Part shown: positions 1 through 32,000 of the stretch, one piece after another | How positions within the stretch are numbered: position 1 is the stretch's first letter | Layout: each line of letters opens with the position of its first letter | Origin: Opitutia bacterium KCR 482 | GTDB lineage: Bacteria > Verrucomicrobiota > Verrucomicrobiia > Opitutales > Intestinicryptomonadaceae | Direction of reading: 5' to 3' | Assembly: GCA_029269845.2 (NCBI GenBank) | Contig: CP149973.1 | Span: 1,860,001 to 1,892,000 of the forward strand | Length of the DNA stretch: 32,000 bases | Notes under the pieces: model-generated | Told to the model about the DNA's origin: nothing | Databases searched by the model: none | What the model saw: the letters and a program-made list of their open reading frames with translations, nothing else | Program-made: the position numbers and the translations under genes

Positions 1-375
1 ATAATAGGCAACCTTGCCGGCAACGAGCTTTTCGACGCGCTCGAAAAAAACCGCGCCATCGTGGACGCTCTCGAAGTCTATAAAACCGAAATCGCGCGGG
101 TCGAAAAGGACTGCGCGGCGGCGGCGGAATTCCGCAAAACGGGCGCGGACGCTGTCGTTTTCGCAAGCCCGTCGGCGGTGGAGGGCTTCGCTAAAAACGC
201 CGAAAACCTCGCGCTGTCGGCAAAGGCGGTTCGCCCGAAAATCGTGGCGATTGGCGCGAAGACTGCGGCGGCGGTCGAAAAATTCGGCATGAAAGTCGCC
301 GCGCAGGCTAAAAATCCATCTCCCGAAGCCGTCGCCGAGGCGGTTCTTTCGGCAGTCGGAATTTCCGAAAAATGA
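1..375 (+). CDS. hemD: uroporphyrinogen-III synthase, C-terminal part (5' end lies outside the window)
   Basis: Frame 1 is open from base 1 (IIGNLAGNELFDALEKNRAIVDALEVYKTE...) to the stop at 373-375. GADAVVFASPSAVEGF and KIVAIGAKTAAAVEKFG resemble the second-half HemD pattern. The stop overlaps the next start (ATGA). Confidence 0.55.
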   Translation: MIGNLAGNELFDALEKNRAIVDALEVYKTEIARVEKDCAAAAEFRKTGADAVVFASPSAVEGFAKNAENLALSAKAVRPKIVAIGAKTAAAVEKFGMKVAAQAKNPSPEAVAEAVLSAVGISEK

Positions 376-914
376 CGCGCGTTTTTATCTCGGCAGTCTT
401 GGCGTCGCTTGCGTGCATGCTCGCGGCGTCGTGCTCGAAAAGCGACGGGTCGGCGTTCCCGCCCGTTCCCGTCGTCGAAAAGGCGGACATCGACGGCCTG
501 TGGCTCATGTACGACGGCGACGAGCCCGAAACCGTGGTCGCGGTCTATCCGCGCGGCGGCAAACGCTACGCGAAAATGGTCGCAATCTACCACGACTCCA
601 AAATGGACGACACAATCGAAAAGCCGATTGAGCGCGCCAAGGGTCTCGACGGAAAGCCGCCGCTCTGCGGTCTCGATTTTGTGTGGGATTTGATTCCCTC
701 GTCGGACGGAAAATTCGTCGGCAAGGTCGTGAATCCCGACGACGGCGGCGTCTACCGCTGCAAACTCTGGTTCGACGCCGACTCAAAAAAACTCGTCCTG
801 CGCGGCGAGCTTTTTGTGTTCGGTGCGAACGAGTACCTCGTTCCGTTCGAGCAGTCGAAACTTCCGTTCAAACTCGACATCGCCAAGCTTTCGCCCAATC
901 CGCCGTGCTTGTAG
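372..914 (+). CDS. DUF2147-family lipoprotein
   Basis: 180-aa ORF with a signal peptide and a lipobox-like LAASC. The body (GLWLMYD...GKVVNPDDGGVYRCKLWFDADSKKLVLRGELFVFG) fits the DUF2147 pattern as I remember it. Confidence 0.65.
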   Translation: MTRVFISAVLASLACMLAASCSKSDGSAFPPVPVVEKADIDGLWLMYDGDEPETVVAVYPRGGKRYAKMVAIYHDSKMDDTIEKPIERAKGLDGKPPLCGLDFVWDLIPSSDGKFVGKVVNPDDGGVYRCKLWFDADSKKLVLRGELFVFGANEYLVPFEQSKLPFKLDIAKLSPNPPCL

Positions 915-1166
915 AAATGTTTGCGCTTTGTTCGGGTTTTGCCCGAATTTCGCAAGCGCAAAAAAAAGCTGGATTTTTCCCGAAATAAAGTCGATAATGC
1001 ACGCATCAAAGGGGCTGTTGATTCATTCGCGGTTTCCGTTTGCGCGAACGCGGATTCGCTTTTGAGGCGTCCGCGGCGGCGGCGCGGACGGAACGGAATT
1101 TCAACCGCTCCACGGCGACCGCCCGCAAAACGGCGAACTCCGCAATTTATCAAAAATTGACACGAC

Positions 1167-2456
1167 ATGACAAAAAACGTAATCAGCATAATCATGGGCG
1201 GCGGGCGCGGCACGCGTTTGTATCCGCTTACGAAATACCGTTGCAAGCCCGCAGTTCCGCTCGCGGGCAAGTACAGGCTTGTGGACATTCCCATTAGCAA
1301 CTGCATAAATTCGGGTTTCGACAGCATTTACCTGCTCTCCCAATTCAACACGGCGTCGCTGCACAAGCACATTCAGCAGACATACAAGTTCGACTCGTTC
1401 GGAAACGGCTTCGTCGATATTCTCGCGGCCGAGCAGACAGATTCAGGCGGAGACTGGTATCAGGGCACGGCGGACGCCGTCCGCAAAAACATGCACCACT
1501 TCGAACGCCACGGCGAAGTCTGCCACTACCTGATTCTATCGGGAGACCAGCTCTACCAGATGAATTTCAAGGAAATGCTCAACAGGCATATCGCAAACAA
1601 TGCCGACATCACAATCGCCGCAAAGCCCATGCCAAAAAGCGAAGCGCCGAGCCTCGGCGTAATGCGCGTAAACGACAACCTCGAAATCGTCGAATTCGCC
1701 GAAAAGCCGAAAGACGAAAAAGTCATCAACTCCTTCCTCGTAGGCGACAACCTCAAACACAACCTCAAAGACCCAAATGCCGACTACTGCTTGGCGTCGA
1801 TGGGCATTTACATCTTCTCGCAGCACGTCTTGGAAGAGGCGATGTCGGGCAGCGAAATGGACTTCGGCAAGGAAATTATCCCCGGACTGCTCGGCAAGAA
1901 AAAACTCTGCGCCTACATCTTCGACGGCTATTGGGAAGACATCGGCACGGTAGGCGCGTTCTTCGAGGCGAACCTCGCCCTCACCGAACCCAACCCCGAA
2001 TTCGACTTCCACAAGCAGGACAAACCCATCTACACGCACTGCCGCTTCCTCCCCGGTGCGAAAATCTTCGGCACGAAAATCGACAGGGCGAACGTCGCGG
2101 ACGGGTCGGTCATTCGCGCGGACTCGCTCGAACGTTGCGTAATCGGGATTCGCTCGATTATCGAGGGCGGAACGTCGCTCAAAAACGTGATAATGATGGG
2201 CGCGGACTACTACGAATCGCAGGAGGAGCGCGAGTACAACGTTTCGAGGGGCGTGCCGCCAATCGGAATAGGGCGGAACTGCAAAATCGAAAACGCGATT
2301 ATCGACAAAAACGCGCGTATCGGCGACAACTGCGTGCTAAGCCCGAAAGGCAAGCCCGACAAATGGGAGGCGGAAGGCCTCTATGTAAGGGACGGCGTTC
2401 TGATTGTAACGAAGCAGGCTGTAATCAACTCTGGAACAATCGTAGACGGGGCGTGA
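1167..2456 (+). CDS. glgC: glucose-1-phosphate adenylyltransferase
   Basis: 429-aa ORF. The N-terminal nucleotidyltransferase motif is [43 protein letters not shown], followed by WYQGTADAV and a C-terminal beta-helix-like region. The last three codons and the stop (2445-2456) lie in the first arm of the downstream repeat. Confidence 0.93.
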
Positions 2457-2810
2457 AAGCACCGCCCTACGGCGTTTCTTGACGGGGCGTGAAAGCACCG
2501 TTGATGCGGCGTTTCGCGAGTGTCTCAGACTGCTCGCGTACGTCAGTACGCCACGCACCCTGAGCCACTCGCAAAGCCACCGCCTGAACGGCACTTTGAC
2601 GCCCCTAAAAAGTGAGCGCACGGCGCACGAAGATTTTAGAATGCGCTGGGATAAAAGTTGGGTAGGGCGTTTCGTCAGCTACCGTAGCGTTGGGAAATCC
2701 GAGTACGTCCCTAAAATTACAGAAAGCCACCGCCTGAACGGCACTCTAACGCGCCTAAAATTACAGCGCACGGCGCGAAGATTTTAGAGTGCTTTGGGAT
2801 AAAAGTATAG
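2445..2810 (+). repeat. array of long-hairpin repeat units, locus A: partial left arm 2445-2480, complete unit 2484-2605, tail 2606-2662, 5'-truncated unit ~2663-2755, tail 2756-2810
   Basis: The 20-nt GACGGGGCGTGAAAGCACCG occurs at 2445 and 2481. The 33-nt right arm AAAGCCACCGCCTGAACGGCACT.T.ACGC.CC occurs at 2573-2605 and 2723-2755. Each right arm is followed by a similar tail (TAAAA..GCGCACGGCGC..GATTTTAGA.TGC..GGGATAAAAGT). The same unit types recur at 16522-16868. Confidence 0.85.
2484..2605 (+). repeat. complete 122-nt long-hairpin unit A1
   Basis: The outer 17-nt arms GGGGCGTGAAAGCACCG and CGGCACTTTGACGCCCC are imperfect inverted repeats. The middle arms are GCGGCGTTTCGCGAGTG/CACTCGCAAAGCCACCGC and CTCAG/CTGAG. 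The apical stem is GCGTAC-GTCA-GTACGC. Confidence 0.85.
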
Positions 2811-2821
2811 CATATTGCATA

Positions 2822-2862
2822 GCGGAGAATCCTTGTTTGCGGATTCCCGCTTTTTCTTTTTT
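2822..2862 (+). terminator. rho-independent terminator-like hairpin inside the composite repeat (probable glgC terminator)
   Basis: GCGGAGAATCC-TTGTTTGC-GGATTCCCGC is followed by TTTTTCTTTTTT. A homologous hairpin with a T-run lies at 16879-16911. Confidence 0.6.
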
Positions 2863-2863
2863 A

Positions 2864-3226
2864 TCCGCGCAAAGCGCGTCTATTTTTTACCTGTTTCTCT
2901 CTAATGTTCGGCAATTTTAATCCTAGTAATTGGCGAAGCCAATACGGACTGATACAGAAAAGGCGCGGTTATAGCTGCGCCGCATAACAATTAAAAGGAG
3001 CGAAGCTCCGAAGAAAGGCGCGGCTCGCGCTCGAAGCTCCGACGGCTGGCGCACCTTGCGTCCGCGGCTCGCGCCCGTGTAGGCTGTTAGTCTGCCCAGC
3101 GGGGGGACAGGCGGGAGTTTTCGTGGTAGCGAAAACCGCCTTTTGGGGGCGGCAAGCCCCCTCTGTTGACCGGCGCGGCTCGCGCCCAAAAAAGGGTTGC
3201 GTTTGGTTTTGGGGGGTGGATAATGG
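2864..3226 (+). repeat. composite-repeat module 2, copy A (series of short GC-rich stem-loops; candidate structured RNA or DNA element)
   Basis: It shares ordered blocks with 16917-17186: TCCGCGCAAAGCGCGTCT; TAGTAATTG..CAATACGGACT; GGCGCGGTTATAGC.GCGCCGCATAA; AAAGGAGCGAAGCTCCGA; CCGGCGCGGCTCGCGCCCGTG.AGGCTG; GGGG.GGATAATGG. Copy A is longer and carries the GGCGCG-GCT-CGCGCC hairpin motif three times (3017-3030, 3062-3076, 3170-3187). Confidence 0.75.
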
Positions 3227-3247
3227 GGAGAAAATAATTGAACAGGT

Positions 3248-4426
3248 ATGAATCAGATTGATATATTCGGGCAGAACGCCGAGGTTTTTATCGGCGCGGA
3301 GGATTTGAAGGAGAAGCTTGCGGCTGGCAAGCGGTTGCGCGTCAAGTTGGGGGTAGACCCGACGCGCCCCGACCTCACGTTCGGGCACATGGTCGTTTTC
3401 AACAAACTGCGCCAGTTTCAGGATTTGGGGCATCAGGCGGTTTTGATTATCGGCGACTACACCGCATGTATCGGAGATCCCAGCGGTAGGAGCGCATTGC
3501 GCCCCGTCTTGACGCGCGAAGAGGTCATGGAAAACGCAAAGACCTACCTTGCGCAGGCGTTCAAGATTCTGGACGAATCGCGCACGGAGGTGCACTATAA
3601 CAGCGAGTGGTTCGGGGGAATGTCGTTCGGCGACCTGCTGAACCTCGCCCGCAAAATGACGGTCGCGAGAATGCTCGAACGCGACGACTTCGCAAAACGC
3701 TACGCGTCGAAGACGCCGATTTCGATAGTCGAATTTTTGTACCCGCTCGTGCAGGGCTACGACTCTGTTATGATAGAGTCCGACGTGGAGCTTGGCGGAA
3801 CCGACCAGCTTTTCAACAACCTTGTCGGGCGCGACTTGCAGCGCGACGCAGGGCAGTCGGGGCAGGCGGTAATCACAATGCCGCTTCTCGTGGGCTTGGA
3901 CGGCGAAAAGAAGATGTCGAAAAGCTACGGCAACTACATTGCGTTCAACGACTCCCCGCGCGACATGTTCGGGAAAATCATGTCCGTCGGCGACGACACG
4001 ATGTGGAAATACTACCAGTACCTTTTGCTCGAAACGCCCGAACAGATTGAGCGCATGAAGTCGGAACACCCGATGAAATGCAAGAAGAATCTGGCGTGTC
4101 TTATGGTCTCGCGCTTCTTCGGCGCGGACGTCGGCAGGGCTGAGCTTGAAAACTTCGAAAAGGTCTTTTCGAAAAACGAAATTCCCGACGAAATGCCCGA
4201 ATTTGCGTGGGATTCCGTCGCGCAGTCCGACAGCGCGCCGATTGTCAACGTCATGGCGGAGACAAAGCTTTTCCCGAGCAAGAAGGAGGTCCGCAGACTC
4301 ATCGAACAGGGCGCGGTAAAGCTCGATTCCGAGCGCGTTTCCGACCCGTTCCTTGCGCTGTCGCGCCCCGTAAATCCGCTGGTGTTGCAGGCGGGAAAGC
4401 GCGTGTTTTTCAGAATAATCCCGTAA
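3248..4426 (+). CDS. tyrS: tyrosine--tRNA ligase
   Basis: 392-aa ORF with a class I HIGH-region variant (PDLTFGH), GDPSGRS, the KMSKS motif (KMSKSYGNYI) and a C-terminal S4-like domain (EVRRLIEQGAVKLD). Confidence 0.93.
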   Translation: MNQIDIFGQNAEVFIGAEDLKEKLAAGKRLRVKLGVDPTRPDLTFGHMVVFNKLRQFQDLGHQAVLIIGDYTACIGDPSGRSALRPVLTREEVMENAKTYLAQAFKILDESRTEVHYNSEWFGGMSFGDLLNLARKMTVARMLERDDFAKRYASKTPISIVEFLYPLVQGYDSVMIESDVELGGTDQLFNNLVGRDLQRDAGQSGQAVITMPLLVGLDGEKKMSKSYGNYIAFNDSPRDMFGKIMSVGDDTMWKYYQYLLLETPEQIERMKSEHPMKCKKNLACLMVSRFFGADVGRAELENFEKVFSKNEIPDEMPEFAWDSVAQSDSAPIVNVMAETKLFPSKKEVRRLIEQGAVKLDSERVSDPFLALSRPVNPLVLQAGKRVFFRIIP

Positions 4427-4447
4427 TCTTGGGCAACCCGATTTTGC

Positions 4448-4478
4448 GCGGCTAACCGTTTGGAAAGCCGCTTTTTTT
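4448..4478 (+). terminator. rho-independent terminator after tyrS
   Basis: The stem is GCGGCT (4448-4453) / AGCCGC (4466-4471), followed by T7 (4472-4478). It abuts the ATG of the next gene at 4479. Confidence 0.6.
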
Positions 4479-5849
4479 ATGAAAGACGAGGAAGTAAAGG
4501 CATTGGGCGAAGCCCGAATCGGGAGCTTGCTTGTCCGCTACTCGACACCCTCTATTGTGGCGACCGTCGTCAGCGCGACATACAATGTCATCGACCGCAT
4601 ATTCGTGGGGCGCGTGTGCGGCGCGGACGCGCTTGCGGCTATAACCGTGTGCTTTTCGCCCGCGCTGTTTCTGCTCGCCCTCGCGATGACGATAGGTCAG
4701 GGGAGCGCGACGCTCGTTTCGATAAAACTCGGCGAGGGCGACAGGCGCGGGGCGGAGCGCGTGCTGGGGCTGGCGGTGTTCATGTTCTTCGCCTTCTACG
4801 CAATTACCGCGACGCTCGTGCTGTGCAACATGGATTCCGTCCTCAGGTTTTTCGGCGCGACGGAGCGGATTCTCCCCGACGCAAAGGCTTATTATTCCAT
4901 AATAATAGGAGGGCTGATTTTTGAAAAAATATCATTTGGCGTAAACAATCTGATACGCGCGGAGGGTCGCCCGACATATTCGATGGCTACAATAATAATC
5001 GGGGGAGTTGCGAACGTAATTTTGGATTGGCTGTTCATGTGCAAATTCGGCTGGGGGATACGCGGGGCGGCGTTGGCGACAATCTCGGCGCAGGCATGCG
5101 GAACGGTCTGGGTTTGCGCGTTCTATTTCTGCGGGCGGAGCTATTTGAAAATCAGGCTGAAAAACCTGCGGGCGCACTTCGACCTCATGGCGTCGATGCT
5201 GTACGCAGGCTCGCCGAGCCTGATTATTCAGGGGCTGTCGAGCGCGGCTACGATGATGTTCGTAAGGCAGGCGCGGGTGTACGGGTCGGAGTCGGCAATA
5301 GCGGTGGTTGGCATTTGTATGACGGCGACAATGTTCATATTTCTGCCCGTCGTGGGGCTGTCGATGGGCGCTCAGCCGATAATAGGCTACAACCGCGGGG
5401 CGCGGAATCCCGAACGCGTGCGCTCGGCGTTGCGGCTTTCGCTGGCGGCGGGTTCTGCGATATGCTGCGCGGGATTCGTCGCCACGCAGGCGTTTCCCGA
5501 CGCGATTTTTTCGATATTCCTTCCGTCGGATTCTCCGCTGATTCCCACGGGCGAACGCGCAATGCGCCTGCTCACGCTCTGCTGTCCGCTAATCGGGGTG
5601 AATATTGTGGCCTCTGGATATTTTCAGGCGGTGAAACGCCCGATATTTTCCATTTTGATAACGGTCGTGCGTCAGGTTTTGTTCCTCGTGCCGTTCCTGT
5701 ACCTGCTGCCGAAATTCATGTCGCTCGACGGAATTTGGGCGAGTTTTGCGGCTTCCGACTTCATGGCGTTCCTGTTTTCGGCGGCGGTTGTCGCTCGGGA
5801 AATGCGGAACTTGCGCGGAAGGTCGGTTTATTCGGCGGAAAAGTGTTGA
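4479..5849 (+). CDS. MATE-family efflux transporter
   Basis: 456-aa polytopic membrane ORF with about 12 hydrophobic segments. The N-terminus (LLVRYSTPSIVATVVSATYNVIDRIFVGRVCGADALAA) is typical of MATE/NorM-type proteins. Confidence 0.85.
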   Translation: MKDEEVKALGEARIGSLLVRYSTPSIVATVVSATYNVIDRIFVGRVCGADALAAITVCFSPALFLLALAMTIGQGSATLVSIKLGEGDRRGAERVLGLAVFMFFAFYAITATLVLCNMDSVLRFFGATERILPDAKAYYSIIIGGLIFEKISFGVNNLIRAEGRPTYSMATIIIGGVANVILDWLFMCKFGWGIRGAALATISAQACGTVWVCAFYFCGRSYLKIRLKNLRAHFDLMASMLYAGSPSLIIQGLSSAATMMFVRQARVYGSESAIAVVGICMTATMFIFLPVVGLSMGAQPIIGYNRGARNPERVRSALRLSLAAGSAICCAGFVATQAFPDAIFSIFLPSDSPLIPTGERAMRLLTLCCPLIGVNIVASGYFQAVKRPIFSILITVVRQVLFLVPFLYLLPKFMSLDGIWASFAASDFMAFLFSAAVVAREMRNLRGRSVYSAEKC

Positions 5850-5882
5850 AATGCGCGGCAATTTGTAAATTATGGAGACGAT

Positions 5883-7085
5883 ATGATAAGAAGGGCATTT
5901 TTAGGTATTTTGTTCGCGACACTCGGCTGCGCCGGCGCGTTCGCGCAACGCGACATCGACATTCAAATCGAGGGCAGGGGACAGCGTCTGAACGTCCCCG
6001 TTTACAGGGTTGCGATTACTTCGGACGACCAGTCGCTGCTCGCCGACGCAAAACGCGCGTTCGGACTGCACGGCAGCTACATTGTCTCGACCCCCGCAAA
6101 TGCGCAGTTTACGTTCTCGTTCACAAAGGCGGGCGCGACGGCGGTCAAGGTGGCAATCCGCGGCGGAACGTTGTTCGAGCAAATCTGCACGGGCGAAAGC
6201 ATGACGGCCGCTCTCATGAAAGCGTGCGACGTTGCGGTCAACCGCACGCTCGGAAAACCGGGGTTCTTCGCGGGGAAAATCGTGTTCTCGTACTCCCGCA
6301 ACGGCGGAAAAAACACGGACATCTGCATGTCGGACATGGTCTTCAAGCGCGTCAGAATGCTCACAAACGACAAGTCCGACTCTCTCCTGCCGCACTTCTC
6401 GCCCGACGGCCGCAAGGTGATGTACACGGGCTACTATCGCTCCGGCTTCATGGACCTTTTCCAAATCGACCTTGCGGCAAACTCGCGCAAGCCGTTCGCG
6501 TCGTACAAGGGCAGCAACACGGGCGGAGACTTCTCGCCCGACGGCAAAAAAGTCGCGATGATTCTCACAGCAACGGGCAACGCGGAAATCTGGACGGCGA
6601 ACGCAAACGGCACGGGCTTCCGCCGCCTCACGAAAACCTCCGCGACGGAATCGACGGCGAGCTTTTCGCCCGACGGCTCGAAAATCCTCTTCGCCGCCGA
6701 CAACCGCGGCTCGCCGCAAATCTACACAATGCCCGCAAACGGGGGGCGTCCGAGCGTGGTGCGCACAAACATCAGCCGCTACTGTTCCGAACCCGCGTGG
6801 AATCCGAAAGACCCCAATAAAATCGTGTTCACGCTGGCGCAGGGGCGCGGATTTCAGGTGGCGGTCTACGATTTCTCCAAGCGCGTTTCGGAGGTCGTAA
6901 GCGCGGGCGAAAGCACGTCTACGCCGCGCTGGCTCAACGACGGCCGCCACATAATCTGCGCAAAGGCGCGCGGCAAAAACCGCCAGCTCTACATTATCGA
7001 CACCGAAACAAAGAGGCAGGCGCCGCTCCACACGGCGTCGTTCGGCTCGGCGAAAGAGCCAGATTTCGTGTACAACCCCCGCTAA
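5883..7085 (+). CDS. TolB-like periplasmic beta-propeller protein (PD40 repeats)
   Basis: It has a signal peptide (MIRRAFLGILFATLGCAGAFA) and repeated PD40-type motifs FSPDGRKVMYTG, FSPDGKKVAMI, FSPDGSKILFAA and WNPKDPNKIVF. GGAGA lies upstream of the ATG. Confidence 0.7.
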   Translation: MIRRAFLGILFATLGCAGAFAQRDIDIQIEGRGQRLNVPVYRVAITSDDQSLLADAKRAFGLHGSYIVSTPANAQFTFSFTKAGATAVKVAIRGGTLFEQICTGESMTAALMKACDVAVNRTLGKPGFFAGKIVFSYSRNGGKNTDICMSDMVFKRVRMLTNDKSDSLLPHFSPDGRKVMYTGYYRSGFMDLFQIDLAANSRKPFASYKGSNTGGDFSPDGKKVAMILTATGNAEIWTANANGTGFRRLTKTSATESTASFSPDGSKILFAADNRGSPQIYTMPANGGRPSVVRTNISRYCSEPAWNPKDPNKIVFTLAQGRGFQVAVYDFSKRVSEVVSAGESTSTPRWLNDGRHIICAKARGKNRQLYIIDTETKRQAPLHTASFGSAKEPDFVYNPR

Positions 7086-7095
7086 TTTTCCAGTC

Positions 7096-7701
7096 ATGAC
7101 AATCGCCACACTCGACCTCGAAGGGGTTTTGATTCCCGAAATCTGGATTGCGTTTGCGGAGGCGTCGGGCATTTCCGAACTCCGCCTCACCACGCGCGAC
7201 GAGCCCGACTACGACAAACTCATGAAGTACCGTCTGGACATTCTCGCAAAACGCGGAATAAAACTCGGCGACATCTCCAAAATAATCGCGACCCTCGAAC
7301 CCCTCGACGGCGCGCGCGAATTCATGCAGTGGCTGCGCTCGCGCACAAGGGTGGTAATTCTCTCCGACACTTTCGAGCAGTTCGCCGCGCCCCTCATGGC
7401 AAAGCTCGACTACCCGTCGCTGTTCTGCCACGAGCTTGTTATCGCCCCCGACGGCACTGTCGCAGACTACAAACTCAGAATGGCGGACCAGAAGCGCAGG
7501 GCGGTCGAGGCGTTCAAATCGCTCAACTTCAAGGTGGTCTCGACGGGCGATTCGTACAACGATCTTTCGATGCTCCGCGCCGCCGACCGCGCGGTTCTCT
7601 ACCGCCCGACCGAAAAGTTTGCGGCGGAAAATTCCGACCTGCCCGTCGCGCGCGACTACGACTCGCTCAAAGCGGCGTTCGCAAAATTCTTGGACGAATA
7701 A
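7096..7701 (+). CDS. thrH: ThrH-type phosphoserine phosphatase / homoserine phosphotransferase (HAD superfamily)
   Basis: 201 aa. LDLEGVLIPEIWIAFAE...TTRDEPDYDKLMKYRLDIL...VVILSDTFEQFAAPLM...GDSYNDLSML is near-colinear with Pseudomonas aeruginosa ThrH as I recall it. Confidence 0.8.
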   Translation: MTIATLDLEGVLIPEIWIAFAEASGISELRLTTRDEPDYDKLMKYRLDILAKRGIKLGDISKIIATLEPLDGAREFMQWLRSRTRVVILSDTFEQFAAPLMAKLDYPSLFCHELVIAPDGTVADYKLRMADQKRRAVEAFKSLNFKVVSTGDSYNDLSMLRAADRAVLYRPTEKFAAENSDLPVARDYDSLKAAFAKFLDE

Positions 7702-7734
7702 ACACGGATAATTTTTAATAGAAAAGGCTACATT

Positions 7735-8937
7735 ATGGCAACAAAGAAAAATATCGGCCGCTACGCCGCGCGCGGAGTTTCGGCGGGCAAGGAGGAAGTC
7801 CACGCGGCAGTGGACAAGCTCGACCAGGGCGTTTTCAAGGGCGCGTTCTGCAAAATCACGGAGGACTTTCTGACGGGTTCGAAAGCCAAGTGCAACGTCA
7901 TACACTCCGACGGCAGCGGCACGAAGTCAATCATAGCGTACCTCCAATACAGGGAAACGGGCGACGCATCGGTATTCAGGGGAATCTCGCAGGATTCCAT
8001 CGTGATGAACATAGACGACCTTCTCTGCATCGGCGCGGTCGAGCGCATTCTGCTTTCCAACACCGTAAACCGCAACGCCAGGAATTTTTCGGGCAAGGCT
8101 CTTGCGGAGCTTATTTTGGGCTCGGAGGACTTCCTCGCAAAACTCAGAAAACTCGGCGTTAAAATCTATTCCGGCGGCGGCGAAACGGCGGACGTGGGCG
8201 ACCTCACGGGTGCGGTCGTCGTGGACAGCTGCGCGGTCGCCGTGATGAAGCGCGACAACGTGATTACGGGCGCGGACATCAAGCCGAACCTCGCGATTGT
8301 CGGGCTTTCGTCGGCGGGGCGCGCAACGTACGAAGACTTCGAAAACAGCGGCATAGGCTCGAACGGGCTTACGAGCGCGCGCCACGATATGCTCTGCCCC
8401 TACTACCGCGAAAAATACCCCGAAACCTACGATTCCAATACCGACAAAAACCTCGTCTACTGCGGGCCGCACAAGCTCGAAGACAAGCTTGAAGGCTCGG
8501 ACATGACCGTCGGTCAGGCTCTGCTTTCCCCCACGCGCACCTATGCGCCCGTCGTGATGAAAATCATGAAAAAGTATCCGAATTTGATAAAAGGGCTTGT
8601 CCATTGCTCTGGCGGCGGACAGACGAAATGCCTGCGCTTCGGAAAGGGCGTCCACTTTGTGAAAGACAACCTTCTGCCCGTCCCGCCGATTTTCAGGGCA
8701 ATCCAAAAGGCGAGCGGCACGACCGACCGCGAAATGTTCGAAGTGTACAACATGGGACACCGCATGGAGGTATACTGCAAAAAGTCGGACGCAAAGAAGG
8801 TCGTGGAAATTGCGGAGTCTTTCGGAATCGCCGCGCAGGTAGTGGGCTACACCGAAAAATCCGCGCGCGCCGACGGCAAAAACCATGCAAGCATTAAATA
8901 CGGTTCGAAGAAAATAGAGTACGGACCGAGAGATTAA
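7735..8937 (+). CDS. purM: phosphoribosylformylglycinamidine cyclo-ligase (long-form AIR synthase)
   Basis: 400 aa. [29 protein letters not shown] and [10 protein letters not shown] match the ~390-aa PurM type seen in Bacteroidetes-like lineages (from memory). Confidence 0.8.
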
Positions 8938-8951
8938 ACGGAGTTTTCGAA

Positions 8952-10055
8952 ATGTTGAAGGCAGGTATTGTGGGTTTGCCGAACGTCGGCAAAAGTACGC
9001 TGTTTAACGCGCTCACGCGCTCGCGCAAGGCGGAGGCTGCAAACTATCCGTTCTGCACGATTGAGCCGAACGTGGGAGTCGTGGAAGTTCCCGACGACAG
9101 GCTCGCGCCGCTTGCGGTCATCGCAAAGACGAACGTGATAATCCCCGCGGCGGTCGAGTTTGTGGACATCGCCGGTCTCGTCGCGGGGGCAAGCAAGGGC
9201 GAGGGGCTCGGCAACAAGTTCCTTGCGAACATACGCGAGGTAGACGCAATCGTGCAGGTCGTGCGCTGTTTCGACGACGACGACATTCTCCACAGCATGG
9301 GAAGCGTCGACCCGATTCGCGACATCGAGGTTATCTCCACCGAACTCATTTTAAGCGACCTCCAAAGCTGCGAAAAACAGCTCGACTCCAACGCCCGCAA
9401 GGCTAAGGGCATGGACAAAGAGGCAATCAAGAACGTCGAAATGCTCAAACGGCTCATCGAGCACCTAAACGCGGGAAAGCCCGCGTTCACCCTGCCCGAC
9501 GTTTCGGAGGAGGACTCCGCGCGGATAAAATCGTTCTTCCTGCTGACGTCGAAGCCCGTAATCTACGCGTGCAACGTCGGCGAGGGAGACCTCGGCGGAG
9601 ACTCGAACGAGTACGTCAAACGGGTTCGCGAATTCGCAAAAAACGAGCACAACGCGGGAACATGCGTGATTTGCGCGCGCCTCGAAGAGGAGCTTTCGTC
9701 GCTTTCGCCGGAGGAGTCGGCGGAATACCTGAAAGAGCTCGGCGTGGACGGCAGCGGCGTTTCCGAGCTTATCCGCGCCACATACGATTTGCTCGGCTTG
9801 GCGAGCTATTTCACCGCGGGCGAAAAGGAGGTTCGCGCGTGGACGTTCGTCAAGGGCATGACCGCCCCGCAGTGCGCGGGCGTAATCCACACCGATTTCG
9901 AGAAAGGTTTTATTAAAGCGGAGGTCGTTTCTTACGAAGATTTGATTGCCGCCGGAAGCGTCGCCCACGCGCGCGAAGCGGGCAAATACCGCTTGGAGGG
10001 CCGCGACTACGTTTTTCAGGACGGCGACGTCGCGCTCTTCCGCTTCAACGTTTAG
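8952..10055 (+). CDS. ychF: redox-regulated ATPase YchF
   Basis: 367 aa with G1 GLPNVGKSTLFNALT, G3 DIAGLV, and a C-terminal YchF/TGS-like block RAWTFVKGMTAPQCAGVIHTDFEKGFIKAEV. Confidence 0.93.
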   Translation: MLKAGIVGLPNVGKSTLFNALTRSRKAEAANYPFCTIEPNVGVVEVPDDRLAPLAVIAKTNVIIPAAVEFVDIAGLVAGASKGEGLGNKFLANIREVDAIVQVVRCFDDDDILHSMGSVDPIRDIEVISTELILSDLQSCEKQLDSNARKAKGMDKEAIKNVEMLKRLIEHLNAGKPAFTLPDVSEEDSARIKSFFLLTSKPVIYACNVGEGDLGGDSNEYVKRVREFAKNEHNAGTCVICARLEEELSSLSPEESAEYLKELGVDGSGVSELIRATYDLLGLASYFTAGEKEVRAWTFVKGMTAPQCAGVIHTDFEKGFIKAEVVSYEDLIAAGSVAHAREAGKYRLEGRDYVFQDGDVALFRFNV

Positions 10056-10058
10056 CGA

Positions 10059-10721
10059 ATGAGACATAAAGTCTTCGACAAATTATACCGCTTTTTTTCG
10101 TCGCCGGAACTGACGGTCGCCGTCATGCTCTACGGCGTCGCGCTGTCGCTTGCGGCGGTTTGCTTCGGGGCGGGCAACGGCGGCGGATTCTTCGAATGCT
10201 TTTTCTTTACGCTCGACTTCGGCGGGCTGAAAATTCCGCTCGCGGGCGGCTCCACGCTTGGGCTTGTCGCGCTTGCGAACATATTTCTCGGCGGACTGCG
10301 CTTTTTCAAATTCGGCGTGGCGGGTTTGGGCGCGTCGATTCTCCACATGGCGTTCGCGCTGCTGATTGTGTCGGCGGCGCTGCGGCATTTCGTCCGCGAG
10401 GAGGGCGCGATGACGCTTTCGGAAGTGCCGACGGCTTCGGTCACGCTGTCTTCGGGTGTCGAAAAAAAACTTCCGTTCGAGGTCTGGCTTGAAAATTCCG
10501 AAATGAAATTCCGCCGCGGCGGGGACGTGAAAACTGCGCCGTTCGGAGCGGGCAGACCCGCGTCGTTCGCGGGGTGGACTTTCTATAAAACGGCTTCGGG
10601 CGCGACCGCCGTGAAAAACCCCGCGCGGCTTCTGCCGTGGCTCGCAACGGGGGCTTCGTTTTTCGGAATGGCGGCGGTGCTGCTGCCGAAATTCGGAAGG
10701 AGGGGCGATGGCGGGCGTTAA
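10059..10721 (+). CDS. short ResB/CcsB-like membrane protein (cytochrome c biogenesis system II, putative)
   Basis: The N-terminus DKLYRFFSSPELTVAVMLYGVALSLAAVCFG resembles the ResB N-terminal TM region (..FFSS.K..i.l....a.s..GT). It is only 220 aa and overlaps the ccsA start by 14 nt. Confidence 0.45.
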   Translation: MRHKVFDKLYRFFSSPELTVAVMLYGVALSLAAVCFGAGNGGGFFECFFFTLDFGGLKIPLAGGSTLGLVALANIFLGGLRFFKFGVAGLGASILHMAFALLIVSAALRHFVREEGAMTLSEVPTASVTLSSGVEKKLPFEVWLENSEMKFRRGGDVKTAPFGAGRPASFAGWTFYKTASGATAVKNPARLLPWLATGASFFGMAAVLLPKFGRRGDGGR

Positions 10722-11763
10722 ATCGGCACTGTGCTCGGCGGCGGCAGTGGTTCTCGGCGCGTGCGCTCCGTACGCGGCGTCGCGCTTGGGATTTTCGGGC
10801 TTGCCGTTTGCCGCGCCGCGCGATTTTCTTGGCGGAAACTCGGGGTGGCTCTCCGAATTTTTCGCGGCGGCAAACCCGCTTTTTGCGGCGGTTCTTTTGT
10901 ACGGATTTTCGCTCGCGGCGTTTCTCGTTTCGGGCGCGCGCGGACGAACTCCGACTGTGGCGGCGCGGATTTTGGCGGCGGCGGTCGCAGCTCACGCGGC
11001 GGGCGCGGGTGTTGCGGCGTTTTTGTGCGGCGGAATGCCGCCGCTCGACGCGCCGGAAATTGCGGTGTTCATGGGCATTGCGGCGGCAGTCTTGGGGCTT
11101 TTGCTGTACGCTAAAAACCGCGGCGCGGAATGCGTGGTGTCGGGGGCGTCGGCGGGGCTTCTTTCGCTGCTTGTGGCAAACGCCGACGGGGCAGTCGGAT
11201 CGGTCGCGGCGTCGTTCGATTCGAACCTTCTGTTTTGGACTTACTACGCGGCGGTTGTCGCGGGCTTCGGCGGAAGCTTCCTTTGCGGCTTTGCGGCGAC
11301 ATTCCGCATAGCGGCAAACCCGCTTTCGCGCGGAAACTTCGGAATCTCCACGGGCGATACGGCAAAAACGGCATACGGCTTGCAGTGCTTCTCGCTCTTT
11401 TTTCTGCTGGTGGGAACAATGCTCGGCGGAATCTGGTCGGACTGCGTTTGGGGCAGGTTCTGGTCGTGGGATTCGCGCGAAATCGGGGTGTTTGCGGTTA
11501 TCCTGTGGACGGCGGCGGCAACCCACGCAAAACGCTTCAAACTTCTTTCCGACAGGGGCTATCTCGGCATGGCGGTCTTGGGGAACGCCCTATGCGCATG
11601 GGCGGTGTTCGGCATAGGCTCGGCCGCTTCCCATTCGGTCGGGGAAGGGCGAATAGGGCTGTATCTGTGGGCATTCGCGGGGCTTGAATTTGCCGCATGG
11701 CTTCTTACTTTCTATAAATACGCGGAAAAAAGTGGGACGGGCGACAAAAAAAGCTTGAATTAA
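10708..11763 (+). CDS. ccsA: cytochrome c assembly protein CcsA/ResC family
   Basis: 351-aa polytopic membrane ORF with a Trp-rich WWD-like motif, GGIWSDCVWGRFWSWDSREIG. Confidence 0.75.
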   Translation: MAGVKSALCSAAAVVLGACAPYAASRLGFSGLPFAAPRDFLGGNSGWLSEFFAAANPLFAAVLLYGFSLAAFLVSGARGRTPTVAARILAAAVAAHAAGAGVAAFLCGGMPPLDAPEIAVFMGIAAAVLGLLLYAKNRGAECVVSGASAGLLSLLVANADGAVGSVAASFDSNLLFWTYYAAVVAGFGGSFLCGFAATFRIAANPLSRGNFGISTGDTAKTAYGLQCFSLFFLLVGTMLGGIWSDCVWGRFWSWDSREIGVFAVILWTAAATHAKRFKLLSDRGYLGMAVLGNALCAWAVFGIGSAASHSVGEGRIGLYLWAFAGLEFAAWLLTFYKYAEKSGTGDKKSLN

Positions 11764-11801
11764 AAAAATAGGAGTCCATAACAAAAGACTTTCAAATACG
11801 G

Positions 11802-11878
11802 CGAGGTGTAGCTTAGCCTGGTAGAGCGCTACGTTCGGGACGTAGAGGCCGGTGGTTCGAATCCACTCACCTCGACCA
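11802..11878 (+). tRNA. tRNA-Pro (anticodon CGG), CCA encoded
   Basis: Hand-folded cloverleaf. Acceptor stem is CGAGGTG/CACCTCG, D stem GCTT/GAGC, anticodon stem CTACG/CGTAG with loop TT-CGG-GA, and T arm GGTGG-TTCGAAT-CCACT. The discriminator is A, followed by CCA. Confidence 0.9.
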
Positions 11879-11882
11879 TTTT

Positions 11883-11918
11883 AAAGCCCGCAATTCTTCA
11901 AGAGTTGCGGGCTTTTTT
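11883..11918 (+). terminator. rho-independent terminator after tRNA-Pro
   Basis: AAAGCCCGCAA..TTGCGGGCTTTTTT: a ~9-11 bp stem followed by T6. Confidence 0.7.
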
Positions 11919-12034
11919 GTAGGTGTTTATCGGGAATTGCGGTTGCTTTGAATGCGCATAAACGGCGCGTCTTGCGCTTGAAAATTCCGCCCGCGAGCCG
12001 CCCGACTTCGAAATTCCGATTTCGGGAATGCGGG

Positions 12035-13051
12035 TTAAATACCGAGTTTTTTTGCAACCGCCGCGGCTTTTGCCTCTATGTATTTGCGGGCGGTTTCGAT
12101 TTCCGACTTCCTTGCCGCCATGTTCTCGTTTGCGATATGCGAGAGGTCGTCCAAATTATACAGGTACAGGTCGTCGAGTTCGCCGCACGAAATTTCGATA
12201 TTCGGGGGCACGGAGAGGTCGATTAGGAACACCGGTTTGCCCCTGCGGGCGGACACCGCCGCCGCCGCGCGTTCCCTCGTTATCAGCGGGGTGGGCGAAT
12301 AGCTTGCGGTTATTGCGATGTCGAACAGCGGCAGGTTTGCGAGCGCGGTTTCGAGCGGCGATGCCTTTGCCCCGATTTGTTCCGCAAGGCGCAGGGCGTT
12401 TTCGAATTTTCTGCTGGCGACAGTCATGTTTGTCGCGCCCCTCACGAACAGCGCGTCCGCCACGAGTTTCCCCGCCTCGCCCGAACCCGCAAGCAGGATT
12501 TTCGCCTTTGAAACGTCGTCGAAAATTCTGCCCGCCAGTTCCGACGCCACCGAGCCGAGGCTGATTTTTCCGTGTCCGATGTCGGTGTTTGTCCTGACCC
12601 ATTTTGCGCATTGGCACGTCTTTTGGAAGACCGTGTTCAGCACCGCGCCGCAGTGCCGCGCGGCGGACGCCTGCGCGTATGCCGCCTTGACTTGCCCGAA
12701 AATTTCGGTCTCTCCCGTCATCTGCGATTGCAGTCCCGACGCCACTTCGAAGATGTGCCCGATCGCCTCGTCGCCGCATTTTGTGTACGAAAGTTTTTGG
12801 AATTTGCCGAAGTCGCGCCCCCTCGACGGCGTTTTTTCGAACGCTTTGAGCGCGTTTTCCGCGCCGCGTTCCGAGACGAAGTACAATTCGACCCTGTTGC
12901 ATGTGCTTAGAATCAGCGCTTCGGAAACTCCGTCGGCGTCCAGCAGCGTTTGTTCCGCCTCCGCCGCGCATTCTTTGGGCACGCCGCAAGAGCCGACGGT
13001 TTCGGCGTCCGCGCACATATGCGAAATTCCCACGACGTACAGTTTGCCCAT
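12035..13051 (-). CDS. hemA: glutamyl-tRNA reductase (short form, 338 aa)
   Basis: It has the catalytic-Cys motif STCNRVELY and the Rossmann motif ILLAGSGEAGKLVA. It ends soon after the start of the long C-terminal helix. Confidence 0.85.
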   Translation of the reverse strand: MGKLYVVGISHMCADAETVGSCGVPKECAAEAEQTLLDADGVSEALILSTCNRVELYFVSERGAENALKAFEKTPSRGRDFGKFQKLSYTKCGDEAIGHIFEVASGLQSQMTGETEIFGQVKAAYAQASAARHCGAVLNTVFQKTCQCAKWVRTNTDIGHGKISLGSVASELAGRIFDDVSKAKILLAGSGEAGKLVADALFVRGATNMTVASRKFENALRLAEQIGAKASPLETALANLPLFDIAITASYSPTPLITRERAAAAVSARRGKPVFLIDLSVPPNIEISCGELDDLYLYNLDDLSHIANENMAARKSEIETARKYIEAKAAAVAKKLGI

Positions 13052-13057
13052 GGCGGT

Positions 13058-14038
13058 TTAGCCGAATTTCAAATTGCGCATCGCAGAGCAAAATTCGAGA
13101 AGCCCCGCGTTGACCGCGGGAAATTTCCCAAGCGACTCCTCCGCGGCGGCGACGCGTCTTGAAAATTCCGCCGCGCAGATTTCGGGAATACCGAAGCTGC
13201 GCATAAGTTTTGCGATTTTTTCGGGCTGTTCGTTCGGCAGGTTTTTAGCCAAGCTTGCCGACTGCTCTGCGGGCAGTTTTTCCAAAAGCGCGATGAGCGG
13301 GAAAGTCTGCTTGCCAGAAATCAAGTCTGTGCCGAGCGTTTTGCCCGCGTCGCGTTCCGACATGAACCAGTCGCAAATGTCGTCGTAAATCTGGTAGGCG
13401 ATGCCGAGCTGTTTGCCCGCGTTTTCCGCGGCCTCGCGCCAGCCGTCGGGCGGCGTTCCCGCGGTCGCGCCGAGGTTGCACGCAAGCTCGAAGAGCGCGG
13501 CGGTCTTCCCGTAGGCGACTTCGTAGTATTTTTCGCGCGAGACAATCTCGGCCCTGTCGGCGAGCGTCTGCTTGATTTCGCCCTCGCAGACCGTGCGCAC
13601 GCAGTCCGCCGTTTTTTTGAGAACCGCCATGCTGTTTTCCTCGAACGCAAGCGACATCATGTGCGAGAATATTGCGTCGCCGAGCAAAATCGCGGTTTTC
13701 GCCCCGTATTTTTTGTAGGCGGTTTCGCTGTTGCGGCGCATGTCCGCCCTGTCGATGACGTCGTCGTGGATTAGCGTCGATAGGTGCACGAGTTCCGCGA
13801 TTGTCGCGCGGCGCACGAGCGACTTTTCGTCGGCGTCGGCGGGGGCTGAGGCGAACACGAGCATCGGGCGGATATATTTGCCGTTCGGCGAGATTGCCGC
13901 TCGCGCGGCGGCCCTCACCCCGTTTTCGAAAGTTTCGGCCTGATTCAACAGAAAGACCTTGAAGTCCTCCATTTTGGGCTTCAAGGTTTCGGCGATACCC
14001 CCGAAGGGGCTTTTCACACTGTCATGAAAATTATTCAA
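13058..14038 (-). CDS. polyprenyl diphosphate synthase (IspB-like, long-chain trans-prenyltransferase)
   Basis: 326 aa with two Asp-rich motifs, LIHDDVIDRADMRRN and QIYDDICDW. It lies 6 nt upstream of hemA on the same strand. Confidence 0.85.
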   Translation of the reverse strand: MNNFHDSVKSPFGGIAETLKPKMEDFKVFLLNQAETFENGVRAAARAAISPNGKYIRPMLVFASAPADADEKSLVRRATIAELVHLSTLIHDDVIDRADMRRNSETAYKKYGAKTAILLGDAIFSHMMSLAFEENSMAVLKKTADCVRTVCEGEIKQTLADRAEIVSREKYYEVAYGKTAALFELACNLGATAGTPPDGWREAAENAGKQLGIAYQIYDDICDWFMSERDAGKTLGTDLISGKQTFPLIALLEKLPAEQSASLAKNLPNEQPEKIAKLMRSFGIPEICAAEFSRRVAAAEESLGKFPAVNAGLLEFCSAMRNLKFG

Positions 14039-14161
14039 CGTCTTTCGATTCTTTCAAAAACATATTTTTTCGCAATTAAAAAATGAGGGGCGAAAAATTT
14101 TTTGGTCGGGCGCAAAAATATACTTGTCAGGGCGGCGGCAAAAGAGTTGATTTTTCGGTAT

Positions 14162-15691
14162 ATGGAAAAGCTCGCATTGATATCCGTAAGCGATAAAACA
14201 GGCATAGTCGAATTTGCGAAAGAATTGACGCGCCATCACGGCTATAAAATTCTTTCCACGGGCGGTACGGCGAAATTGCTCGCCGAAAAGGGAATCCCCG
14301 TAACGGAAGTAAGCGATTACACCGGTTTTCCCGAAATGATGGACGGCAGGGTCAAAACCCTCCACCCCAAAATCCACGGCGGTCTCCTCTGCCTGCGCTC
14401 GTCGGAAGAGCACATGAAGCAGGCGGCGGAACACGGAATTTCCATGATAGACTTGGTCGTCGTAAACCTCTACCCCTTTGAGGCGACCGTCGCAAAGCCC
14501 GGCTGCACCATCGCCGACGCAATCGAAAATATCGACATCGGCGGGCCCTCCATGCTCCGCTCGGCGGCGAAAAACCACGCAAGCGTGACCGTCGTCTGCG
14601 ACAACCGCGACTATCCCTCGGTAATCGAGGCAATGCGCAAGGGCGGCGAGGAATTGCAGAGCCTGCGCAGAAAGCTCGCCCTCAAAGTCTACCAGCGCAC
14701 GAGCGCGTACGACGCCGCAATTTCGAACTACCTCAACAAAAAGTTCAACGGCGAAGACGCCCTTCCCGAAACGCTCAATGTGGGTCTGCCGCTCGTCCAG
14801 AAAATGCGCTACGGCGAAAATCCGCACCAGCAGGCGGCTCTTTACGGCGACTTCGGCAAGTTTTTCCGCCAGCTCCACGGCAAGGAACTTTCCTACAACA
14901 ACATCATCGACATCAGCGCGGCGGCGACGCTCATCGCAGAGTTCGACAAGCCGACCCTCGCGATACTCAAACACACCAATCCCTGCGGCGTGGCTTCGTG
15001 CGACAACTTGGTCGACGCGTGGAATCAGGCTTTCGAAACCGACAAACAGGCTCCGTTCGGCGGCATAATCGTCGTGAACAGGAAGATGGAGGCGGACTTG
15101 GCGCAAATCATTTCGGGCATTTTCTCGGAAGTGATTATCGCCCCCGACTTCTCCGACGAGGCTCTCGAAATTCTCACAAAGAAAAAGAACCTCCGCGTGA
15201 TGATTTCCACTTTCAAAAAGGCGGAAGGCCTGCAACTCAAAAGCGTCGTGGGCGGAGTTCTCGCGCAGGACGCCGACGCAATCGAAGAGCTTAAAGAAAA
15301 CATGCAGGTTGTCTCCAAACGCCAGCCCACCGACGAGGAATGGCGCGCAATGCTCTTCGGCTGGAAGGTCGTAAAGCACGTCAAGAGCAATGCAATCGTC
15401 TACGCGGGCTGCGAGCGCACGCTCGGAATCGGCGCGGGGCAGATGTCGCGCGTTGACAGCTCGCAAATCGCGGTCTGGAAAGCGGAACAGGCTAAGCTTT
15501 CGCTCAAAGGCAGCGTTGTAGCTTCCGACGCGTTCTTCCCCTTCGCCGACGGTCTCGTTGCCGCCGCAAACGCGGGCGCGACCGCGGCAATACAGCCGGG
15601 CGGTTCCGTTCGCGACGCCGAAGTTATCGCCGCCGCAGACGAAAACAACATGGCGATGGTCTTTACAAAAGTCCGCCATTTCCGACACTAA
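14162..15691 (+). CDS. purH: bifunctional AICAR transformylase / IMP cyclohydrolase
   Basis: It has an MGS-like IMPCH N-terminus ([22 protein letters not shown]...GGTAKLL) and an AICARFT domain that continues to the C-terminal FRH. I prefer the ATG at 14162 over the ORF-track TTG at 14102. Confidence 0.93.
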
Positions 15692-15697
15692 TATACG

Positions 15698-16522
15698 ATG
15701 GGTTTCGATATCTTCACGCTCAAAGGCAAAACGGCGCTCGCTTTTATCGCGGCGGCGTTCGCCGTGCTGTACATTCTTGCGGCGGGCGGCTGCGACTTCG
15801 GCAAAAGCGAAGTCGTAAAGGAGACCTCCGAAACCCATTTCGTTCGCGGTCAGGACGAACTCCGCAGGGGGAACGTCAAGGAGGCGATGAGCGCGTTCCT
15901 GAAAGTCGTTGAAAAACGCAAGGACGCGCCCGAATCGCATTTTGAATTGGGGCGTATATATCTCGACAATATGAACGACCCGATTCAGGCGATTTACCAT
16001 TTCAGAAAATTTCTCGAACTCAAACCGAACTCGCAGGTGTCGCCCATGGTGCGGCAGATGATTGAAACCGCGCAGAAAAAATTCGCGGCGTCCCTGCCAG
16101 AAAGCCCGTTCGAGAACAACGTGCGGCGGCTCGAATTGGAGGAGCTTCTCCAAAAAGTCCAGAAAGAGAACCTCGAACTCAAACAGCGTCTCGACGCCGC
16201 TGCAACCACGATAGAGTCGCTGAAAGCTTCGCAAAAGGTAAGCGTGGCGTCGGCGAGAGGCTCGCGCGAGGCGGCTTCGTCGGAGCGCAGACAGCAGCAG
16301 ACCCAACGCGCTGGCACGGCGCAAGCCCAACAGCAGACGGTCGAGGTAAGGCGCGACACGCCGTCGACGTACACGGTAATGCCTGGTGATACGCTTTCAA
16401 ACGTAAGCAGAAAAGTCTACGGAACAAAAAACAGGTGGCGCGAGATTTTCAACGCCAACCGCGACAGAATGGCGACGCCCGAATCCCTAAAACCGGGGCA
16501 GGTGTTGCGAATCCCGAGGTAG
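15698..16522 (+). CDS. LysM domain protein with N-terminal membrane anchor, TPR-like and coiled-coil regions
   Basis: The C-terminal LysM is TYTVMPGDTLSNVSRKVYGTKNRWREIFNANRDRMATPESLKPGQVLRIP. The N-terminal hydrophobic segment is ALAFIAAAFAVLYILAAGGC. Confidence 0.75.
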   Translation: MGFDIFTLKGKTALAFIAAAFAVLYILAAGGCDFGKSEVVKETSETHFVRGQDELRRGNVKEAMSAFLKVVEKRKDAPESHFELGRIYLDNMNDPIQAIYHFRKFLELKPNSQVSPMVRQMIETAQKKFAASLPESPFENNVRRLELEELLQKVQKENLELKQRLDAAATTIESLKASQKVSVASARGSREAASSERRQQQTQRAGTAQAQQQTVEVRRDTPSTYTVMPGDTLSNVSRKVYGTKNRWREIFNANRDRMATPESLKPGQVLRIPR

Positions 16523-16868
16523 GCGCGTGAAAGCACTTCCCTAAGGGCGTTTCTAACGGGGCGTCATAGCACCAGTCTAAGGGCGTTTCACGCGCGACCC
16601 AGACCGCTTACATACGCCAAGTATGCTACGCGCCCTGTTTCGCGCGTAAAGCCGACCTTATACTGGCACTTTGACGCCCCTAAAAACGGCGCGTTATAGC
16701 ACCGTTAATGCGGCGTTTCCCCGCATGCGCAGACCGCTCGCGTACAAAAGTACGCCACGCGTCCTGCGCATGCGTGAAAGCCACCGCCTGAACGGCACTC
16801 TAACGCGCCTAACAAATGAGTGCTAACGCACAAAGTTTTTTAGAATGCGTCGGGATAAAAGTTGAGTT
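16522..16868 (+). repeat. array of long-hairpin repeat units, locus B: partial left arm 16522-16556, complete units 16558-16680 and 16688-16809, tail 16810-16868
   Basis: The architecture and arms match 2445-2810. The outer arms are GGGGCGTCATAGCACCAG/CTGGCACTTTGACGCCCC (B1) and GGCGCGTTATAGCACCG/CGGCACTCTAACGCGCC (B2). The tail ends TTTTAGAATGCGTCGGGATAAAAGTT. Confidence 0.85.
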
Positions 16869-16878
16869 GATTGGTAAG

Positions 16879-16911
16879 CAGAGAATCCAAGTTTGCGGAT
16901 TTCCGTTTTTT
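16879..16911 (+). terminator. rho-independent terminator-like hairpin inside the composite repeat (probable terminator of the LysM gene)
   Basis: GAGAATCC-AAGTTTGC-GGATTTCC is followed by GTTTTTT. It is homologous to 2822-2862. Confidence 0.5.
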
Positions 16912-16916
16912 CTTTC

Positions 16917-17186
16917 TCCGCGCAAAGCGCGTCTGTTTAAATTAGTTTCTTTTCAGTGTTAAGCATTTCCCGATGTTAGTAATTGCCAGTGGCAATACGG
17001 ACTAAACGGGGATAGGCGCGGTTATAGCCGCGCCGCATAATCACAGAAAGGAGCGAAGCTCCGACGCCGTGCAGGCTGTAGCCTGCCGAAGTTCCGACGA
17101 CCGGCGCGGCTCGCGCCCGTGCAGGCTGCCAGCCTGTTGTAATTTGGGCAGTGTGTAGGCGTTTACCCAATGGGGGCGGATAATGG
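16917..17186 (+). repeat. composite-repeat module 2, copy B
   Basis: It has the same ordered blocks as 2864-3226. Hairpins: ATTGCC-AGT-GGCAAT (16982-16996), GGCGCGG-TTATAG-CCGCGCC (17015-17034) and GGAGC-GAA-GCTCC (17050-17062). Palindromes: GCAGGCT-GT-AGCCTGC (17071-17086) and CAGGCTG-C-CAGCCTG (17122-17136). Confidence 0.75.
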
Positions 17187-18177
17187 TTGATTTTGCGGGT
17201 GAATTTTTTCTTGTAAGAATATTTCGGTGTAGAATGTCGGAGAGGTTTTGCATGGCGATTATTCCGACGTCCCTGTTTTTTTGCTTCATGCCCGCGAATC
17301 GGCGTTCGTCTACTTCAAGCGTTGCAAGCCCGATGTCTCTTGGAACTTTCAGCCCCGCTTCTTCGAGCCATTCTTTTATATAGGATTCAAGGCAGAGTAT
17401 GGCGTCGGGCTTGTATTTTTTCAGCCAGTGGAAAAATTTTTTCTTCCGCTCTTTGTCCTTTTCGACGTAGAGAAAGGGCGGTATTCTCGATTTTTCGTCC
17501 AAGTTTATCTGCCCGCGCAAAAAGCCGCCCGTGAACCTGCCGTCTATGAGAAAGTCGATGTTGCCAGTAGTGGCAAGGCCGGGGCGTTTGTATCCGTATT
17601 CGATAATTTTAAGTGTTGAATAGTATGAAATAAGGAATTGGTCTGTAATTACGAAGTCTATTTCGGGATTTTTTGTCCGCAGTCCCGCCGAAATGAAATT
17701 GTATTTTTTTGCCAGCCGCGCGTACTGCTTTGGAAACATGTTTTTGTCGAGCAGCCCGGTCATTATCGCGCCCCTGATGTTTCTCGACTTGAAAATGGAG
17801 TCGAGCTTTTGCGGCGACATTGCGCGCGCGTCCAGATAAAATTCCTCCACGCAATAGCCGAGCCTGTCCGCCTCGCTCTTTATTCCCGATACGATTTCGG
17901 GGAAAGTCGGCTTGATTTCGAGCGTGTCGGACTTCGTGTAGAGTAGGGCAACGGTTTCCTGCTGCCAGTCCGTCTTTTTCGATTTCATCGCGCTCATCGC
18001 CGCGCTGATGAAGCCGTTTTTTTTGTATCCTAGCTTTCTCGCCGCCTCCCTTACCCGTTTTTTCGTCTCGTTCCTGATTTTGTCGGAGCCGTTCAATGCC
18101 ATCGAGACCGTAAATTTCGAAACGCCCGCATATTCGGCGATGTCTTTCATTGTTGTTCGGTTTTGTGAGCTGTTCAT
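17041..18177 (-). CDS. LacI-family transcriptional regulator
   Basis: The N-terminal HTH is TTMKDIAEYAGVSKFTVSMALNG, followed by a periplasmic-binding-protein-like core. An alternative start is M10 at 18150. The last ~48 codons (17041-17186) are encoded by repeat module 2. Confidence 0.85.
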   Translation of the reverse strand: MNSSQNRTTMKDIAEYAGVSKFTVSMALNGSDKIRNETKKRVREAARKLGYKKNGFISAAMSAMKSKKTDWQQETVALLYTKSDTLEIKPTFPEIVSGIKSEADRLGYCVEEFYLDARAMSPQKLDSIFKSRNIRGAIMTGLLDKNMFPKQYARLAKKYNFISAGLRTKNPEIDFVITDQFLISYYSTLKIIEYGYKRPGLATTGNIDFLIDGRFTGGFLRGQINLDEKSRIPPFLYVEKDKERKKKFFHWLKKYKPDAILCLESYIKEWLEEAGLKVPRDIGLATLEVDERRFAGMKQKNRDVGIIAMQNLSDILHRNILTRKNSPAKSTIIRPHWVNAYTLPKLQQAGSLHGREPRRSSELRQATACTASELRSFL

Positions 18178-18310
18178 GCTTATATTTCAGTTGTTTGCGG
18201 ATATAACTGTTATATAAAAAACGCAATCGGCGGAATTGCAATAATAAATTTTTTGTTCAATATTTGAAAACATCGCGGGGGCGATTGGAAATTCAAAAGC
18301 ACAAAAACAA

Positions 18311-18358
18311 ATTCACGATGCCGAAAAAATATCTATTCACGATGCCGAAAAAATATCT
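18311..18358 (+). repeat. perfect 24-bp tandem duplication spanning a start codon
   Basis: ATTCACGATGCCGAAAAAATATCT occurs at 18311-18334 and again at 18335-18358. This produces two in-frame ATGs (18318 and 18342), giving FTMPKKYL twice. Confidence 0.95.
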
Positions 18359-20378
18359 ATATGCCGTTTTGCTGACGCTTGCCGCCGCTGCGGCGTCCGC
18401 CAAACCGTTTATGTCGCTGCGCCACGGCAGCCCGACCGACAGGGAGATGATGGACATTATTTTGCAGTGCTCCGACAAGTCGGGCACTCCGTGGGACGAA
18501 ATGTGGTTTTACATAAACCCGTTTCTGAAAACGGCGAACATCGTCGAAAAATGCAATATGATAAACGCCTACCGCGACGAATGCCAAAAGCGCGGAATAG
18601 ATTTTTCGTTTCAGGTTATCGCGCTCGGGCACCCGTCGGGCGGCGGCGCGGCGGGCAGCGCAATTAGCGGAATGCTCTCCGACGCCGAATACGGCGAGAC
18701 CCTCGCTTCGACCGGCGAAATCAATTTCGAAAAGGGCGACTTGATTATAGACGAAAACGGCAACTGCCAGTACCGCCTTTGCCCGAATTCGGAGCGCGCG
18801 CGGCAGTTCAACCGCGGGCGCACAAAATTGTTCGTAGAACAGCTGCGCCCGAAGTCGTATTGGGTTGACGACGACCTCCGCTTTTCGGGCGGCGACTCGG
18901 AGCTGTTTACCTGCTTTTGCGAGACTTGCCTTAAAAAGTTTTCCGAATTTGCGGGGCAAAAATATACGCGGGAGGAAATCGTCGGGCGCATTTCAAAGTC
19001 GGTCGGCACGTGGGAGCCGCTTAGGGAGAAGTGGGTGGAATTTTGCGGAAAGTCGCTTGGAGAATTTTGCCGCGAGGCGTACCGCAAGCCCGTCGACGAG
19101 CTTATGCCCGAATGTTTCCTCGGCTTTCAGAATATCCATTCGCGCTACAAGCACAACGGGCTTACGAGCGGGGGGATTTTGAAAGGGCTCGCAGGCTCGA
19201 AAAGCGTCGGAATCCGACCGGGGGCGGGGTACTACGAAGAGGGGAATTCGCGGCTTTTGGTCTCCAAAATATTCGACGTCGCGCGCGAGGCCGAGGACTG
19301 CCGCAAAATGAAGTTCGTATCGCGCATAACGTACGAGGCGGAGAACTATCCGCGCATATCCATTCTCAAATCTCCCGAAGCGATGATGGCGGAATGCGCC
19401 CTCGCGCTTGCGGCTGGTTGCGACTCCCTTTCGCTCTACTGGTATTTCGGAAAGAATTTCGATTCTATTGAAAGCTACGAGCAGTTTGCGCAGACATGCG
19501 CGGAGTGGAAACCGTATCTGAAAAAAGTCGCCAAGGCGTCGAAAAATACGCGTCTTGGCGGAATCGCGAGGCCGCTTGGCGCGCACGCGGTGGCGTCGCC
19601 GAAACTATCGCCGAGCGACGTATTCCCCGCCGACTGGTGGACGGAGGACTCCATGTACAACATGATGCTCACGGGTTTTCCCGTGTGCCCCGAAAACGCC
19701 AAGCCCGACATTGTGTTCCTTACGGGCAGGGCGGTCGAAACTTTCGACGATTCGGAGCTTGAAGCTCTGTTGAAGAAAAACCTCATAATAAACCACGACG
19801 CCCTTGCGCCGCTTGCCAAGCGCGGGATAAATCTGGGCGTGAGGGCGCTGCCGAAAGCCGGCGGAACGGAGTTTGTGGACGGAAGAACCTACTGGTTTTT
19901 CGGCGGCGTCCCGCTCGAAGTCGAGTCTGCCGACGCGGAAATTCTTGCGGGCTTCCAGTCGGGCGGGAAGATGCGCGCGGGCCTGTGCGTTGTGAAAACG
20001 CCGCAGGGGGCGTCCGCGCTTGTCGTGGGCGGCTACGGGTTTGCGAGAAATCCGACGCATTTCAAGCGCAAGGCAATGCTCGACGGCATAGACAAAATCG
20101 CGCCGCTTTCGGTGCGGCTCGACACCACATGGCGCGCCGCGGTTTATCCTCGCGTAGACAAAAAGGGCAGGGTGTGCGCGGCGACGATTATGAACCTTTC
20201 GGAGGGCAAGTCGCTTCCGCTGAAACTGCGGATTCGCAATCCAAAATCGCGGACGCCCAAATGGGAAACCCCGCGCGGCGCGTTCGAACCGGAATGCGAG
20301 TACAACGCCGATTCACGCGAGCTTAAAATAACCGTCCCGCCTCTCGAAGCGTGGAAAGTCGGGACTTTAATTTTCTAA
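18342..20378 (+). CDS. secreted hypothetical protein, possibly carbohydrate-active (function unassigned)
   Basis: It has a signal peptide (MPKKYLYAVLLTLAAAAASA). The alternative start at 18318 adds 8 aa; the ORF-track TTG at 18264 is unlikely. A Cys cluster (RLCPNS...FTCFCETCLKKF) is loosely reminiscent of the GH42 Zn-site region. It is transcribed divergently from the LacI regulator. Confidence 0.6.
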   Translation: MPKKYLYAVLLTLAAAAASAKPFMSLRHGSPTDREMMDIILQCSDKSGTPWDEMWFYINPFLKTANIVEKCNMINAYRDECQKRGIDFSFQVIALGHPSGGGAAGSAISGMLSDAEYGETLASTGEINFEKGDLIIDENGNCQYRLCPNSERARQFNRGRTKLFVEQLRPKSYWVDDDLRFSGGDSELFTCFCETCLKKFSEFAGQKYTREEIVGRISKSVGTWEPLREKWVEFCGKSLGEFCREAYRKPVDELMPECFLGFQNIHSRYKHNGLTSGGILKGLAGSKSVGIRPGAGYYEEGNSRLLVSKIFDVAREAEDCRKMKFVSRITYEAENYPRISILKSPEAMMAECALALAAGCDSLSLYWYFGKNFDSIESYEQFAQTCAEWKPYLKKVAKASKNTRLGGIARPLGAHAVASPKLSPSDVFPADWWTEDSMYNMMLTGFPVCPENAKPDIVFLTGRAVETFDDSELEALLKKNLIINHDALAPLAKRGINLGVRALPKAGGTEFVDGRTYWFFGGVPLEVESADAEILAGFQSGGKMRAGLCVVKTPQGASALVVGGYGFARNPTHFKRKAMLDGIDKIAPLSVRLDTTWRAAVYPRVDKKGRVCAATIMNLSEGKSLPLKLRIRNPKSRTPKWETPRGAFEPECEYNADSRELKITVPPLEAWKVGTLIF

Positions 20379-20431
20379 ACTGCGGGATTTTTTTAGGGAA
20401 GAAATTGCAACATCAACAAACCATATAAAAC

Positions 20432-21966
20432 ATGAATAATATACTGAAAATATCATTGTGCTTGCTGTCGGCTACCGCCGCCGCAAACGCCGACGAATTT
20501 GTCGGCAAGCCGGAAAGCGTAGGCAGGACTTGGCTCTCAAACCTAAACAACACAAAGGAAGCCGTTTTGGTTTCCACGCCTTCCGAGACTACGGGAGCTT
20601 TTTATGCGGGAAACGGGCAAACCATGAAAAAAATGACGGTTGTCGACAGGTCGTCGGGCAGCGACGAAGTCGGCGACGCCAACATCGCGTTCGATTTCAC
20701 GTTGGACGCAAATTCCGTCGACGCCGCGCAAGTACTCTCGGTAAAGAACTTGACTCTCAAATCTTCGAATGCAGTCGTAACAAACACGGCGTCTTCGTCC
20801 GTGCTTGTGTCTCTCGACATCAACAAGCTTGTTCTCGACGGCGAAAATTGGGGGAGCGGCGGCTACCAGACTCAGAAGCTTACCTTCAAAAACGTCAATG
20901 CAAAAGTGAACACCGCCGACACCACGCAAATCGGAATTACCGCTGGCACGTCTTCCTCTATTACGATTGATTCTGGCGCGAATGTCGAGTGGAATGGCAA
21001 TATCCATGCGGGAAAGCGGAATACCGAGTTCGTGTCAAACTCAGGTTTGTTCGTCAACGGCACGCTTTCCATGAACGGCAGCATTGCCGTCTACGGATAC
21101 GCGTCGGTCGGCGAGGGCGGAGTGTTGAACATGAACGGAAACAATTTGTCGATTACGGGCACTGTCGACATTTGGGGAACTGTAAACTTCGGCTCGCCGA
21201 AAAATTCCGACAGCAGAATCTACAATTACGGCGCGCTTAACATCAACAGTGCAAATCCCGCGTCGCAGCTCGTTTTTTACAATATAGATTCGCAGTACGG
21301 CGGCTCGGTGAATCAGGCGGTAGCAACGGGCGCGAATACCGGCATAAGGATCAAGGGGGTAGCCCAAATCTACAACGGCTCGAATTGGACGGTTAACGAA
21401 AAGCTGGAGCTTCAAGGCAGCGACGCCTCGAACATCGCGCAACTGAACCTTCGCGAAAACGGCGCGGCGGTAAGGTTTGTCGTTGGCGACGGGCAGACTG
21501 CGCGCTTTGCTCTTTTGGGAAATTCGCGCGCAACAATAAATGCGGTAGACTCTATTTCGACGAAAGACGGCGGCGCGGTCAAGCTTCTCGTTGAAGGCGA
21601 CAACAACAGTCTGGTTTTGGGGCGGCGCAGTCGTTCTCCGAAATGGAATTGAACGGAAATCTCGAACTAACCCTTTCCGCCGGCGCGCAACTCTTCCTCA
21701 CGGGCGAAACCGCGCCGACGCTTTCCATAGCCGACGGGAAATTGTTTACCATATATAATTTTATGGAAGAAACCATTTATGTCGGCGAAAATTTTGACTA
21801 CGCCGTTCTCCTCAAAATAAAGGCATACAATTCGTCGATGGAGCTTTTGCAAATCGGCGTAAAGGACGGTTTTCTGACTTCGTCGATACCCGAACCCGCC
21901 GAATGGGCGGCGGTTTTCGGGGCGTTCGCGCTCGGCTTTGCCGCGTACCGCAGACGCAGGCAGTAG
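20432..21966 (+). pseudogene. PEP-CTERM-anchored surface protein with beta-helix-like repeats, split by a 1-nt frameshift near 21619-21622
   Basis: ORF 20432..21652 carries the signal peptide MNNILKISLCLLSATAAANA. ORF 21643..21966 ends in the PEP-CTERM sorting signal IPEPAEWAAVFGAFALGFAAYRRRRQ. The second frame is open from 21595. One extra G in the TTTTGGGG run would give a continuous ...SLVLGAAQSFSEMELNGN... Confidence 0.7.
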
Positions 21967-21980
21967 GCAATTTCAGCCGC

Positions 21981-22016
21981 GACGGCAAGCGGGTCTGCCG
22001 CTTGCCGTCTTGTTTT
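21981..22016 (+). terminator. rho-independent terminator
   Basis: A perfect 12-bp stem, GACGGCAAGCGG (21981-21992) / CCGCTTGCCGTC (21998-22009), has loop GTCTG and is followed by TTGTTTT. Confidence 0.8.
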
Positions 22017-22035
22017 CAATGCCTTGCTTTGTGTG

Positions 22036-23184
22036 ATGTATAAATATTTTATAAAAACCGCTATTTTAGCCGTCGCGGGAGTTTCGGCGGCATTTGCTTC
22101 GACGTCCGACGCGGCGGACATTTCAAAACTCGACAAAAATTTCGTTTCGGAAAAAGTCGAAGGTCTTGACGTTGTCTATCGCAACGCGCTCGAATCCCCG
22201 TTTGTCTTGGAGGGCTTCCCGTGGCGTTCGAAAGACGCGTCGGGCGGCGCTTTGTACAGGCTGCCGCGCGCGCTTGCGGCGGGAGACGTCGGAAGCGGAG
22301 TCTTGGAGCTTGCAAAGCACACGGCGGGGGGCGTCGTGCGCTTCCGCACCGATTCGCGGCATATCGTGCTTCGCGCCGAAATACAAAGGCTCAATCCCAA
22401 CCTCGGGCACATGCCCGCCGCCGGCTCGTCGGGCTTCGACGTTTTCCGCAACCGCACTGTCCACATCAAAACAATCAACCCCGCAAATTGGGAAAGCAGG
22501 ATTCCGTCGTCTCTCGTAGCCGTTGTGTGCAAGTCTGCCCCAGCCGAAATGTGCGACTACACAATTTACCTGCCGCTTTACAACGGACTGCGCTCGCTCG
22601 AAATAGGGCTTGTCCCGAACGCGAAAATCGAAACGCCTACTCCGCACAAAATCGGGAAACCCATTCTCTTCTACGGTTCGTCGATAACGCAGGGCGGGTG
22701 CGCTTCCAGAACTTCAAACGCATACGCCGCAATGCTCTGCCGCGAACTCGACGCTCCCATGATAAACCTCGGATTTTCGGGGAACGCAAAGGGCGAACCG
22801 AAAATCGCCGAGCTTATCGCCTCCCTCGACCTTTCCGCGTTCGTCTACGATTACGACTACAACGCCCCCAGCGTCGGACATCTGAAAAACACCCATGAAC
22901 CGTTCTTCAAACTAATCAGAAAAGCCCGCCCGAACCTGCCTATTGTCATACTCGGCAGAATCACAAACGCCGAACCCGAACGCGAAAAAATTGTGCGGAA
23001 GACCTATGAGAACGCGCTGGAATCGGGCGACAAAAAAGTTTGGTATGTGGACGGCCAAAAACTTTTAAGCGGCGCGGACATTTCCTACCTTACCGTTGAC
23101 AACTGCCACCCTAACGACTTGGGCTTCTTTCTTATGTTTAAAAACAGCCTGCCCGTTTTGAAACGCGCGCTGAACGCGCGGTAG
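22036..23184 (+). CDS. SGNH/GDSL-family hydrolase with an N-terminal beta-sandwich-like domain
   Basis: It has a signal peptide (MYKYFIKTAILAVAGVSAAFA), SGNH block I (FYGSSITQGG) and block V (DNCHPND). I prefer the ATG at 22036 over the TTG at 22024. Confidence 0.8.
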   Translation: MYKYFIKTAILAVAGVSAAFASTSDAADISKLDKNFVSEKVEGLDVVYRNALESPFVLEGFPWRSKDASGGALYRLPRALAAGDVGSGVLELAKHTAGGVVRFRTDSRHIVLRAEIQRLNPNLGHMPAAGSSGFDVFRNRTVHIKTINPANWESRIPSSLVAVVCKSAPAEMCDYTIYLPLYNGLRSLEIGLVPNAKIETPTPHKIGKPILFYGSSITQGGCASRTSNAYAAMLCRELDAPMINLGFSGNAKGEPKIAELIASLDLSAFVYDYDYNAPSVGHLKNTHEPFFKLIRKARPNLPIVILGRITNAEPEREKIVRKTYENALESGDKKVWYVDGQKLLSGADISYLTVDNCHPNDLGFFLMFKNSLPVLKRALNAR

Positions 23185-23315
23185 ACGCCCGCCCGCGGCG
23201 GCGCGGCATTGAGCAACCTCTGCCGGTTCGGGCGCATTGCGGTCTATTTGAGAAAGTCGGCGGTTGCGTCTACAATTTTTTCCCCGATGTGTTTCGCGTT
23301 TTCGGGCGTTGCTTT

Positions 23316-23705
23316 TCATTTGCCCGAAATGTTTGTGTAGGGAATTTCGAGCGACGCCACAAACCCGACCGACGGCAGCCTTTTCGCCCAAAACTTGAAG
23401 TTTGCGTGGTCTTTCAGCCTGTTCCGCATAGTGCCGTATTTTACGATGTCGTCAGGGTTCAGCTGCGGGCGGTCGGGGCTTTTAGCAAGCTCGTTCGAGA
23501 GCGACGCCATGAATTTTTCGAGATTTCTGTTCGCCTTTTCGGATTGCGGCGCGGTGAAAAACAGCCTGTCGTTTATGTCTTTCGGGTTGCGCTTCGAAAT
23601 GTACGGGCAGTGTATGTCGAGCGCGTAGCGTAGCTTGCCGCGCCCCATTCGGGCAGCGTCTGCTTTATCGCGCGGACGTGTTCCCTGCGTAGTGTCGGAA
23701 ACGCG
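23316..23705 (-). pseudogene. 5'-truncated gene fragment, possibly the C-terminal half of an M14-like zinc carboxypeptidase
   Basis: ORF 23316..23648. Its frame stays open upstream to 23763, but GC-rich sequence stops at about 23705. ALDIHCPY and ASLEIPY resemble the second Zn-His region and the catalytic-Glu region of M14 enzymes. No HxxE-bearing N-terminal half is present. Confidence 0.4.
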
Positions 23706-23797
23706 ATAAAATTCAGTAATGGAGTGGCATAGATTAGAGGCAAATTTTACGTATCTGCTCTTTCAATGTAGTGTAATTGAACGCAGGCAAATAAAAA

Positions 23798-23833
23798 CGC
23801 GGGGTCATACTAAAATGATTCCGCGCTTTTTTT
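23798..23833 (+). terminator. terminator-like hairpin in an AT-rich spacer
   Basis: The stem is CGCGGGGTCAT (23798-23808) / ATGATTCCGCG (23815-23825), with two G-U pairs only when read as plus-strand RNA. It is followed by CTTTTTTT and preceded by AAAAA. No plus-strand gene lies immediately upstream. Confidence 0.45.
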
Positions 23834-24269
23834 CAAAATGGGGTGGTATTTTGTGCTCAAATTCCAAAATTCTCTATCTTATGTAATTTTTTTATATGTA
23901 ATCTGATCCTCTTTATTTAACATCCGTGATGTAGAAAATGTAGAAATTATGAGATGTATTTGAATCAAGCGATAAAAGAAATTGTTTTTGCCATGAGAGT
24001 TTGGCGACCACGTAAATATAACACAATTCAGAGTAGTTCGTGATAAAGTTTATTTGTATGGTAGTGCAAACAGAGTCAAAACTCAAGAACCCAATTGATA
24101 AATCAACATCCTAGTTCAGATTACTAAATATTGGAAATGGATTTCTGATCGTGCGATATGGATTATTCGACCTTTCTTGCAGTTATACATGCAAAAACAT
24201 TTTATATTATATTGATTTTCTAGGTTGAAAAGTCACACAACGCTGACGCGCCAATTAGTTGTTATTTTG

Positions 24270-25940
24270 TTATGATTTTCTAATGATTGTTATTGGCATA
24301 TTGGACAAAAGTGTTTCATTTTCATGAGATAATGTTGGGATGTATATTGCTAAATTGTTTTTGGCTCGACTAATTGCAACATAATAGACTCTTTGTTCAT
24401 CTTTGTTTTCATCCAAATTTGGTGCAGTCAAAAATTTTATATCTTTTTCCTCCCCCAAAACAACCATAACGTTTTTGAACTCATCGCCTTTTGCTCTATG
24501 AATTGTTTTATCTCGTATCATCGATATATCAGGAGGCATTATGCACAACGCAAACTCTGAATAAGTATGATTTGAATAAAATGTTTTAGCCGCGCCATTT
24601 CGAAGACCTGTAACACTTATCCCCAAATCATTTTTCAAGTATAAGATAAAATAATCTAAACTTTGAGTCTTATATGTGGGATAATCTTTAATGAGTTTGC
24701 GTATTAGCTCAATTTGTATGCGAGAATCATCGGCTATCTTTTTTATGGATTTCAACGAATCGTTAATTGCACACATCAAGCCATATTCTATTGCACAAAC
24801 GCAATTATGTAATATCTGTACGCGATTCCAGTTGCTATCAGGAATCGAATTAAGTAGATTTTCATTCTTCGGTATTTCTCCTAACTGTTTTCTCAGTGCA
24901 TTGGATGTAAGTTTTGCATAAGATAATGTTATGATGTCGCCATTACAACGTTTCTTGAATTCATTGTAACACAAAACAACATCACCAATATATAGAATTG
25001 GCTTGTCTGAATGGTGCCTGTCTATGGAATATTGTTTCAAATCGGGACGGATAATATTCAAAAGAGAAATTATTTCTTCACTACACCGCCTATTCCCTTT
25101 GATCTCATACAGTTGCATTCCCACAAGTGAAAATTTATCAAACAAATTTGGATCTGTCCCTGCAAACCCGTAGATTGCTTGTGCTTTATCGCCAATAACT
25201 CCAATAACAGAATGGGATGCAGATGCTATCTTATTTAATATTTCAACTTGGATTGGGGTAGAGTCTTGAAATTCATCTACGAATATATATGGATACTTTA
25301 CACTAATGATATGTACAATAAATGGATAATTTTCCATCAATCTGTATGCAAAATACAAAACGTCATCATAGTGCATAACGCCATGTTCCCAAGTATATTT
25401 CTTATATTCATCGTAAAATGATTGGGATATTGTATAGTCTGAAAGTTTTATAGGATATTGGGGTTTGAATTTTAAGTTTCCATCTACAAATTTCCAAGAG
25501 GAGGAGAATAATGCTTTTTTTAATGCATTATCATCTTTATAGAATTTTTTGTTGATTCTTTCCTTTATTTTATACAGTGTACCTCCGTCTGTCATCATTG
25601 TGTCGTCAACGACCTTGAGCTTTTCTATTGCGAAGCCCTCTGCCTCTGCAATGAAATGGAAATATGGCTTGATTATATTATCATACAGGAAACTATGAAT
25701 TGTACAGACATCAACTCTTTCTGCGCAATCCGGTAAGCGATGACGTATGGTTTCTACACCGACATTGGTATAGGTGATACAGGCTATTTTCTTAATCTTG
25801 CCAAGACGTTTAGACTTTGCCAGCACATTTTTTATATGTTGGATTAACCAATAAGTTTTTCCTGCACCAGGTCCCGCTTTTACCAAAAAATTTTGTTCTG
25901 TATCTATCAGTGTATCTGATTTTATTGCTGAAACAGCCAT
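24270..25940 (-). CDS. gajB: UvrD/PcrA/Rep-like SF1 helicase (GajB-like)
   Basis: 556 aa. Motifs: I AGPGAGKT, II IFVDEFQDS, III IGDKAQAIYGFAG, IV NRRCSEEI, V TIHRAKGDEF, VI YYVAISRAKNNL. Its start overlaps the upstream OLD-family gene by 19 nt. Confidence 0.85.
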   Translation of the reverse strand: MAVSAIKSDTLIDTEQNFLVKAGPGAGKTYWLIQHIKNVLAKSKRLGKIKKIACITYTNVGVETIRHRLPDCAERVDVCTIHSFLYDNIIKPYFHFIAEAEGFAIEKLKVVDDTMMTDGGTLYKIKERINKKFYKDDNALKKALFSSSWKFVDGNLKFKPQYPIKLSDYTISQSFYDEYKKYTWEHGVMHYDDVLYFAYRLMENYPFIVHIISVKYPYIFVDEFQDSTPIQVEILNKIASASHSVIGVIGDKAQAIYGFAGTDPNLFDKFSLVGMQLYEIKGNRRCSEEIISLLNIIRPDLKQYSIDRHHSDKPILYIGDVVLCYNEFKKRCNGDIITLSYAKLTSNALRKQLGEIPKNENLLNSIPDSNWNRVQILHNCVCAIEYGLMCAINDSLKSIKKIADDSRIQIELIRKLIKDYPTYKTQSLDYFILYLKNDLGISVTGLRNGAAKTFYSNHTYSEFALCIMPPDISMIRDKTIHRAKGDEFKNVMVVLGEEKDIKFLTAPNLDENKDEQRVYYVAISRAKNNLAIYIPTLSHENETLLSNMPITIIRKS

Positions 25941-27967
25941 GTCATTGCTTCTTTAATATAATTAGGTATGTTGAATATCTTACGTTCTTTCTCCTGTTTT
26001 TCCAAGTTTTCTTTCAATACAATTGACAAATCCAATGCGTTTTCTCCTTTCCCGACAGAGTTAAGATAACGTGATGCCAATAATGCTTTCTTTTTATCGG
26101 AATCAGCCCAAGTGCAACATTTCAAAGATTCTTTGATTCGTTCGTTTTCTTTTGATTCTCGTAAAAAATCCATACATGCTGGATAGTCTTCTTTTTGAAT
26201 TTTTTTTAATTCGCTTATATTTGATAATCCTTCAACAAACAATAAATCTGATGTAGAGTTGAACAACATCAAATCGTATTCCAACGTCTTTCCTTTGTCT
26301 ACATCCTGACTATATACCCTGATATTGGGATGATTACGATATTTATCAATCAATTCACTTGAATGTTCTTTGTACTCATAACCATCTTTTCCTTTTTCAA
26401 AGGGGTAGCAGCATTCAAAGGGTTCATTATTTTTTGCTCTCCATGCAGGATCTCTGTCTGTAAGACATACAACTTTTTTTGATATAGCCAAAGGATTACG
26501 GATTGTATCAAATAGTTTCAAGAAATGCGAGAAATAGCGACCGCCGCAGCTTATTATTGCAACATGACTGTCCTCAATATTTTTCCCCATATAATTCACA
26601 AAGACTGGAATTAACAACTCTTCTGCTTTCCCTTCGACAAGGCATACTCTATCTGCAAATAACATATCTGATTTTATCGCATCCATAAATCTCTGGACAT
26701 ATTGTTTTGAGATTTTATCATTGTAATTGCTTTCGAATAATTTACCCGGATAAGCAATAGAAACTTGCTTGGTTATGTCATTATAAAGACAAATCAATTC
26801 ATCCAATGAGACCGCAGACGTTATTTCTGTGGAATGTGTAGTAACAAACAGTTGCCGTACTTTCTTTTCTTTTATTTGTTCATCCTTTAGATATTTTAGA
26901 AATTTGTATTGGAGTGACAAATGCAGGTGTGCTTCTGGTTCTTCGATAGCCAGTACAGAAAATACTTTTGCGTTCTGCCTGTAATATCCTTCATCTGTAT
27001 TGGCTTGCATCTTTGCTAAAAGTAACGACATATAAATAAGATTGTTGTATCCCAATCCATTATGGGTGGCGGCAATATCTATTCCCGTCCTATGTCTTAT
27101 TATCAATTGGAGAACTGCCAAGAAATCGGATTCGGAAAGTGTTCCACTGAAATCAGGTTCCGCGCCCTGAAAATCAGATGCACCAGTTTGTTTTGCGTAA
27201 TCAAGGATTTTATTTTTTCCGTGTGTTAATCGCTCTTTAACTTTATCAAGAGATACTTGAATGTTGTCTGTGAATTCAGAATGTCTATTGCTTATTTCTG
27301 TATTTTGGGTTTCTCTTGATTTTATCTTGTCACACTTTATTTCGTAATCCATAAAGAAGTTTAAGACTTCACGAAGCAGCGGAGACCGTCCGGAAAATAA
27401 ATCTCGTTCGACATCGCGTATTGGACCAAGAAATTCAAAATCTATTTTGTCAACAGTTTCCCCGTCTAATCTTGCTTGATTGGATGGGTTTCCTGCCCAC
27501 ATACGGGCTATATATTTTCGAAGATACTCATCTCTTATAATATCCCAAATATTGGCAGAAGTACTCATTCCCGATACTACATTTTTATATTCTGCTTCAT
27601 CTTCTTGGGGTAAGTAATACTCGTATGTAATTTGAGCTTCGTATGGATGTAACAAGTTGATCAGACAAGGAGCTACCATTACTAAATCTTCAGAATCAGC
27701 ATCTTCTCCTTGGCTTTCCTTAAAATAAACTTCTATGCGAACCTTTGGAGCAGCAGATTTTAAGTCGTCAATACTACAATTTCTACAAAAATCATACAAA
27801 GTGAGTCTTTTGGCGGTATCAGTATTTAGCACCAAGTCTAAGGCACGTAATAAGTTGCTTTTCCCTGCATTATTAGGACCAATGATAACGTTTATTCCAT
27901 CGTGGAACTCTATTACCTTATCTTTGAAATTTCTGTACCCCTTAATATGAATCTTTGATATATACAT
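25922..27967 (-). CDS. gajA: OLD-family ABC-ATPase / Toprim nuclease (GajA-like)
   Basis: 681 aa from the ATG at 27967, which has AGGA 5 nt upstream (the ORF-track GTG is at 28000). Motifs: Walker A GPNNAGKSN, signature-like THNGLGYNNLIYMSLLL, Walker B FSVLAIEEPEAHLH, H-loop LFVTTHS, Toprim Glu CLVEGKAEELLIP and DxD VVCLTDRD. About 170 aa follow the DxD. Confidence 0.85.
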   Translation of the reverse strand: MYISKIHIKGYRNFKDKVIEFHDGINVIIGPNNAGKSNLLRALDLVLNTDTAKRLTLYDFCRNCSIDDLKSAAPKVRIEVYFKESQGEDADSEDLVMVAPCLINLLHPYEAQITYEYYLPQEDEAEYKNVVSGMSTSANIWDIIRDEYLRKYIARMWAGNPSNQARLDGETVDKIDFEFLGPIRDVERDLFSGRSPLLREVLNFFMDYEIKCDKIKSRETQNTEISNRHSEFTDNIQVSLDKVKERLTHGKNKILDYAKQTGASDFQGAEPDFSGTLSESDFLAVLQLIIRHRTGIDIAATHNGLGYNNLIYMSLLLAKMQANTDEGYYRQNAKVFSVLAIEEPEAHLHLSLQYKFLKYLKDEQIKEKKVRQLFVTTHSTEITSAVSLDELICLYNDITKQVSIAYPGKLFESNYNDKISKQYVQRFMDAIKSDMLFADRVCLVEGKAEELLIPVFVNYMGKNIEDSHVAIISCGGRYFSHFLKLFDTIRNPLAISKKVVCLTDRDPAWRAKNNEPFECCYPFEKGKDGYEYKEHSSELIDKYRNHPNIRVYSQDVDKGKTLEYDLMLFNSTSDLLFVEGLSNISELKKIQKEDYPACMDFLRESKENERIKESLKCCTWADSDKKKALLASRYLNSVGKGENALDLSIVLKENLEKQEKERKIFNIPNYIKEAMTWLFQQ

Positions 27968-28290
27968 TTTTATCCTAAGTATTTTTTGTCGTCGATGCAC
28001 AAACCTTATTCTAATTTTCGTATACCTTCACAAACTATAAAGCAATCACAAAATTCATAGAATTCTTTAATATGGCTTACAATGCTTTTGTTGTTTTTGC
28101 GACTTTTTAACTCCTTAGTCCGAGTTTATTCAATTTACAAAGTTTCTCATTTTTTACTTTGTTGCTACAAACTCTCTCTTTAAGCGTTGGATTCCTTTTG
28201 TCCATATTCGTTTTAGCCGTTTTTGTTTTAAACATATCAAATATAATATTTTTAGTTTTTCATCTAATCGCCGAATTTTATAACAGCAAT

Positions 28291-28353
28291 TTGCCAAACT
28301 ATAAAATAAAAACTTGCCAAACACCACAATGCAATGTAGCTTTTTGGCATAAT
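28291..28353 (+). promoter_or_regulatory. candidate promoter/operator region of the ATPase gene
   Basis: The direct repeat TTGCCAAAC occurs at 28291-28299 and 28314-28322. An extended -10-like TGGCATAAT lies at 28345-28353, about 20 nt upstream of the ATG at 28373, with GGAAAGGG as a possible RBS. No good -35 element is seen. Confidence 0.3.
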
Positions 28354-28372
28354 AGAAACGGAAAGGGCTTTT

Positions 28373-29647
28373 ATGAAGAGGTATAGAAATCGAATTGCAG
28401 ACGGGATTCTCGGCAAGAAATTAAGGGCGAAGGGTGCCGTATTGATTGAAGGCGCAAAATGGTGCGGAAAGACAACCACTGCAAGTCAAATTGCAAAAAG
28501 TATACTTTATATGCAGGATCCCGCACGAAGAAGCCAATATCTCGAATTGTCCGAAATCGACCCCGCACGTTTGTTGTCGGGCGAAACTCCGCGCCTGATA
28601 GACGAGTGGCAACTTGCTCCGAAATTGTGGGATGCCATACGTTTCGAAGTCGACAAGCGCGACGAATTCGGACAGTTCATTTTGACGGGTTCCGCCGTTC
28701 CACCCGAAACATCGGAAATATCCCACTCCGGAATCGGAAGAATCACGAAGATGCTTATGCGTCCAATGAGCCTCTATGAATCGGGAGATTCAAGCGGGCA
28801 AGTTTCGCTTTCGGGGTTGTTTGCGGGGAATGAAGATATCTGCGGCGAATCGACAATGAATATAGACAAGCTTTCGTTTTTGATATGTCGCGGAGGTTGG
28901 CCGAAAGCCATTGACGAAGAAGAAGATGTCGCCCTCCAACAGGCAATCGACTACTTCGACGCGATTGTCGATGCCGATATTTCAAGAGTGGACAATGTGG
29001 AGCGCAACAAGGAACGGACAAAAAGAATCCTCCGTTCGTACGCGCGTTCCGTAGGCACGCAGGCAAAAATATCCTCCATAGCTGCGGATATTTCCGCGAA
29101 CGAAGCGGTTTCCATTTCGGATATGACAATAACTTCGTACATAAATGCGTTGAAAAAGATATTTGTTCTGGAGGATTCCTCCTCTTGGAATCCGAACTTG
29201 CGTTCGAAAACGGCGATACGTACATCCGATACCAGATATTTTACCGACCCGTCCGTTTGTACCGCCGCTTTGGAATTGGGGCCGAACGATCTTGTAAACG
29301 ACCTAAATACGATGGGCTTCCTGTTCGAAAATATGTGCATACGCGATTTGCGTATCTACGCGGAGGCGCTTGACGGGAACGTTTACCACTACCGCGACAA
29401 AAGCGGATTGGAATGCGATGCCGTTGTCCATTTAAGGAACGGCGTTTACGGACTGGTAGAAATTAAACTAGGCGGCGATCGCTTGATTTCCGAGGGAGTC
29501 GAAACGTTGAAAAAACTTTCCTCAAACATTGATACGACAAAGATGAAAGCTCCGGCATTTAAAATGGTTCTTATCGGTGTCGGAGAAATGGCCTACAGGC
29601 GAAGCGACGGAATTTACATTGTTCCCTTATCCTGCTTAAAACACTAA
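28373..29647 (+). CDS. COG1373-type AAA ATPase with a DUF4143-like, PD-(D/E)xK-like C-terminal domain
   Basis: 424 aa. Walker A is EGAKWCGKTT and Walker B is PRLIDEWQ. The C-terminal GLECDAVVHL...YGLVEIKLG fits a D...ExK nuclease-fold signature. The overall layout matches the AAA_14 plus DUF4143 family as I remember it. Confidence 0.8.
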   Translation: MKRYRNRIADGILGKKLRAKGAVLIEGAKWCGKTTTASQIAKSILYMQDPARRSQYLELSEIDPARLLSGETPRLIDEWQLAPKLWDAIRFEVDKRDEFGQFILTGSAVPPETSEISHSGIGRITKMLMRPMSLYESGDSSGQVSLSGLFAGNEDICGESTMNIDKLSFLICRGGWPKAIDEEEDVALQQAIDYFDAIVDADISRVDNVERNKERTKRILRSYARSVGTQAKISSIAADISANEAVSISDMTITSYINALKKIFVLEDSSSWNPNLRSKTAIRTSDTRYFTDPSVCTAALELGPNDLVNDLNTMGFLFENMCIRDLRIYAEALDGNVYHYRDKSGLECDAVVHLRNGVYGLVEIKLGGDRLISEGVETLKKLSSNIDTTKMKAPAFKMVLIGVGEMAYRRSDGIYIVPLSCLKH

Positions 29648-29735
29648 GCATGGGGATTTATGCCGATTTTTCAGTAACAGTCGAACTCGCGATTGTTTGC
29701 GGCGAATTGTTGGTTTTCATATGATATTGTAAAAA

Positions 29736-30146
29736 ATGGATACCGTGTCGAAGAAGAAACGCTCGGAAATGATGTTCAAGATCCGTTCGAAGGGAAACAA
29801 AAGTACGGAACTTAGGCTTGTTGCGTTGTTTCGGGAATACGGAATCACCGGATGGCGCCGCAACTCCAAGTTGGTGGGGCATCCTGATTTCGTCTTCCCG
29901 AAATACAGGGTTGCCGTATTCGTGGACGGATGTTTTTGGCACGGATGTCGGATTTGCAACAAAAGCCATTTACCGAAAACCCACAAGACGTTTTGGCGCA
30001 ATAAAATCGAAGCAAATGTAAAGCGCGACAGAAAAGTCACGCGCGAACTCGGAATTTTGGGGTACAAGGTAGTCCGCATACGGGAGTGTTCGCTTAAAAA
30101 ATCGCCCAAAGCCCAAATAGGACGTATATTGAAAAGACTCGGATGA
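29736..30146 (+). CDS. vsr: very short patch repair endonuclease
   Basis: 136 aa. KKKRSEMMFKIRSKGNKSTELRL...GHPDFVFPKYRVAVFVDGCFWHGC...PKTHKTFWRNKIEANVKRDRKVTRELGILGYKVVRIRECSL is colinear with E. coli Vsr (SKNM..I...DT..E..L, PG.PDFV, GCFWH.H.C, FW..KI..N..RD, WEC). Confidence 0.9.
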   Translation: MDTVSKKKRSEMMFKIRSKGNKSTELRLVALFREYGITGWRRNSKLVGHPDFVFPKYRVAVFVDGCFWHGCRICNKSHLPKTHKTFWRNKIEANVKRDRKVTRELGILGYKVVRIRECSLKKSPKAQIGRILKRLG

Positions 30147-30215
30147 AACTCGTACCCGCTCGGGTTACGGCAATATTTCCGTCCGTTTGAATAGCATTTG
30201 AAATCAGGGTATTGG

Positions 30216-30550
30216 CTATTTCGAAATTTCGAGCGTTTTCAGCGTATCAAAAATGCGTCTTGCCACGGCTCTTACAACGGGGACTGCTACGGAATTTCCG
30301 AACTGCTTGTAGGTCTGCGTGTCGGATACGGGAATTATGAAGGTCTCGGGAAATCCCTGAAGTCTGGCGCATTCCCTCGGGGTCAACTTTCTCGGATTTT
30401 TCGATTTGCCCTGATCGACGAGAATTTCGCTTCCGTCCTTATAGTTTTGCAGTATTCCGAAGTCTGTAATTCTCCGAATTGCATAATCTGCCGTGTATAG
30501 TAACGGGAATCGGAGGCAGGGAATTGGAGATATCAATCCCGAGTATGCGT
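30216..30550 (-). pseudogene. dcm: DNA cytosine-5 methyltransferase, C-terminal remnant only (motifs IX-X)
   Basis: [47 protein letters not shown] corresponds to motifs IX and X. No FxGxG, PCQ or ENV motifs are present. Upstream of about 30550 the ORF runs into unrelated AT-rich DNA. Confidence 0.8.
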
Positions 30551-30668
30551 ATTTTAATATTATAGTAGACGATGCTCTTCGTGAAAATCCGACTGAAAGA
30601 GTAAAAATTGCAACAAAATTTAACGAACGATTGAAATGTTTCAAAATATTGGCAATTTTGGTTGATAT

Positions 30669-30721
30669 TGCCGATATTTTGCAAAAGATAGGCAATAAAT
30701 AAAAAAAATGCCGATATTTTG
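30669..30721 (+). promoter_or_regulatory. candidate AbiEi operator (13-bp direct repeat) upstream of abiEi
   Basis: TGCCGATATTTTG occurs at 30669-30681 and 30709-30721, 40 bp start to start. The second copy ends 14 nt before the ATG at 30736. An overlapping inverted repeat, TATTGCC..GGCAATA, is also present. Confidence 0.35.
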
Positions 30722-30735
30722 AATTATTATTTTAG

Positions 30736-31458
30736 ATGACGAAGGAAATCGCATCACAAATTCTTGAATATGCCAAAAACAATAATAATTTTTGTATTGA
30801 TGCCTTGTTGCCTCATCTCAAATGTAAATCCGACATAAGAAAATCGACAATTTCTTGGATTTTATATCGATTAGTTAGAAGTGGAAAGCTTGCTAGGGTT
30901 GCTCGGGGTATTTACACGTTGCAAAACAAACAGATTTTTATTCCTCAAATAAGTGATGTTGTAAAATCTTTGTATGCGAAGATTGAGGTTAGGTTTCCCT
31001 TTAGTAAGTTTTGTTTCTATGATGGGAATTGTATCGCTTCCCTACAACATCACCTTGCCTCAAATCAACTCACATATATTGAAGTAGAGCGCGATTCTAT
31101 TGAGACTGTCTTTAATTTCTTAAAAACAGAGGAGTATAATGTTTTTTTGAAACCAGATAAAGATTTCTTTTATCGATACATCGATATGAATAAAACGGCT
31201 GTTATTGTGAAAACATTGATTTCAGAAGCTCCGATTCAAGAAATTTCAGGAATTGCTACAACTACAATAGAAAAATTATTAGTGGATATTCAAAAGGATT
31301 CAGATTTCTTTTATTTGCAAGGATATGAAACTATGAATATGATAAAGAATGCTTTTAGTTTATATTCTATAAACGTAGATAAAATGCTTCGTTATGCTTC
31401 AAGAAGAGGACTTCGCTTAGAAATGCTTAGCATCTTAAAAGAATTGGATATACAATGA
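30736..31458 (+). CDS. abiEi: AbiEi-like type IV toxin-antitoxin antitoxin / transcriptional regulator
   Basis: 240 aa. The N-terminal winged-helix-like STISWILYRLVRSGKLARVARGIYTL matches the AbiEi signature (..L...G.l.r..rGiY.l). An ATGA overlap links it to the downstream nucleotidyltransferase gene. Confidence 0.65.
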   Translation: MTKEIASQILEYAKNNNNFCIDALLPHLKCKSDIRKSTISWILYRLVRSGKLARVARGIYTLQNKQIFIPQISDVVKSLYAKIEVRFPFSKFCFYDGNCIASLQHHLASNQLTYIEVERDSIETVFNFLKTEEYNVFLKPDKDFFYRYIDMNKTAVIVKTLISEAPIQEISGIATTTIEKLLVDIQKDSDFFYLQGYETMNMIKNAFSLYSINVDKMLRYASRRGLRLEMLSILKELDIQ

Positions 31459-32000
31459 TTCAGAAGAAATGTTTTTCAAAAGAATGGATTGATGAAATTT
31501 CAACCAAATTAGGTTATGGAGACAAGCCCTAATTGAAAAATCAATTCGTGCATTGTCTTTGTTGGAAATGTTGGTAAGTTCGGGTTGTCCTTTTATATTT
31601 AAAGGTGGTACAGCCTTGATGTTAACATTAAATTCAGCAACGCATAGATTGTCTATCGATATTGATATTATTTGCCCACCTGGAACAAATATAGAAGATT
31701 TCTTGAAAAATTCATCTAAATATGGATTTTCGAGATTAGAATTTGTTGAAAGAAAGCAACGAGAAGGCGTTGATATCCCTAAAACACATTCAAAATTCTT
31801 TTACCAACTCGCCTACAATAGTGGAAATAATACTGAAAGCTATATCTTGTTAGATGTTTTATATGAAGATTCGCATTACTCTGAAATAAAAGAAATTCCA
31901 ATTGAAATGCCTTTTCTGCTTTTAGATGGGGCGGCATTGAAGGTTAAAACTCCATCGGCATCAGACATTCTTGGCGATAAATTGACTGCATTTGCCCCCA
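31455..32000 (+). pseudogene. abiEii: AbiEii/AbiGii-family nucleotidyltransferase toxin, frameshifted and 3'-truncated by the window edge
   Basis: The ATG at 31455 reads MIQKKCFSKEWIDEISTKLGYGDKP and then an in-frame TAA at 31530-31532. A different frame (codons phased from 31526) continues ALIEKSIRALSLLEMLVSSGCPFIFKGGTALMLTL...RLSIDIDIIC...DILGDKLTAFAP to the window end. One extra C in the CCC run (31527-31529) would restore a single ORF (..GDKPLIEKSIRAL..). Confidence 0.7.

What the first reader, a model, noticed from the sequence alone, without database searches (positions are those of the whole stretch)
2445..2810. Family of ~122-nt long-hairpin repeat units with compensatory substitutions, sitting between stop codons and terminators
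There are three complete units: A1 2484-2605, B1 16558-16680 and B2 16688-16809. Each folds on paper into one long imperfect hairpin with 17-nt outer arms, a middle stem and an apical stem-loop. Differences between copies are largely compensatory. In the outer stem, GGGGCG/CGCCCC (A1, B1) becomes GGCGCG/CGCGCC (B2). In the middle stem, CTCAG/CTGAG (A1) becomes CGCAG/CTGCG (B2), and GCGAGTG/CACTCGC (A1) becomes ACGCGCG/CGCGCGT (B1). The apical stem is kept while its loop changes: GCGTAC-GTCA-GTACGC versus GCGTAC-AAAA-GTACGC. A 2x2 mismatch (GCACCG opposite CGGCAC) is conserved in all three units, so the asymmetry looks selected rather than a product of decay. At both loci the array begins at or within a few nucleotides of a plus-strand stop codon (glgC, LysM gene) and ends about 60 nt before an intrinsic terminator. 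The units would therefore be transcribed as 3' UTR. Possible identities are a REP/BIME-like or MITE-like element, an mRNA-stabilizing 3' structure, or a folded single-stranded DNA substrate for a recombinase.
Basis: seen in the sequence. Interest (0 to 1): 0.65.

Follow-up and report, generated by a model that had tools for sequence, protein, structure and literature searches.

The report
Stop-codon-hugging long hairpin repeat family
The ~122-nt hairpins are real members of a multi-copy, fast-changing family of palindromic repeats in uncultured gut Opitutales; each array starts at the stop codon of a gene and heads a larger mosaic block that also carries the gene's terminator, much like the REP/BIME repeats of E. 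coli but longer and more elaborate.

Summary
Three full ~122-nt hairpins sit at the stated coordinates (fold z about -9). They belong to a family found next to at least 38 different genes in gut Opitutales (CAG-312 lineage) assemblies. Covariation is strong: 28 of 46 pairs change on both sides. The units are not free-standing. They form the 5' module of 260-900-nt mosaic blocks: hairpin(s), a conserved tail, a plus-strand intrinsic terminator, then further small compensatory hairpins. The window blocks are 2446-3190 and 16522-17140. A sister species has only 96 nt between glgC and tyrS, so the block is an insertion. In nine assemblies with identical TyrS the spacer ranges from 478 to 805 nt. 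Arrays are co-oriented with the upstream gene, and its stop codon lies inside or within 18 nt of the first arm. The arm carries stops in two frames. The minus strand folds better in 66 of 68 distinct units, whereas the adjacent terminator has its wobbles on the plus strand. There is no Rfam, plasmid or phage match, and no transposase nearby. Verdict: a new, unusual variant of REP/REPIN/BIME-type repeats. The mobilising enzyme and the active molecule remain unknown.

The parts
2446..2483 (+). Left half-unit (outer arm plus middle box GGCGTTTC, then TTGAC). It contains the glgC stop TGA at 2454-2456.
   Evidence: The last two glgC codons (Gly-Ala) and the stop are encoded by the arm.
2484..2605 (+). 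Full hairpin unit A1.
2606..2662 (+). Tail module, copy 1: TAAAA, small GCGC-ACG-GCGC hairpin, then GAAGATTTTAGAATGCGCTGGGATAAAAGT.
   Evidence: (families D2, D7).
2663..2755 (+). Degenerate unit lacking its left arm (model positions 21-123).
2756..2810 (+). Tail module, copy 2.
2822..2888 (+). Plus-strand intrinsic terminator (GCGGAGAATCC...GGATTCCCGC plus T-run), followed by a second small hairpin CGCGCAAAGCGCG plus T-run.
   Evidence: Across copies the G.U pairs are 25 on the plus strand against 1 on the minus strand.
2924..3011 (+). Module 4: three small hairpins (ATTGGC-GAA-GCCAAT 2929-2943, GGCGCGG-TTATAG-CTGCGCC 2962-2981, GGAGC-GAA-GCTCC 2997-3009) joined by conserved linkers ACGGACT and GCATAA.
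   Evidence: (D3).
3012..3190 (+). Module 5: short REP-like GC-rich hairpins (CGCGGCTCGCGCCC three times, GTGTAGGCTGTTAGTCTGCC and others). A 111-nt stretch between two CGCGGCTCGCGCCC copies is absent in another assembly.
   Evidence: (D9, D11).
16522..16557 (+). Left half-unit. The G of the LysM-gene stop TAG (16520-16522) is arm base 1.
16558..16680 (+). Full hairpin unit B1.
16688..16809 (+). Full hairpin unit B2, separated from B1 by TAAAAAC.
16810..16866 (+). Tail module.
   Evidence: (D7).
16878..16940 (+). Plus-strand terminator hairpin with T-run, plus the CGCGCAAAGCGCG hairpin.
16977..17140 (+). Modules 4 and 5. The convergent LacI-family ORF (17041-18177, minus strand) takes its last ~35 codons from them.
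   Evidence: (D3, D9, D11).

Best explanation
The hairpins are a lineage-specific family of long palindromic interspersed repeats of the REP/REPIN/MITE kind. They form the leading module of BIME-like mosaic blocks inserted at the 3' ends of genes in gut Opitutales (CAG-312 lineage).

Shown:
- Each unit is a ~55-bp imperfect helix. Three sequence-conserved boxes (base arms, middle box GGCGTTTC/AAAGCC, 34-nt apex) are separated by stems whose sequence is free but whose complementarity is kept.
- The blocks are insertions, and their unit content changes quickly between strains.
- They sit in one orientation at the stop codon of the upstream gene and carry stop codons in two frames, followed by a tail and a plus-strand terminator.
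- Pairing is better preserved on the strand complementary to the mRNA.

Inferred:
- The units multiply and are exchanged between loci as a folded single strand, most likely minus-strand DNA. A trans-acting, still unidentified enzyme (HUH/Y1 RAYT-like or another structure-specific recombinase) would read the conserved boxes, above all the apex.
- Copies persist at ORF ends because the element restores a stop codon and supplies a terminator. The block therefore works as a ready-made 3' end for the gene.
- As an unavoidable by-product, or as a co-opted function, the plus-strand copy is transcribed as a very stable 3'-UTR hairpin. It would act like REP elements do, as a barrier to 3' exonucleases and a structure that the terminating ribosome must partly open.
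For: Family size and spread:
- 15 loci in MAG UBA4654, which is 96% identical to the window.
- 50 metagenome stretches matching the apex pattern and 102 nhmmer hits.
- At least 38 distinct upstream genes.

Structure:
- 49 distinct units give 90.9% paired cells. 28 of 46 pairs change on both sides.
- The covariation score is 0.407, against 0.128 for shuffles (0 of 500 reach it) and at most 0.135 for slid controls.

Conserved boxes:
- Human-gut contigs (group 3) keep only the 34-nt apex, with entirely different stems.
- Another lineage keeps the arms and middle box but has a different apex.

Insertion and turnover:
- A sister species has glgC-TAG, 96 nt, then tyrS in the same synteny. GlgC homologues end ...SGTxV*, while the window clade adds DGA*, with Gly-Ala-stop encoded by the arm.
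- Nine assemblies with identical TyrS have spacers of 478-805 nt with different unit types.
- Three different arrays sit after the same LysM gene, and another relative has an empty LysM site.
- Contigs frequently break at the elements.

Context:
- All 23 distinct group-1 genes have their stop between -18 and +12 of arm position 1. Ten stops lie inside the arm, always in the same frame.
- 8 of 8 group-3 genes use the TGA or TAA at arm positions 2-4.
- Downstream genes are co-directional (15) or convergent (9).

Strand:
- The minus strand is more stable in 43/43, 9/9 and 14/16 units of the three groups. G.U pairs number 265 against 51 and 33 against 3 in groups 1 and 2.
- Polymorphic A.C/C.A occupies 11 pair columns (43 cells), against 5 columns (6 cells) for G.T.
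- The neighbouring terminator shows the opposite bias, 25 against 1.

Known REPs are likewise mostly less than 20 bp from ORF 3' ends, between unidirectional or convergent genes (PMC3733652).
Against: - No transposase or recombinase gene recurs next to the elements in about 580 kb of sampled loci. Whole genomes could not be scanned.
- No target-site duplication could be demonstrated. The left flank AC and right flank TAA are constant, but their status as element or target is unresolved.
- Units are never seen without the tail or another unit to their right, so independent mobility of the 122-nt unit is not shown. Turnover could be homologous recombination or gene conversion alone.
- Part of the between-assembly variation may be metagenome mis-assembly at repeats.
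- The strand asymmetry rests on related copies and so on few independent events. It cannot distinguish single-stranded DNA from antisense RNA.
- The tight stop-codon placement is looser in group 2, where stops lie between -63 and +6.
Confidence: 0.6

Rival explanations
1. A purely cis-acting mRNA element. The plus-strand hairpin would be a selected 3'-UTR structure, an mRNA stabiliser or a translation-termination/decay signal, with the apex bound by an RNA-binding protein. Its spread would be incidental.
For: The stop codon is embedded in or abuts the first arm in dozens of genes and always in the sense orientation. A plus-strand terminator follows. The pattern of conserved boxes with covarying stems is typical of protein-bound RNAs. 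REPs close to stop codons are known to be transcribed (PMC3733652).
Against: Wobble pairs are concentrated on the other strand, and the plus strand carries about 6 A.C mismatches per unit. The minus strand folds better in 66 of 68 units, while the true plus-strand RNA element next door (the terminator) shows plus-strand G.U. Unit type and number at a given gene differ between near-identical strains, which is hard to reconcile with gene-specific regulation. Sister species lack the element at the same genes.
Confidence: 0.17
2. An antisense RNA. The minus strand of each unit would be transcribed from a promoter in the tail, giving a hairpin-capped RNA that runs into the 3' end of the upstream gene.
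For: The minus strand is the better-folding strand in RNA terms, with 265 G.U pairs against 51. The tail is highly conserved and contains TAAAAT-like hexamers on the minus strand.
Against: No sigma-70-like promoter is conserved. Locus B has none on either strand, and the one minus-strand match in locus A lies elsewhere. The -35 position falls in poor or variable sequence. The composite carries hairpins followed by T-rich runs on the minus strand, upstream of the unit in that direction. The scan flags GGAGCTTCGCTCC and GCGCGAGCCGCGC in locus A and the former in locus B; by eye the GGCGCGG hairpin also has such a run. There is no Rfam match.
Confidence: 0.1
3. attC-like sites of an integron-type cassette system. 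This would be suggested by the size similar to the 123-126-nt Vibrio repeats, the folding of the strand complementary to the ORF, and the overlap with the stop codon.
For: The length, the position overlapping the ORF's stop, the strand preference and the structure-over-sequence conservation all resemble attC.
Against: The defining R''/R' boxes (RYYYAAC ... GTTRRRY at the hairpin base) are absent, and the GTT/AAC-like motifs are in the reverse order. In attC the apex is variable and the base conserved, whereas here the apex is the most conserved part. The flanking genes are dispersed housekeeping genes in both orientations, not a cassette array. No integrase is present in the window.
Confidence: 0.03

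Closest known systems
REP elements, BIMEs and REPINs (E. coli, Pseudomonas, Stenotrophomonas; GTAG/CGTC-tagged families, PMC3733652)
   Same: High-copy extragenic palindromes with sub-families that differ by complementary stem changes. They cluster with other repeats into mosaic blocks. They lie mostly within 20 bp of ORF 3' ends, between unidirectional or convergent genes. They are transcribed as 3' UTR and act as hot spots of rearrangement. REPINs fold into hairpins of about 100 nt.
   Different: The unit here is a single 122-nt hairpin, not a 20-40-nt REP or a doublet of two self-palindromic REPs. No unpaired GTAG/CGTC tag was found. The apex, not the ends, is the part conserved across genera. 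The stop codon is built into the arm. No RAYT was found, though whole genomes could not be searched.
ERIC/IRU (127 bp, enterobacteria) and Correia/NEMIS elements and neisserial intergenic mosaic elements
   Same: Imperfect palindromes of 100-150 bp, co-transcribed with neighbouring genes, sometimes overlapping ORF ends. They are embedded in mosaic intergenic regions and are polymorphic between strains.
   Different: There is no sequence similarity and no TA target duplication. The orientation relative to the upstream gene is fixed. The three-box architecture and the opposite-strand wobble bias have no described counterpart that I know of (own knowledge).
Integron attC sites (e.g. Vibrio cholerae repeats)
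   Same: Single-strand hairpins of 60-140 nt defined by structure. They are active on the strand complementary to the ORF and often overlap its stop codon.
   Different: The R''/R' core sites are missing. The pattern of conserved and variable regions is inverted. There is no cassette array or integrase.
IS200/IS605-derived non-autonomous elements (PATEs)
   Same: Asymmetric non-coding elements with hairpins at an end, no evident target duplication, a constant short motif (AC/TRAC) 5' of the hairpin, and strand-specific folding.
   Different: No TnpA or TnpB gene and no second-end hairpin of matching type were identified. The right boundary of the block is variable.

Membership tests
REP/BIME | Many interspersed extragenic copies per genome | tested here: met
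   At least 18 arm matches in 15 contigs of one fragmented MAG, 26 OGFM01 loci, and at least 38 distinct flanking genes overall.
REP/BIME | Short (20-40 nt) imperfect palindrome with an unpaired GTAG or CGTC tag at one end | tested here: not met
   The unit is 122 nt and its flanks are AC and TAA. CGTC occurs only inside the paired arm of some copies.
REP/BIME | Location close to ORF 3' ends, between unidirectional or convergent genes | tested here: met
   compare PMC3733652.
REP/BIME | Combination with other conserved motifs into mosaic clusters | tested here: met
   Hairpin(s), tail, terminator and modules 4/5 occur in constant order in about 20 of 30 tails aligned.
REPIN-RAYT | Single-copy RAYT (Y1 HUH) gene flanked by the repeats | not testable with these tools
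   None among ORFs in about 580 kb of element-bearing loci. Whole genomes could not be scanned.
REPIN-RAYT | Hairpin made of two inverted REPs with conserved ends and a variable spacer | tested here: not met
   By eye the arms showed no consistent internal palindrome; this was not computed. The apex is the most conserved part across lineages.
MITE | Terminal inverted repeats, small size, no coding capacity | tested here: met
   The 17-nt arms and a compensatory variation pattern incompatible with coding.
MITE | Target-site duplication flanking each copy, and unique flanks on both sides | tested here: not met
   No duplication was seen. The right flank is always the tail or another unit.
MITE | Parent IS with the same ends | not testable with these tools
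   None in the sampled loci, plasmids or phages.
Integron attC | R'' RYYYAAC and R' GTTRRRY at the base of the hairpin | tested here: not met
   Inspection of all arm variants.
Integron attC | Array of promoterless cassettes next to intI | tested here: not met
   Flanks are glgC, tyrS, a LysM/TPR gene and LacI, with no integrase in the window.
Intrinsic terminator | GC-rich hairpin followed directly by a U-tract | tested here: not met
   The long hairpin is followed by TAAAA. A separate hairpin 65-70 nt downstream meets the definition.
Any Rfam 15 family | Covariance-model match | tested here: not met
   Only tRNA-Pro at gathering score. Nothing credible at E up to 10 in either locus.

The most novel reading that the evidence does not exclude
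The three-box hairpin, with its apex conserved across genera, is the substrate of an as yet unrecognised strand-specific single-stranded-DNA recombination or transposition system. This system would install and exchange ready-made 'stop codon + 3' UTR + terminator' cassettes precisely at the ends of open reading frames. It would be gene-direction-coupled and integron-like in logic, but it would act on gene ends of housekeeping genes rather than on cassettes.
Probability: 0.15. Interest if true: 0.75.

Novelty: new variant of a known kind. Interest (0 to 1): 0.5.

Why it matters
Interspersed palindromic repeats are well studied in Proteobacteria but hardly at all in Verrucomicrobiota or in uncultured gut bacteria. 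Three features of this family could be informative.

1. **Stop-codon precision.** The placement is nucleotide-precise and orientation-fixed, with stops built into the arm. This gives a clean system for asking whether such repeats are targeted to gene ends or merely retained there.

2. **Opposite strand signatures.** The hairpin has minus-strand wobbles and the adjacent terminator has plus-strand wobbles. This is an internal, sequence-only way to tell which strand of a repeat is under structural selection.

3. **A conserved 34-nt apex.** It is shared across genera whose stems are unrelated, which points to a specific unidentified binding protein.

There is also a practical side. The blocks break assemblies and probably cause chimeric joins in MAGs of this lineage, and they rewrite the C-termini of proteins such as GlgC and LacI.

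Tried and rejected
- **Rfam.** Searches at gathering score and at E up to 10 gave only chance microRNA/sRNA hits.
- **Public collections.** BLAST of the whole block against plasmids and phages gave no match. The apex pattern gave no match in viral contigs.
- **Transposase search.** All-against-all clustering of 1,945 ORFs from element-bearing loci found no recurrent transposase-like family. The one cluster shared by all three groups next to hairpins turned out to be ribosomal protein S1 and PNPase joined by S1 domains.
- **The ORF between the units in L017.** It is a PEP-CTERM protein, not a transposase.
- **ORF 2969-4069 (minus strand).** It is spurious and overlaps tyrS.
- **attC reading.** Rejected because the core sites are missing.
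- **Group II intron domain V and sigma-54 promoter resemblances.** Checked by eye and dropped. Rfam also has no intron hit.
- **Promoter scan.** The sigma-70 scan found no promoter conserved at both loci.
- **Target-site duplications.** Sought at unit and block level in groups 1 and 3 and not found.
- **Right boundary of the block.** It could not be fixed, because CGCGGCTCGCGCCC-type repeats occur both inside the block and possibly in the native spacer.
- **GC skew.** It is weakly positive on the plus strand, too weak to use for a replication-strand argument.
- **Mutational bias.** By inference only, cytosine deamination of the exposed non-template or lagging-template strand would predict plus-strand wobbles, the opposite of what is seen. 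It was therefore not adopted as the cause of the asymmetry.
Full report
**1.

The three units reported at 2484-2605, 16558-16680 and 16688-16809 exist. Each folds into one long imperfect hairpin. As plus-strand RNA the energies are -71.7, -65.9 and -68.6 kcal/mol, with z-scores of -9.0, -8.9 and -8.4 against dinucleotide shuffles. The arm motifs occur only at these two loci in the 32-kb window and far more often than chance: 4 right arms against 0.04 expected, and 5 left arms.

**2. The repeated entity is larger than reported**

The two intergenic regions are 2446-3190 (between glgC and tyrS, both on the plus strand) and 16522-17140 (between a LysM/TPR gene on the plus strand and a LacI-family gene on the minus strand). 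They align over about 700 nt with 77% identical columns. The modules come in a constant order:

- an optional left half-unit;
- one to three hairpin units;
- a conserved tail (TAAAA, a 4-bp hairpin, then GAAGATTTTTAGAATGCGCTGGGATAAAAGT);
- a plus-strand hairpin with a T-run;
- a second small hairpin;
- a module with three small hairpins and conserved linkers;
- short GC-rich REP-like hairpins.

The same order and orientation recur at other loci. The small hairpins also vary by complementary changes. ORF 2969-4069 on the minus strand is an artefact overlapping tyrS.

**3. Copy number and host**

A left-arm pattern scanned over one genome per species hit 15 stretches of a single MAG, Opitutia bacterium UBA4654. 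All other hits were single matches in unrelated taxa, taken to be chance; none of them matched the unit model. The window is 96% identical to UBA4654 contigs. It is 99-100% identical at protein level to contigs of metagenome OGFM01.

An apex pattern found 50 metagenome stretches and no viral contigs. A profile of the unit gave 102 hits in about 580 kb. They fall into three groups:

- the window's own family;
- a diverged family with the same arms and apex but other stems (JGI contigs);
- a human-gut lineage in which only the 34-nt apex (GACYGCTCRCGTAC, a 4-5-nt loop, GTACGCCACGCRYCC) is retained inside a hairpin of otherwise unrelated sequence.

A further relative keeps the arms and middle box but has a different apex. 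Names attached to identical proteins place the clade in Opitutales, 'Verrucomicrobia bacterium CAG:312'.

**4. Structure**

On 49 distinct units, 90.9% of cells are standard pairs, and 28 of 46 pairs show changes on both sides (374 cells). The covariation score is 0.407. Column shuffles give 0.128 (0 of 500 reach the observed value), and structures slid by 1-3 columns give at most 0.135.

Variation is modular. The base arms, a middle box (GGCGTTTC opposite AAAGCCRCC) and the apex are conserved. The two intervening stems exist as several alternative 'alleles' that differ at most positions yet stay complementary. Chimeric units, with a left half of one type and a right half of another, also occur.

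**5. Strand**

The 'conserved 2x2 mismatch' is C.A/A.C on the plus strand, which is tandem G.U on the minus strand.

- Over 68 distinct units, the minus strand is the more stable RNA fold in 43/43, 9/9 and 14/16 units of the three groups. Group-1 means are -80.3 against -63.1 kcal/mol.
- G.U pairs number 265 against 51, 33 against 3 and 46 against 32.
- Within the consensus pairs, polymorphic A.C/C.A occupies 11 columns (43 cells), against 5 columns (6 cells) for G.T.
- Several 'unpaired' positions are fixed A.C, for example A46.C77 in 49 of 49 units.
- The terminator hairpin about 70 nt downstream serves as a control and shows the reverse pattern: 25 plus-strand G.U against 1 in 11 distinct variants.

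So two adjacent elements of the same block carry opposite strand signatures. The terminator behaves as a plus-strand RNA element. The long hairpin appears to be selected for pairing on the complement of the mRNA. The sequence cannot say whether that molecule is single-stranded DNA or an antisense RNA. No promoter is conserved at both loci.

**6. Context**

After dereplication by upstream protein, 38 distinct genes have a co-oriented ORF ending at the array.

- In the window's family, all 23 stops lie between -18 and +12 of arm position 1.
  - Ten lie inside the arm and always in one frame (GGS GCG TGA, or GGS GCG TYA TAG).
  - Four are TAA or TGA followed by C immediately before the arm.
  - Two are TAG sharing its G with the arm.
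  - 20 of the 23 left flanks end in AC.
- In the human-gut group, 8 of 8 genes stop at the TGA or TAA at arm positions 2-4.
- In the diverged group, stops lie between -63 and +6.

Downstream genes are co-directional (15) or convergent (9). Since the stop is in or next to the arm, there is no room for a terminator before the hairpin. The plus-strand copy must therefore be part of the upstream transcript unless transcription ends inside it (inference).

**7. Insertion and turnover**

- *Empty site at glgC.* GlgC homologues end ...SGTxV*. The window's clade carries three extra residues, DGA*, of which Gly-Ala-stop are arm-encoded. A sister species (GlgC 88% identical; NCBI GCA_944389195.1) has glgC-TAG, 96 nt, then tyrS, with the same downstream genes. 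The roughly 700-nt block is therefore an insertion.
- *A decaying copy.* A 91%-identical species has a degenerate unit at the glgC stop and two different downstream arrangements.
- *Strain variation.* Eight further assemblies encoding the identical TyrS all link glgC to tyrS. Their spacers range from 478 to 805 nt and differ in number and type of units, half-units and distal modules.
- *The LysM locus.* After the LysM gene, the window has a half-unit plus B1 plus B2. OGFM01 has one unit of a third type, and UBA4654 has one A1-type unit. A relative has no unit there.
- *Assembly breaks.* Many contigs end inside the elements, and one assembly joins tyrS to a different upstream region.

Some of this variation may be assembly error at repeats. 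The consistent glgC-tyrS linkage across nine assemblies with different internal content argues that much of it is real.

**8. What was not found**

There is no Rfam family and no similarity to plasmids or phages. No recurrent transposase-like ORF lies near the elements. No target-site duplication was found. The attC core sites are absent.

**9. Interpretation**

The data fit a lineage-specific family of long palindromic interspersed repeats embedded in BIME-like mosaics. REP families are also high-copy and diversified by complementary stem changes. They are clustered with other repeats and mostly lie less than 20 bp from ORF 3' ends, between unidirectional or convergent genes. Opitutus terrae, another member of the class, is rich in REPs (PMC3733652).

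Four features set this family apart:

- the single 122-nt three-box hairpin;
- conservation of the apex rather than the ends;
- stop codons built into the arm;
- the opposite-strand wobble signature.

I infer that units multiply and are exchanged as a folded minus strand recognised by an unidentified protein. Blocks would persist at ORF ends because they restore a stop and provide a terminator. The transcribed plus-strand copy would behave as a REP-like 3'-UTR structure. The enzyme, the active molecule, the exact ends of the mobile unit and any effect on expression are not established.

**10. Caveats**

- All related sequences come from metagenome assemblies.
- ORFs were called mechanically.
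- Copies are related by descent, so cell counts overstate the number of independent events.
- The genome-wide search for an enzyme could not be done with the tools available.

Noticed in passing
window 22000-32000: Low-GC island (GC 0.35-0.43 against 0.56 elsewhere). It holds a Gabija-like pair on the minus strand: an OLD-family AAA_15+TOPRIM ATPase at 25922-28000 and a UvrD-like helicase at 24270-25940. It also holds a DUF4143 ATPase (28373-29647), a Vsr G.T-mismatch endonuclease (29736-30146) and an AbiEi/DUF6577 protein (30736-31458). It is probably a horizontally acquired defence island.
   Followed up: partly
window 30635-30728: An AT-rich inverted repeat with 47-nt arms, 77% complementary and with no spacer, just upstream of the AbiEi-like gene.
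   Followed up: no
window 17041-17150 (minus strand): The LacI-family ORF takes its last ~35 codons from repeat modules 4/5. The same peptide motif (GREPRR...) appears in the spurious ORF over the other locus, so the element has rewritten this protein's C-terminus.
   Followed up: partly
window 2929-3009 and 16982-17062; L017 6090-6175: The three small hairpins of module 4 vary by fully complementary changes: ATTGGC/GCCAAT against ATTGCC/GGCAAT, GGCGCGG/CCGCGCC against GCGGCAAG/CTTGCCGC with a conserved TATA loop, and GGAGC/GCTCC against GGAAC/GTTCC. The linkers ACGGACT and GCATAA stay fixed. This looks like a second structured element in its own right.
   Followed up: partly
window 3063-3187: A 111-nt segment bounded by direct repeats CGCGGCTCGCGCCC is present in the window but absent in the OGFM01 assembly of the same locus.
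   Followed up: partly
L148 2875-2990 (glgC 3' end): A truncated unit is followed by GTAGAC, the last glgC codons of the other allele, and then a second unit. This is either a recombinant between two strain alleles or an assembly chimera.
   Followed up: no
window 20432-21966; L107 1800-10635: A protein family with no Pfam match (about 400-530 aa) is present once in the window and as five tandem paralogues in a related genome.
   Followed up: no
window 11802-11878: tRNA-Pro (CGG), the only Rfam or ARAGORN hit in the window.
   Followed up: yes

Follow-up and report, generated by a model that had tools for sequence, protein, structure and literature searches.

A long-form Gabija system, very probably intact, in a low-GC defence island of the gut bacterium Opitutia bacterium KCR 482

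Introduction

Class 2 OLD systems, in which an OLD nuclease gene accompanies a UvrD-like gene, are Gabija by definition (PMC10568477). Only the Gabija system of Bacillus cereus VD045 has been studied deeply (PDB 8SM3, 8J4T, 8JQB, 8U7I); its GajA and GajB measure 578 and 494 aa in the PDB, close to the 580 and 490 aa given in the original prediction on the DNA described here. The active site of B. cereus GajA (BcGajA) comprises E379, G409, D432 and D434, and the interface between the two proteins involves K94/R97 of GajA and V147/Q150 of GajB (PMC10781630). BcGajA nicks DNA at specific sites and LsGajA degrades DNA non-specifically (PMC13304284), while the class 2 OLD proteins BpOLD and XccOLD (6NK8, 6NJV) are non-specific endo/exonucleases on which ATP has a negligible effect (PMC10568477).

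The window, a stretch of 32,000 nucleotides from the genome of Opitutia bacterium KCR 482, a gut Verrucomicrobiota, contains a gene pair that is in all probability an intact long-form Gabija, with GajA as a class 2 OLD nuclease and GajB as a UvrD-like SF1 NTPase, lodged in a horizontally acquired, low-GC island. The pair has in common with the B. cereus system (i) the two-gene architecture, with genes that overlap or abut, (ii) the domain order, namely an ABC ATPase with a presumed insert followed by a Toprim domain in GajA and SF1 subdomains 1A/1B/2A/2B in GajB, and (iii) the Walker A and B motifs, the DEXQD box and the Toprim E/G/DxD signature at near-identical spacing. The B. cereus proteins are nevertheless distant: structural alignments give about 15-18% identity, and sequence alignment to them is limited to the conserved cores.

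Results

Both genes are intact and lie in the same orientation on the minus strand. The first, gajA (25922..27967), encodes a 681-aa protein that the ORF, PADLOC, Pfam and Foldseek identify as an OLD-family nuclease (ABC ATPase plus Toprim); the second, gajB (24270..25940), encodes a 556-aa UvrD/PcrA/Rep-like SF1 protein (ORF, PADLOC, Pfam, AF2 and Foldseek). They overlap by 19 nt, from the ATG of gajB to the TAA of gajA (25922..25940, minus strand), as in the original prediction. All the motifs that it quoted are present in the two proteins. The catalytic residues of the ATPase, of the Toprim domain and of the SF1 protein are all conserved, being invariant in 28-33 homologues. Translation of gajA could begin at an ATG (27967, 681 aa) or at a GTG (28000, 692 aa); the ATG is the likely start because homologues begin with MYISKI and the profile alignments begin at residue 1.

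In a profile check set beforehand as a test of the predicted identity, the ATPase falls firmly within GajA: its best PADLOC profile is GajA PDLC00069 (E 7e-270, residues 1-680 against positions 1-685 of 687) and the top 21 matches in PADLOC-DB are all GajA. GajB behaves likewise, with GajB PDLC00119 as best profile (E 1e-191, residues 3-554 against positions 3-563 of 565) and ten GajB profiles as its top ten matches, and the Gabija assignment is upheld. E-values of this order exclude chance. In Pfam, GajA matches AAA_15 (residues 1-382, E 1e-36) and OLD-like_TOPRIM PF20469 (E 1e-14), and GajB matches UvrD-helicase PF00580 (E 5e-36) and UvrD_C PF13361 (E 2e-10). The B. cereus structures are recovered by sequence at E 1e-11 for GajA (3e-15 with a family profile) and 1e-10 for GajB (2e-23 with a family profile).

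The ABC ATPase region of GajA (residues 1-382, 26822..27967, minus strand, from AAA_15) would include an inserted helical segment of the dimerization type. Its Walker A motif, GPNNAGKSN (residues 30-38, 27854..27880, minus strand), has G30, N32, N33, G35, K36 and S37 invariant in the homologue alignment A1, K36 also across the 29 sequences of a divergent set (30-52% identity). About 300 aa further on, the Walker B/D-loop LAIEEPEAHLH (residues 339-349, 26921..26953, minus strand) aligns to BcGajA 284-295, IYLIEEPEISLH, and is followed by the H-loop VTTHS (375-379); K36, E342, E343 and H378 are invariant or near-invariant. The Toprim core (residues 436-506, 26450..26662, minus strand, from PF20469) includes CLVEGKAEE (442-450), G475/G476 and CLTDRD (501-506). 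E445 aligns to BcGajA E379, and the spacing of G475 and D504/D506 matches that of G409 and D432/D434. A check on the conservation of the acidic residues found E445, D504 and D506 invariant even where identity falls to about 30%, and this holds for K36, E342 and E343 as well. The region after the DxD motif (residues 507-681, 25925..26449, minus strand, from AF2 and Foldseek) would comprise the remaining part of the Toprim domain and a helical C-terminal region, and contains the invariant E563. In the AF2 model this region mostly has pLDDT 80-95, with helices at 584-679; long helices are also modelled at 196-261, and confidence is low (pLDDT below 50) at 173-202 and 261-385. Collinear alignment to full-length GajA profiles implies the presence of a dimerization insert. 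Foldseek ranks the GajA structures 8x5i, 8u7i and 8sm3 first. BpOLD and XccOLD share with GajA the Toprim domain, what is modelled as a helical C-terminal region and the two-metal acidic motif (residues 423-508, profile E 6e-10 to 7e-11; TMt 0.52-0.56 to the BpOLD C-terminal region, 6nk8).

The N-terminal half of GajB (residues 14-270, 25131..25901, minus strand, from PF00580) contains the 1A core with AGPGAGKT (22-29), a full-size 1B-type accessory region (about 90-200), the DEXQD box VDEFQD (221-226; D222, E223, F224, Q225 and D226 invariant) and GDKAQAIYGFAG (250-261). The C-terminal RecA-like core (residues 395-532, 24345..24758, minus strand, from UvrD_C) holds motifs V and VI, TIHRAKGDEF (479-488) and VAISRAKNNL (521-530), in and around which T479, H481, K484, G485, E487, R517, Y520, V521, S524, R525 and A526 are invariant. 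A further clade-invariant motif, G449-x-A-K-x-F-Y455, lies in the accessory C-subdomain. The AF2 model (pLDDT 86) finds its best structural matches in UvrD, PcrA and Rep (E about 1e-23, TMq 0.55-0.63), ahead of B. cereus GajB (BcGajB; E 1.6e-16, TMq 0.40), and over the 1A+1B half residues 12-322 in the GajB profile A2 are collinear with PcrA 21-328 and similar to it in length. The region equivalent to 2B, however, is about 155 aa long vs about 233 aa in PcrA (some 80 aa shorter) and has no detectable or alignable sequence similarity to PcrA 2B; only 21 residues follow motif VI, modelled as a helix with no beta-hairpin separation pin. A housekeeping UvrD, PcrA or Rep was rejected as an identity for GajB: the NCBIfam equivalog models give 82-91 bits, about tenfold short of their cut-offs (911-1144), the 2B region is short and the model has no hairpin.

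Three other OLD-containing systems were considered and set aside. Retron-Eco8 and PARIS have an OLD/ABC ATPase fold in common with GajA (Foldseek 9lp9, 9p4j). In PARIS, the ATPase and Toprim domains are separate (AriA/AriB) and in the 681-aa GajA they are fused, with AriA matching at E 1e-38 against 7e-270 for GajA. For a retron-associated OLD, the ORF and neighbour survey revealed no reverse transcriptase ORF among the genes around the pair, an Rfam scan of the window returned tRNA only and no msr/msd ncRNA, and the NCBIfam model retron_eff_Eco8 reaches 43 bits where 250 are required. A stand-alone class 1 OLD (P2 Old/TsOLD) is contradicted by the helicase gene that overlaps gajA and by the location in a defence island; in single-sequence searches TsOLD scores slightly better than BcGajA (1.9e-12 vs 1.4e-11), but with the family profile and by fold the PDB GajA ranks first, and both matches are far outscored by the PADLOC GajA profile.

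A search with GajA gives 4545 relatives at E<=1e-10, mostly of 678-689 aa, and dozens of GajA clusters at 50% identity, with 650-715 aa, can be aligned over their whole length. This long-form subfamily (about 680 plus 556-583 aa) is widespread and already modelled by PADLOC. It occurs in Bacteroidota and on plasmids of the Bacillus cereus group, Psychrobacter and Persicobacter. Outside the 90% cluster to which the KCR 482 sequence belongs, the nearest sequence has 78-79% identity, and the closest named relatives of the KCR 482 pair are Bacteroidales, Leyella stercorea and Parabacteroides timonensis (74-76% identity). Contigs of the Parabacteroides type carry a 680+556 aa pair adjoining McrBC, HipAB and Mrr, a Prolixibacteraceae locus has 687+573 aa (GajB 45% identity) and a B. 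tropicus plasmid 691+583 aa. The pairing of gajA with gajB is kept in every related locus examined; the two-gene module occurs patchily, and always in defence islands or on plasmids. The pair is a self-contained module that moves between unrelated islands and plasmids.

In KCR 482, the defence island that houses the pair was acquired horizontally and has 33-40% GC (about 55% for the genome); the pair lies there together with PDC-S01, Vsr, a methylase remnant and AbiEi/AbiEii. The codon and GC background of gajA and gajB is very unlike that of the host, and the low GC marks the pair as accessory DNA. Of the defence modules in the window, which the original prediction ranked by how clearly functional they look, this pair is the most intact, and it was also the one placed first. 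Two defence genes near it are decayed: the adjoining C5-methylase, of which only the last ~70 aa are left, and abiEii, which has an apparent frameshift.

Discussion

The B. cereus work (PMC10781630, PMC10681800, bioRxiv 10.1101/2023.05.02.539174, PMC10568477) suggests how the KCR 482 pair may act. GajA and GajB would be co-translated and would assemble into a hetero-oligomer (4:4 in B. cereus), in which normal cellular NTP levels would hold the GajA Toprim nuclease off. Upon phage infection, GajA would nick or cleave DNA, with E445, D504 and D506 serving a two-metal mechanism; the resulting ends would be sensed by GajB, whose hydrolysis of (d)ATP/(d)GTP would further release GajA and starve the phage. 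The long-form clade may work differently, with a GajB that truly translocates along or unwinds DNA and passes it to GajA (a translocase or helicase) rather than a mere end-sensing NTPase. The full-size 1B region, a structure closer to UvrD/PcrA/Rep than to BcGajB and the G449-x-A-K-x-F-Y455 motif all point that way, and two GajA inserts conserved within the long class (120-143, occupancy 0.99; 627-639, occupancy 1.00) might remodel the oligomer interface; we nonetheless consider this departure from the B. cereus scheme unlikely. No biochemical study of any long-form member is apparent in the searchable literature.

The KCR 482 proteins exceed the B. cereus references by 103 aa (GajA) and 62 aa (GajB), and the original prediction suggested that this excess may mark a divergent subtype with extra domains. 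A structurally distinct subtype, in which the roughly 100 and 60 additional residues form functional domains, would fit the low sequence similarity to the references and the conserved inserts just described. Yet we judge it very improbable: searches of Pfam, NCBIfam and PADLOC revealed no additional domain in either protein, and both are collinear end to end with canonical-size profiles (GajA residues 1-679 align to positions 1-582 of a 588-position PADLOC profile). Compared with canonical-size relatives, the GajA inserts amount to 97 aa scattered over 11 segments of 4-24 aa, those after the DxD motif being short (605-620, 627-639 and 655-660); compared with BcGajA, the surplus is divided into +53 in the ATPase insert, +13 before the Toprim glutamate, +6 within the Toprim domain and +31 after DxD. 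The ~290-aa insertion that separates Walker A from the signature motif, initially listed with the larger size, would be the dimerization domain found inserted in all OLD ATPases (PMC10568477), the stretch spanning 306 aa in GajA and about 253 aa in BcGajA (K35 to E288). Likewise, of the ~170 residues noted after DxD (175 in GajA), BcGajA already has 144. In GajB, nearly all the surplus lies N-terminal to residue ~200 and only equals the PcrA/UvrD length; it corresponds to a 1B region of normal size, one that is shortened in BcGajB. PADLOC profiles, moreover, span 464-752 positions for GajA and 502-685 for GajB, with dedicated sub-profiles at 687 and 565. The larger size thus very probably reflects many short loop and helix expansions in GajA and an unreduced 1B in GajB, and in the Gabija family novelty can hardly be read from protein size alone, measured against a single reference.

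An even fainter chance attaches to the idea that the island is decaying and the pair is an inactive remnant, no longer expressed or functional in KCR 482. The truncated methylase, the frameshifted abiEii and the composition far from that of the host are in line with it, as is the search for a promoter. Upstream of gajA, an AT-rich intergenic region shared with the divergent PDC-S01 gene (27968..28372, minus strand) is the presumed promoter region; it measures 405 bp from the ATG, and the predicted length of 370 bp holds from the GTG (372 bp) but not from the ATG. Promoter-like matches in this region are no more numerous than in shuffles and no promoter was found there, a single TAnnTTTG lying 278 nt upstream of the ATG. 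A weak terminator-like hairpin (24238..24253, minus strand; 6 pairs, 3 of them G-C, T-rich tail) 17 nt downstream of the gajB stop is only suggestive, because such sites are not more frequent than in shuffles. The coding sequences argue against a remnant: neither is truncated and no catalytic residue has been lost, ORFs of 681 and 556 aa are unlikely to stay open in DNA of 33-36% GC without selection, and two further independent assemblies encode identical proteins in the same locus layout.

Least probable of all is a DNA repair or maintenance pair, of the housekeeping kind or belonging to a mobile element, with no dedicated part in phage defence, for instance an island addiction/exclusion module or an OLD ATPase with a cellular role like that described for archaeal Cran1. 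In its favour, the modelled GajB is nearest in structure to bona fide repair helicases, non-defence OLD ATPases exist (PMC12796447) and the long-form subfamily has no known phenotype. Against it, GajB is far below the equivalog cut-offs of 900 bits or more, the module is patchy and confined to defence islands and plasmids, its low GC marks it as accessory DNA, and an OLD nuclease with a UvrD-like gene meets the definition of Gabija.

As an intact Gabija, the locus has little discovery value in itself: any standard defence-system annotator would label it so, and NCBI already lists the proteins (GajB as WYJ07149.1, under a generic name). Its significance lies rather in the transfer of a Bacteroidales-type defence module into the genome of a gut Opitutia and in the abundance, among gut Bacteroidota, of a long-form clade that has no characterised representative, all mechanistic knowledge coming from the remote and shorter B. 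cereus system. The KCR 482 pair matches the long-form clade of PDLC00069/PDLC00119 in protein sizes and in its overlapping genes, with near-perfect full-length profile matches, and differs from it in the host phylum, in one extra C-terminal Gln of GajA and in the overlap. In the close relatives (loci L002, L004, L006 and L001) the overlap is 16 nt; a TAA to CAA change in the KCR 482 gajA adds the Gln and extends the overlap to 19 nt. On the B. tropicus plasmid, the two genes overlap by 4 nt.

Identity of the operon

The gajA and gajB genes of KCR 482 form a genuine, intact and fully recognisable Gabija operon belonging to a known long-form subfamily, a size class in which a GajA of ~680 aa is paired with a GajB of 556-583 aa. 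Here gajA (25922-27967, minus strand) is an ORF of 681 aa counted from its ATG and gajB (24270-25940, minus strand) an ORF of 556 aa. The pair had been proposed to be Gabija from its motifs, and we retain this identification because: (i), the best PADLOC-DB matches are full-length, GajA to sub-profile PDLC00069 (E 7e-270, residues 1-680 on positions 1-685 of 687) and GajB to PDLC00119 (E 1e-191, residues 3-554 on positions 3-563 of 565), the next 20 matches of GajA all being GajA and the next 9 of GajB all GajB; (ii), Pfam finds AAA_15 and OLD-like_TOPRIM in GajA, UvrD-helicase and UvrD_C in GajB, and nothing more in either and, (iii), a fold search with the GajA model places the GajA entries 8x5i, 8u7i and 8sm3 on top. 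The solved GajA and GajB structures are also retrieved by sequence, with E ~1e-11 from the single proteins and with E 3e-15 (GajA) and 2e-23 (GajB) from family profiles. On GajB, the UvrD, PcrA and Rep equivalog models of NCBIfam reach about one tenth of their cut-offs, and the retron-Eco8 effector model reaches 43 bits on GajA against a cut-off of 250. According to a review of the OLD family, class 2 OLD and GajA are synonyms, and the hallmark of the class is an adjacent UvrD/PcrA/Rep-like gene (PMC10568477); such a gene stands beside the OLD gene at this locus.

All the motifs quoted in the original prediction were found, each at its expected position, and the 19-nt overlap between the two minus-strand ORFs is present. 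An alternative in-frame GTG at 28000 would lengthen GajA by 11 residues; translation probably starts at the ATG at 27967, because homologues begin with MYISKI and every profile alignment starts at residue 1. At its C-terminus GajA carries one Gln more than otherwise identical metagenome copies (TAA changed to CAA, followed by TAA; 25922-25927, minus strand), hence an overlap of 19 nt instead of 16 nt. Upstream of gajA, sigma-70-like promoter matches are not commoner than in shuffled sequence, and the Bacteroides-type TAnnTTTG has a single match, 278 nt upstream of the ATG. An Rfam search of the window for RNA elements returned a tRNA-Pro only.

Size of the two proteins

The reference sizes on which the pair had been judged unusually large were correctly remembered (the B. 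cereus GajA and GajB PDB chains have 578 and 494 aa), but the conclusion drawn from them, a divergent subtype with extra domains, is not supported: both proteins are collinear with canonical profiles and their surplus is short and scattered. PADLOC sub-profiles span 464-752 positions for GajA and 502-685 for GajB, and one of each agrees almost exactly with the sizes found here. On canonical-size profiles, GajA residues 1-679 are collinear with positions 1-582 of 588 and GajB residues 16-553 with positions 6-506 of 515, and therefore neither protein bears a terminal add-on. The size is also common: GajA has 4545 relatives at E<=1e-10, the best 120 of which are almost all 678-689 aa long, and an exhaustive search of 50%-identity representatives gave dozens of separate clusters at 650-715 aa aligned from residue 1 to ~679. 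GajB relatives have a uniform length of 553-572 aa.

Compared with the Bacillus cereus VD045 protein BcGajA, the length offset of GajA accumulates gradually: it is +1 at Walker A and has reached +54 by Walker B, +66 by the Toprim Glu and +72 by the DxD, to end at +103 at the C-terminus. Since phmmer/hmmsearch alignments cover only GajA residues ~1-88 and ~336-485 against BcGajA and GajB residues ~199-539 against BcGajB, i.e. the conserved cores, inserts were mapped on canonical-size relatives. A search with the C-terminal half of GajB by itself did not recover BcGajB. Set beside 18 relatives that are 557-612 aa long, the GajA surplus consists of 11 segments of 4-24 aa summing to 97 aa, the largest being 120-143, 605-620 and 627-639; none is long enough for a domain. 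Two regions had been singled out as additions. The ~290 aa taken for an "insertion" between Walker A and the signature motif probably correspond to the dimerization domain, which is inserted into every OLD ATPase (PMC10568477), and the stretch past the Toprim DxD, 175 residues here, already measures 144 in BcGajA. In GajB, residues 12-322 of the family profile are collinear with PcrA 21-328 and residues 199-539 with BcGajB 138-473, so that almost the whole 62-residue surplus falls in the 1B (Nacc) region; this region has the normal UvrD/PcrA length here and is shortened in BcGajB. On this comparative evidence, the larger size of the two proteins is not meaningful.

Catalytic residues and possible mechanism

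The Toprim active site of BcGajA comprises E379, G409 and D432/D434 (PMC10781630). E445 of GajA pairs with E379 in the HMMER alignment, and the steps from E445 to G475/G476 and on to D504/D506 are 30 and 29 residues (30 and 23 in BcGajA). Walker A, E342/E343, H378, E445/G446, G475/G476, D504/D506 and E563 are invariant among 28 homologues of 52-78% identity; K36, E342, E343, E445, D504, D506 and E563 remain so when 28 more representatives of 30-52% identity, both long and canonical-size, are added. In GajB, 33 sequences (42-73% identity) show no variation in Walker A, in the DEFQD box or in motifs III, V and VI. The ATPase thus falls inside the GajA profiles and its Toprim acidic residues are conserved, and therefore neither of these sequence properties, which the original prediction had named as decisive, speaks against Gabija.

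The catalytic motifs are intact, the genes overlap in the same orientation and the two-gene module is inherited within defence islands. By analogy with B. cereus Gabija, from which this system has diverged strongly, GajA may form a tetramer joined by four GajB; the Toprim nuclease would be held off by NTPs, and GajB would sense DNA ends and hydrolyse (d)ATP/(d)GTP, so that activation is sustained (PMC10781630; 10.1101/2023.05.02.539174; PMC10822852). A further caveat is that specificity already varies among GajA homologues: BcGajA nicks site-specifically and LsGajA degrades non-specifically (PMC13304284).

The GajA model, built from the 28-sequence alignment, has a mean pLDDT of 70 and is confident over ~390-680 and poor at 173-202 and 261-385. 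It supports a Toprim fold with a helical C-terminal region behind it and matches the C-terminal fragment of the class 2 BpOLD (TMt 0.52-0.56). The GajB model (pLDDT 86) is closest to UvrD, PcrA and Rep, with E ~1e-23 and TMq 0.55-0.63; BcGajB ranks below them (E 1.6e-16, TMq 0.40). BcGajB lacks the UvrD gating helix and GIG motif (2B) as well as the separation pin (2A), and has no helicase activity (PMC10681800). The 2B-equivalent region of our GajB spans ~155 aa versus ~233 aa in PcrA and gave no alignment to UvrD or PcrA, and only 21 residues follow motif VI, modelled as a helix and a strand with no hairpin. GajB is therefore probably without these unwinding elements too, even though its 1B region is full-size. 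A motif G449-x-A-K452-x-F454-Y455 (24576-24596, minus strand), at the N-terminus of a modelled helix in the accessory C-subdomain, is invariant in the clade. The stretch LRNGAAKTF may correspond to the UvrD GIG motif; within this stretch and Y455, the only conserved residues are G449, K452, F454 and Y455.

Distribution of the pair

The named close relatives of GajA are all Bacteroidales (Leyella stercorea 76%, Parabacteroides timonensis 74%, Dysgonomonas 55%, Paludibacter 54%), which points to acquisition of the pair across phyla. A genome-contig search with the single GajA protein returned one locus; an alignment query would reach further. Parabacteroides-type contigs carry a 680+556-aa pair with a 16-nt overlap amid McrBC, HipAB, Mrr, methylases and a KAP NTPase, and a Prolixibacteraceae genome a 687+573-aa pair. 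Full-length homologues of 40-47% identity with an adjoining helicase are found on plasmids of the Bacillus cereus group, Psychrobacter and Persicobacter, the 691+583-aa pair of B. tropicus plasmid JMTpXO lying beside an integrase. The pair moves as one unit. No third gene travels with it: the small ORFs that gene callers place before gajA (42 aa at this locus and 70-82 aa in Parabacteroides-type contigs) are unrelated in sequence, and the PDC-S01 ATPase next to gajA in KCR 482 is absent beside homologous pairs elsewhere.

The Gabija of KCR 482 adds little beyond the long-form subfamily already known. What novelty is left lies in a GajB that is reduced to a lesser extent than the model protein from B. 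cereus and in the uncharacterised clade itself, which is abundant, gut-associated and appears to have no characterised representative in the literature searched.

Genomic context

The host genome measures 2,302,728 bp, and the flanking housekeeping genes encode GlgC, TyrRS, MatE, an AIR synthase-related protein, YchF, HemA and an SGNH esterase. The AIR synthase-related protein, YchF, the SGNH esterase and GajB each match a KCR 482 protein exactly. Near 23.8 kb of the window the GC content drops from ~55% to 33-40%. The locus also occurs in two metagenome assemblies, L002 and L003, and in L002 the low-GC tract runs on for 10 kb or more beyond the edge of the window. The segment from ~23800 to 32000 and beyond (L002 1-14400) has been acquired and forms a low-GC mosaic within a genome of ~55% GC, with 33-40% GC overall and 47-51% in its PDC-S01/vsr segment. 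Beyond the edge, L002 has genes for a Wzy_C protein, a Peptidase_C39 protein and two DUF1573 proteins. The left junction showed no integrase, tRNA or flanking repeat; there a high-GC ORF of 110 aa (23316-23648, minus strand), with no Pfam or PADLOC match and uncalled in L002 and L003, may be the remnant of a gene broken by the insertion.

Gabija shares the island with several further defence genes. Divergent from gajA lies the PDC-S01 gene (28373-29647, plus strand), an AAA_14/DUF4143 ATPase matching a PADLOC candidate system (E 5e-61) and unlinked to Gabija at other loci. Pfam further identifies a C5 cytosine methylase remnant (30216-30695, minus strand), of which the last ~70 aa remain (Pfam positions 269-323 of 324), abiEi filling the space of its 5' part. 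The convergent vsr (29736-30146, plus strand) is intact, and so its product is an orphan Vsr. The island also holds abiEi and abiEii (31455-32000, plus strand), the latter apparently frameshifted: translation from its native ATG, which shares the ATGA at 31455-31458 with the stop codon of abiEi, gives MIQKKCFSKEWIDEISTKLGYGDKP* and ends there, and the AbiEii Pfam match (E 7e-16) resumes in a different frame from ~31496 to the window end. Related assemblies call it as a 319-aa N-truncated product.

On the host side, several large ORFs (18264-20378, plus strand; 14054-16330, minus strand; 10059-11763, plus strand) are Pfam-negative at the thresholds used, with sizes of 704, 758, 220 and 351 aa. 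KCR 482 has separate annotations for a 406-aa protein (20432-21652, plus strand) and the 107-aa PEP-CTERM protein after it; cluster relatives are single proteins of 511 aa, so the two ORFs are probably one split or frameshifted gene.
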